Source of the DNA: Pirellula staleyi DSM 6068
Lineage (GTDB): Bacteria; Planctomycetota; Planctomycetia; Pirellulales; Pirellulaceae
DNA: 32,000 bases
Direction: 5' to 3'
Assembly (NCBI GenBank): GCA_000025185.1
Contig: CP001848.1
Span: forward strand, 1,170,001 to 1,202,000
Shown here: piece after piece, positions 1 to 32,000 of the stretch
Position numbering within the stretch: position 1 is the stretch's first letter
Layout of the letters: every line of letters begins with the position of its first letter
The notes under the pieces: generated by a model
Databases searched by the model: none
Seen by the model: only the letters and a program-made list of their open reading frames with translations
Told to the model about the DNA's origin: nothing
Made by a program: the position numbers and the translations under genes

Positions 1-409
1 GCGCGAGCTTGCCGGGAAGCGAGGAAGGTGGAGCATCGCTCGGTGCATCGCCGTCGGCGAGCTTATACCCAGCTTCGGTCGCATTGCTAATCACGAACTT
101 CAGCGCATCGGTTTGGACGAGTCTTTGCACTTCGCTCCACTGCGTACCGGCGACGAGCGCGCGACTGATGCTCGCCACAAGATCGATGCGCTCCACAGGC
201 TCGCCATTTTGAAAGCCTCGCACGAGTACGCTGTAGCCTTCCGGGCGAGACGCCAGCGAATCGGCACGCGAACCGGCAGTCGATTGCACAACGACGATCT
301 TGCCAACAGGCCGACTCGAAGCGTTCGCCTGGTGAATGAATCGATCGCAGAAGGCGCGCAAGAATCGACCAGCGCCGAGCTGCAATACGGTTTCCGAAAG
401 TTCCGCCAT
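1..409 (-). CDS. uxaB: Tagaturonate reductase / altronate oxidoreductase (mannitol dehydrogenase family). N-terminal ~136 codons only; the rest lies beyond the left window edge.
   Basis: Absent from the ORF track because it is truncated. Start ATG is the complement of 407-409. Hand translation MAELSETVLQLGAGRFLRAFCDRFIHQANASSRPVGKIVVVQST...ALKFVISNATEAGYKLADGD stays open to position 1. As I recall it, this parallels the E. coli UxaB N-terminus (IIQFGEGNFLRAFVDWQID ... RFVFSNTTEAGISY). Confidence 0.7.
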   Translation of the reverse strand, partial: MAELSETVLQLGAGRFLRAFCDRFIHQANASSRPVGKIVVVQSTAGSRADSLASRPEGYSVLVRGFQNGEPVERIDLVASISRALVAGTQWSEVQRLVQTDALKFVISNATEAGYKLADGDAPSDAPPSSLPGKLA

Positions 410-438
410 GAGTCTTGATGTCTCCAGCTATTTTGTGC

Positions 439-459
439 GTATTTTTAGAGAGATACGCA
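439..459. promoter_or_regulatory. Inverted-repeat motif GTAT-N10-ATACGCA, copy 1. Lies 30-50 nt upstream of the uxaB-like start on the minus strand.
   Basis: Sequence tgcGTATttttagagagATACGCAg. The extended stem TGCGTAT/ATACGCA spans 436-459. The same GTAT-N10-ATACGCA architecture recurs at 1552-1572. Confidence 0.3.
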
Positions 460-470
460 GATTCCTTGTA

Positions 471-1499
471 CTACTCGCCGACGTCGACAATCGCTTTGAT
501 GCAACCGGTTTCGGGTTTCGTCAGCGATGGAAAAATGCCGGCGACATCGGCAAATGCAGGGCGGTGCGTGATCCACGGATTGGTGTCGATCTGACCATTC
601 TCGATGAGCGAAACGATGCGACTGAAGTCGGCTGAGAGTGCGTTGCGACTGGCTAGAAGTGTCATCTCGCGGCGATGCATCAGCGGATGAACAAACGAAA
701 TCTCTTGCGTCGTGATCCCGACAAAGACCAGTCGCCCAGCAAAGCCGACGTACTGCAGTGCGCCACTCATCGAGCGATTGTTCCCCGTGGCATCAATCAC
801 TACTTGGGCGAGCTTCCCTTCAGTAAGCTCTGTGAGCTGCGTTAGTTCGCTGCCGTCCCCTTTCACCTGAATGGTGTTAGTGACACCCATGCTCGTGCGA
901 ACGAAATCGAGGCGCTGCTCGCTCAGGTCCATCACGATGATGTTTGCGCCTGTAAGCTTCACGAACTCCAGTGCCGAGAGACCGATCGGTCCAGCGCCGA
1001 TAATCAGCACCCACTCACCAGGTTTGGGATTACAGCGATTCACCGCGTGGCAGCCAATGGCGAGGGTCTCGACGAGCGCTAGTTGTTCGTACTCTAGTTT
1101 CGTTGAGATGTGCAGCTTCCGCGCGGGAACGGTGAACTGTGGACGGAGCCCACCATCGCAGTGAACACCGAGCGTTTGATGATGCTCGCAGCAGTTGGTG
1201 TGTCCACGTGTGCAGCTGAAGCATTTTTGGCAATTGATATACGGCTCGACAGCGCAGCGATCGCCCGGCTTGACGTTGGTGACACCTTCGCCGACCGCGA
1301 GCACTTCCACGCCCAACTCGTGTCCAGGAATTCGCGGGTAGCTGAAGAACGGCATCTTGCCGAGATAGCCACTCAGATCCGTTCCACAGATGCCGACGCG
1401 ATGAACGCGCACGACAGCTTCGCCTGGTCCAGGCGCAGCTGGTTCGGCAATATCGATCGTCTTGAAATTCAGCGGAGCTTCGAGAAGCAATGCCTTCAT
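471..1499 (-). CDS. Zinc-dependent sugar/alcohol dehydrogenase (MDR family), L-galactonate-5-dehydrogenase (LgoD/YjjN)-like
   Basis: 342-aa ORF. Catalytic-Zn region GICGTDL...GHE, structural-Zn Cys cluster CQKCFSCTRGHTNCC, and Rossmann motif GAGPIGL. The stretches MPFFSYPRIPGHE, GHTNCCEHHQTLGVHCDGG, VIDATGN and LVFVG...ASRNA resemble E. coli LgoD as I remember it. Confidence 0.85.
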   Translation of the reverse strand: MKALLLEAPLNFKTIDIAEPAAPGPGEAVVRVHRVGICGTDLSGYLGKMPFFSYPRIPGHELGVEVLAVGEGVTNVKPGDRCAVEPYINCQKCFSCTRGHTNCCEHHQTLGVHCDGGLRPQFTVPARKLHISTKLEYEQLALVETLAIGCHAVNRCNPKPGEWVLIIGAGPIGLSALEFVKLTGANIIVMDLSEQRLDFVRTSMGVTNTIQVKGDGSELTQLTELTEGKLAQVVIDATGNNRSMSGALQYVGFAGRLVFVGITTQEISFVHPLMHRREMTLLASRNALSADFSRIVSLIENGQIDTNPWITHRPAFADVAGIFPSLTKPETGCIKAIVDVGE

Positions 1500-1551
1500 G
1501 GAGAGGTTTCCGGCAAGTGGGGGCGAGTGAATCTGCGTTTGCGGAGTGAAT

Positions 1552-1572
1552 GTATTTCCCTGGAAATACGCA
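1552..1572. promoter_or_regulatory. Inverted-repeat motif GTAT-N10-ATACGCA, copy 2. Lies ~53 nt upstream of the Zn-dehydrogenase start on the minus strand.
   Basis: Sequence aatGTATttccctggaaATACGCAc. The inner 8-bp arms GTATTTCC/GGAAATAC are separated by 2 nt. Sits in the 87-nt spacer between the AKR and dehydrogenase genes. Confidence 0.3.
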
Positions 1573-1586
1573 CGTTTTGAACAGGA

Positions 1587-2531
1587 CTAGGAAGGGAGCG
1601 GGTCGTTATTCTCGGGCTTGCCTTCGATGTAGAACCAGTTGTGAATCGGCTGGAGAATAGCGAGGACTTCGGCAAGCAATTCTTGGTCGATTGGTTCTTC
1701 CGACCACTTCACCCACTGCTCGACATTGGCCGGATTCGCCGAGCCCACGATGCACGTGGCGAGGTCTTCATTGGCGATCGAGAACTGCACGGCGAGCTTG
1801 GCGATGTCGCTACCTCGCGCGGCACAGTGATCGGCTGCGGCTTTGGCAATCGCACGCACTTCAGGAGTTGCTTTGTGCCACGGTGGCAAAGGTTGATTCG
1901 TAAGCAGTCGCGCCGAGAAAGGGGCGGCGTTCATGATGCCGACATTTTTGCTTTTGAGATAAGGAATCTCATCGGCCAGCATCGTGTTTTGCAGCGTGTA
2001 GTGATTGTACGAGAGAACGACATCGAGCTCAGCTTGATCGAGGACGAAGTGCAAGTTGCTCATCGGATAGCCACTGATGCCGATAAAGCGGACCTTCCCT
2101 TGCTCTTTGATTTTGCGAAGGGCGGGGAGAGTTTCGTCGATGATTTGCTGACGATCGACAAACTCAATATCGTGGCAGAGCATGATGTCGAGATAGTCGA
2201 CGCCAAGACGATGGAGACTGACGTCGACACTTTCTGCAACACGCTTCGCCGAGAAGTCGAAGTGCGAGCCGTCGTAGCGACCTAGTTTGGTGCCGAGCAG
2301 GTAGCGCTCGCGGCGAATGTCTTTGAGCAAAAGTCCGAGGAGGCATTCGCTCAGACCACGACCATAGTAGGGACTGGTATCGATGAAGTTCATCCCCAGG
2401 TCGAGCGCGAGACGGACGCTTCGCATGGCATCGCTGACATCGACTTTGCGAAACTCTTGTCCCAGACTCGACGCGCCAAAGCTGAGCCACGAGAGCTGAA
2501 GACCGGTTTGGCCGAGGGGACGGAACTTCAT
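1587..2531 (-). CDS. Aldo/keto reductase, L-galactose / L-fucose (D-threo-aldose) 1-dehydrogenase-like
   Basis: 314-aa ORF with ATG (complement of 2529-2531). AKR hallmarks are FIDTSPYYGRGLSE, HRLGVDYLDIMLCHDIEF and GKVRFIGISGY. From memory, it is collinear with plant and Bacteroides L-galactose dehydrogenases (FFDTSPYYG..SE, LDYVDILHCHDIEF, KSKGVGV). Confidence 0.85.
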   Translation of the reverse strand: MKFRPLGQTGLQLSWLSFGASSLGQEFRKVDVSDAMRSVRLALDLGMNFIDTSPYYGRGLSECLLGLLLKDIRRERYLLGTKLGRYDGSHFDFSAKRVAESVDVSLHRLGVDYLDIMLCHDIEFVDRQQIIDETLPALRKIKEQGKVRFIGISGYPMSNLHFVLDQAELDVVLSYNHYTLQNTMLADEIPYLKSKNVGIMNAAPFSARLLTNQPLPPWHKATPEVRAIAKAAADHCAARGSDIAKLAVQFSIANEDLATCIVGSANPANVEQWVKWSEEPIDQELLAEVLAILQPIHNWFYIEGKPENNDPLPS

Positions 2532-2824
2532 GACAAACTTTCTCTGCGAAGGAGCGGGAGAAGAGAGCTGCGAACCGCAGTTTAGCGTGTTTAATCGTAG
2601 CCGATTACCGCCCCGCGACTATCGCGATTCGCGCAGTTTCATTTCGGTTTTGCGCAATATCTGATCGGGCGAGAATCGAATGCTTTGCCGATATTTTTTC
2701 GAATTTTATGGCATTCTTGCGACTGGAATCGATCAACAGGGAGCAAGACAACTCGCAATTGACATCGTTTTTGCGCACGATAAGGAGAACAGCGTTTCGA
2801 GGCAACCATCCCGCGCACCATCTC

Positions 2825-3997
2825 ATGAAACCTACGCAGCAGAAAGTGACGAGTCGGCCACAAGTGGCGCTGATCATCGAGACCTCGATCAACTATGGAC
2901 GGGGGCTCCTCAAAGGGGTGGCTCGCTACATGCGATCCGCGGGGGAGTGGTCGGTGTTTCTTGAACAGCGCGAACTGGGAGCGGAACTGCCGCGCTGGAT
3001 CGATCGGTGGGATGGGGATGGAATCATCACGCGCAGCGACGATCCACGGTTGCTCGAGCGAGGGATTCCGACGGTTGCGCTGTTTGATCATCGAAGCTGT
3101 CAGCAGAAGGTGCCGCAGATTCTGAACGACAATCGTGCGGTGGGACGCTTAGCGGCAGCGCATCTGGTGGAGCGAGGATTTCGGCATCTAGCGTTTTATG
3201 GAGTGCCGGGAGAGTTTTGGTCGGAAGAACGTTTGGCTGGAGTGCGCGAGGAGGGAGCTCGCCAGGGAGCATCGCTGGCCGTGTTTGAACCAGCTCGTTC
3301 GCGCCGCAAACGTTCGATTGCTTGGCAAGATTCGCAGGAAGAACTAGCCCGGTGGATGAGCGCGCAAGCAGCTCCTCTGGGTCTGGTGGCCGCGAACGAT
3401 ATTCATGGACTCCGAGCACTTGATGCATGTAAGCGCGCGGGAATTTCGGTCCCAGAACGGGTGGCTGTGATGGGGGCCGATAACGACGAAGAGCTGTGCG
3501 AGTTATCGGACCCGCCTCTTTCGAGTATCGCCTTTCAGCCGCTGCGCGCTGGTTTTGCTGCGGCGGAAATGCTGGCGCGGATGATGCGTGGAGAGCGGGT
3601 GCAATCGGCGATGCAACTGGTGCCGCCACTGGGGCTCGTGACCCGGCAATCGACCGATGTGCTGGCGATGGAAGATGAAGAAGTGGCCCGCGCACTAGCG
3701 GTGATTCGGCAGCAGGCTTGTGACGGTTTGGATGTGCCAGCGATCTTACGGCAAGTGCCGATTTCACGTCGATCGCTGGAGATCCGGATGCAGAAATTGC
3801 TGGGTCGAACGCCGCGCGAGGAGATTCGGCGGGTGCAGATCGAGCGGGCTAAAAAACTGCTCAGCGAGACCGATCTGAAGCTCGATCGGATCGCTGTCAG
3901 CTGCGGCTTTGTGCGGGCTTCGGCCCTCTCGATCGCGTTTCGGGAAGTGGTGGGAACGACACCGAGCGACTATCGATCGCAAGCCGGATTGGCGTAG
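2825..3997 (+). CDS. XylR-type transcriptional regulator: periplasmic-binding-protein-like sugar sensor domain fused to a C-terminal AraC-family HTH
   Basis: The ORF track gives 2708-3997. I prefer the internal ATG at 2825 (MKPTQQKVTSRPQVALIIETSINYGRGLL...), which matches the usual XylR-like N-terminus. The C-terminus RRSLEIRMQKLLGRTPREEIRRVQIERAKKLLSETDLKLDRIAVSCGF...TPSDYR is a typical AraC HTH pair. The gene is divergent from the sugar-acid genes. Confidence 0.85.
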   Translation: MKPTQQKVTSRPQVALIIETSINYGRGLLKGVARYMRSAGEWSVFLEQRELGAELPRWIDRWDGDGIITRSDDPRLLERGIPTVALFDHRSCQQKVPQILNDNRAVGRLAAAHLVERGFRHLAFYGVPGEFWSEERLAGVREEGARQGASLAVFEPARSRRKRSIAWQDSQEELARWMSAQAAPLGLVAANDIHGLRALDACKRAGISVPERVAVMGADNDEELCELSDPPLSSIAFQPLRAGFAAAEMLARMMRGERVQSAMQLVPPLGLVTRQSTDVLAMEDEEVARALAVIRQQACDGLDVPAILRQVPISRRSLEIRMQKLLGRTPREEIRRVQIERAKKLLSETDLKLDRIAVSCGFVRASALSIAFREVVGTTPSDYRSQAGLA

Positions 3998-4022
3998 CAC
4001 AAGCCAGCCTCCAGGCGCACCA

Positions 4023-4937
4023 CTAAGGGACAGCAAGTGGCTGATCCCAGCGCGCTTTATAGAGGCGCTCGTCGGGGAGTTCGATCTTTTCAAGCGGATC
4101 GAGCAGCTGCAAGCTATTGCTCCACCAATTGTTGCTGGTCAGATCGGCTTGCTGCAGGACAAACCGTTTGGATTCGCGATGTTGATCGATCGATTTCACT
4201 TTTTTTGCTTCGGGAAAAAGCTCGAAGGGGGCGAAGGTTTGCGATTTCAAATCCAGGGTGTGAATCTTTGATGCCGAGGTGATCAGCAGCGATTTGCCTC
4301 CGGCGGTTGGAGATACATCGTGCCCGTCTCCTTCGGGAAGCTGCCACGTTTTTTCGACCACAATCTCAAGCGTTGGGAGCGCTGTCTTGTCGGTCGCAGC
4401 GGAGGTTTTGAGGGAGACGAGCAAAAGTTCTTCACTTCCGAGAGCATAGAGCTTACCCCCGTCGACATCCCACCAGGTGCCATGGGCGCCGACGAGTTTC
4501 GTTCGCGCGATGGGAGTTGTGCTCGCAGGGTCGCTGTAGGAGAAGATCAACAGTTCGTCGCCGCCAAAGCTACTGGCGACGGCGATTCGTTTCTCGGGCA
4601 ACAGGCAAGCGCTGTGGGCATTGCGTGCGGAGGCAACATAAATCGCTCGTTTGGTGTCGCGCTCGACCAAGGCTACGCCACCGGAAGAGGACGTGATGAG
4701 GATCCACTTGTCGTACGGTTTGCATTCGTCGGTCGTACGGAACTGAGCATGCTGCGACTGGGGAATCTCTGGCGAACTGGCGGCGGTCCAGCTCCAAAGT
4801 TTATCACTCTCGCCGAGCTTGCCAGGGGTAGCGGGGATGATGAAAACCTCATCCATGCCGCAGCAAATCAGGCTGGGTGGAGCGGCGGAGGCCAAGGAGG
4901 TCGCGAGCAGCAGCGCGAAGAAAACAACGAATCGCAT
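4023..4937 (-). CDS. Secreted protein of unknown function, beta-rich and possibly propeller-like
   Basis: The ORF track gives 4023-5006. The internal ATG (complement of 4935-4937) yields a clean signal peptide MRFVVFFALLLATSLASA. The rest shows alternating beta-strand-like segments. I recognise no catalytic motif. Confidence 0.55.
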   Translation of the reverse strand: MRFVVFFALLLATSLASAAPPSLICCGMDEVFIIPATPGKLGESDKLWSWTAASSPEIPQSQHAQFRTTDECKPYDKWILITSSSGGVALVERDTKRAIYVASARNAHSACLLPEKRIAVASSFGGDELLIFSYSDPASTTPIARTKLVGAHGTWWDVDGGKLYALGSEELLLVSLKTSAATDKTALPTLEIVVEKTWQLPEGDGHDVSPTAGGKSLLITSASKIHTLDLKSQTFAPFELFPEAKKVKSIDQHRESKRFVLQQADLTSNNWWSNSLQLLDPLEKIELPDERLYKARWDQPLAVP

Positions 4938-5109
4938 GACAGGCCCCAAGAGCGCGAGTGAGGTGGGATGGCCTGTAGTTAGAACGTAGTTCTGCGGGGA
5001 ATTCAACGCTCGGGAACGATGAGCGTTGGCTAAATCGAGCTGTGATTAGCGACGCGCAGCAACAATCTAATCCTGAAGCAAGCGATGAAAAAACCTGGCG
5101 CTTCATTAG

Positions 5110-5135
5110 CGAGAGCAGCTGATGCGCTGCTCTCG
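5110..5135 (-). terminator. GC-rich hairpin 56 nt downstream of the prenyltransferase-repeat gene; possible terminator
   Basis: Perfect 10-bp stem CGAGAGCAGC / GCTGCTCTCG with a 6-nt loop. On the minus strand a T6 run follows only after ~20 nt, so the terminator is not canonical. Confidence 0.35.
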
Positions 5136-5190
5136 CGAGGGATCTCTCGAGGAACTCACGTGTAGAGCTCGAAAGGGGACGACCTAGCGA

Positions 5191-6303
5191 CTACTTTGTC
5201 GCTGGCTTGGAGTGGGCGAGTGCCAAAAGGGCATAGCCGGTGACGAGCGAAGCATCCCCTTCCATCCAGCGCGGGTCGGCGTTGACGAACGAGCCATCTT
5301 CGGCCTGACGCGAGGCGAGTTCAGCGATCAGCTCGCTGCGCCAGTTGTGCTCGACACCCTTCTCGTCGACGAACGTATCGTTGCCGGTTGCTTCGAGCGC
5401 TTTGGCAAAGGTTTGGTAGTAGTAGAAGAGCCCCGACGTTCCCATGCCTGGGTTGCTGTCGAGATCGTAGTTCTTTTTGAGCCAGCCGATGGCAGCTTTC
5501 ACGCGCACATCGTCGGGACCGACACCAGCATAGATCATGCTCTTGAGACCAGCGTAGGTCATCGATGCATAGCTGCGAAGCGCGCCGGTTTCGGTGGTAC
5601 CAGCTTGGCTCACACCACCAGCGGCTGGCGAGTAGTAGAAACCGCCGTCGGGATTCTTGGCAGCGTAGGGAGTGGTGTTGTGCTCGGACTCGAGGTTTTG
5701 GCAACGCGAAACGAAGATTAGAGCACGCTTCATTTCTTCGCTGTTAGGGTCGGTGCCGGTCGCCTTCAGAGCGTCGAGCAAAAAGCTGGTATTCGAGAGA
5801 TCGGGGCGTTTGTTTTTACCGTAACCAGCGCCGCCGAATTCGGGGTCAGCAGCGGTTTTTCCTTCCTTGTCGTCCCACTGCAGACCTTTCACAAAGGCGT
5901 CGGCCTTCTTCACGATGGTGTCGAAGCGACCATCTTTGTTGGCTGCAGCGAAGCAAACGACACCGAGGCACGTTTCGTAGTTCTTGTGGTTCGATTCCGG
6001 GGCGTAGATGCCGCCATCTTCCTGAACGAACTGCTGCAAGTACTTCAGAGCCTTGGCAACCGCAGGATCGTCGACCGTGCGGCCATGCTTCAGCAGCGAA
6101 GCAGTCACCAGCGCGGTGACGGCGGGGCCGGCAGCCGAGTTGTACGAGCCATCGGCGGCTTGGGCTTTGGTAGTGAGGTAGGTGACCGCTTTGCTGACGG
6201 TTTGCTGATAAACAGCGGCATCGTCGGCTGCGGTGGCCAGCGAGGCACAGGCGATCGAGGCCAAGGCAACGAACGAGGCCAGGGTGCGACAAATCGATTT
6301 CAT
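5191..6303 (-). CDS. Secreted prenyltransferase / squalene-oxidase-repeat (terpenoid-cyclase-fold) protein
   Basis: The ORF track gives 5191-6402. The internal ATG (complement of 6301-6303) yields the signal peptide MKSICRTLASFVALASIACASLATA. Repeated DGS/DGG-aromatic units (AADGSY, EDGGIY, NPDGGFYY, AEDGSF) are typical of this repeat family, which is common in Planctomycetota. Confidence 0.75.
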   Translation of the reverse strand: MKSICRTLASFVALASIACASLATAADDAAVYQQTVSKAVTYLTTKAQAADGSYNSAAGPAVTALVTASLLKHGRTVDDPAVAKALKYLQQFVQEDGGIYAPESNHKNYETCLGVVCFAAANKDGRFDTIVKKADAFVKGLQWDDKEGKTAADPEFGGAGYGKNKRPDLSNTSFLLDALKATGTDPNSEEMKRALIFVSRCQNLESEHNTTPYAAKNPDGGFYYSPAAGGVSQAGTTETGALRSYASMTYAGLKSMIYAGVGPDDVRVKAAIGWLKKNYDLDSNPGMGTSGLFYYYQTFAKALEATGNDTFVDEKGVEHNWRSELIAELASRQAEDGSFVNADPRWMEGDASLVTGYALLALAHSKPATK

Positions 6304-6676
6304 AGACGAAAACTCCAAGCAGCAGCGGAGATGGGTGTGTCCAGCAGGCACGTGCGTTGGCATAAGGCTACGCAAGACCGACGCAAGGAACACCGATGCC
6401 ATCCGCGAGGCAGATGCAGATGAGTCTTCGATTATTCCATGCCCGCAGCGCGAGAGGAAGAGATTAGGGGCGAGGAGCCGAGAAGTAATGCAGCAGAAGC
6501 TTGGGCCAGGAAGCAGCGCTGCTAAGTTCCTAGAACCGCCCCAGGTCCAAGGGGGCGCACTGGTGTGAACAGCGGCGGCCCATGAGGGGAGTCTATAGTT
6601 CAGACGATTGAGCGACGCAAAGCGTTGTCGCTCCTAGATTTCCGCACGATGGATCGAGCAGAGCTTCGGCCGTGTC

Positions 6677-6964
6677 CTAGTCGAGTACGGCGAGGATGTC
6701 TTCTTCGCTGACGATCAGGAGTTCTTCGTCAGCCACCTTGATTTCCGTACCGGCCCAAGGTGAGAGGACAACGCGGTCCCCTTCCGACACTTGCACAGCT
6801 GCCCGGGTGCCATCGGCCAGCAGGCGGCCATCGCCGACGCTCAGCACGCGCCCTTCCTGCGATTTTTCTTGGGCCGCTCCAGGCAGCACGATGCCGCCGC
6901 TCGTCTTTTCTTCACGAGTCATTCGTTTCACAACCACTTTGTCGCCAATCGGAACCACGCGCAT
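6677..6964 (-). CDS. groES: Co-chaperonin GroES (10 kDa chaperonin)
   Basis: The 137-aa track ORF is trimmed to the ATG at complement 6962-6964. This gives a 95-aa protein, MRVVPIGDKVVVKRMTREEKTSGGIVLPGAAQEKSQEGRVLSVGDGR..., with the canonical GroES mobile loop and length. No groEL follows it. Confidence 0.9.
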   Translation of the reverse strand: MRVVPIGDKVVVKRMTREEKTSGGIVLPGAAQEKSQEGRVLSVGDGRLLADGTRAAVQVSEGDRVVLSPWAGTEIKVADEELLIVSEEDILAVLD

Positions 6965-7436
6965 GGCACGAACATCCCCTCTAGGGTGGTAGCAGTGCAA
7001 GCTTTCGTCTCGCTGCTGGGTGGAACAGACTCCGCCCGTGCGATCCCCAAGCCAGCCGTCGATTGTGACTACCACCCCGGCCGACTGCAAGCATCAAGTT
7101 TGCTAGCAGAGACTGGAGATCGGTCGTCGCTAAGGTCGCTGACAATTCCCTTCGCAACAAACGGCATCGAAACTGAACTTGGTTCTCTCCATTGCCGATA
7201 ACCGAGGTGACAAACTTTGCGGCCTGGGACAACTTTGCCGGCAACTCTGTGGGTCAAAACGATCGGGTGGAGCTAGGAAATGCGCCTCAAGCGGTTTTCA
7301 CAACCCCCACACGAGCGTTCTTGATGCGTCCACACTGCTTCTGCTGGCATGCCATCCCGCCGCTCATCGGTTGCTGATGACGAGCGCGTGGCTGGCGATT
7401 TGCCGGCCAGCGACGCGCTCCCAGGAGGGTGAGAAC

Positions 7437-8804
7437 GTGACGAACGACAACTTGGAGAACGACAGCTTCGATGACGGAGCTGACGAAAACCAGCCGATCC
7501 TGCGGATCGATGGCTCGCACCGCCGTGGCAAACGGGGAGCCCCGAAGAGCGTCGAGGTGCCTCCTGCTGATGCCGTGCTGATCGTTTCGCCCGAGGAACT
7601 TCCGACCGAGGAGGTGTCGCAAGAGGTCCTGTCGTACATTGCCGGACGCGACCCAGCCGCTGTGCAGTCGCAGCTCGACGAGCAGGCGATTCAACTGGCC
7701 TCGCATATGGCCGCTCGGCTGAAAGAGCTCGATCGACGCGAGGCGACCCTCAACGCGCGGATTGCGCAGCTCGAAACCGAGGTGCGATTGTCGCGACTCG
7801 CCGATCGTGAGCGGGTGATGGCAACTGCCGAGCGCGAAAAAGAGATCGAGCAGCGCGAACAGATTCTGCATGATCTGGAACACGATTTCGCCCGCCGCGA
7901 TAGCGCCCTGCGCGAGCAAGAAGGAACGCACCAAGCGAGCGGAATCGATGCTTCGGCCCTGGCCCAGCGCGAAGATCAGCTCCGTGCTCGTCGCCAAGAC
8001 TTAGACCGCGCCGCTTCGAATTTTCACCATGCCCAGCTTTTGTGGGATCGCGAAAAAGCGACGCAGGAGCAAGCAGCCGCCGACAAACTGGCCGCAGAGC
8101 GGGCCGCTCTCGAACTCGAGTATGCCGCGCGTCACAAGCGACTCGACGAGGTGGAACTGCAGCTTCTCGCCCAAACCCAGCAAGTGGCCAGCGAACTGCG
8201 CTCGCTCAGCGACGAACGTGCCACCTGGAATGTCGAGCGCGAGCGGCAACTGCGTGCCATCGAAAAGCGATCGGCAGTCGCCGAGGAGCAGCTGGCGCGA
8301 AAAACCAAGGCCATCGCCACGCGCGAGACGATGCTCGACGAGCAGCAGCGGAGCCTGCTTACGCTGCAAGATCAACTCCACACGATGCACCGCGAAACGT
8401 TGGAAATGCGGCTGATTGCCGAGCAACTCTGGGCCCAAACGAGTGGTCGGCTCTCGACGCCGGAAGTGATGCAATCGATCGCCGCACTTCGGCTCAAACT
8501 GGCCGAGCATTATCAGATCGACCTGGCGCAAGTGGCCAAAGAGCGCGAAGAGCTTTCGCGCCTCGCCACGCGACTTGCCGAACAAGCGCGTGCCCTGGAT
8601 TCGCGTCATCAGGAGCTCAAAACCTGGCGCAGCCGCGAGCAGCAAGCGGTGGAGCACGACGCGCGACAACTCCTCGCGCAGCAAATCGAGCTCGAAGAGC
8701 AATCGAGTCGTCTCGCAGCCGAGCGTGCTACGTGGCAAGAGGAGCGCCGGCGACTACTCGCCGAGATCCGCGAACTCCGTAAAGCGGAACTGACGAGCGT
8801 ATAA
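7437..8804 (+). CDS. Long coiled-coil protein of unknown function, rich in E/R/Q/A/L
   Basis: The track ORF is 7179-8804. I favour the GTG at 7437, preceded by AGGAGG (7423-7428) at 8-nt spacing; the ATG at 7377 is an alternative. Heptad-like sequence runs for more than 350 aa. An internal repeat is present: ERATWNVERERQLRAIE and ERATWQEERRRLLAEIRE. Confidence 0.6.
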   Translation: MTNDNLENDSFDDGADENQPILRIDGSHRRGKRGAPKSVEVPPADAVLIVSPEELPTEEVSQEVLSYIAGRDPAAVQSQLDEQAIQLASHMAARLKELDRREATLNARIAQLETEVRLSRLADRERVMATAEREKEIEQREQILHDLEHDFARRDSALREQEGTHQASGIDASALAQREDQLRARRQDLDRAASNFHHAQLLWDREKATQEQAAADKLAAERAALELEYAARHKRLDEVELQLLAQTQQVASELRSLSDERATWNVERERQLRAIEKRSAVAEEQLARKTKAIATRETMLDEQQRSLLTLQDQLHTMHRETLEMRLIAEQLWAQTSGRLSTPEVMQSIAALRLKLAEHYQIDLAQVAKEREELSRLATRLAEQARALDSRHQELKTWRSREQQAVEHDARQLLAQQIELEEQSSRLAAERATWQEERRRLLAEIRELRKAELTSV

Positions 8805-8917
8805 GCGTGGCCTCTCGAAGCGACCGCTGCGCCGCACGACCGGATGTCGATCCGCTAAGATGCAAATAAGCCAGCAGCATCTTTCGGTCGCATCGTTCGC
8901 TTACTAAACGCCGCGCT

Positions 8918-9895
8918 ATGTCCTCTTCGTCCGACAATTCGCTCCCCCGCTTGCCGCGCCTCGGTCTCCCCAACTTGGGGCTGGGCGTTGGGCTGCGGAG
9001 CTCGCATTTTGGCTACCTACTGCGCGAGCAACCAGCAGTCGATTGGCTCGAGGTACTGAGCGAAAACTACCTCGATTCGCAAGGTCGCCCCCGCGCGGTG
9101 GTTCGCACACTAGCCGAGCACTATCCGCTGGTGCTGCATGGCGTTTCTCTCTCGATTGGCAGCACCGATCCGCTGAACTTTGGGTATCTCGAAAAGCTTC
9201 GCGCGCTGGCCGCCGAAACCGAGGCCCGCTGGGTGAGCGATCACTTGTGCTGGACCGGTGTGATGGGGCGCAATTCGCACGATCTGCTTCCCCTCCCCCT
9301 CACCGAAACTTGCCTCGCGCATGTCGCCGCGCGCGTCCATGCGGTGCAAGAGTTCTTGGGTAGGCCGATCGTTCTCGAAAACCCTAGCTCTTACATCACC
9401 TTCGCGCAATCCACGTTAGGTGAAGCAGAGTTCCTGGCTACCCTCTCCCAGCAAACGGGCTGTGGTCTATTATTAGATCTTAATAACGTCTTGGTCTCTT
9501 GCATCAATCATGGATGGGACCCCATTGAGTATTTAGATACCATTCCAGCCGATCGCGTTGTGCAGATGCATTTGGCGGGACATACTAAACTCGCCACGCA
9601 CTTATTAGATACCCACGATGGTCCGGTAATCGATCCCGTTTGGCAGCTCTTTGCCTATGCGACTCAAAAAACCGGAGCCGTTAGTACCCTACTGGAATGG
9701 GACGCTAAAATTCCAGAGTTTCCCGTCGTGCATGCGGAAGTGCTGCGGGCGAAATCGATGATCGAGCAGTACCTCAATCAGTCGGCGGATAGCATTCGCG
9801 CGAGTTGCCGTGAATATGCCAGTCGCGAGGCTTCTGAGCCTCAATCGCTGGCGATTCCACACCCTTCGACACTCGCTACCGCAGAAGTGGAGTAG
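8918..9895 (+). CDS. DUF692-family protein (MNIO: multinuclear non-heme iron oxidative enzyme; the MbnB/TglH/BufB/HvfB family)
   Basis: 325-aa ORF. Family-typical blocks are GLGVGLRSSHF, VDWLEVLSENY, LHGVSLSIGS, WVSDHLCW, VLENPSSY and LLLDLNNV..NHGWD. It also has the HLAGHT...DTHD metal-ligand regions of the TIM-barrel DUF692 fold. Confidence 0.85.
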   Translation: MSSSSDNSLPRLPRLGLPNLGLGVGLRSSHFGYLLREQPAVDWLEVLSENYLDSQGRPRAVVRTLAEHYPLVLHGVSLSIGSTDPLNFGYLEKLRALAAETEARWVSDHLCWTGVMGRNSHDLLPLPLTETCLAHVAARVHAVQEFLGRPIVLENPSSYITFAQSTLGEAEFLATLSQQTGCGLLLDLNNVLVSCINHGWDPIEYLDTIPADRVVQMHLAGHTKLATHLLDTHDGPVIDPVWQLFAYATQKTGAVSTLLEWDAKIPEFPVVHAEVLRAKSMIEQYLNQSADSIRASCREYASREASEPQSLAIPHPSTLATAEVE

Positions 9896-9898
9896 GCT

Positions 9899-10795
9899 GT
9901 GAATCGTCGCGAATTACCGCTGGAAACCTTACAGCAATGGATGCTCACGGCTATTGCGCACCCAGGTGGAATCCGCGCGGGTCTTGATGCTGCGCAGCGC
10001 GCGACGGGCATTCATGCCGAACATCTAAGCTCCTTGATTTCGCCCAGCCAGTGGCAATCTTCCGCCGAGCGACTGGCGGTTTATAACGACGCCTATTTTG
10101 CGCGTCTTTTGGCTTGTATGGTCGAGCTCTTTCCCGCCACAGCCGAGCTTTTAGGTCTCGAAGCCTTTCAAGCCCTTGCAGCGCGCTATTTAGTCACCCA
10201 TCCACCTACCAGTTATTCATTGCATCATCTGCCCGATACCTTTGAAGCCCACTTACAATCGCGCTTGCCCGACGATGATCCGCTCGCGATCTGCGTGCTC
10301 GATATGCTGCGGCTGGAGCGCGCCATCGACCGGGTGTTTGATGGTCCGGGTCTGGAAGAGCAAACGCTCGTGCCGCTGCACGAAAAACTTGCCTCGGTGC
10401 AGCTCGATGAGCTGCTGGCCAGCCGACTCGTGCTCCATCCGAGCTTACAGATTCTCGAGCTGCGCTCGGCGGTGAGTCACTTTTACACCCAGTTTCGCAA
10501 GCAACAGCGTCGCGAGCTGCCTGCGATCTTCAACGCGCCGGAATCGCTCGCCCTGATTCGCCGCCACTACATTGTGCAGCGGGTTCCCCTCTCTCCAGCC
10601 GAGCATCTGCTGATTCGCGCGGCACAGCAGCATCCGCTGGTGAGCGAACTACTCGAGCATCTAGGGGAACTGGCCGAGTCGCAGCAGCGCGACCACAAGC
10701 TGGCCGAGACGGCCCTCGCCGAGCTCCGCCCGATCATGGCGCGGCTGGCTGAAACGGGCGTTTTTTGCGATCTTCACTTCCAGCAGCGCGATTAA
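9899..10795 (+). CDS. DUF2063-domain protein (HvfC/BufC-like partner of DUF692 enzymes)
   Basis: The GTG start lies 3 nt after the DUF692 stop, which implies translational coupling. The N-terminal segment LQQWMLTAIAHP...AERLAVYNDAYFARLLACMVELFPATAELLG..FQALAARYLVTHPPTSYSL matches my memory of the DUF2063 signature (..YRN.....L...L...FP....LLG...F..LA..Y....P). Confidence 0.75.
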   Translation: MNRRELPLETLQQWMLTAIAHPGGIRAGLDAAQRATGIHAEHLSSLISPSQWQSSAERLAVYNDAYFARLLACMVELFPATAELLGLEAFQALAARYLVTHPPTSYSLHHLPDTFEAHLQSRLPDDDPLAICVLDMLRLERAIDRVFDGPGLEEQTLVPLHEKLASVQLDELLASRLVLHPSLQILELRSAVSHFYTQFRKQQRRELPAIFNAPESLALIRRHYIVQRVPLSPAEHLLIRAAQQHPLVSELLEHLGELAESQQRDHKLAETALAELRPIMARLAETGVFCDLHFQQRD

Positions 10796-10954
10796 TGACC
10801 TTCGATCCATCGAAAATCTCGATAGTAAGCATCGAAAGATTTTCAGTAATCGCCGCCTCTTGCGCGCTGATAATAGCTAGGCCTTAGCGCTACCCGTGCG
10901 CACTTGCGTCGCCGCAAGCTCTGCTGAGCATCGACACCCCCGAAGGATGGATTG

Positions 10955-11686
10955 ATGACGAAAAAGAGTTCCGCTCCGAAGAGTCCCACCAAGAATCCAC
11001 CCCAAAAGCAAGTTCTGCTGCTGTCGTGCATGGACCTGCGACTCGCCGACGACACTGCCCGCTTTATGGACGCCTATAATCTTCAAAACCGCTACGACCA
11101 TCTAACTTTCGCTGGCGCAGCAATGGGAGCGCTTCATCTGGGCACACCAATCGAGCAGTCCAATCGATCCATGGTCACTTTGCCTTGGAAGAAGGTCTTC
11201 TTCCACCATTTTCAAGTGGCCATTGAAGTTTTAAGGCGAGAAATCAAAGATGTATTTCTAGTCGAGCATTTTGACTGTGGCGCCTATAAGAACTTGCATC
11301 CCAGTGCAGACGTTCGCCGTGAGTACGAGCGCCTGAGTCGGATGGATATGAAGCTGCTAGAACCCATCCATGCCGAAGAGGCCGCCGCATTCGCCGACGA
11401 AATAAAAGAGTTCTGTGATGAACGCCAAGCTTTTCATGGTACAGTGTTAGTCGCTATTCAAACCCTAATCACGGTGGGAAGCAACGCTCCCAGCGAAGTA
11501 AAGAAGTTGTTTCGCCAAGTGTTTGAGCCAGAATCGACATGCCCGATCGAAAAATGGAAGGTTCCGGCAGCTGAGTTGCTATACCGAAAACTCATTGAGA
11601 CCGAGCTGAAGGTTGCTGCATGGAAAGATATTGGCGTGCGAGCTTATGTTCTCGATCTTAAGGGTAATCCTATCGATCTGTTTTAA
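10955..11686 (+). CDS. Beta-carbonic-anhydrase-like (Cys-Asp-Arg ... His-x-x-Cys) metalloprotein, divergent, with an extra C-terminal half
   Basis: The ATG at 10955 is preceded by GAAGGA (10942-10947). The motifs VLLLSCMDLRL (C-x-D-x-R) and VFLVEHFDCGAY (H-x-x-C-G) reproduce the beta-CA zinc-ligand pattern. However, the Cys-to-His spacing is longer (80 aa) and about 130 aa follow that I cannot assign. The gene is lower in GC, about 47% in the one 60-nt line I counted. Confidence 0.5.
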   Translation: MTKKSSAPKSPTKNPPQKQVLLLSCMDLRLADDTARFMDAYNLQNRYDHLTFAGAAMGALHLGTPIEQSNRSMVTLPWKKVFFHHFQVAIEVLRREIKDVFLVEHFDCGAYKNLHPSADVRREYERLSRMDMKLLEPIHAEEAAAFADEIKEFCDERQAFHGTVLVAIQTLITVGSNAPSEVKKLFRQVFEPESTCPIEKWKVPAAELLYRKLIETELKVAAWKDIGVRAYVLDLKGNPIDLF

Positions 11687-11902
11687 TAGTGAAATACATT
11701 CGCAGGCTATCGGTCTGTCGTTTTATCATGCTGCTCGGGAGTATAGGTTTCTCGAGCCGAAGATTTCGCGAGGCCCAGGCAATCCATGCCGATGAAGCCG
11801 CTAAGCGAAGATAAGCTTTGTATTATTGTGCTCAAACGGTGTTTTAGTAGTGGATAGTTACTTAGTGATCTCAGAACTCTTCGCACCAAAAAGGAGATTC
11901 TA

Positions 11903-12200
11903 GTGATTGCTTTCGATGTGTCGGTGAATGGTCGTGTGATTCAGACCGTTGGTGCAGGTGAAAAGGGCATGATCAGAACCGAACTGATGTGGGCTTGTTT
12001 CACCAGACACATCGGGAGGCGATTGGAGTTAATTGCAACTCTCTTCTCGTGGGATGAATGGGGAAGGGTCGGCGCACTTGTCATGGGACACGTGGCATTG
12101 CAGACCTGGCGATGAAGTGACGATTCGAATTGTTGAGCGCGATGCGGTTGATCCCCCAGACGAAACTACGCCGGCGAAACCTCGACCAGGGGGCGGATGA
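11903..12200 (+). pseudogene. Small conserved-looking gene apparently broken by a 1-nt frameshift near 12028-12035
   Basis: The GTG at 11903 has a strong SD (AAGGAG, 11891-11896). Frame A reads MIAFDVSVNGRVIQTVGAGEKGMIRTELMWA...RRLEL and then degenerates to a stop at 12113-12115. The +1 frame, open from 12033, reads LQLSSRGMNGEGSAHLSWDTWHCRPGDEVTIRIVERDAVDPPDETTPAKPRPGGG and stops at 12198-12200; this looks like a genuine C-terminus. Confidence 0.3.
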
Positions 12201-12498
12201 AGTGCCTTCGGTGGTTGCTGCAGTTGTCCTAACCCCTTACGGGGCGCTGGGTTGACGACTTTTAGGGTGGCCGCTAGATTATGGGATTCCTCAGGGCTAT
12301 TCGTGCGCGTTTCCAGGCCGAATATGCCGTGGGTGATCAGCCGAGCGGCTGATCGTAAACTGTTATCTGGAAACCATTTATCCCGCTCCAAGCGAAGGCT
12401 CTTAAGACCTGTGACGTAAACGGCTCGAGACACTTGCCCCTGGGCAAATGGCTCCGCCAGTCATGGCTACTAGGGTGTGGGAAAGAAAGAGGACACTC

Positions 12499-13269
12499 GT
12501 GTCGGCAGATACGCTCGTTGCAGAATTGGTGGAAGCTGGCGTTCACTTCGGTCACCGCGCAAGCCGCTGGAATCCGAAGATGGCCCCTTACATCTATGCC
12601 CGTAAGAACGGCATTCACATCGTTGATATCCGCGAAACCGTTCGCGGTTTGCTCCGTGCCAAGAAGTACCTGGCGCAAGTCGCTGCCCAAGGCAGCTTGA
12701 TCCTGTTCGTCGGCACCAAAAAGCAAGCGGGGCCCGCGATCGAACGCGAAGCACTCCGCTGCCACATGCCATTCGTTGCTGAACGTTGGCTCGGTGGCAC
12801 GCTCACCAACTTCCGCACGATTCGCAGCCGACTCGGTCGTCTCGAAGAAGTCGAGAAGGTGCGTGGCGGTGAAGAGCTCGCCACCTACAGCAAGAAGGCC
12901 CAATCGGCCCTCGCTCGCGAATATCGCAAGATGTATCGCAACCTCAACGGTATTCGCACGCTGAACCGCTTGCCAGAATGCCTGGTGATCTTCGATCCGA
13001 ACAAAGAAAAGAACGCGATCAAGGAAGCCCGCTCGCTCGGCATCAAGACCGTGGCTCTGATCGATACCGACTGCGATCCTGACACCGTTGACCTGCCAAT
13101 TCCAGGTAACGACGACGGTATCCGCTCGGTGGAACTGATCGCTCGCCACTTGGCTGAAGCGATCCTGGTGGGTGCTCAGTCGGCCGCTTCCCGCAAGGGT
13201 GACAAGGGCGATCGTCCAGCTCCAGCTGCCCCAGCTCCCGACAAGGATGCCGACGGCGCTTCGGCCTAA
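12499..13269 (+). CDS. rpsB: 30S ribosomal protein S2
   Basis: The sequence [35 protein letters not shown]...LFVGTKKQA...[11 protein letters not shown]...[15 protein letters not shown] is unmistakably S2. I prefer the GTG at 12499, after AAAGAGGA, to the track ATG at 12448. Confidence 0.93.
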
Positions 13270-13350
13270 GTGATTTCGCGGCCATTCGGGCCTCGGTTTC
13301 ACCCGGCTACCAGCGTTTGCGGATTCCCCGCTCCACGAACATTGCTACGT

Positions 13351-13382
13351 GGCTCCACTTTTTGCTTCGGCGAAGTGGAGCC
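13351..13382 (+). other. Strong hairpin in the rpsB-tsf spacer; possible attenuator or processing site
   Basis: Perfect 10-bp stem GGCTCCACTT / AAGTGGAGCC with a 12-nt loop (tttgcttcggcg). No T-tract follows. Confidence 0.35.
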
Positions 13383-13718
13383 CTGCGAGCAACCAATCGA
13401 GAGTGGCGAGGCTCGCACACAGCTCCTTGCAGCGGTTGGCCCTCTTGGCTTAAGTCGCTCGGCAAAGGCCCATGAACTTCAAAGTTCACTGGCTTGTCGA
13501 TGCTTAAGTAGGAGTCAGCCGATCTCCTTCATGAATTTTTGCGGCGCAGGTTCCTTTCGCAGGTCGCGCCGCGTCGAAGTGCTCGCCAAAATCGCTAAAA
13601 TGCGGTCGCGACGAGCTTCTTCCCCCACAACATCCACTTGCTACTGCGAAGTTCCAGCGCCACTTGGCGACCACTTCCAGAGCCCACGCAATACACCACA
13701 TTTCAGGAGAAATTAGAG

Positions 13719-14552
13719 ATGGCCGAGATTACAGCCGCCCTCGTGCGTGCCCTGCGCGACGAGACCGGACTTCCGATGATGGATTGCAAGAAAGCCCTTA
13801 GCGAATCGGGTGGCGACGTTGCCGCTGCGAAGGAATGGCTCCGCAAGAACGGCGTGGCGATTCTGATCAAGCGTTCGGATCGCGAAACCGGCTTTGGTCG
13901 TTTCGGCATCTACTGCGGCGTGGCCAACACCACCGGCGCGATCGTCGAACTGAAGTGCGAAAGCGCCCCAGTCGCTGGCAGCGAAGAGTTCATCACTCTG
14001 GCCAACGACCTGGCCAAGCAACTCGCTACCGGTCCTGGTGCAAAGACCGCCGACGAACTCCTCGATCAGCCTTCGCCAAGCCAACCTGGCAAGACCCTTC
14101 GCGAAGTCAAAGACGAGATGTTCAACCGCATCCGCGAAGTCTTCAACGTGGGTCGCATGGCTCGCTTCGATGGCCCTTGCGGTGGCTATAGCCATAACAG
14201 CGGTACCGTTTCGGGCGTACTGCTCGAAGTGGAAGGTGGCAACGACGTGGCTGCCAAAGACGTCTGCATGCACACTGCTGCGATGCGTCCGATTTCGCTC
14301 GTGAAGGAAGAAATCGACCCCGCTATCGTCGAGAAGGAACGGGAAATCCTGAAGGCTGCTGCCCTGAACGAAGGGAAGCCTGCCAACATTGTCGACAAGA
14401 TGGTGGAAGGTCGCCTGAAGAACTTCTACGCCGAGAAGTGCCTCGCCGAACAGCCGTTCGTCAAGGAAAACAGCATCTCGGTCGCCAAGTACGCCGAACA
14501 GAACAACATGAAGCTGAAGCGCTTCGTGCTGTGGGAACTCGGCAAGGAATAA
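13719..14552 (+). CDS. tsf: Translation elongation factor Ts
   Basis: The ATG at 13719 follows AGGAGA. The N-terminus MAEITAALVRALRDETGLPMMDCKKALSESGGDVAAAKEWLRKNG is the canonical EF-Ts UBA-like domain. The track ORF (from 13638) is over-extended. Confidence 0.95.
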   Translation: MAEITAALVRALRDETGLPMMDCKKALSESGGDVAAAKEWLRKNGVAILIKRSDRETGFGRFGIYCGVANTTGAIVELKCESAPVAGSEEFITLANDLAKQLATGPGAKTADELLDQPSPSQPGKTLREVKDEMFNRIREVFNVGRMARFDGPCGGYSHNSGTVSGVLLEVEGGNDVAAKDVCMHTAAMRPISLVKEEIDPAIVEKEREILKAAALNEGKPANIVDKMVEGRLKNFYAEKCLAEQPFVKENSISVAKYAEQNNMKLKRFVLWELGKE

Positions 14553-14601
14553 GCCCGCCAGGTCTGTCCCCTTGGGACCGCCTGATAATCACGCTACGCT
14601 T

Positions 14602-14647
14602 AAGCCCACGGCTCTGGCACCCTGCCTCAGCCGTGGGCTTTTTCTTT
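14602..14647 (+). terminator. Rho-independent terminator after tsf
   Basis: Perfect 12-bp stem AAGCCCACGGCT (14602-14613) / AGCCGTGGGCTT (14629-14640) with a 15-nt loop, running into TTTTTCTTT. Confidence 0.8.
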
Positions 14648-14690
14648 GACTTCTGTTTCGGGCGATGGCAACCTTCGAAGGAATTTCGCG

Positions 14691-15458
14691 ATGACGTCGG
14701 CTGCAGAGCAAACGACTCGTCCCACGTTCAAACGCGTGGTACTCAAACTCTCCGGCGAAAGCCTCAGTCACGCAGGCGAGCGTGGCATCGGCATGGAAGA
14801 AGTCGTTCACATCGCCTCGCAAATTCAGCAAGCGCAGCAACTCGGCTGTCAGATCGCGGTGGTGGTTGGCGGGGGGAATATCCTCCGGGGAGCCCAGTTC
14901 AAAGGGACGAGCGCCAGCATCCAGGAAGCGACCGCCCACTACATGGGGATGCTCGCCACGGTTATCAACGCCCTGGCACTGCAAGACGCCCTGGAATCGC
15001 TCAACTGCGCCACGCGGGTGATGTCGGCGATTCGGATGGACGGGGTCGCGGAACCTTACATCCGCCGTCGTGCCCATCGTCACCTCGAAAAGGGACGCAC
15101 CATCATTCTGGCTGCTGGAACTGGCAGCCCGTTTGTCACCACCGACACCGCTGCTGCTCAGCGTGCTTTGGAACTCGAAGCCGACATCCTGATGAAGGCG
15201 ACCCGGGTCGATGGGGTTTATAGCGACGACCCCGAGCGCAACCCGCATGCGGTGCTCTATAGCGAACTCGATTACAAGACGGTTCGCGAACGGAACTTGC
15301 GCGTGATGGATAGCACCGCCATTGCCCAGTGCATGGAACACAACATGCCGATCCTGGTGTTCAACTTCCGCAAGGATGGGAACATTCAGCGTGCGGTTCG
15401 GGGCGAAAAAGTGGGTACCCGCATCACCAGCAAACCGGTCCCCCCCACCACGGCGTAA
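14691..15458 (+). CDS. pyrH: UMP kinase
   Basis: ATG at 14691. The sequence [13 protein letters not shown]...[10 protein letters not shown]...[14 protein letters not shown]...[23 protein letters not shown]...[13 protein letters not shown] is canonical PyrH. Confidence 0.95.
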
Positions 15459-15527
15459 GCCGGGTGCTCTGGAGGCTGTGATCAAACATCCCTAGCAGTC
15501 CGTCTATCGATCCATACCAGGTCTTGG

Positions 15528-15638
15528 GTGCCACTGGCATGTTGCCAGTGCAGAAGTTGGAAGGGGATGTTTTGGGCGAAATCTGCCTAAAACCGAAGAG
15601 TCCATCTACACTTCTCACTGGGCAGAGCCCAGTGGCAC
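15528..15638 (+). promoter_or_regulatory. Pair of near-identical hairpins with mutually exclusive long-range pairing in the pyrH-frr spacer; candidate structured RNA or leader
   Basis: Hairpin 1 is CACTGGCA-tgt-TGCCAGTG (15532-15550). Hairpin 2 is CACTGGGC-aga-GCCCAGTG (15616-15634). GTGCCACTGG (15528-15537) is the exact reverse complement of CCAGTGGCAC (15629-15638). Confidence 0.3.
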
Positions 15639-15938
15639 GCTGAATTGCAGCCTACTCCTTGCAGAATGACATGGATTGTTAGACGGACCACCTTGCGCAG
15701 CAGTTCTGCGGCGCTATTGGGGCCTGCTGATTCGCGCGACTCTCGTCCTGCGCTGGCGGCGGTGGCAACGCTGGCCAAATTGCGGTACGATTGGTTGCTT
15801 CTCGAGAATCGGCCCATCGGCCCGCAAATTCCGCAGCCGATTCCCTTTTCGACGCCTGGGTCCAGCATCCGCAGGACGGCACGCACTCTCCTTCACCGCG
15901 TGCTCCTCGGACGACTCGATATAGAAGGATCTCTCACC

Positions 15939-16499
15939 ATGCCAGCCGACGAAATTCTGTTCGACGTTGAAGAACGAATGGAAAAAGCCATTTCGGTTCT
16001 CAAGGGCCAACTTGCCGGTATCCGCACCGGACGCGCGAATCCGGGTCTTGTGGATTCGCTCCGCGTGGAAGTCTACGGCAGCCCGACCCCGATGAAATCG
16101 CTCGCCTCGGTCGGTGCCCCCGAACCGCAGCAGATCGTCATCCGACCTTACGACGCCAGCACGATCAAAGACATCGAAAAAGCGATCATCGCCAGCGGAC
16201 TCGGCTTCGCGCCGCAGAACGACGGTCGTGTGATCCGCCTCAATGTGCCGCCACTCACCACCGAAACGCGCCGCAAACTGGTGGCTCGCATCAAGGAACT
16301 GACCGAAGAAGCGAAGGTCTCGATCCGCAACGTTCGCCGCGATGGAAACAAAGCAGCCGAGCAAGAGGAGAAAGACAAACTCCTTTCGGAAGATGAGTGC
16401 AAAAAGGTCAAGGAAGATGTGCAAGAGCTGACCAAGAAGTACGAGAACACCGCTGGCGAAATGGCCAAGCATCGCGAAGCGGAAGTGATGGACAACTAG
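15939..16499 (+). CDS. frr: Ribosome recycling factor
   Basis: The ATG at 15939 follows GAAGGA. The 186-aa sequence MPADEILFDVEERMEKAISVLKGQLAGIRTGRANPGLVDSLRVEVYGSPTPM...LNVPPLTTETRRKLV is canonical RRF. The track ORF (from 15645) is over-extended into the spacer. Confidence 0.95.
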   Translation: MPADEILFDVEERMEKAISVLKGQLAGIRTGRANPGLVDSLRVEVYGSPTPMKSLASVGAPEPQQIVIRPYDASTIKDIEKAIIASGLGFAPQNDGRVIRLNVPPLTTETRRKLVARIKELTEEAKVSIRNVRRDGNKAAEQEEKDKLLSEDECKKVKEDVQELTKKYENTAGEMAKHREAEVMDN

Positions 16500-16671
16500 C
16501 AGCTTTTTCAGGCAAAAACGCCCCAAAACGCTCGCCAGCCGACTCGAACTTCATCAGCCATTCATCGTTGTGGACTAGAACGAAGTCTCACGTATCCCTG
16601 CGTGGAGTTGCCTCACGCCGAGCAACTCCACGTCACGATTTTTGCTCCGCTTTTCGAAATCGAGCCTGCTG

Positions 16672-17604
16672 ATGCCCCGCCCTGTGTCGATCACGATTGT
16701 CTCCCTGCGCCTGCTCTCGATCATCGCTTTCCTGGCGGGATCTCTGATGACCAGCCCCCTGTTTGCCGCCGATGCAATCCCTCCCGCGCGCGAGCTCGTA
16801 CTCGGCAAACAGGTCCTCATCATCGCCCATCGTGGCAACAGCAGCGAGTTTCCCGAGAACACGATTCCCGCCTTCGAGTCGGCGGTGAAAGTGGGGAGCG
16901 ATCTCGTCGAGCTCGATTACTACCATAGCGGCGACAATCAGCCTGTCGTCATTCACGACAACATCCTCGACCGAACCACCGACGCTGAAAAAATCCTTGG
17001 GGAAGGAAAGTTGCTGGTCGCTAAGACTCCACTGGCCGACCTCCTGAAGCTCGACGCTGGCACCTGGTTCGACGAAAAGTTCTCCGGTACGAAGATCCCG
17101 ACACTCACCGAATCGATCGACGTGATTCAAAGCGGCAGCACGACACTGATCGAGCGAAAAGCGGGGGATGCCGACACCGTCGTGAAAGTGATCCAGGAAA
17201 AAGAACTGATGGATCGTGTGGTGGTGCAGGCGTTCGATTGGGACTATGTCAGCCGCTGCCGCGAACTCGCACCGACACTCATGCTCGCCGCACTCGGAGG
17301 CAAAACCGCGAGCCCTGCTCAGCTGAAAGCTGCCGCGAAAACCGGAGCGCAAGTGATTGCCTGGAATCATCAAGAGATCAGCAAAGCACAGATCGATCAG
17401 ATTCACGAGCTCGGCTGTAAGGCTTGGGTCTACACGGTCGACGACCCCAAACGAGCCCTCAAACTGCTCGAAGATGGGATCGATGGGATCATCACCAATC
17501 GCCCCGCGACGATGCTCAAGCTACGTGCTGCCTATGAAGCCGCACAAGCGAAAGCCACCGGACCGAAAGCCACAGAGTCCACAGCAGCTGAATCGGCCGA
17601 GTAG
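16672..17604 (+). CDS. Secreted glycerophosphodiester phosphodiesterase (GDPD family)
   Basis: The ATG at 16672 gives the signal peptide MPRPVSITIVSLRLLSIIAFLAGSLMTSPLFA. The catalytic motif is IAHRGNSSEFPENT. The blocks ELDYYHS..G..VVIHD, GTKIPTL and the C-terminal DGIITNRP are typical of GDPD. Confidence 0.85.
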   Translation: MPRPVSITIVSLRLLSIIAFLAGSLMTSPLFAADAIPPARELVLGKQVLIIAHRGNSSEFPENTIPAFESAVKVGSDLVELDYYHSGDNQPVVIHDNILDRTTDAEKILGEGKLLVAKTPLADLLKLDAGTWFDEKFSGTKIPTLTESIDVIQSGSTTLIERKAGDADTVVKVIQEKELMDRVVVQAFDWDYVSRCRELAPTLMLAALGGKTASPAQLKAAAKTGAQVIAWNHQEISKAQIDQIHELGCKAWVYTVDDPKRALKLLEDGIDGIITNRPATMLKLRAAYEAAQAKATGPKATESTAAESAE

Positions 17605-17631
17605 CCAACTCCCCCCGCGAAGCGGCCACCG

Positions 17632-18645
17632 CTATCGTTTCCAGAAGCTGTCGACGAGCAGCAGCACGCTGTAAATCACCATCGCAGCGATGCCATACGG
17701 GGCATACCAAAGCATGCCGATGTCGCGCACCCGAGGTCGGCTCAGCACACGCTCGGGATCGCTCTTTAGGTAAAGCACATCGGTCGCTTCCCCCACTTCG
17801 CGCGGCAGCATGTAGAAATCGGCTGCCTCCCAGCGCAGTGTGTGGGTCACCCCTGCTGAGTCTTGATACTGGACGTCGTATTTCGGCGCTGCTCCCTCTT
17901 CAATCGCGGTCACCTTCCCGGAATAGATTTGGGGATCGCTCCAGGCCGACTGCGCCTGTGTCGCCAGCACCACACACGCGACCAGCGAAACGACAAGCGC
18001 GAAGGTCGCAAGCAGCTTCAGCAAACTCCAGCCGCGACGTGGCGCAGTGGTCTTCGCGTAGGCAAACAGCTCGGGCAATTTCGGATCGATCGCCATTTCG
18101 AGCTGTTTTTTAGAAAGCTGCCCAAGCCCTTTCTTGGGGACGAACTCCGGGAGCCGCAGCACCACCTGATGGACGCGGCCATACTGCATCACCAGACCGA
18201 TCGACGACTCTTTGAGCCATAGCGTGCCACGCAGCAAGAGTTCGCGCGGATTCTCTTCGCGCTCGCCGGTCGAGGGGCCGGTCATCTCGCCCGCAAAAAG
18301 GCTGTCATAAGGATCGCTATCGGCCCGCCACATCGTGCGGGAAAATTGCTTATTCCCAATCGCCAGCAGCGCCACATCGAGGGTCGCGCCGACGATTTTC
18401 TCTCCCTCAATCGCCAACTCTGGATGGCTCGAGACGATGTCGAGCAGTCGATACGGCTCTTCTTCCTCAAACGTTAGCTCGATCGCTTGCGGCGCGATCT
18501 CCATCCACTCGTGCTCGCTCTCGGAAAACTCAAAAGCCACACCAGTGGCAGCGAGTGCTCGCAGCACCTCGCTGTGCGTCATGCCAAGTCGCAGGGGGCC
18601 AATCCCCTCCCCGACCTTCAGCGGCCAACTCGCTTGCAGCGCCAT
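17632..18645 (-). CDS. Membrane protein of unknown function: N-terminal soluble domain plus a C-terminal TM-beta-TM module (DUF3592-like)
   Basis: 337-aa ORF with ATG (complement of 18643-18645). Two hydrophobic helices, WSLLKLLATFALVVSLVACVVLA and MLWYAPYGIAAMVIYSVLLLV, flank a beta-rich segment of ~100 aa. The gene lies 135 nt downstream of top6A on the same strand. Confidence 0.55.
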   Translation of the reverse strand: MALQASWPLKVGEGIGPLRLGMTHSEVLRALAATGVAFEFSESEHEWMEIAPQAIELTFEEEEPYRLLDIVSSHPELAIEGEKIVGATLDVALLAIGNKQFSRTMWRADSDPYDSLFAGEMTGPSTGEREENPRELLLRGTLWLKESSIGLVMQYGRVHQVVLRLPEFVPKKGLGQLSKKQLEMAIDPKLPELFAYAKTTAPRRGWSLLKLLATFALVVSLVACVVLATQAQSAWSDPQIYSGKVTAIEEGAAPKYDVQYQDSAGVTHTLRWEAADFYMLPREVGEATDVLYLKSDPERVLSRPRVRDIGMLWYAPYGIAAMVIYSVLLLVDSFWKR

Positions 18646-18780
18646 ACAAGATCTTCCCGTACAAAAGCTACCGATCGCCAGCGAGTCGGAGCGTCAGCGC
18701 GTCAGTTCCTCAGCGAGCTGGGGTGGCTACTAGCTAGATTGTCCAGCAGTGAGCTTTCCTCGACATCGTGTGCAGCAGCA

Positions 18781-19935
18781 CTAATCCAAGAACTCGCCCG
18801 ATTCGAGCAGTTCAGGAACATATTCCTCGGTGACGTAGCTGATATCTTTGCTGATCAAGGATTCGACTTCGAGTTTGAAGCCGTTCTTGAGCATCATTTC
18901 GATCTCTTTCTGCCACGCCTTTTTCTTGATGAACCAAGGATAGCTGGCGATTTGTTTGGCGCGCTTAATGTCTTGATCGTTGAGCTTGATCTTCACGCTG
19001 CTCGATAGGCCGCAGCGATCGTAGTCCAAACTACGCAGACCCAAATACCGCGCGCCAGGAATCGCCATCCGCTCGGATTCGTAGGCCAGGTTGATCGAGC
19101 CCTGCTTGATCACGCTGTAGATGTAGTAGCCCCACGGATCGTTATCGAGCAAGCAATAGACTGGCAACTTCAGTTCGTTATGCAACCGATAAAGCATCCG
19201 GCGCACGCCGCGCGGAGGCTGTCCCGCACCATGCGTGAGAATGCAGTTGTGCTTGAGCCAAAACTTATCTTCGTTGAAGCGCTGCCAGACTGTATCTTTT
19301 TCGACATGCAGGATGAACTTGGCTTTGACATTCTTAAACGTGATCCGGTCGGGTTCGACGATCGACGGAATGCCGTAGCCACCTGACCCCATGCGTGTGC
19401 AATCGATTTCATCGCCACTATCGACCACGGTGATCTGCCCCACCATTTCGCCGCGTTTTTGCGCGTAGAGATGGAGTTCTTCACGCAGCGAGGAGAGAAG
19501 CACCTCGACATCCTCGATCATCGTGTCGGATTCACTCTGCTCTTCGAAGGTCTCTTCGCTCGTCCCATCGATGGTGTGCTTGAGCATGTAGTACAGACCT
19601 CGAAGGCTCGTGGTCTTGCCTTGCTCGATGAGGCGCTTGCAGCCGCTGCCGACCAGCACTGTTTGCATGAACGCTTTGGCCTGCGACAGGTTGAAGAGTT
19701 CGCGCGATGTTTTGGAGCTTCCCATCTCCAAGATTTTTTGCGACTGGTTGAACTTCACGTTCGACAAGCTGCGACTGAGGATACTCATCTCTGGCGCTGT
19801 CTTTTGCGTAGCGCTTTTGGCGACATCGCTCGCGAGTTTCCTGAGGGAATCGAGCGTCTTCTTATCCTTGTCCGTCAATTTGACCGGTTCGGCAGGTTTA
19901 TTGGCCGGACGCGTATTGGAAGTCTTCTTAGCCAT
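18781..19935 (-). CDS. top6A: DNA topoisomerase VI subunit A (Spo11/Top6A family)
   Basis: 384-aa ORF. The catalytic-tyrosine region is TSLRGLYYMLK. The Toprim acidic residues are in FILHVEKDTVWQRF and YCLLDNDPWGYYIY. The C-terminal KLEVESL block is also present. Length and motif order match archaeal Top6A. Confidence 0.9.
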   Translation of the reverse strand: MAKKTSNTRPANKPAEPVKLTDKDKKTLDSLRKLASDVAKSATQKTAPEMSILSRSLSNVKFNQSQKILEMGSSKTSRELFNLSQAKAFMQTVLVGSGCKRLIEQGKTTSLRGLYYMLKHTIDGTSEETFEEQSESDTMIEDVEVLLSSLREELHLYAQKRGEMVGQITVVDSGDEIDCTRMGSGGYGIPSIVEPDRITFKNVKAKFILHVEKDTVWQRFNEDKFWLKHNCILTHGAGQPPRGVRRMLYRLHNELKLPVYCLLDNDPWGYYIYSVIKQGSINLAYESERMAIPGARYLGLRSLDYDRCGLSSSVKIKLNDQDIKRAKQIASYPWFIKKKAWQKEIEMMLKNGFKLEVESLISKDISYVTEEYVPELLESGEFLD

Positions 19936-20277
19936 GTCGTCGCTTCATCCGAGGGAATAACTTGCTAACTGAATGTCGAAATTGGGTGATGAAAAGCCTC
20001 GCACTTTCATCGCATCCAACCTCAATATCCAACTTGATGTCGTTGTTAAAAGGTACAGCCTAAACTTTTCGCTTGCCGGCAATTGCGGGGGGTCAAACAC
20101 CACGATTTAGCGATTTATGAGGGAGCTTTTTCGTTGCACTTGTCCCTTGGATGGTTACACTTGCCCTGACTGCCCCTACACATTTAGCGGCAATCACTGG
20201 ACTATCGATTCGCTCGCTACGCGCTGAAGTGATGCCATCAACTCGGGACCGATCTCTCTTAATCTTGGGGACCTCTC

Positions 20278-20736
20278 ATGGAAGCTGACAACTTTGAGTC
20301 TTTTGAAATGGACGTCGCGCCGCAGCAACCTCGGTCTTATCTTCATTTTTTGATTGTTTCGCTGGGACTGCGCTATACCATCGGGCTTCCACTGGTTGCC
20401 CTGCTCTCGTTTATCGCCATTGTCCTACTGCTCCTGTTTGGCAAGAACCGTTATGTGGGTGCTGCCATCCTTACGATTTTGCCCATGGAACCCTTGATGG
20501 GAATGTATGCTTTCGTCGATGGACTGATTGCCTCGTTTCAGGTGATCTCCATGGCAGGCGTTGCTCCCAAGCCGGCAGACATGGCTGAAGGTTTTGCCAT
20601 GTCGCTGGTGGCGACGCTGGTTTCTCTGGCCCTCAGTTGCCCGATCTTTCTCACGGCCGCGGTGGGGCTGTCGATCCGAGCCATCTTGCCCGATACCCAG
20701 CCCGTGGGATCAGCACCATCGAAAACAACCCCCTAA
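20278..20736 (+). CDS. Small polytopic membrane protein with a MotA/TolQ/ExbB-like C-terminal helix pair
   Basis: 152-aa ORF with 3-4 hydrophobic helices. The segment PADMAEGFAMSLVATLVSLALSCPIFL resembles the conserved LA.GI..AL.TT..GL.VAIP stretch of the MotA/ExbB family. It is encoded antisense between top6A and top6B. Confidence 0.5.
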   Translation: MEADNFESFEMDVAPQQPRSYLHFLIVSLGLRYTIGLPLVALLSFIAIVLLLLFGKNRYVGAAILTILPMEPLMGMYAFVDGLIASFQVISMAGVAPKPADMAEGFAMSLVATLVSLALSCPIFLTAAVGLSIRAILPDTQPVGSAPSKTTP

Positions 20737-20785
20737 AACCATTGCCGATTTCGTGCCTGTCATCGAGGGGGATGGAACGAAAGAC

Positions 20786-22798
20786 CTACGACGCGGTGAC
20801 GCCACCCTCCTCTTCGTTTTGATTGACGATGAGGACATGCTCGCCAAAATCTTCTTCCTCTTGTTTTTCAATACGGCGGCCGCGATCGTCGAACTTGGCG
20901 TCAGCCTCGGCTGTCTTTTTCTTTGCGACCTGCAAGAGGCTCTCGTAGAGCTTGGTCTTGTCGTGCTTTTCGTCGATGGTGTTGATGGCGGTGGCCACTT
21001 CATTGAGGTAGCGCAGGAAGATGCTGCGGCGCTCTCCCTCTTGCTTCACCTTGTTGCGACGATTGAGGTAGATGCCCAGTTTGCGACCGACAGCTTGCAG
21101 GCCGAGGCGCAACTCTTTTTGGATTTCGGGATAGCCGGCGATTGCTTCTTTGGATTCGCTGGTGAACGGGACCCAAACGCTCGCCATGTGCACCATGATG
21201 GTGAGAGGACCTTGCGGCAACTGGCCGCGCGATTGCGAAACGCCATAGCTGCGCCAGTTGGTGGCGATGACACTTTGCGTGATCGCGCAGGCGGCATGCT
21301 GGAACTGCAGTGGCACGCGATTGGCGTAGCGCAGCACCTGCATCGTTTGCCCTTCGGAGAGGTTCACGTTCCGCATCGCCGCGTGGAGCGTGGCGATTTC
21401 GTCTTTCGTAAGTTTCGATGGGCTTTGGCGTGAGCCGAACTGCGCTTCGCTGAGGATCCGCTCGGAGGCATCGCTCCCGACACCATCGAAAGTGCTCATC
21501 AGGAACTGACGAAGTGTTCGCGCATCGCTTTCGCTCAGGAGCTCGGTGAGCGCTTCGAGCGACACCTTCTGGGCGGCGCTTACGCCACCAAAAGCGAGGC
21601 CGACTTCGATCTGGAACGGATTGCCGCGATAGACGGCGGGTGGACGAGTGGCAGCGGCGTAGAACTCGCCCGGGACCACATGATGCAAACCTTTGAGGAT
21701 CAAAGGTTCGCCGATCGGTGTAATGCAGTCGGTTGCCGGAGCGCTGATTTTGGTGGCCTGGATCGCTTGATAGAGGGCATCGACCTCTTGCCGGCCGATC
21801 CGTTTGCAATTGGCTCGGGTGCTGATTTTGGCCGTATCGCAAATCTCTTTGGCAACACTGGACGACACACGCGAGAACGAGTCGGTGAGGAACTGCGAGA
21901 TGGTGCCAGCGGGGGTGTCTTTGAGCATCGTCACCAAACGGCCCAGCTCGACGCCGTAGGGATGCGGCTTAATTTCTTTCGGTTCTGGGGGCAACTCGGT
22001 GGTGCTTCGGCTGTACGAAATGCTGCCGCCATCGGGATCGAAATAGTGGATCGTGACGTGCGGGTTGGCGATCGCCGTTTGCTCGAGATATTCATCCACG
22101 CTGCCGCGACCACGGATGTATTTCCCCTCGAGCTCGATCGTCACGCTGGTGCCACTCTTCACTTCGGTGGCTGGTTTTTCCCCTTCAGCGGGATACATCG
22201 TTTGCCAGCAAATGCCACGCTTGTCGAGCGTGGTGGCATCGGTTTCGATGTCTTCCCCTTCACCCTTACCGTTGATGATTTCGGGGTGGTTGCGCTTGGT
22301 ATCGATCTGGATTTCGAAGTAGTGCGCAGGTTTTTTCGGCGAGAGCTTGGAGACAATGCGGACCGGCTTGCCGGTGGTGAGCATGCCGTACATGCCAGCG
22401 GCCGAGATACCAATTCCTTGCTGACCGCGGCTCATCCGGAGGCGATGGAATTTGCTGCCGTAGAGGAGCTTGCCGAAAATCAGCGGAATCTGCTTTTTGA
22501 CGATGCCGGGACCGTTGTCTTGCACGGTCACCTGGTAGCGATTGTTGCCGGTCGAAGCCATCGTGACCCAGATTTCGGGAGTGATGCCCGCTTCTTCGCA
22601 CGCATCGAGGCTGTTGTCGACCGCCTCTTTCACCGTGGTGAGGAGCGCCTTGCGCGGATTATCAAAGCCGAGCAGATGGCGGTTCTTGGCGAAGAACTCA
22701 CTGACGGAGATATCGCGCTGCTTGGTCGCCATGCTCTCCGCTGTGGCGCGTCGCTGAGGTGCTTCCGGTGTCGTCGATTCGGAGTTGGCGTCGAGCAT
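20786..22798 (-). CDS. top6B: DNA topoisomerase VI subunit B (GHKL/Bergerat ATPase plus transducer domain)
   Basis: 670-aa ORF. The N-terminal region is ISVSEFFAKNRHLLGFDNPRKALLTTVKEAVDNSLDA (N-box). G1 is DNGPGI and G2 is SRGQQGIGIS. Helix-two-turn-helix and transducer regions follow, with a charged C-terminal tail. Confidence 0.9.
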   Translation of the reverse strand: MLDANSESTTPEAPQRRATAESMATKQRDISVSEFFAKNRHLLGFDNPRKALLTTVKEAVDNSLDACEEAGITPEIWVTMASTGNNRYQVTVQDNGPGIVKKQIPLIFGKLLYGSKFHRLRMSRGQQGIGISAAGMYGMLTTGKPVRIVSKLSPKKPAHYFEIQIDTKRNHPEIINGKGEGEDIETDATTLDKRGICWQTMYPAEGEKPATEVKSGTSVTIELEGKYIRGRGSVDEYLEQTAIANPHVTIHYFDPDGGSISYSRSTTELPPEPKEIKPHPYGVELGRLVTMLKDTPAGTISQFLTDSFSRVSSSVAKEICDTAKISTRANCKRIGRQEVDALYQAIQATKISAPATDCITPIGEPLILKGLHHVVPGEFYAAATRPPAVYRGNPFQIEVGLAFGGVSAAQKVSLEALTELLSESDARTLRQFLMSTFDGVGSDASERILSEAQFGSRQSPSKLTKDEIATLHAAMRNVNLSEGQTMQVLRYANRVPLQFQHAACAITQSVIATNWRSYGVSQSRGQLPQGPLTIMVHMASVWVPFTSESKEAIAGYPEIQKELRLGLQAVGRKLGIYLNRRNKVKQEGERRSIFLRYLNEVATAINTIDEKHDKTKLYESLLQVAKKKTAEADAKFDDRGRRIEKQEEEDFGEHVLIVNQNEEEGGVTAS

Positions 22799-23492
22799 AC
22801 TTCAATCGATTGGAGAGTGTGAAATGGGGGAACAAGGGGATCCCGATCGAGCTGCCCGAGCGTTTGATTTCGGGAGGTCGGTCGACGGGAGCAAGGTGCT
22901 AGCCTCGCTCGGGGAGCGAGCGCTCGGCTTCCAGGAGTTAGCAGCTATCGACCATTGGTGCCCCGCTTCTCAAGCCCGAGGAGAGGTGCAAGCGAGAGCC
23001 CAGGACCGACAAAAGTTGCAGCCAATCGGGAAGAAACGGTTGCTCGATGCCTCCCTTGCAAGGTGCAAACGTGCTGAAGGTAGCGGGCCGGGTGTCAGCA
23101 GCAAGCGCTGCATCGATCGGCGCTCGAGGTGACAAGTTTGGTCGCCAACCGCTCCTGCGGTCGAGCTTGCCTGCGTGGCAAACCTGGCGAATTGTAGCGA
23201 GTTTGCAGGCAAACTCCCAGCGGGCTTTAACGGCGGGTTGGGTCGTAGTGGCGGTGCCTGTTTTGTGTTGCTCGAGCGACGCTTAAAGGGCTCACACGGC
23301 TGGCTCAGTGGTGCCGAAGAAACGTTTTAGAGGAGTTGCCCATTCGCAGCTGTTTCTCAAGGGCGCCAAAGGTCTCTAGCGATCCAGGCTTGCCCCCACT
23401 ACTCAAATTGTTATTTCACGAGCCCTGGCGGGGAACGCAGTTCCAGAACCGCGAGTGAGCTCGAAGGGTGTCGAGCAAAAGGAGTTGCATCG

Positions 23493-23921
23493 ATGGTTCG
23501 AATGCTTGCTATTGCCAGCCTGGCCTTTTCTATCGCCATTGCGACTTCCTACGCCGCCAACGCCCAGGAAGTTTGCGAAAACTGCGAAGAAGGGGCAATT
23601 CAAGGTTGGGCCGGAAATCGTCGCGTTGGTGGAGCTGGCAACAGCTATTCGCCCGGCGGTTGCCAATATCGCGCTTATGGTCAGCCCGACCTGTTCTACA
23701 ACTACTACACCGGCGACAACTGCGGCGCAAACCCCGCTCAGATGTACCTGTCGCCACGTCCAGTTCCAGCGCACGTGGGGCACACCTACATCACCTATCA
23801 GCCCCTGATGCCGCACGAGTTTCTCTACCCTCACCACCGCACCTATCATCGCTACTACAACGGTGGCCAAGGGTTGACCCGCACGAGCGTGCATTACTAT
23901 TCGCCTCTGTTCCGCAAATAA
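23493..23921 (+). CDS. Small secreted Tyr/His/Gly/Pro-rich protein with 4 Cys, unknown function
   Basis: The ATG at 23493 has a strong SD (AAGGAG, 23479-23484). The signal peptide is MVRMLAIASLAFSIAIATSYAANA. The mature part contains CENC, GGCQY and DNCG, plus HVGHTYITYQPLMPHEFLYPHHRTYHRYY. Confidence 0.7.
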   Translation: MVRMLAIASLAFSIAIATSYAANAQEVCENCEEGAIQGWAGNRRVGGAGNSYSPGGCQYRAYGQPDLFYNYYTGDNCGANPAQMYLSPRPVPAHVGHTYITYQPLMPHEFLYPHHRTYHRYYNGGQGLTRTSVHYYSPLFRK

Positions 23922-24042
23922 TCAGCCTGGCAATTGGTTGCTCGGAAACGGTTGAAACTGTTTCCGAGCCGACACTTCCATCCGCTAGCCACTGCCGACT
24001 ACTACTTCACATCCGTCATCGCTCCCCCCGAGGAGATTGGTT

Positions 24043-24426
24043 ATGAAACTCGTTCCAACCGTCGCGCTGCTGGTGGTTGCAGCCGTGCTGGTCACCACCT
24101 TCGCAAGCACTGCCGAAGCTGGTGGACCGCATGGTCGCGCCGACCGTTTGGGTCGCTACTACGCTTCGCAGCGTCCGTGGCACGGCCCTTACGCCCACAC
24201 CAGCTACGGTGCACCGGTGGCCCTGATCGTTCCACCAACGGCCAACATGCACACCAGCTATGCCTGGGGTGTCGCTCAAACCGAAATGGTGCCGATTTAT
24301 CACCAGTTCCGTCGCGACTATCCGGGCGTCAGTGGTGGCGGTGGTGGCTATGGCTACATGCCCACACCTAACTGGCCCAGCCACACCGATCAGTTCGGTG
24401 TCTACCCAGTCCGTGGTCCATGGTAG
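24043..24426 (+). CDS. Small secreted His/Tyr/Pro/Gly/Trp-rich protein, unknown function
   Basis: The ATG at 24043 has SD AGGAG (24031-24035). The signal peptide is MKLVPTVALLVVAAVLVTTFASTAEA. The mature part contains WHGPYAHTSYG, NMHTSYAWG and a GGGGGYGYMP tract. A terminator follows. Confidence 0.7.
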   Translation: MKLVPTVALLVVAAVLVTTFASTAEAGGPHGRADRLGRYYASQRPWHGPYAHTSYGAPVALIVPPTANMHTSYAWGVAQTEMVPIYHQFRRDYPGVSGGGGGYGYMPTPNWPSHTDQFGVYPVRGPW

Positions 24427-24472
24427 TCATTCTGATTTGATTGCTGCAATCACTTCGAATACAAACTAGCGA

Positions 24473-24505
24473 GGCGAAGATTCTTGATGGAATCTTCGCC
24501 TTTTT
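24473..24505 (+). terminator. Rho-independent terminator of the two-gene secreted-protein operon
   Basis: 11-bp stem GGCGAAGATTC / GAATCTTCGCC with a 6-nt loop (ttgatg), followed directly by TTTTT. Confidence 0.8.
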
Positions 24506-25090
24506 CGTTAACCAATTGCTGTATCGATAGTTACACGACCTGCCTGCAACGATCTTGACGACAGTTGGCACGGGCGTTGCTTTAGATCTCTTCCATACCG
24601 CATCGAAAGCGATGTCGCTAACGACGGGTGTGCTTGTGCAAGCCACAAGCCCGGGTTGGGGATGGAAGGAACGCGTCACATGTTCTCGTCACTCATGGTT
24701 GGTCTGGGTTACTTCACGCTGGTGGCCTCGATCTTTTGGCTTTCCCGCCCAGTCCGCACACTCCACCCATTTTAACCTTTCCGTGAACTGGCTCACGTTC
24801 CGACAGCCGGCTGCCGATTCGTAGGGTTAGAGCCTTACCAGTTCTACCTCTCAGGAAATCTGTGTATGCCGGACGGAAAACGTCGGCGTCGACATAGCCA
24901 GAATGTCGCGCGTCGTCAGTGGTATGCCCAGCATCGCTCGCAGCGATTCTGTCGGCGGTTCGGATGGATCCCACCTTCCCCTTCAAGCACATCGCCCCAG
25001 TCGAGATCCTCACGGACGATCCTGGCAGCGGTTGCTGTTTAGTCGGGCAGATCATCAGCCAGAATGCTCGGCCACGAGCTGGGCGGCTAG

Positions 25091-27595
25091 CTATCGCGAT
25101 GATTCGCTGACGATTTGCTCGAACGGCAGCTTCCAAGCGGTGCCATCGAGCCCCGGAGGCGAAGCGAGTAAAAAACTGGCCAGCGCCTTGGCTCCCGCGC
25201 GGTCGCCGAGCCGCAGCTGAGCGGTTGCCACTCGATGTTTGGCACGAAACCAGCGTTCGGTGCGCGGGCGACTCTTCGATGCCACCAGGCGCCACTGCGC
25301 CAGGGCGCGCTCGAGCGAAGTGCGATCGGTGGAATCGAGCAGCAGTTCCGCCAGTGCTTCTTGAACCCGCGCATCTTGCGGATGGCTCTTGGCAAGTTTC
25401 TCGAAAGCGACGAGCGCTTCTTCCCATTTACCAAGCGATGCCAAAGCGCTCGCTTCATGGCGCGAGAGTGTCAGCTGCGACGCGCTGTTTAAACTCGTCG
25501 CGCTACGTCGCCAATGCTCGACAATCGCCAGGCGGACACTCGCCAGTTGCTGCTGATGCTGTTTGCCACCCGCTGGAAAGGTTTCGAGCGTGTCGAGGAG
25601 CGCGGTGAGCGAGAGATCGTCGACCGGGAGTCGCTTCACGAGCTCTTCAGCATCGTCGGCGCGTGCGGGATCACTAGCCATCGCGACCATTTGCCAGCGC
25701 GCAGCCGACGCAGTCCAAGCATCGTCGGGAGCTGGTATCCCCCGCGCACTCGCGGCGAGCATCGACTCGGCCAGCGCTTGCTGCGCGGTGTAGGTGATCA
25801 GCAACTCGGCTGCAGCCAGCACAAGTTCGCGATCGCCAGAACTCCACATCGCTGGAAGTTTTCGCATCGCGCCGAGCAATCGTAGTTCGAACGCTGCCAC
25901 ACTCTCTTTGGCCACCTGCATACGATCGTCGGCTGATGCCTTGATCACGGCAGCGCGAGCACAAGCGATAAGCAGCTGCGTTGCTTCTTCAGCTTTATCA
26001 CTATCGCGCGGAACGAGAGCCGATGCGCGAATAGCCGGGGCCAGCTCGGCGCTGGTGGCAGCCAGTCGCATCCGCCAAATCGCCGCTTGCTGAGCAGACG
26101 CTGCTGTCGGCCAAAGTCGCAAATGCTCGTCGAGCTCGCGTGTGTACTCGGCAAGCACCTCCGCACTACTGCGTGCCGCTTGTGCAAGATTCCACAAGCC
26201 TCGCAAGTGAGCCGTCGATGCTTCGGCGCTAGCAGGATCGCTGGTCGCGAGTGCAACAAATTTTTGAGCGGCTGCCGGATAGCGTTTCTGCTGCTCATCG
26301 ATCATCGCACTCTTGAAAGCAAGCGAGAACGCGCTCGTCAAATCGCCAGCCAGTTTCGCGCTCGCAGCAGCCTCGTCGTAGGCTTGGCGTGCATCCTCGA
26401 GCGAACCTTGCAAGTAGAGTCGATCAGCAGATCGCGCCAGCAGTTCACTCGCCCCGCTCGACGCTTTCGGAAGTGCAGCCAGGAGCAAATTATCGGCGCG
26501 TCGGCCCCAGTAAGCACCATGATTGCTGACGATCGTAGATGTCCACTCAGCCGCTTCACCGGCGATCTCTTTTTGTTCAGCCGAGCTTGCTGGCAACTGC
26601 TTAGCGCGCACGAGCATCAGTTCGAGAATCGCCAGATCGAGTTCTGCCGAACTGCTCCCATCGAGCGTGCGCTCAATCGCTGTCGGATCGGGCAAAACGG
26701 CGTCTTTTCCTAGAAATAACAGCCTTAATGCTTCTGCTCGCGCGTCGAGTCGCACGTCGCGCGGCATCCCTTCTTGGTCGAGCTTGGTGGCCAACTCACT
26801 CGCCTGGGCCACTTCTCCGAGCTGCCGCCAGGCACGAATCAGTTCAAGCGCAACTTCGTTGCGAACAGGATCTTCTTTCGTCAACTTCGTCGAGACAGCG
26901 ACCAAAGTTTCAGCCGCCGAGAGGAGCAGCGCGCGTCGGTCGTTCGACGTTGGTTCATACATCTCGGCACGGAGCAATCGTGCGCGAGCTTGGTGATAGC
27001 CCAGGTGACTTGCCAAGATAAACAGCTCGTCGGCTGTCGGCTCATCGGGTTTAGGTTCGACGCGACGACGCTGAGGAATGTCGATCGTGAGCTTTGCTGC
27101 CAGCGCTTCGATCTCGGTTTCGGCTTGACGTAACGCTGCGAGTGCCGCTTGCTGCTGCGCTGGAAGCCGCGAACTCATCGCTCCTTCCACTACAATCACT
27201 TCACCTCGCGCGAGACTCGTCAGCGCCGCTTGCAGCACAATGGAGGCTTCAAACGGATGCGCTGGATGCGTTTTACGAAATCGATCAGCCTCCGCAATCG
27301 CTTCGTCGAACTTCTCGGCACGCTCGGCTCCCGAGAGTTCGAGGGCGTGAAGCCCCAGTGTGCGCATCAATTCTTCTAGCGCTACGGCTTGCTCGCGAGC
27401 ACTCAAGTTCGTCGTTTGCAACTGATCGCGGCAAACACGTTCTGCCAGTTCGTACAGCCGTCGACTTCGTAGCGCAATCACGAGCGAGCGCTCATCAGCC
27501 GCCACATCCGATGGGGTTATCAGCAGCCAAGCAGCCAGTGCAATTGCATGCGCCCAGACAGCAAAATGATCACGCGAGAAAGGTCGCATCGTCAT
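25091..27595 (-). CDS. Large (834 aa) all-alpha, TPR-like repeat protein with an N-terminal signal/anchor; last gene of the ExbBD operon
   Basis: Its ATG overlaps the upstream ExbD stop (ATGA at 27592-27595). The N-terminal hydrophobic segment is FAVWAHAIALAAWLLITPSDVAA. The remainder is Ala/Leu/Arg/Glu-rich helical-repeat sequence with no catalytic motif. Confidence 0.7.
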   Translation of the reverse strand: MTMRPFSRDHFAVWAHAIALAAWLLITPSDVAADERSLVIALRSRRLYELAERVCRDQLQTTNLSAREQAVALEELMRTLGLHALELSGAERAEKFDEAIAEADRFRKTHPAHPFEASIVLQAALTSLARGEVIVVEGAMSSRLPAQQQAALAALRQAETEIEALAAKLTIDIPQRRRVEPKPDEPTADELFILASHLGYHQARARLLRAEMYEPTSNDRRALLLSAAETLVAVSTKLTKEDPVRNEVALELIRAWRQLGEVAQASELATKLDQEGMPRDVRLDARAEALRLLFLGKDAVLPDPTAIERTLDGSSSAELDLAILELMLVRAKQLPASSAEQKEIAGEAAEWTSTIVSNHGAYWGRRADNLLLAALPKASSGASELLARSADRLYLQGSLEDARQAYDEAAASAKLAGDLTSAFSLAFKSAMIDEQQKRYPAAAQKFVALATSDPASAEASTAHLRGLWNLAQAARSSAEVLAEYTRELDEHLRLWPTAASAQQAAIWRMRLAATSAELAPAIRASALVPRDSDKAEEATQLLIACARAAVIKASADDRMQVAKESVAAFELRLLGAMRKLPAMWSSGDRELVLAAAELLITYTAQQALAESMLAASARGIPAPDDAWTASAARWQMVAMASDPARADDAEELVKRLPVDDLSLTALLDTLETFPAGGKQHQQQLASVRLAIVEHWRRSATSLNSASQLTLSRHEASALASLGKWEEALVAFEKLAKSHPQDARVQEALAELLLDSTDRTSLERALAQWRLVASKSRPRTERWFRAKHRVATAQLRLGDRAGAKALASFLLASPPGLDGTAWKLPFEQIVSESSR

Positions 27596-28047
27596 CGCTC
27601 CGTGGCTGCGAAGCGAACTTGCGAGAATCCAGCAAGGCGCGCACGATCATACACATCGATCGCATTTCCGAGCGGAATTTCCGCATCAGGATGCACAATC
27701 ACCGGCACATCCGACTTAATCGCAGCCAGGGTTGCAAGCGCCGACTCGAGCGCCACGAGCGACACTTGGGGCACATCATTGAGCAGCACGGTTTGCGAAC
27801 TTTCGTCGCCAATCAGCCGCACCACCACCTGGTCGAAGTCGGCTTCCGGAGGAGGTGGTTCGTTGGTCGGTGTACTGCTACCCGCAACTGGTGATGTCAC
27901 CTGCACACTTCCGGGAATCGACTGCTCGGCGATTTCGAAACTACTGCTCCAGATGAAATAGACCATCAGTAGAAAGACACAATCGATCATGGGCGTCAGC
28001 TGCAACTCGACTTGTTCACGACGCGATCGCGAGGATGGAAGCTTCAC
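27592..28047 (-). CDS. Biopolymer transport protein ExbD/TolR, paralog 2
   Basis: Its GTG start overlaps the upstream ExbD stop (GTGA at 28044-28047). The TM signature LTPMIDCVFLLMVYF retains the conserved Asp. The periplasmic domain ends in IPLGNAIDVYDRARLAGFSQVRF. Confidence 0.85.
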   Translation of the reverse strand: MKLPSSRSRREQVELQLTPMIDCVFLLMVYFIWSSSFEIAEQSIPGSVQVTSPVAGSSTPTNEPPPPEADFDQVVVRLIGDESSQTVLLNDVPQVSLVALESALATLAAIKSDVPVIVHPDAEIPLGNAIDVYDRARLAGFSQVRFAATER

Positions 28048-28472
28048 GGCTGAGCCTCCTCGGGATAGACGGCGTAGGTCACATTCCAGATGTTCAGCTT
28101 CGCGCAGCGCAGCAGCAGGGGCTCGATATGTTTGTAAACCGTCCCTCGATCGCTGCGCAGTCGAACCTCGAGCTTCTCGCCAATTTCCGAGCGGCGCGCT
28201 GCGAGAAGTTGCTCGACATCATCGACCGACATCGTCCGGCCTTGTGCCATCAACTCACCACTGGCCAGCACGCTGATCGTCAAACGCGTATCGCTCGACT
28301 CGCGATCATCTTCACCTGAACGCGCGATCGGAAGTGGCAACTCGAGCTGCGATTCGCGCTTGGCTAAGTGACTCGACACCAAGAAGAAAATGATCAGCTG
28401 AAACACCACGTCGATCATCGGCGTCATGTTGAAACCGACACCACTGCTGGCTGTCATACTGGGAATACGCAT
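28044..28472 (-). CDS. Biopolymer transport protein ExbD/TolR, paralog 1
   Basis: ATG at complement 28470-28472. The TM signature NMTPMIDVVFQLIIFFLV retains the conserved Asp. The periplasmic domain contains LEVRLRSDRGTVYKHIEPLL..CAKLNI. Confidence 0.85.
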   Translation of the reverse strand: MRIPSMTASSGVGFNMTPMIDVVFQLIIFFLVSSHLAKRESQLELPLPIARSGEDDRESSDTRLTISVLASGELMAQGRTMSVDDVEQLLAARRSEIGEKLEVRLRSDRGTVYKHIEPLLLRCAKLNIWNVTYAVYPEEAQP

Positions 28473-28484
28473 GATGCTTGAACC

Positions 28485-29387
28485 TCAAGAACGTGCCGTT
28501 TTTCCCGGAGAATTCGCAGGTGGTGGAGGTGGCGGTGGAGGGGGAACCACACTCGCCGATCGACGCTTGAGTGGCGACACCGCATGCTGGGCGGCATAAG
28601 CAGCCTCGGCAATAAATTGATCAACCCGATTCCGAAAAATTGCAAAAGCGCCGAGCGATGGAATGGCGATGATCAGCCCCACCACAGTAGTGACGAGCGC
28701 TTGATAGATGCCATCGGCCAGTTGCGCTGCACCAGCATTTCCTTCCGAGTCAGCCACTTCTTTGAAGGCAAGAAGCATACCGGTGACCGTTCCCAAGAGC
28801 CCCACCATCGGCGCGATGTTACCAACCACCGAGAGATACTCGACCTTCCGAAACAATCGAGCCGACTGTTCGGCGGTGGCATCTTCCATCGCTTTTTCTA
28901 CTTCGCTGTAACCACCCTCAGCTTCCGCCAGACCGTAGAGCATGACGAACGCGAGGAGCGATGGCCGCTTGCGACAAAGCTCGGCCGCTTCACTCAGTCG
29001 GCCACTTCCCACGAGCGCTCGTGTCTCTTCACCAAGCCCATCGGGAATCAGTTCACTCCGTCGCAAGATCATCAGATTGTCGAACACCAGATACGCGGCT
29101 GTGAGCGAGAGCCCGATCAGCACGAGCATGATGATGACACCGACAGGTCCCCCCGAGAACAGAATCTGAAAAAACGATTTGCTCGGCTTTTCCGCAGGAG
29201 CCTCCGGCGCAGCAGCAGGCTGAGTCGCAGTCACTGGCGGAGTAGGAGCCACTTCTTGCGCGTCGACTTTCACAGTTAACAGGAACGTCAGCAGCACACC
29301 GAACACAAGCACGATAAACCGATCCAAGCGAACCTCCTGATAGCGAGTCGCGCAGCGAGGAACTTGCTCGCGATCGTCACTCACCAT
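28485..29387 (-). CDS. MotA/TolQ/ExbB proton-channel protein with a signal peptide, a Pro/Ala-rich periplasmic extension and a C-terminal poly-proline tail
   Basis: I prefer the ATG at 29387 (track TTG at 29408). The conserved block is LSVVGNIAPMVGLLGTVTGMLLAFK...LADGIYQALVTTVVGLIIAIPSL. The C-terminus is VVPPPPPPPPPANSPGKTARS. Confidence 0.85.
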   Translation of the reverse strand: MVSDDREQVPRCATRYQEVRLDRFIVLVFGVLLTFLLTVKVDAQEVAPTPPVTATQPAAAPEAPAEKPSKSFFQILFSGGPVGVIIMLVLIGLSLTAAYLVFDNLMILRRSELIPDGLGEETRALVGSGRLSEAAELCRKRPSLLAFVMLYGLAEAEGGYSEVEKAMEDATAEQSARLFRKVEYLSVVGNIAPMVGLLGTVTGMLLAFKEVADSEGNAGAAQLADGIYQALVTTVVGLIIAIPSLGAFAIFRNRVDQFIAEAAYAAQHAVSPLKRRSASVVPPPPPPPPPANSPGKTARS

Positions 29388-29458
29388 TTCCTGAAGACTT
29401 GCAAACAACTTGATGCGCCTTCACTCAATAAGTATTTAGAAACTTTTGACAAGTAAGG

Positions 29459-30508
29459 TCACTTTGGTGGCGGTTTTGTCGCATCGAGCCGACTTTGTCC
29501 TTCGCGTGCGGCTGCAGTCGCCGGGAAGTCGGTGACAAGCTCTTTCCAAAGTGATTTTGCCTGCTCCAAACGCCCCAATTTGTCGAGCTGCTTACCGGCG
29601 GCGAGTAGCGCATCGGCTGCCAGTGCAGCATGCTCGCGATGCTCCAGAGCCGCTCGCAAATAGGCAATCGCTGCTTGCTCCGACTCTCCCACGCGCGCTA
29701 GTCCCTCCCCCACAACATACCAGCCGACTCCCTGCACTTCGCGGGGCATGCCGATTAGCTGCTGTTTCCAGCGTGTGACATCTTCGGGCTTGGCCGTGAC
29801 CACTTGCGTCCGCCAGCGCTGTTGCCAGGCCAGCGCCGCTACACGCGGATCAGCGTCGCTCGACAAACTAGCCAGCTGCTCGATAGCCTGCGCGCGCTGC
29901 TTTGTCGCTAAGAGCCAACTTGCTCCCATCACACGCACCAGAGCATCGCGCGATTGACTCCACTGCGTTGCGGCTGCCTCTTGCGGCGCAGTGAGCGATG
30001 CCCCTTTCCATGCGACCGGTGTTAGCGGCGCGAAGATCGTTTCGGGATCGCTGGCTAGCAGCACGCGAAACTCTTCCCCCGCGCGATCCCACTGCTCGAG
30101 CTCCAGATGACCGCGCACCATATCGGCGGTGATCTCGCGAATCACAAAAGCGCGCGACTCATCGCGCCGCGCTTGCCGCAAGCGATCGATGGCCGACTCG
30201 ATATTTCCCGCGCTCAGCTCCGCAAGCGCTTCGCGATGTAGCGCCGAGCGCGTGAAGCTGATGCTACGAACACGCGCGGCAGGAAACTCTTCGACACTTC
30301 CCGTGGGAACTTGCAGCTTTAGCAAACGCCCCGTGTAGTCGACGATTCGGCCGGTGCGTGTCGTCAGCAGATCGCTCGATGTCGACGCCGTCATCGTTAC
30401 ACGGTCGAGTTCATCGGACGATGTGGGGACCTCTTGCGCCACGCACTGCGCTGCGGCGACGACAACGCACAGCACCCCTAATAACAGCGTTTTCCCAGTG
30501 TTTTTCAC
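29459..30508 (-). CDS. Secreted protein with a small N-terminal beta domain and C-terminal TPR-like helical repeats
   Basis: The GTG at 30508 yields an ideal signal peptide, (M)KNTGKTLLLGVLCVVVAAAQCVAQE. The alternative GTG at 30559 lies only 4 nt after the vWA stop. The C-terminal half is helical repeat (AIAYLRAALEH..., LEQAKSLWKELVTDFP). Confidence 0.65.
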   Translation of the reverse strand: MKNTGKTLLLGVLCVVVAAAQCVAQEVPTSSDELDRVTMTASTSSDLLTTRTGRIVDYTGRLLKLQVPTGSVEEFPAARVRSISFTRSALHREALAELSAGNIESAIDRLRQARRDESRAFVIREITADMVRGHLELEQWDRAGEEFRVLLASDPETIFAPLTPVAWKGASLTAPQEAAATQWSQSRDALVRVMGASWLLATKQRAQAIEQLASLSSDADPRVAALAWQQRWRTQVVTAKPEDVTRWKQQLIGMPREVQGVGWYVVGEGLARVGESEQAAIAYLRAALEHREHAALAADALLAAGKQLDKLGRLEQAKSLWKELVTDFPATAAAREGQSRLDATKPPPK

Positions 30509-30563
30509 GTCTACGGAAACTTTCGTCGCAGTCGTTCTTGCTATAGCAAGCAACTTCACATCC

Positions 30564-31580
30564 CTACCGCGCGGGGAGACTTGTCACGTCGATGTACCGA
30601 TGTTCGCCACCATTTTCTTTCGCGATCTGCTGCAGAAAATTCCACCGCGATGCCTTGGGACCTGCGCCGAACTCGATCGCGTGGATGGTGGTTCCGCGAT
30701 TCATCCGATGAATCGATTCGAGCTCTTCAGGCCGGAGCGCGGGCTCGTCGGCATCGGTCAAAAAGAAGATCACGTCGGGGTCGAGCTTCAGCGCCATCTT
30801 CAGCGGCACCAGATGCTCAGTTCCTCCCGACGCCACAATGCCACGCACAAACCGCTGGGCCAACTCTTTGTCGCGCTCGTTGCCGAAGAACAACTGCAGG
30901 CTTTGCCCACGAAATGGATTCATCACCTCGGGGCGTTCGTTGTAGAAGATGATCTGGAATTGATGCACGTTGCCCAGATGCGAGATGCTTTCGATCAGCT
31001 GCTCTTTCGCGGCGGCGATGGGACGACCACCATAGCCTTCCATACTGCCGCTACGATCAAACACATAAACGAAACGGCTCCCTTTTCCGGTGATCCCAAA
31101 CACCTGGGTCTCGGCCTCGCTACCGTTGCCAACACCGGGCCGCGTCCCTTTTCCACCACCACCACGGACCGCTTCCGAGGCACCAGGAATCGCCATCGCC
31201 TCGAGCGCCGCGCCACTGGCCTGCTCTCCTGTCGGAAGCTGGGGACCTGGCAAATCGCTCGGTAAAATTTCGGGAAGTGCCGCAGCAGCGGCTGAAGCAT
31301 CGGCGCTGCTCAGCGACGTGTCGGGCGATAGTGGCCCTGCCGCTGCTTCTTCGGAAAAGTATTCGGTTTTGCCAGCGGTTTGTTTCACAATCACGATGCC
31401 GCCATCGCGCAGTGGAATCCCTAGACTCGCCGATCGACGCGGAGCATCTTGCACCACCACAGCCAAAGTGGTGATGACGGTGAAATGCAACCCAAGCGAG
31501 AGGAGCCACGCTGGGATGCCGCGCGATTTGGTCGCAAGTGGCTCGAGCGGCGCTGGCCTCTCGATTTCGCTCGATCTCAT
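30564..31580 (-). CDS. Membrane-anchored von Willebrand factor A (vWA/MIDAS) protein with TonB/TolA-like topology
   Basis: I prefer the ATG at 31580 (track TTG at 31688). There is a single TM helix, IPAWLLSLGLHFTVITTLAVVV. An Ala/Pro/Ser/Gly-rich linker of ~90 aa follows. The vWA domain has a complete MIDAS: DRSGSM (DxSxS), ASGGTE (Thr) and FFLTDADE (Asp). Confidence 0.8.
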   Translation of the reverse strand: MRSSEIERPAPLEPLATKSRGIPAWLLSLGLHFTVITTLAVVVQDAPRRSASLGIPLRDGGIVIVKQTAGKTEYFSEEAAAGPLSPDTSLSSADASAAAAALPEILPSDLPGPQLPTGEQASGAALEAMAIPGASEAVRGGGGKGTRPGVGNGSEAETQVFGITGKGSRFVYVFDRSGSMEGYGGRPIAAAKEQLIESISHLGNVHQFQIIFYNERPEVMNPFRGQSLQLFFGNERDKELAQRFVRGIVASGGTEHLVPLKMALKLDPDVIFFLTDADEPALRPEELESIHRMNRGTTIHAIEFGAGPKASRWNFLQQIAKENGGEHRYIDVTSLPAR

Positions 31581-31793
31581 TGGCGGATGCGACACAGAAG
31601 TGGATCCTGCCTCAAGCGAGCGCGAAGGATGTGAAGAAACCCACTCGCGCGCGATGTATCGACAAAACTCGCACGCAGGCGTGGCCAAACAGACTCGGCC
31701 CGCGCGAATTCTAGGGAGATTAGCCGCTCGGGGTCAATCCGAACGTCGAGGCAACTGCTAGCGTCGCCTCGCCGCTGCGACTCACCCGCCCAA

Positions 31794-32000
31794 CTACTGC
31801 CGAGCCGACTTCCAGCCCGAATCGTCCCAAATCTCTTCGTTTTGCACCACCGGTGCGGCCACCGCGTGGGTCGGAGCCGACAGCGAAACCTCGCTCGCGT
31901 GGGCGGGAATTTCGTAGCTCATCTTCCGCTGCATGCTCGCCGCGCGATGTTCCGAGGGTCGGCCATACACAGCAGGCACAACCTGCCAGCGGGGATCACG
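31794..32000 (-). CDS. C-terminal end of an unidentified protein whose start lies beyond the right window edge
   Basis: The reading frame of the 61-aa track ORF stays open upstream to position 32000 (...RDPRWQVVPAVYGRPSEHR...). I recognise no motif, and it may not be coding. Confidence 0.25.
   Translation of the reverse strand, partial: RDPRWQVVPAVYGRPSEHRAASMQRKMSYEIPAHASEVSLSAPTHAVAAPVVQNEEIWDDSGWKSARQ

Follow-up and report, generated by a model that had tools for sequence, protein, structure and literature searches.

Bufferins of the Bufferin 2 type (Buf2 or BUF_6/12Cys) are encoded by bufA2-bufB2-bufC2(-doxX) operons, for example in Caulobacter vibrioides (Leprevost et al. 2024, PMC11626156; Antoine et al. 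2025, PMC12452194). In Caulobacter, both the conversion of cysteines to 5-thiooxazoles and a function in copper buffering have been established (PMC11626156). The bufABC gene order is described in the literature as strictly conserved. A sizeable share of precursor genes does not adjoin genes for multinuclear non-haem iron oxidases (MNIO, DUF692), and modification from another locus is regarded as possible (PMC12452194). Among the 864 genomes with Buf_6-12Cys genes in Table 3 of that study, none was without an MNIO and a single one was without a PME-type 1 protein. Two further systems are close. The oxazolin system HvfABC of Haemophilus influenzae (PMC11252979) uses the same type of partner protein and a Cys-directed four-electron oxidation that yields copper ligands. 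Methanobactin synthesis by MbnBC shares the general chemistry of Cys oxidation; its precursors consist of a short leader and core and, unlike those of the bufferin type, have no signal peptide.

Here, we analyzed a 32 kb stretch of the genome of Pirellula staleyi DSM 6068 (the window), in which a DUF692 gene and a DUF2063 gene stand next to each other and no precursor gene adjoins them. We consider it likely, with a probability of about 0.8, that this pair is bufB-bufC, the Buf2-type bufferin maturase module of P. staleyi, physically parted from its precursor gene. The locus would thus be a split form of a known system, and existing catalogues already list its genes as bufferin MNIO and partner.

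The first gene of the pair, bufB (Psta_0948; 8918..9895, + strand), encodes a protein of 325 aa identical in sequence to ADB15633.1/WP_012909898.1 of P. staleyi DSM 6068. It is followed by bufC (9899..10795, + strand; 298 aa), the product of which is WP_012909899.1 according to the published listing and Psta_0949 by position. The junction (9893..9901, + strand) reads TAG-GCT-GTG, i.e., the bufB stop codon at 9893-9895, a gap of 3 nt, and the bufC GTG start codon at 9899, which confirms from the sequence the coupling described in the earlier note. Both open reading frames lie in one reading frame (9899-8918 = 981 = 3x327), and the GTG is the earliest start codon past the in-frame bufB stop. This start is supported by the nearly invariant residues L8, Q12, and W14, which precede the next ATG. 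In relatives, bufB and bufC usually overlap by 4 nt; in one locus (L007), the two genes apparently form one fused ORF. Translational coupling of the partner downstream of the MNIO is a feature of Bufferin 2 operons as well as of the canonical planctomycete loci. As the gene order recurs in three independent assemblies (L168, L169, and L001), the arrangement of the pair is not an assembly artefact.

Profile searches confirmed both family assignments. BufB matched the Pfam family PF05114 (MbnB_TglH_ChrH) over residues 22-282 with an E value of 6.5e-105 and 350.6 bits (gathering cut-off 25), covering 261 of 263 profile positions. Against the NCBIfam equivalog model NF050167 (MNIO_BufB), it scored 350.4 bits and thus passed the cut-off of 310, in common with the enzymes of Bufferin 2 and at odds with the idea of an outlying MNIO. 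Its scores for the HvfB, ApyH, MbnB, and ChrH models were all below the respective cut-offs, with 244 versus 360 for the HvfB equivalog and 48.6 versus 325 bits for MbnB. The nearest solved structure by sequence was 3BWW, a DUF692 protein of Haemophilus somnus (E 3.6e-41). Loss of metal ligands had been raised in the earlier note as an observation that would refute its proposal; all nine iron-ligand positions are present in BufB (H74, H109, E154, D187, N190, H218, D231, H233, and E260; reference ligands in MbnB: H54, H90, E133, D163, N166, H192, D208, H210, and E239) and are invariant across 84 aligned relatives.

BufB is 58-65% identical to the MNIOs of the canonical planctomycete loci, i.e., those of Planctopirus limnophila (WP_013111510-514), Planctomicrobium piriforme (L004), and Pan216 (L087). 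The C-terminal extension of ~45 aa that the earlier note had pointed out is real (~43 aa), but it is not distinctive: the tails of canonical relatives have a median length of 39 aa and share the terminal IP[HQ]P...AEVE motif, so that a tail motif of roughly 40 aa is common to both.

BufC matched the Pfam family PF09836 (DUF2063) with 66.2 bits (cut-off 27.2). It also aligned to positions 20-235 of the 237 positions of NF050145 (HvfC), with a score of 42.8 bits against a cut-off of 142. Judged by these profiles, BufC is related to HvfC, yet it is no HvfC equivalog. The AlphaFold2 (AF2) model of BufC (pLDDT 92.4, pTM 0.88) predicted a helical domain at residues 8-173 and a beta/alpha domain at residues 176-293. 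Foldseek searches with this model retrieved TglI (8hi7_A, E 2.3e-5) and NGO1945 (3dee, E 3.2e-4, TMt 0.69), and the length of BufC can be set beside the about 250-300 aa expected of two-domain PME-type 1 partners like NGO1945/TglI. The model thus confidently predicts a DUF2063 N-terminal domain joined to an RRE-like C-terminal domain, resembling TglI and NGO1945. A partner of this type, DUF2063 plus RRE (PME-type 1), is also found in Bufferin 2 systems, whereas MbnBC has MbnC in place of a DUF2063 protein.

The absence of a precursor gene next to the pair was borne out. The stop codon (TAA) of the upstream ORF occupies 8802-8804, which leaves a spacer of 113 nt (8805..8917) in front of bufB. 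It contains a single ORF of 20 aa at 8807-8869 (MASRSDRCAARPDVDPLRCK) with two Cys and no alignable conservation between the window and L001. No precursor upstream of the MNIO was found in L001, L168, or L169 either. Searching the full 32 kb by tblastn with two planctomycete precursors gave a best E value of about 0.2, and a crude scan of the window for short ORFs encoding Cys and an N-terminus of the Sec or Tat kind returned out-of-frame artefacts, with 23493-23921 as the only plausible gene. Scanning the window against Rfam and for tRNA genes gave no hits. The 20-aa ORF immediately precedes bufB on its strand and carries two Cys, and one might take it for a tiny methanobactin-type precursor that has escaped annotation in the flanking spacer. 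We regard this as the least probable explanation of all, as in L168, an assembly of the same species, its GTG start codon has mutated to GCG, conservation of the spacer with L001 is undetectable, the enzyme passes the BufB cut-off and falls far short of that for MbnB, and the literature pairs PME-type 1 partners with precursors that carry signal peptides.

No DoxX gene adjoins the pair. This had been noted correctly, but it is not odd in this planctomycete subfamily, as DoxX likewise does not adjoin the canonical loci L002, L004, and L087. The P. staleyi cluster differs in this respect from Bufferin 2 operons with DoxX and from the cluster of P. limnophila, which includes a DoxX gene.

To place the locus among its relatives, we compared it with related loci. 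A BufA2-like precursor was detected by phmmer in 68 of 86, nearly always directly upstream of the MNIO. The canonical planctomycete loci differ from that of P. staleyi in carrying their precursor genes in cis: one precedes bufB, and in some cases there is another ahead of bufC. When run against the BufA2 model, 27 of 30 precursors of the relatives matched at E < 0.01. In contrast to those of described Bufferin 2 systems, however, the planctomycete precursors did not reach the BufA2 cut-off (about 23-25 bits vs 60), and their signal is an invariant twin-arginine one (Tat-type), in many cases accompanied by a lipobox, whereas bufferins have been described with Sec signals. Eleven further loci contained the enzyme pair without a precursor in the flanks examined; together with the window and L001, these orphan loci fall into three clades in all, the other two of which include, for example, the MAGs JBAWWJ01, JAYSQC01, and DATATB01. 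Conversely, 7 of 51 evaluable metagenomic precursor loci were without an MNIO, three of them (L096, L137, and L149) with usable flanks on both sides. The tetranucleotide composition of the stand-alone metagenomic precursor loci correlated with that of the window at <= 0.77, compared to 0.94-0.995 for controls, which indicates that none of them originates from a Pirellula-like genome.

A candidate substrate is listed elsewhere in the genome. Table S2 of Antoine et al. 2025 (PMC12452194) assigns to P. staleyi (GCF_000025185.1) one DUF692 protein (WP_012909898.1), one DUF2063 protein (WP_012909899.1), and one Buf_6-12Cys precursor (WP_012909310.1), the latter classified as Buf_6/12Cys by the authors' HMM. 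The one Buf_6/12Cys gene listed for this genome would be a further likeness to Bufferin 2. The same table gives two DoxX genes with accessions distant from the pair and does not list an EGKCG-type precursor for this genome, which is another difference from HvfABC. In the paper texts and supplements searched, this table row is the sole mention of WP_012909310 or Psta_0948. WP_012909310.1 and WP_012909898.1 are 588 accession numbers apart. Along Psta_0948-0950, as along the P. limnophila cluster, accession numbers run consecutively; by this order, the precursor gene would lie ~590 genes (roughly 0.75 Mb) from the pair. Non-adjacency of the precursor sets P. staleyi apart from Bufferin 2 operons, and a split bufferin operon is atypical given the strictly conserved bufABC order reported.

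From this, we infer that WP_012909310.1 is the actual substrate of the pair. Regarding the alternatives left by the earlier note, a substrate in trans or one of an unrecognized class, encoding in trans is most likely, and a new class is not favored. The NF050167 score and the published table place the enzyme in a characterized clade with a candidate substrate of the known family listed elsewhere in the genome, an outcome that the note itself had named as running counter to its proposal.

A split arrangement could also result from decay, i.e., the pair could be what is left of a bufferin operon after loss of the precursor, with no function any more. The missing precursor in cis and the identity of just 55% between the DUF2063 proteins of the window and L001 agree with such a scenario. 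Against this, neither ORF is disrupted in any of the four assemblies, and comparison with the L001 orthologues gave dN/dS values of 0.057 for BufB and 0.20 for BufC, with dS saturated in both cases, indicating purifying selection on both genes. Moreover, the metal ligands are complete, the full two-domain architecture of the partner is confidently predicted, and a family-matched precursor is listed in the genome. We therefore consider decay very improbable.

The genes around the pair were evaluated as sources of another kind of substrate. Directly downstream on the + strand (10955..11686) lies Psta_0950, the product of which is identical to ADB15635.1/WP_012909900.1 of P. staleyi DSM 6068. The earlier description of this neighbor as a beta-carbonic-anhydrase-like metalloprotein held up: its classic zinc-binding motifs CxDxR (C25-x-D27-x-R29) and HxxC (H105-x-x-C108) do not vary among 21 homologues, and in Foldseek, the 26 best PDB matches of its AF2 model (pLDDT 87.9) were beta-carbonic anhydrases. 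TM scores were low (about 0.3-0.4), owing to a long helical insertion, and the match to Pfam Pro_CA_2 was below threshold (18.5, cut-off 30). Its distant homologues are found away from any MNIO, in unrelated surroundings that resemble mobile elements, and we rejected it as an obligate partner on these grounds. Psta_0950 is a conserved downstream neighbor in this lineage only and probably stands outside the bufferin system.

Upstream of the pair, a gene for a coiled-coil protein of 455 aa (7437..8804, + strand; gene call taken from L168, offset +954) has no Pfam match. The protein is 65% identical to its L001 counterpart and has no conserved Cys-rich segment, so that we treat it as context only and not as a substrate candidate. 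Further observations concern the non-coding parts and the wider surroundings. A palindrome-like element, GAAAATCTCGAT-N7-ATCGAAAGATTTTC, located directly past the bufC stop codon (10812..10844, + strand), is conserved between the window and L001, while the remaining spacer has diverged; its predicted RNA fold is thermodynamically unexceptional (z = -0.25). Less in keeping with a bufferin system, the pair resides amid the housekeeping genes groES, rpsB, tsf, pyrH, and frr, and no metal-responsive regulator is visible near it.

These neighbors bear on the possibility that the pair modifies a substrate of an unrecognized class instead of or besides the distal Buf2 precursor, with Psta_0950, the coiled-coil protein, and the small secreted proteins encoded at 23.5-24.4 kb as candidates. 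In its favor, the beta-carbonic-anhydrase-like and coiled-coil genes flank the pair in all four lineage assemblies, and the literature allows bona fide proteins as targets of some MNIOs. A terminator-like site occurs past the carbonic-anhydrase-like gene and not past bufC, in a promoter/terminator scan that performed no better than on shuffled sequence. The ORF 23493-23921 encodes a Sec-like signal and four Cys. However, an all-against-all comparison of the ORFs of the three orphan clades showed that MNIO and DUF2063 are the only families that they share. The two conserved Cys of Psta_0950 lie within the zinc-binding motifs of an enzyme fold, and, as described above, its distant homologues occur without an MNIO and the coiled-coil protein is free of a conserved Cys-rich segment. 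For the secreted proteins, which the earlier note had offered as speculative substrates, a search of 171 related loci (1.9 Mb) yielded no homologue, and the mature part of one of them (24037-24426) is without Cys; with no link to the pair, they were rejected. As the enzyme also passes the BufB threshold and a precursor of the cognate family is listed in the genome, a substrate of a new class appears unlikely, though less so than decay of the operon.

Returning to the split bufferin system as the preferred reading, we propose the following course of events. BufB would act as a multinuclear non-haem iron oxidase and would most likely form a complex with BufC in the cytoplasm, with expression of the two proteins tied by the TAG-GCT-GTG junction. 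The BufBC complex would most likely recognize WP_012909310.1, the one Buf_6/12Cys precursor of the genome, and BufB would oxidize conserved Cys of this precursor to 5-thiooxazoles. By analogy with the precursors of the relatives and their invariant twin-arginine motif, the modified protein may then be exported via Tat, and after export it would chelate excess periplasmic copper.

Two wider ideas, which we put forward jointly as a tentative and rather doubtful proposal, go beyond this. In Pirellula and the other two orphan clades, bufBC could have become uncoupled as a constitutive, general Cys-to-thiooxazole maturase in a housekeeping neighborhood (groES ... rpsB-tsf-pyrH-frr), serving distal substrates, one or several, that may extend past the single annotated Buf2 homologue. 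Planctomycete bufferins could represent a Tat-exported, often lipid-anchored subclass that is modified in the cytoplasm prior to export, unlike the Sec model of the literature.

Stand-alone precursor genes are a phenomenon that has been described already. P. staleyi DSM 6068 would provide a clean and cultivable case of a fully split bufferin system, with a single maturase pair and a single precursor far from it, which makes it convenient for testing substrate recognition by BufBC in trans. With their invariant twin-arginine motif, the planctomycete precursors would also allow a usable test of export through Tat rather than Sec. For genome scans, the lesson is that a BufB that passes the family threshold without an adjacent precursor is not evidence for a new substrate class.

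Both genes of the translationally coupled pair could be assigned to their families by Pfam, namely a DUF692 multinuclear iron oxidase (MNIO; 8918-9895, forward strand, 325 aa; PF05114 MbnB_TglH_ChrH, E 6.5e-105, residues 22-282) and a DUF2063 protein (9899-10795, forward strand, 298 aa; PF09836, 66.2 bits), which bears out the coordinates and families proposed in the earlier note. The MNIO reached the equivalog cut-off of NCBIfam NF050167, "MNIO family bufferin maturase" (350.4 vs 310 bits), and scored below the cut-offs for HvfB (244 vs 360), ApyH, MbnB and ChrH. Its homologues number in the thousands and are mainly planctomycete (~60-69% identity). All nine iron-ligand positions of MbnB (H54, H90, E133, D163, N166, H192, D208, H210 and E239; PMC9060507) are matched in the alignment by H74, H109, E154, D187, N190, H218, D231, H233 and E260, and these nine positions are invariant in 84 relatives. 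The C-terminal extension, previously regarded as a peculiarity, is a tail of ~43 aa common to canonical relatives (median 39 aa), which also share its terminal IP[HQ]P..AEVE motif. The predicted AF2 structure of the DUF2063 partner (pLDDT 92.4, pTM 0.88) comprises a helical N-domain and a beta/alpha C-domain, and its only significant PDB matches were TglI (E 2.3e-5), likewise the partner protein in TglHI, and NGO1945/3DEE (E 3.2e-4), the archetype of "PME-type 1" partners, i.e., DUF2063 plus RRE (PMC12452194). This analysis establishes the enzyme side (bufB-bufC) of what is most likely a split Buf2 bufferin system.

Reading the junction from the sequence, bufB stops with TAG at 9893-9895 and bufC starts with GTG at 9899. 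The two genes share one reading frame and are therefore separated by TAG-GCT alone (9893-9901). Stop-codon readthrough at this site would result in a BufB-BufC fusion protein; in a Schlesneria MAG (L007:6046-7950), the two appear fused in a single 634-aa ORF. Upstream, the preceding ORF ends at 8804, and the 113-nt spacer holds a single 20-aa ORF that has lost its start codon to mutation in another assembly of the species, in agreement with the earlier reading that no precursor gene lies there. No DoxX gene adjoins the pair, an absence that had been taken as an oddity but is common in planctomycete loci (L002, L004, L087). Just 3' of the bufC stop, a palindrome-like element, GAAAATCTCGAT-N7-ATCGAAAGATTTTC (10812-10844), is kept in the more distant orthologous locus L001 despite divergence of the remaining spacer; as its RNA folding energy is ordinary, it may be a protein-binding site.

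We rejected the possibility that the pair is a relic. The order groES / coiled-coil / MNIO / DUF2063 / carbonic anhydrase (CA)-like / rpsB recurs in two loci of the same species (L168 and L169, 98-99% identical) and in L001 (MNIO 80%, DUF2063 55% identity). For the MNIO, dN/dS between the window and L001 was 0.057, and for DUF2063 it was 0.20; saturation of synonymous sites makes these values rough, yet they are clearly well below 1. Judged from these comparisons, the pair is predicted to be functional. Between the same two loci, rpsB (12448-13269 vs L001:5396-6163) is 98.8% identical with a dS of 0.32, whereas the MNIO, DUF2063, CA-like and coiled-coil genes show a dS above 2 and 55-80% identity, an unusually large divergence contrast across about 4 kb.

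Canonical loci such as L002, L004 (Planctomicrobium piriforme) and L087 (Pan216) carry a 138-162-aa gene directly 5' of the MNIO, whose product combines a Cys-rich core with an RRxF twin-arginine signal and, in many cases, a lipobox. These BufA2-like precursors (L002:5483-5971, L004:5468-5923, L087:4462-4878, and 27 further loci in our planctomycete precursor alignment) match the NCBIfam BufA2 model, but below its threshold (~23-25 bits vs a cut-off of 60). Using phmmer, a precursor was detected in 68 of 86 loci, nearly always immediately 5' of the MNIO, with a second copy before bufC in a few of the 86; L085 contains a divergent precursor undetected by phmmer. No precursor was found in 13 loci (the window, L001 and 11 others; 4-21 kb of sequence each). 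These orphan loci form three clades in a neighbor-joining tree, two of them besides that of the window (L006, L008, L011, L015, L023, L037 and L038; L007, L020, L025 and L027). Orphan status tracks MNIO phylogeny, suggesting that the genes separated a few times long ago and that the pattern is not assembly noise. Beyond MNIO and DUF2063, no gene family was found common to the 13 loci. Conversely, searching metagenomes with the precursor profile gave 51 loci that extend 700 nt or more downstream: an MNIO was present in 43, one was a second precursor before bufC, and seven had an intact Tat-type precursor and no MNIO in the available sequence (L096, L137 and L149 with usable flanks on both sides). 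Together with the 13 orphan pairs, this makes the two halves of the split system similarly frequent (about 14-16%).

The window MNIO is identical in sequence to ADB15633.1/WP_012909898.1 ("DUF692", Pirellula staleyi DSM 6068; Psta_0948) and the CA-like ORF to ADB15635.1/WP_012909900.1 (Psta_0950), both of them members of the 90%-identity clusters of two search hits. For this genome (GCF_000025185.1), Table S2 of Antoine et al. 2025 (PMC12452194) lists one Buf_6-12Cys precursor (WP_012909310.1), one DUF692 (WP_012909898.1), one DUF2063 (WP_012909899.1), two DoxX (WP_012910552.1 and WP_052303640.1, both distant accessions), one TIGR04222 (WP_044182403.1), and neither Buf1 nor Buf_EGKCG. Accession order follows gene order both for 898, 899 and 900 (Psta_0948-0950) and in Planctopirus limnophila, where accessions 510-514 form a contiguous Buf2-MNIO-DoxX-Buf2-DUF2063 cluster; by this order, the listed precursor gene would lie ~590 genes, about 0.75 Mb, upstream of the pair. 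All 864 genomes with Buf_6-12Cys genes contain an MNIO (PMC12452194). The locus is a bufferin maturase pair, a system already known, and its genome is likewise known and has been catalogued before; the precursor-in-trans arrangement, here with a precursor assigned by the published table, is a described minority one. Of the two options raised earlier for the substrate, the evidence supports one encoded in trans and makes an unrecognized class unlikely.

A split Buf2 bufferin system is the best-supported account of the locus. BufB and BufC would be co-translated from the coupled genes and bind the distal precursor, which we infer to be WP_012909310.1, in the cytoplasm. They would then turn its conserved Cys into 5-thiooxazoles, and the modified product would probably be exported. 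The 5-thiooxazole chemistry and copper-buffering function have been shown for Caulobacter bufferins (PMC11626156).

A BufB-like MNIO also occurs singly in some planctomycetes, whose genomes have neither a DUF2063 partner for it nor a listed bufferin precursor: Schlesneria sp. T3-172 (L086, CP172346.1, 3793-5936), Rubinisphaera brasiliensis and Singulisphaera acidiphila (Table S2 rows). The MNIO start in L086 is overlapped by a gene for a secreted protein of 403 aa that lacks Cys. Loci of this kind are explained less well than that of the window.

Downstream of bufC, the beta-CA-like neighbor noted previously (10955-11686) was corroborated by CxDxR and HxxC motifs invariant in 21 homologues and by an AF2 model (pLDDT 87.9) whose 26 best PDB matches are all beta-carbonic anhydrases. 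The family is rare, forming 21 clusters in a set of 5.8 billion proteins, and the protein has a long helical insertion. Its counterpart in same-species L169 (5112-5768; 218 vs 243 aa, 68% identity) has a different C-terminal half in place of the one in the window, with the genes on either side 98-100% identical to those of the window. Outside the window lineage, the family occurs in mobile-element-like contexts with no MNIO, distant members (L170, L171) adjoining integrase, Piwi plus DpnII-like, Prim-Pol and transposase genes. The gap from the CA-like gene to rpsB (11687-12447, about 760 nt; about 330 nt in L001) contains short overlapping ORF fragments alone, e.g., 11903-12115 and 12033-12200. 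Two small secreted proteins encoded side by side (23493-23921 and 24037-24426) have a high content of Tyr, His, Pro and Gly. Neither matched a Pfam or NCBIfam family or had a homologue among the compared loci; having no homologues near any other MNIO, they lose the standing of candidate substrates suggested for them. The window also encodes topoisomerase VI, an archaeal-type enzyme (subunit A, Spo11/TP6A-like, 18781-19935; subunit B, 20786-22798; both reverse strand, from Pfam matches of L168).

The twin-arginine motif NRRDFxxLTxAAxGG is invariant in 30/30 aligned planctomycete precursors, many of which carry a lipobox (LAGC). In the bufferin papers, the signal peptides are described as Sec, and the main text of PMC12452194 contains no mention of Tat. 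Planctomycete bufferin precursors have Tat-type signals where the described bufferins have Sec signals, which we consider the most interesting observation of this analysis.

Follow-up and report, generated by a model that had tools for sequence, protein, structure and literature searches.

The six genes at 25091-31580 of the window (the whole stretch analysed here, 32,000 nucleotides of the Pirellula staleyi DSM 6068 genome) probably encode a PMF-driven Ton/Tol-type envelope machine that carries a vWA domain where the usual TonB/TolA head would be. On the whole, the hypothesis of a PMF-energised vWA module, put forward in the initial annotation of this DNA, has passed the in-silico tests run on it and is supported by them. 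The same annotation regarded such a module as not characterised, which is out of date, since the vWA family and its neighbourhood have been predicted computationally for the PVC group, in this arrangement, as 'vWA force transducers' (Williams-Jones et al. 2025, Mol Biol Evol 42:msaf138, PMC12204202, section 8 and Fig. 4). The locus belongs to this predicted family. The vWA-headed transducer family itself is thus not new, its computational prediction dating from 2025, and a search for later literature on vWA force transducers found no follow-up.

An ORF check of the window finds all six co-oriented ORFs on the minus strand where they had been annotated, in the order vWA protein, 366-aa TPR protein, ExbB, ExbD paralog 1, ExbD paralog 2 and 834-aa TPR protein (Table 1). 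This order had been likened to the exbB-exbD-exbD-tonB-TPR layout of Bacteroidota. Both annotated 4-nt overlaps are confirmed (28044-28047 and 27592-27595), as are gaps of 4 nt, of 50 or 71 nt (exbB start at TTG or ATG) and of 12 nt. The fourth gap of 0 nt that had been listed is impossible, five junctions being all that six genes can have. The vWA gene has alternative starts at GTG 31595 and TTG 31688. A scan of 24400-32000 gives a single promoter-like site, not above shuffles (1 vs 1.6 expected), and 9 terminator-like matches, again not above shuffles (7.3); on the operon strand zero terminator-like sites lie between the genes in this region.

Table 1. Features of the vWA-ExbB/ExbD operon, in window positions
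Feature	Position	Strand	Basis or remark
vWA force-transducer candidate	30564..31580	-	338 aa from ATG 31580
Predicted transmembrane helix AWLLSLGLHFTVITTLAVVV, residues 24-43	31452..31511	-	S28-x3-H32 motif, L39 at H+7
Candidate motor box, post-TMH segment RDGGIVIVKQTAGKTEYFS, residues 58-76	31353..31409	-	conservation
Predicted disordered linker (domain II), residues 44-152, 109 aa, motor box included	31125..31451	-	AF2
C-terminal vWA domain, residues 153-338	30567..31124	-	complete MIDAS
MIDAS D175-R-S177-G-S179	31044-31058	-	translation
MIDAS T254	30819-30821	-	
MIDAS D276	30753-30755	-	
Exported TPR protein, 366 aa	29459..30559	-	TPR_6 match, AF2
ExbB/TolQ-type pentameric stator subunit	28485..29408	-	MotA_ExbB
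ExbD/TolR paralog 1, 142 aa	28044..28472	-	ExbD match
ExbD/TolR paralog 2, 151 aa	27592..28047	-	ExbD match
Exported TPR-like protein, 834 aa, sixth operon gene	25091..27595	-	weak TPR matches
Sigma-70-like promoter match TTGACC-18-TAGAAT	31708..31737	-	upstream of vWA gene; weak evidence

The vWA protein is built of a short N-terminus, a transmembrane helix, a candidate motor box, a disordered linker and a MIDAS vWA head. From sequence the vWA call is sub-threshold, because the VWA_2 match (1.4e-5) scores 26.1 bits where the cutoff is 27. The predicted fold is confirmed by AF2, which models residues 153-338 with pLDDT >90, and by Foldseek, where the best 50 matches listed are overwhelmingly vWA/MIDAS-type domains, including ITIH4 (7.8e-11), ITIH1, 4fx5, Cav alpha2delta, CLCA1 and ANTXR2. 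A search of the family profile against the PDB also finds ITIH4 (7.4e-9), and in this search the head has only vWA relatives and no TonB/TolA-type fold. The MIDAS, annotated as complete, indeed has D175, S177, S179, T254 and D276 invariant among 73 homologs, and DxSxS occurs in 82/82 loci.

The anchor had been likened to TonB/TolA, and this part of the annotation stands. AF2 models the helix with pLDDT ~90, W25, S28 and H32 are invariant in both alignments (22 and 73 sequences), and L39 reaches at least 90% conservation in the smaller one. By a strict test, S-x3-H within a hydrophobic helix is present in 77/82 loci, the failures including a contig-truncated ORF and motif-bearing sequences below the threshold of the test; essentially every complete locus has S-x3-H. 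Ser at H+11, fourth in the SHLS motif, is not a conserved residue. Judged by sequence, S-x3-H with Leu at +7 is the motor-binding signature of TonB/TolA-type helices. Behind the helix, R58 and Y74 are invariant in the 22 sequences and stay at or above 90% conservation among the 73; V63 and L64 likewise reach at least 90%. This segment is a candidate motor box as defined in PMC12204202; here AF2 gives short strands at 67-68 and 71-72 with low pLDDT in disordered surroundings. The spacer is longer than the ~90 aa annotated, measuring ~109 aa, with pLDDT <55 throughout and a composition of 18% A, 15% G, 10% P and 10% S; its length ranges from 96 to 118 aa across the family.

Since the charges flanking the helix are indecisive under the positive-inside rule (mean K+R 2.0 on the N side vs 2.3 on the C side), one may imagine the helix as a signal anchor holding the vWA head in the cytoplasm, with no periplasmic link. 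We consider this barely conceivable, as the S-to-H order in the helix fits an N-in TonB/TolA orientation, and the operon partners are all periplasmic, namely two TPR proteins with signal peptides and the periplasmic portions of ExbD. Relatives of the head in Foldseek (ITIH, alpha2delta, CLCA1, ANTXR2), which we take to be extracellular adhesion-type proteins, argue in the same direction.

The motor genes are well recognised. ExbB matches MotA_ExbB in Pfam at 2.6e-27, scores higher with the TolQ model (86.5 bits) than with the ExbB model (55.3 bits), and can be aligned with TolQ, with E. coli ExbB and with the long ExbB of S. marcescens (7ajq). Its sequence opens with a signal-like segment, has a periplasmic extension rich in Pro/Ala and ends in a poly-Pro tail. 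The equivalents of the pore Thr residues are retained in 62/63 orthologs, and in 49/63 Gln takes the place of Glu176, so the motor differs from the textbook ExbB. ExbD paralog 1 (ExbD 1.7e-19, TolR 2.4e-10) aligns with S. marcescens ExbD 7ajq_F, the Asp position included. Paralog 2 (ExbD 6.6e-19) has a longer, proline-containing post-TM linker, and the two paralogs share merely 36% identity over 44 aa. Both keep the transmembrane Asp, as annotated, within NMTPMIDVVF in paralog 1 (57/57 orthologs) and LTPMIDCVF in paralog 2 (50/52 orthologs). The view that no protein of the operon hides a TonB or TolA C-terminal domain also holds. TonB_C and TolA families are not matched at E<=1 in Pfam and NCBIfam by any of the six proteins, the head resembles vWA domains, the 366-aa protein models confidently as a beta domain plus TPR solenoid, and the 834-aa protein gives just a marginal CpoB TPR match (E 0.28).

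The vWA family is large, with 2495 clusters at E<=1e-10 in a 50%-identity library. Counting only loci whose contig leaves room for the neighbour, the 366-aa TPR gene directly follows the vWA gene in 65/75 loci, ExbB is present in 59/70, ExbD1 in 54/67, a distinct second ExbD copy in 51/67, and the large (834-aa-type) TPR gene follows on the same strand in 39/56. The vWA gene is therefore co-conserved with exbB/exbD in related genomes. Relative order and strand are constant among the tabulated loci, the nearest relative has an identical operon, and the related loci with conserved gene order are planctomycete, mostly labelled Pirellulales. Dozens of related genomes show this same order, far more than chance would give. 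Single-ExbD variants are found in Anatilimnocola-type loci (L002, L004, L011).

This conservation bears on another explanation, by which the vWA gene would belong to a Bat-like (BatA-E) or MoxR-type vWA system, or to a Zorya-like anti-phage module, and ExbB/ExbD would be an unrelated adjacent Ton motor. BatA/BatB-type proteins too unite vWA and TPR with an N-terminal membrane anchor, and ExbB has weak ZorA-superfamily matches (1.4e-4, 18.9 bits). However, MoxR AAA+ and DUF58 are absent from the operon and its immediate flanks (13638-32000 of the window), and PADLOC gives nothing for the five operon proteins other than ExbB. Moreover, vWA-TPR-ExbB-ExbD-ExbD-TPR keeps together as a conserved block whose stop and start codons overlap, unlike genes that are neighbours by accident. 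The flanking genes are housekeeping ones (EF-Ts, RRF, Topo VI) that vary between genomes, unlike a defence island. Such an origin is very improbable.

The 366-aa protein consists of a signal peptide, a 5-strand beta domain (52-101) and a TPR solenoid (106-360), with an AF2 pLDDT of 90.6. Its C-terminal end is a YbgF/CpoB-type TPR module (TPR_6 3e-6; TIGR02795 tol_pal_ybgF 2.9e-9, below the family cutoff). By inspection, its orthologs have N-terminal hydrophobic, signal-peptide-like segments, and a lipobox Cys is not conserved among them. The 834-aa protein has weak TPR and BamD-like matches, and its orthologs have signal peptides. The two TPR proteins are fused in three loci (L066, L075, L077) and may thus act as one unit. 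Between 10 and 20% of the loci with room have no motor genes beside the vWA gene; these motor-less loci retain S-x3-H and have the two TPR proteins fused. In them any coupling would be in trans, or else the vWA-TPR unit would do without a dedicated motor.

Such motor-less loci could equally be cited for a static role, in which the vWA protein is a passive inner-membrane adaptor forming with the TPR proteins a cage in the periplasm by which the ExbB/ExbD stator is positioned or regulated, like the TPR scaffolds around flagellar stators. The mechanical output would then pass through ExbD itself or a TonB/TolA-like protein encoded elsewhere. TPR proteins are typically scaffolds, the C. jejuni flagellar motor periplasmic scaffold is found among the generic TPR scaffolds that are the only Foldseek matches of the 366-aa protein, and the 834-aa protein matches FlcA_CTERM very weakly; yet these matches are generic TPR similarity, far under family cutoffs. 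TonB is present in some Pirellulales (Speth 2012), although reported missing from most Planctomycetes. The invariant S-x3-H (with Leu), the motor box and the disordered linker of periplasm length are hard to explain for a static adaptor, which we hold to be unlikely.

For the vWA protein as a transducer, we propose that an ExbB pentamer surrounds the two divergent ExbD paralogs, paired as a heterodimer, and that protons passing via the Asp of ExbD and the Thr ring of ExbB would turn or stroke the motor. The N-terminal helix of the vWA protein (S28, H32, L39) may dock on the outer side of the ExbB pentamer, the motor box, as a post-helix beta segment, may engage the ExbD periplasmic domains, and the linker would bridge the periplasm. 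The MIDAS head would then grip an acidic residue of a partner, the exported TPR proteins being its putative periplasmic partners, as adaptors/scaffolds or as ligands themselves. Whereas the analysis shows the domain identities, conserved motifs, fold, export signals, synteny and TPR fusion, it is by homology with ExbBD-TonB and TolQRA that we infer the physical coupling to the motor, the force transduction and the existence of a target. A role in envelope tethering or in pulling outer-membrane proteins is favoured over gliding.

With the Ton system the locus shares a motor of the ExbB/ExbD family that has the essential Asp in ExbD and the pore Thr residues in ExbB, a predicted N-in single-pass transducer with S-x3-H-x6-L in its helix, and a post-helix motor box with a flexible, periplasm-spanning domain II. 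It differs in having neither a TonB C-terminal domain (PF03544) nor a TonB-dependent transporter, in its two ExbD paralogs and the ExbB Gln for Glu176, and in its MIDAS vWA head, for which metal-coordinated binding of acidic residues is predicted instead of beta-strand addition to a TonB box. With Tol-Pal it shares higher scores of the motor on TolQ/TolR than on ExbB/ExbD models, the TolA-like transducer topology, and the YbgF/CpoB-type module of the 366-aa protein, the CpoB-like matches being below family cutoffs. TolA domain III, TolB and Pal are absent from the locus, and Pal is reported missing in Planctomycetes in the supplement of PMC12204202. The AglRQS-Glt system of Myxococcus likewise pairs one TolQ-like subunit with two paralogs of the TolR type, and has a vWA protein functionally tied to a PMF motor. 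Its vWA adhesin CglB is an outer-membrane lipoprotein and not a motor-bound transducer, and its TonB-like parts are separate proteins. No Glt homologs are seen in the operon, and Pirellulales are not known to glide. A membrane-tethered vWA protein genetically linked to a TolQ-like pentamer is also shared with the TPH-vWA/TolQ-only systems. As described in PMC12204202, these have no exbD/tolR genes and no SHLS, their vWA protein carrying an ExbD-like trans-pore helix with Asp, whereas here there are two ExbD genes and a vWA helix with S-x3-H and no Asp.

The closest likeness is to the vWA force transducers, which in the sections of PMC12204202 devoted to them show the same SHLS-type helix with the key His, ~100-residue disordered linker with motor box, and vWA C-terminal domain. 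We see no essential difference from that description, the likeness being judged by features and not by homology to the seed from Tichowtungia aerotolerans; the vWA gene is first here, where that text says 'downstream of'. In those sections AF3 models put the conserved His on the motor, a gliding role is suggested, and the authors state that deletion phenotypes have not been reported and that the function is unknown. Compared with that account, our analysis adds the sixth gene, the motor-less TPR-TPR fusions, the single-ExbD variants and the Gln at the Glu176 position of ExbB.

The operon consists of six genes on the minus strand (Table), and both its parts and their conservation in related loci are observed directly: ORFs, Pfam, AF2 models and synteny confirm the six-gene ExbB/ExbD/ExbD and vWA operon described in the initial annotation. 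Matched on published features of sequence and modelled structure, the operon is a further example of the vWA force transducers, a family predicted in the PVC group by Williams-Jones et al. 2025 (Mol Biol Evol, msaf138; PMC12204202). The proposal of a PMF-driven vWA module is supported by domains, motif conservation, fold and synteny, with its function predicted; the accompanying view that the idea was uncharacterised has to be given up, since the 2025 computational prediction came first; the idea is a rediscovery, and the locus is a further member of a known family. The best reading of the operon is a PMF motor with a vWA-headed transducer and TPR adaptors, in which we infer the coupling, the force transduction and the target. 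An ExbB5-ExbD1/ExbD2 motor, driven by the PMF, would pull on the vWA transducer of TonB topology, whose MIDAS vWA head would grip a periplasmic or outer-membrane partner, and the two exported TPR proteins would serve as adaptor or ligand.

Features of the operon and its surroundings (positions in the window unless a related locus is named; the last column gives loci carrying the gene downstream of the vWA gene on the same strand, among those with contig room, by tblastn)
Feature	Position	Strand	Basis or remark	Loci
vWA protein, 338 aa	30564-31580	-	ORF, ATG at 31580	
366-aa TPR protein	29459-30559	-	ORF, TPR Pfam matches	65/75
ExbB	28485-29408	-	MotA_ExbB (PF01618) 2.6e-27	59/70
ExbD paralog 1	28044-28472	-	ExbD (PF02472) 1.7e-19	54/67
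ExbD paralog 2	27592-28047	-	ExbD (PF02472) 6.6e-19	51/67 (distinct copy)
834-aa TPR-like protein	25091-27595	-	ORF, TPR Pfam matches	39/56
Small ORF, 129 aa	24037-24426	+	no Pfam match	
Small ORF, 142 aa	23493-23921	+	no Pfam match	
Topo VI B	20786-22798	-	bacterial type IIB topoisomerase	
Topo VI A/Spo11-like	18781-19935	-	bacterial type IIB topoisomerase	
Upstream gene, C-terminal end	31792-32000	-	leaves the window	
Counterpart of upstream gene	L083, 2700-4346		548 aa, no Pfam domain	
Small genes at the place of the two small ORFs	L083, 11877-13475		no Pfam match on record	
TPR-TPR fusion ORF	L066, 7071-10544			
TPR-TPR fusion ORF	L075, 8592-12068			
TPR-TPR fusion ORF	L077, about 8583-12008			

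That paper describes the vWA transducers as inner-membrane-tethered proteins that combine an SHLS helix with a motor box (a conserved beta-prone segment after the transmembrane helix), a ~100-residue domain II (a periplasm-spanning disordered linker) and a vWA C-terminal domain. We read the conservation of these parts from alignments of 22 and 73 homologs of the vWA protein. In its N-terminal transmembrane helix, which is of the SHLS motor-binding type with the key His, W25, S28 and H32 are invariant (S28 and H32 across 73 sequences) and L39 (H+7) is conserved to at least 90% in the 22-sequence alignment, so that the S-x3-H-x6-L spacing is that of the TonB/TolA SHLS motif, with the fourth position (Ser at H+11) not conserved. 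Under a strict test the S-x3-H helix motif is found in 77 of 82 vWA loci. A static scaffold rather than a transducer would also consist of an anchored protein, but the invariant motor-binding motif makes this less likely than a motor-driven transducer; in AF3 models of other members, as given in the available text of PMC12204202, the conserved His is seated on the motor.

Directly after the helix, the motor box appears as a conserved R58-GGIVL-x-EYF segment, for which AF2 gives two tiny strands at 67-72 in surroundings of low pLDDT, the strand itself thus being of low confidence. In the AF2 model as a whole, residues 24-43 form a confident helix, 44-152 are disordered and 153-338 fold into a high-confidence alpha/beta domain (pLDDT >90). 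The disordered region is domain II, 109 aa long (family members: 96-118 aa), rich in A/G/S/P and with pLDDT <55. In the head, the MIDAS residues D175-x-S177-x-S179, T254 and D276 are invariant, and DxSxS is present in 82 of 82 vWA loci. Pfam VWA_2 matches the protein at 1.4e-5 with 26.1 bits, slightly under the gathering score of 27, while Foldseek against the PDB matches the head overwhelmingly to vWA/MIDAS-type domains, namely ITIH4 (7.8e-11), ITIH1, 4fx5 (a bacterial vWA protein), calcium-channel alpha2delta, CLCA1 and ANTXR2. The vWA-family profile also finds ITIH4 in the PDB (7.4e-9), its only non-vWA matches being non-significant (E >= 0.13). The bias in charge to either side of the helix is not enough on its own to settle the topology, and an inverted orientation would place the head on the other side of the membrane; the order of S to H in the helix and the periplasmic location of all operon partners argue for N-in, C-out and make the inverted topology less likely.

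In the motor, the operon ExbB aligns with the S. marcescens long ExbB, E. coli ExbB (at the GTV and LxxT motifs) and TolQ, and NCBIfam scores the motor proteins higher against TolQ/TolR than against ExbB/ExbD. As in other stators, the pore-lining Thr equivalents (TM2 and TM3) are kept, in 62 of 63 ExbB orthologs. In E. coli, the Glu of TM3 (E176 in ExbB, E173 in TolQ) is regarded as functionally important. Here this position is Gln in the ExbB of the window, within GIYQALVTTVVGL, and across the 63 orthologs it is Gln in 49, Leu in 8 and Glu in one; the motor of the vWA-operon family therefore departs from the textbook ExbB/TolQ at the TM3 Glu. The essential TM Asp, aligned to that of ExbD 7ajq_F, is kept in ExbD1 (57/57 orthologs) and ExbD2 (50/52), as in ExbD/TolR. 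The two paralogs share 36% identity only, over the first 44 residues, and therefore form a heterologous pair. We also observe that the N-terminus of ExbB resembles a signal peptide and leads into a periplasmic extension rich in Pro and Ala, which aligns with the N-terminal extension of the S. marcescens 'long' ExbB (7ajq), and that the C-terminal tail of ExbB carries ten consecutive prolines.

Searches with the vWA protein return 5264 cluster representatives at E<=1e-3, of which 603 reach E<=1e-30, and the genome scan confirms 564 of 600 pattern matches. Of the best 80 loci, 79 are labelled as planctomycetes, mostly of Pirellulales type; Blastopirellula marina DSM 3645, Bremerella and Rhodopirellula are among them. 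Across the loci tabulated, the relative gene order is as in the window, and the expectation that the vWA gene should be co-conserved with exbB and exbD in relatives is borne out by the counts (Table); the gene neighbourhood published for the family is present in the window and conserved in related loci, with two divergent ExbD paralogs. The closest relative (L083, vWA protein 77% identical) has an identical operon, overlaps included, while Anatilimnocola-type loci have a single ExbD and no large TPR gene, and several vWA loci have no motor genes. As for the gene junctions in the window, the ORF coordinates agree with the two 4-nt overlaps first noted. Of the other three junctions, one is a gap of 4 nt, one a gap of 12 nt, and one a gap of 50 or 71 nt, according to which exbB start is taken. 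The additional gap of '0 nt' is an error, because six genes give five junctions only. Upstream of the vWA gene there is a single sigma-70-like site, and no terminator-like sites occur between the genes on the operon strand; the counts of both kinds of site are not above shuffles.

The genes flanking the operon vary from genome to genome, and no conserved outer-membrane partner gene is found beside it; the flanking genes of the window have housekeeping functions (EF-Ts, RRF, Topo VI). A Bat/MoxR-type system, which would also contain a vWA protein, is rejected since neither a MoxR AAA+ nor a DUF58 gene occurs in the operon or the flanking ORFs searched (window 13638-32000). An anti-phage defence module of Zorya type is rejected as well: PADLOC gives weak ZorA superfamily matches to ExbB (<=18.9 bits) and none for the other five proteins, and the genes are syntenic as a block with overlapping codons. 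Both systems are therefore less likely than the PMF-driven transducer. A short way downstream of the operon lies a topoisomerase pair, whose Topo VI B has the same position in L083. The two small ORFs have signal-peptide-like hydrophobic N-termini and Tyr/Gly/Pro/His-rich bodies, and may be small secreted proteins. The upstream same-strand gene is not kept beside the operon in Lignipirellula or Anatilimnocola. The G+C content is 0.48 at window 11001-12000 and about 0.58 in the rest of the window, and Rfam and tRNA scans detect no RNA genes in the whole window.

Orthologs of both TPR proteins begin with signal peptides. By inspection they contain no conserved lipobox Cys, and lipoproteins resembling a CpoB ancestor are not supported. 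The AF2 model of the 366-aa protein (pLDDT 90.6) has a five-strand beta domain at 52-101 followed by a TPR solenoid, with Foldseek matches to generic TPR scaffolds only. Its invariant D52, close to the predicted start of the mature protein, is a speculative candidate for an acidic residue that would complete the MIDAS. The C-terminal part of the 366-aa protein matches the YbgF/CpoB TPR model at 2.9e-9, under the cutoff, and the sole phmmer match of the 834-aa protein in the PDB is CpoB, at a marginal level. BLASTP gives no significant similarity between the two proteins, so paralogy is rejected. A single-sequence search with the 366-aa protein found 5 homologs only, for which reason a profile search was used. 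In some loci without nearby exbB/exbD (L066, L075 and L077), the vWA gene is immediately followed by one ORF of ~1160 aa in which the two TPR proteins are fused. This Rosetta-stone evidence suggests that the two TPR proteins work together as one unit. The vWA protein of these motor-less loci still has S-x3-H, and the motor, the pattern suggests, may come in trans.

In the available text of Williams-Jones et al. 2025, the function of the vWA transducers is given as unknown and no deletion phenotypes are reported, and no experimental follow-up was found in the literature. The same text, so far as available, contains no account of the conserved sixth gene (834-aa TPR), the TPR-TPR fusion, the motor-less and single-ExbD variants, the Gln at the ExbB Glu176 position, or the high operon frequency among the planctomycete genomes sampled, most of them Pirellulales. 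A Rhodopirellula baltica stress-transcriptome paper lists RB7557, a 327-aa vWA protein, in the gene table of its overview section, and exbB/exbD (RB12053/RB12055) as salt-induced; this expression clue is set aside, as orthology to the P. staleyi operon could not be shown for either. The value of the locus is that it offers a clean, complete six-gene example of a concept so far published as prediction only, with point-mutation targets in the anchor helix (S28, H32), the MIDAS (D175, S177, S179) and the TM Asp of each ExbD, and with the two TPR proteins, fused in some genomes, as candidate partners of the vWA protein.

Diderm bacteria classically bring inner-membrane energy to the outer membrane by two routes, Ton and Tol. 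Pal is reported absent from Planctomycetes in the supplement of PMC12204202, and canonical TonB with TonB-dependent transporters is reported missing from most of them by Speth 2012. In this lineage, largely without TonB and without Pal, the vWA-transducer class seems close to universal, and for this reason it would offer a way into the poorly understood envelope of planctomycetes. It is conceivable, though we consider it rather unlikely, that in Pirellulales the machine is a functional stand-in for Tol-Pal and/or Ton, namely a clamp, driven by the PMF and dependent on metal, that via a two-part TPR adaptor holds the inner membrane reversibly to a partner in the outer membrane or associated with peptidoglycan. 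If so, it would help to explain outer-membrane upkeep and remodelling in planctomycetes that bud, lack FtsZ and have a much enlarged periplasm, or alternatively the inward pulling of macromolecules.

No cryptic TonB/TolA domain was found in several searches: TonB_C, TonB_2 and TolA have no match at E<=1 in the six operon proteins (Pfam, NCBIfam), the vWA profile against the PDB and AF2 with Foldseek for the vWA and 366-aa proteins give none, the model of the latter lacking a TonB-like domain, and neither does phmmer of the 834-aa protein against the PDB. Tol-Pal includes tolB and pal, whereas neither is among the six genes by Pfam and NCBIfam. TonB (PF03544) and TolA share with the vWA protein the S-x3-H helix and the periplasm-spanning domain II, but their C-terminal domain binds its target by beta-strand addition, in place of which the vWA protein has a vWA head; a third transducer class with such a metal-dependent gripping head would widen the Ton/Tol picture.

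Follow-up and report, generated by a model that had tools for sequence, protein, structure and literature searches.

A vWA protein of Pirellula staleyi with a TonB/TolA-type anchor motif, encoded in an operon with a TolQR-like motor

Described force transducers and the Pirellula locus

Among the closest described systems are TonB with its ExbB-ExbD motor (PDB 9ddo) and TolA with TolQ-TolR (PDB 9k49, 9ddm), both from E. coli. The anchor helices of the two transducers, PWPTLLSVCIHGAVVAGLLYTS in TonB and AIIISAVLHVILFAALIWSS in TolA, are given in a cryo-EM paper, in which S16 and H20 of TonB contact S34 and W38 of ExbB, followed by P190, with the same network seen in TolA-TolQ. S16 and H20 belong to the SHLS signature (S-x3-H-x6-L-x3-S), of which the Leu and the final Ser are also less conserved among TonBs according to the same paper.

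A further class, the inner membrane-tethered, SHLS-type "vWA force transducers", has been proposed in [quoted passage not shown] (Mol Biol Evol 2025, PMC12204202). The seed of this class comes from Tichowtungia aerotolerans, Planctomycetes and the same PVC gene set are listed, and the proteins are said to occur in species without recognisable TolA or TonB. In the AF3 models of complexes reported there, the His falls at the site used by TonB, and the paper states that no phenotypes are reported. A vWA transducer is thus not a new concept, the class having been set out by computation in 2025. The paper also describes a second class, TPH-vWA, which pairs with tolQ only, is without SHLS, has a TolR-like helix bearing an Asp, and replaces tolR.

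We analysed a 32,000-nt stretch of the Pirellula staleyi DSM 6068 genome (the window; contig CP001848.1, positions 1,170,001 to 1,202,000), in which one operon begins with a gene for a membrane-anchored vWA protein (Table 1). This protein matches the features described for the vWA force transducers in PMC12204202, a known class in the sense of a computational proposal. Shared features include an N-terminal single TM helix with a conserved Ser and His, a predicted motor-box strand within a disordered segment, a linker (~100 aa there, ~80 here), a C-terminal vWA fold, and a gene set of motor and TPR proteins. The locus differs from that of Tichowtungia in that the window holds one vWA gene vs two transducers, and its gene order differs from that of the class, with the vWA gene at the head, a TPR gene next, and the motor genes ahead of a second, large TPR gene. 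Three details of the P. staleyi family are absent from the available text, namely the lack of the fourth SHLS residue (Ser), the replacement of the motor TM1 Trp by Ala and Tyr, and a nearly invariant Trp at S-3 of the anchor.

A vWA domain functionally tied to a TolQR-type motor would also be common ground with TPH-vWA and with the Myxococcus Agl-Glt system and its vWA adhesin CglB. However, the anchor studied here has Ser and His and no Asp, with two tolR-like genes present, which sets it apart from the published outline of TPH-vWA, and CglB is an outer-membrane lipoprotein whereas the P. staleyi protein would be anchored in the inner membrane.

Table 1. Features of the vWA operon, in positions of the window
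Feature	Position	Strand	Details
Promoter-like TTGACC-18-TAGAAT	31708..31737	(-)	upstream of vWA gene; sole site in region
vWA protein gene	30564..31580	(-)	338 aa; from ORF list
TM helix IPAWLLSLGLHFTVITTLAVVV	31452..31517	(-)	residues 22-43; carries P23, W25, S28, H32, L39
Ser28 codon	31497-31499	(-)	equivalent to TonB S16 / TolA S18; hhalign in register
His32 codon (cat)	31485-31487	(-)	equivalent to TonB H20 / TolA H22
Leu39 codon	31464-31466	(-)	equivalent to TonB L27 / TolA L29
Motif R58-x-G-G-I-V-[LI]-V65 ... G70 ... E73-Y74	31359..31409	(-)	15-22 residues past helix
Linker (domain II)	31116..31358	(-)	~80 residues (75-155), rich in Ala/Ser/Pro/Gly; predicted disordered
C-terminal vWA domain	30567..31115	(-)	residues 156-338; complete MIDAS site
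MIDAS D175-x-S177-x-S179	31044-31058	(-)	T254 at 30819-30821; D276 at 30753-30755
TPR protein	29459..30559	(-)	366 aa, exported; Pfam TPR_6; starts 4 nt past vWA stop codon
TolQ/ExbB-like pentamer subunit	28485..29408	(-)	Pfam MotA_ExbB 2.6e-27
First TolR/ExbD-like subunit	28044..28472	(-)	Pfam ExbD 1.7e-19; TM Asp21 at 28410-28412
Second TolR/ExbD-like subunit, divergent	27592..28047	(-)	Pfam ExbD 6.6e-19; TM Asp22 at 27982-27984
Large TPR protein, last operon gene	25091..27595	(-)	834 aa, exported; weak TPR and BamD-like matches

Anchor helix, strand and vWA domain

The single TM helix of the vWA protein, IPAWLLSLGLHFTVITTLAVVV, was read directly from the minus-strand codons 31517..31452, and an AlphaFold2 model of the protein (overall pLDDT 78) places it at residues 24-42 with pLDDT >90. 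Several starts are open to the gene: ATG 31580, an alternative GTG 31595, and the TTG of the longest ORF, which extends to 31688. The choice is not critical for the anchor, because both ATG 31580 and GTG 31595 keep a tail of 20-26 aa ahead of the helix, and an N-terminal tail is present at this place in every vWA orthologue. Lys and Arg are balanced on the two sides of the helix (2.1 before vs 2.2 after), hence its orientation rests on analogy, by which it would be an N-in single TM helix like that of TonB, and on the exported partner proteins.

Direct reading of the minus strand also confirmed the motif that a sequence-only reading had picked out in this helix, S28-x3-H32-x6-L39, including its His codon. 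That reading had spoken of the first three SHLS positions, in agreement with the fourth (H+11) being Val43; V, L or I, never Ser, occupies this position in 265 related proteins, so that the complete signature is absent from the family and the final Ser is one point of difference from TonB. The Ser and His are invariant throughout (120/120 orthologues, 79/79 genome loci and 265/265 related proteins), whereas Leu is kept in 102/120 and 200/265 proteins (75–85%), with I, A, F, G, M or V otherwise. The suggested check on orthologues came out in favour of the earlier reading. Upstream of the motif, W25 (S-3) is found in 259/262 proteins and P23 in 244 of about 258.

To set a background, we took 722 TM-like hydrophobic segments in unrelated proteins from 81 planctomycete loci and the window; four of these segments contained S-x3-H and a single one contained S-x3-H-x6-L. 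The motif in the vWA anchor is beyond chance, because its Ser and His are invariant in relatives and it is rare in unrelated TM-like segments, in agreement with the view that such a motif was unlikely to be accidental.

The E. coli sequences quoted in the sequence-only reading were correct by the cryo-EM paper, and that of TolA was also re-derived from NC_000913. The motif lies at the same depth in TonB (LLSVCIHGAVVAGL) as in the vWA protein (LLSLGLHFTVITTL). In hhalign comparisons of the vWA anchor profile, as that reading had proposed, all three residues fell in register with E. coli TonB (S/S16, H/H20, L/L27; P = 0.008, probability 5%) and with E. coli TolA (S/S18, H/H22, L/L29; P = 6e-4, probability 28%), the latter giving the best in-register profile match (AWLLSLGLHFTVITTLA vs AIIISAVLHVILFAALI). 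An hmmsearch of the anchor and strand profile against the PDB, which includes full-length TonB and TolA, recovered neither of them at E up to 10, its sole match being a spurious repeat protein (E = 0.2). Homology of the vWA anchor can therefore not be claimed from sequence statistics, and no significant sequence homology to TonB was found. No TonB_N or TolA model in Pfam or NCBIfam matched the first 80 residues of the protein.

Past the helix lies a conserved motif (n = 120: R58 in 119, G61 in 103, I62 in 102, V63 in 106, L64 in 116 and Y74 in 118), which AlphaFold2 models as a low-confidence hairpin (strands 65-68 and 71-74, pLDDT ~56–59). The R-x-GGIVLV motif looks like a D-box or motor-box strand and is placed where TonB has its D-box; TonB also has a beta-strand motif 10-20 residues past the helix (D-box SVTM, 46-49), followed by a flexible linker. 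A profile of the anchor and strand module gave 375 cluster matches among 1.84 billion representative proteins, and the best 150 of these 375 were all vWA-length proteins (~340 aa) or fragments, with the module on no other architecture, e.g. TonB_C, among these 150.

The remainder of the protein completes a three-domain build of TM anchor, disordered linker and C-terminal vWA fold, as predicted by the model. The linker shows pLDDT <50 across residues 82-146 and poor conservation in the alignment of 120 orthologues, and its predicted disorder differs from the long helix of TolA. The vWA domain is modelled with pLDDT >90, and all five MIDAS residues (DxSxS...T...D) are invariant in the alignment of 120 sequences. 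Foldseek matched this domain to the vWA domain of ITIH1 (6fpy, 2e-11), with weaker matches to alpha2delta and CLCA1, and the Pfam VWA_2 match (1.4e-5) lies just under the gathering score (26.1 bits vs 27). Homologues of the protein numbered 1999. Neither TonB_C nor TolA domain III was found in the vWA protein in Pfam or NCBIfam. With a MIDAS-type vWA domain in place of the TonB C-terminal domain, the ligand would not be a TonB box.

The motor and its operon

The operon comprises six genes in the order vWA, TPR, TolQ/ExbB-like, two TolR/ExbD-like and large TPR, with intergenic gaps of 4, 50, 12, -4 and -4 nt, the second TolR/ExbD-like gene overlapping each of its neighbours by 4 nt. The promoter-like site upstream of the vWA gene is suggestive at most, since the scan found one site where 1.6 were expected in shuffled sequence. 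The C-terminal region of the 366-aa TPR protein resembles CpoB/YbgF (NCBIfam tol_pal_ybgF 2.9e-9, well under the cut-off), which is a likeness to the Tol system; in contrast to Tol, the locus is without TolB or Pal genes.

The gene order is widely kept. Among 59 loci having enough downstream DNA, an ExbB-like gene follows the vWA gene on the same strand in 52, an ExbD-like gene is also present in 50 and two distinct ones in 48, the first TPR gene is syntenic in 50, and the large TPR gene is syntenic in at least 30.

All three motor proteins score above their Pfam cut-offs (95.5 bits for MotA_ExbB, 70.6 and 68.7 bits for ExbD). The TolQ/ExbB-like subunit begins with a signal-peptide-like stretch and carries an extension rich in Pro and Ala, and its key residues are S101, A105, Y106, T207, T241 and P250. 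The TM Asp is kept in both ExbD-like paralogues (59/59 orthologues of the first, 54/54 of the second), and the Thr ring (T145 and T178 equivalents), the TM1 Ser and the TM3 Pro are each kept in 64/64 motor orthologues. These residues are likenesses to ExbB-ExbD, and suggest that the adjacent motor is functional-looking and of the 5:2 proton type. Unlike ExbBD, it has Ala and Tyr in place of Trp38 and two different ExbD-like subunits rather than a homodimer. Indeed, the TM1 position of the Trp that contacts TonB His20 in E. coli is Ala in 48/64 orthologues, with Tyr at +1 in 59/64.

An adjacent motor, as the sequence-only reading had claimed, is therefore present, but its label "ExbBD" fits less well, as the motor subunits score higher on TolQ/TolR than on ExbB/ExbD models. 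The TolQ/ExbB-like subunit reaches 86.5 bits with the TolQ model vs 55.3 with ExbB (NCBIfam equivalog cut-offs 221 and 206), and the TolR-like subunit 41.2 bits with the TolR model (equivalog cut-off 127). All NCBIfam scores are far under the equivalog cut-offs and assign none of the subunits as an orthologue of a Ton or Tol component; judged by these profiles, the motor appears to be a third branch, neither Ton nor Tol.

Proposed coupling of the vWA protein to the motor

The vWA protein is likely to serve as a TonB/TolA-type partner for the 5:2 proton motor whose genes follow in the same operon. The conservation of the anchor, its register in hhalign and the synteny in 52/59 loci support the earlier suggestion that it is the energy-receiving partner of that motor, as far as sequence can indicate, and PMC12204202 arrives independently at this role for the protein class with its AF3 models. 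The anchor motif had been called the strongest argument for such a role; this ranking is debatable, given that synteny and the D-box-like motif carry about as much weight. By analogy, the N-terminus of the anchor would lie in the cytoplasm and its helix in the inner membrane, docked outside the TolQ/ExbB-like pentamer via Ser28 and His32. As in the E. coli cryo-EM structures, these two residues would contact the region of the invariant TM1 Ser (S101), with S101 touching the invariant TM3 Pro (P250). The R-x-GGIVLV strand, ~15 residues beyond the membrane, may then pair by beta-strand addition with the periplasmic domains of both TolR/ExbD-like subunits, which differ from each other, much as ExbD captures the D-box of TonB. 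From there the ~80-residue linker, if disordered as predicted, would carry the vWA domain, with its predicted fold, across the periplasm, where the MIDAS metal site could bind an acidic residue of an envelope or outer-membrane ligand, possibly helped by the exported TPR proteins. Proton flow through the motor would pull on or reorient the bond between vWA domain and ligand. The output could be tethering of the envelope in a phylum that has no Tol-Pal, adhesion or movement over surfaces, or uptake.

It seems unlikely, by comparison, that the vWA protein and the motor merely share an envelope pathway without contact between TM helices, the conserved Ser, His and Trp serving self-association, sensing or the binding of another membrane protein. 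In spacing and helix depth, the vWA anchor matches TonB and TolA exactly, the motor TM1 Ser and TM3 Pro are invariant, the D-box-like strand is conserved, and the AF3 models published in PMC12204202 put the His at the TonB site. However, the Trp packed against the His in E. coli is missing from the motor. Furthermore, no covariation of the anchor W (S-3) with the motor TM1 Ala/Tyr was detected across 62 locus pairs, which favours a lack of contact, with the absence of signal explained by these positions being nearly invariant. Some genomes also keep S-x3-H while the motor genes are not adjacent: the vWA gene stands apart from some or all of them in ~10/59 loci, which shows only that adjacency of vWA and motor is not obligatory.

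We regard it as improbable that the vWA protein, although bound to the motor as proposed, serves as a static tether or regulator by which the motor is fixed or gated relative to a periplasmic or outer-membrane structure, the work going to a TPR protein or another factor. Co-conservation of the two large exported TPR proteins, the use of vWA domains as generic protein-protein adaptors and the continuing debate on the gating of Ton and Tol motors would all suit such a role, but the layout of TM helix, D-box, flexible linker and binding domain is the same as in the two known force transducers. A static tether and a pulling partner cannot be told apart from sequence alone.

An assignment as a BatA/BatB-type or MoxR-associated vWA protein or as a Zorya-like defence part, with the motif a coincidence, is effectively refuted by conservation and context. 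Membrane-anchored bacterial vWA proteins are common and the motor subunit has a weak generic ZorA/MotA similarity, which would suit such an assignment, but the motif is invariant in the family and occurs in 1/722 background segments. The six-gene operon has no MoxR AAA+ ATPase, DUF58 or other Bat genes, and PADLOC gave no defence match for the vWA, TPR and ExbD proteins, the motor showing MotA-family similarity only (E ~1e-4).

If the vWA protein is motor-driven as a TonB/TolA-type partner, TonB and TolA would not be the sole routes by which inner-membrane energy reaches the outer envelope in Gram-negative-type cells, which would gain a metal-dependent adhesion domain as a third type of working end. 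Pal has been reported to be missing from Planctomycetes, the vWA family occurs in species without recognisable TolA or TonB according to PMC12204202, and the window encodes neither of these two; on these grounds the operon is a candidate for energising envelope maintenance, adhesion or uptake in this phylum. A bolder reading, which we find possible if doubtful, would make the operon the planctomycetal counterpart of Tol-Pal and a third independent branch of the TonB/TolA type. Its TolQR-like motor, in which the TolR pair is heterodimeric, would pull on a ligand in the outer membrane or cell wall via a MIDAS bond that may strengthen under load; the pull would serve upkeep or remodelling of the envelope, or else power adhesion or movement over surfaces. 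Docking would have been re-wired, with the motor TM1 Trp lost, an adjacent Tyr gained and an invariant Trp placed on the anchor.

The value of the window is confirmatory, as a clean and well-conserved example of the vWA class, and it exposes specific residues for mutation, namely S28 and H32 of the anchor, the GGIVLV strand, D175, S177 and S179 of the MIDAS site, and S101, Y106 and P250 of the motor.

Conservation of the anchor motif

The single transmembrane (TM) helix of the vWA protein spans residues 24–42 in an AlphaFold2 (AF2) model built on a 120-sequence alignment (pLDDT >90). The sequence-only reading had likened this anchor to SHLS, the S-x3-H-x6-L-x3-S signature of TonB/TolA anchors docking on ExbB/TolQ, and direct codon reading of the helix bears out both the S-x3-H-x6-L spacing and the placement of the His codon; the E. 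coli TonB and TolA sequences quoted for comparison were also correct. The likeness holds for the first three positions (S, H, L) but not for the fourth, which is Val43 in the window protein and V, L or I, never Ser, at H+11 across the family. An alternative GTG start lies five codons upstream of the ATG, and the longest ORF runs from a TTG, up to 31688.

Features of the vWA operon (window coordinates)
Feature	Position	Strand	Description
vWA protein ORF	30564-31580	minus	338 aa; ATG at 31580
TM helix	codons 31517-31452	minus	IPAWLLSLGLHFTVITTLAVVV
Ser28 codon	31497-31499	minus	first motif position
His32 codon	31485-31487	minus	cat; second motif position
Leu39 codon	31464-31466	minus	third motif position
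Exported TPR protein	29459-30559	minus	366 aa; C-terminal region CpoB/YbgF-like, 2.9e-9, below cut-off
MotA_ExbB protein	28485-29408	minus	Pfam 2.6e-27
ExbB-like S101, A105, Y106	29091-29108	minus	motor TM1
ExbD paralogue 1	28044-28472	minus	Pfam 1.7e-19
ExbD paralogue 2	27592-28047	minus	Pfam 6.6e-19
Exported TPR protein	25091-27595	minus	834 aa; weak TPR matches

Ser28 and His32 were kept in all 120 best homologues (43–77% identity), in 79/79 loci from species-representative genomes in which the N-terminus is present, and in 265 of 265 proteins when the homologues were joined by 145 cluster representatives from an anchor-profile search, although S-x3-H was part of the search profile and so is partly built into these last 145. 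The H+7 position is Leu in 75–85% and another hydrophobic residue in the remainder, while Trp at S-3 (259 of 262 family members) and Pro at S-5 (~95%) precede the Ser. Among 722 TM-like hydrophobic segments of other proteins (~900 crude ORFs from 81 planctomycete loci and the window, vWA orthologues excluded), S-x3-H occurred in four and S-x3-H-x6-L in one. Given this rarity and the invariant Ser and His, the anchor motif is beyond chance, as the earlier reading had argued. In GTDB, 475 species genomes carry genes for relatives of this vWA protein; the 80 best are all Planctomycetota, mostly Pirellulaceae.

Strand, vWA domain and likeness to TonB and TolA

The segment following the helix is also strongly conserved (R58 119/120, G61 103/120, I62 102/120, V63 106/120, L64 116/120, Y74 118/120) and was modelled by AF2 as a beta-hairpin at low confidence. 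Its GGIVLV strand lies 15–22 residues past the anchor helix; the TonB D-box (SVTM, residues 46–49), a post-anchor strand captured by ExbD, and the equivalent TolA R-box lie 10–15 residues past theirs. A linker of ~80 residues is Ala/Ser/Pro/Gly-rich and poorly conserved (pLDDT <50), and residues 156–338 form the vWA domain (pLDDT >90), with Foldseek matches to the vWA domains of ITIH1 (2e-11), calcium-channel alpha2delta and CLCA1. Pfam VWA_2 scored 26.1 bits, slightly below its gathering score of 27, and the metal-site (MIDAS) residues D175, S177, S179, T254 and D276 were invariant in 120 sequences. Searching 1.84 billion proteins with an anchor and strand profile gave 375 cluster representatives at E ≤1e-3 (126 at E ≤1e-10). 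The best 150 of these 375 were proteins of 315–385 aa or truncated fragments, plus one protein of 535 aa, and every full-length protein among them had the DxSxS motif; within these best 150 matches, the module in this specific form is tied to the vWA architecture.

Comparison of the 43-sequence anchor profile alignment with TonB and TolA using hhalign placed the motifs in exact register, LLSLGLHFTVITTL against LLSVCIHGAVVAGL for E. coli TonB 1–71 (pairwise P = 0.008) and AWLLSLGLHFTVITTLA against AIIISAVLHVILFAALI for TolA 1–76 (P = 6e-4), with probabilities of only 5% and 28%, respectively. Run with hmmsearch against the whole set of PDB sequences, full-length TonB and TolA included, this profile recovered neither. 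The in-register alignment therefore stands but homology does not follow from it, the likeness being precise at the level of motif and architecture.

The K+R count either side of the helix is balanced (2.1 vs 2.2), hence orientation is not decided by charge. We infer an N-in anchor and a periplasmic vWA domain by analogy with TonB/TolA, and from the linker composition, the periplasmic position of the ExbD domains expected to capture the strand, and the N-termini of the ExbB-like protein and both TPR proteins, which resemble signal peptides.

The adjacent motor and predicted docking

A compact operon on the minus strand begins with the vWA gene (gaps of 4, 50, 12, -4 and -4 nt). Where 5 kb or more of sequence was available downstream of the vWA gene (59 loci), an ExbB-like gene followed on the same strand in 52, ExbB-like and ExbD-like genes in 50, two distinct ExbD-like genes in 48 and a TPR gene in 50. 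Approximately ten of the 59 loci were split by unrelated genes (L079, L015, L016, L033, L039, L064, L065, L067, L078, L081) and contained variously vWA and TPR genes only, vWA alone, or vWA, TPR and ExbB without ExbD; S-x3-H was retained in all of them. A promoter-like site, TTGACC-18-TAGAAT (31708-31737, minus strand, 10/12), precedes the vWA start by ~130 nt, a position consistent with vWA as first operon gene. It is the only sigma-70-like match in 24400-32000, at a frequency not statistically above shuffled expectation.

TolQ/TolR models outscored ExbB/ExbD models for the motor subunits, all scores being far below the equivalog cut-offs, which sets the motor outside both the Ton and the Tol system. 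Together with a YbgF/CpoB match in residues 281–358 of the 366-aa TPR protein (2.9e-9, 37.6 bits, cut-off 90), this lean towards TolQ/TolR hints at Tol-like rather than Ton-like ancestry.

In E. coli cryo-EM structures, TonB S16/H20 pack on ExbB S34/W38, which touches P190 of TM3, and TolA S18/H22 use TolQ S28/W32/P187 likewise. An alignment of 64 planctomycete motor subunits to TolQ and ExbB of E. coli (NC_000913) showed that the TM1 Ser (S101 here), the TM3 Pro (P250 here) and both pore threonines are invariant in the 64. The TM1 Trp position is Ala in 48/64 (A105 here) and otherwise V, L or M, with Tyr directly after it in 59/64 (Y106 here); the aromatic is offset by one position. Two of three docking-network residues (Ser and Pro, not Trp) are hence retained and, as the proton-binding Asp is kept in both ExbD paralogues (59/59 and 54/54), the motor looks functional. 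With the TM1 Trp replaced and a near-invariant Trp on the anchor at S-3, the docking interface may be re-wired. No covariation between anchor and motor residues was detected, because both sides are almost invariant. The ExbB-like N-terminus (29130-29408, minus strand) has a signal-peptide-like LVFGVLLTFLLTVKVDA and a Pro/Ala-rich stretch ahead of TM1, resembling the N-terminal periplasmic extensions of 'long ExbB' described for Serratia; its ORF opens with a TTG, which leaves the real start codon uncertain.

Conservation, in-register alignment, synteny, the D-box-like motif and the motor residues all support the earlier suggestion that the vWA protein is the partner of the adjacent motor. Judged from these sequence features, the anchor probably docks on it, and we hold the full force-transduction picture with less confidence. 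This reading is not new: the sole directly relevant paper found by full-text search (Mol Biol Evol 2025, PMC12204202) is a computational proposal of vWA force transducers which names Planctomycetes and the same gene set explicitly. The class described there has an SHLS-bearing TM helix, a motor box, a domain II of ~100 residues and a C-terminal vWA domain, and occurs in Proteobacteria, Planctomycetes, Verrucomicrobia, Bacteroidetes and Rhodothermaeota; in the paper's AF3 models the conserved His occupies the motor site used by TonB and TolA. According to its authors, the function is unknown and no deletion phenotypes have been reported. The window locus agrees, feature by feature, with the published description of this class, whose seed protein is from Tichowtungia aerotolerans. 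vWA partners are absent from a 2026 review of the Ton and Tol motors. Our analysis adds quantitative conservation, the consistent lack of Ser at the fourth SHLS position, the Trp and Pro that precede the first motif position, the strand motif sequence, MIDAS invariance, and the Trp-to-Ala change in motor TM1 with Tyr after it.

Other genes in the window

The minus strand of this planctomycete window also encodes both subunits of an archaeal-type DNA topoisomerase VI, A (Spo11/Toprim; 18781-19935) and B (20786-22798). Between them, on the opposite strand, a 152-aa three-TM ORF (20278-20736) matched Pfam MotA_ExbB (26.8 bits, gathering score 22.9), with no ExbD-like partner nearby. A topo VI B gene also lies near the vWA locus in L079 (4349-10487: vWA, large TPR, topo VI B, motor absent at the locus), which suggests that this neighbourhood is conserved. 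Elsewhere, the plus strand encodes an MbnB/TglH/ChrH-family RiPP-modifying enzyme (8918-9895, E = 6.5e-105) and, after it, a DUF2063 protein (9899-10795), the usual MbnC-like partner of such enzymes; the pair may be a RiPP cluster. Between the vWA operon and the gene for topo VI B lie two small His/Tyr/Pro-rich proteins with signal-peptide-like N-termini and without a Pfam match (23493-23921 and 24037-24426, plus strand), after which comes a strong terminator-like hairpin (24471-24502).
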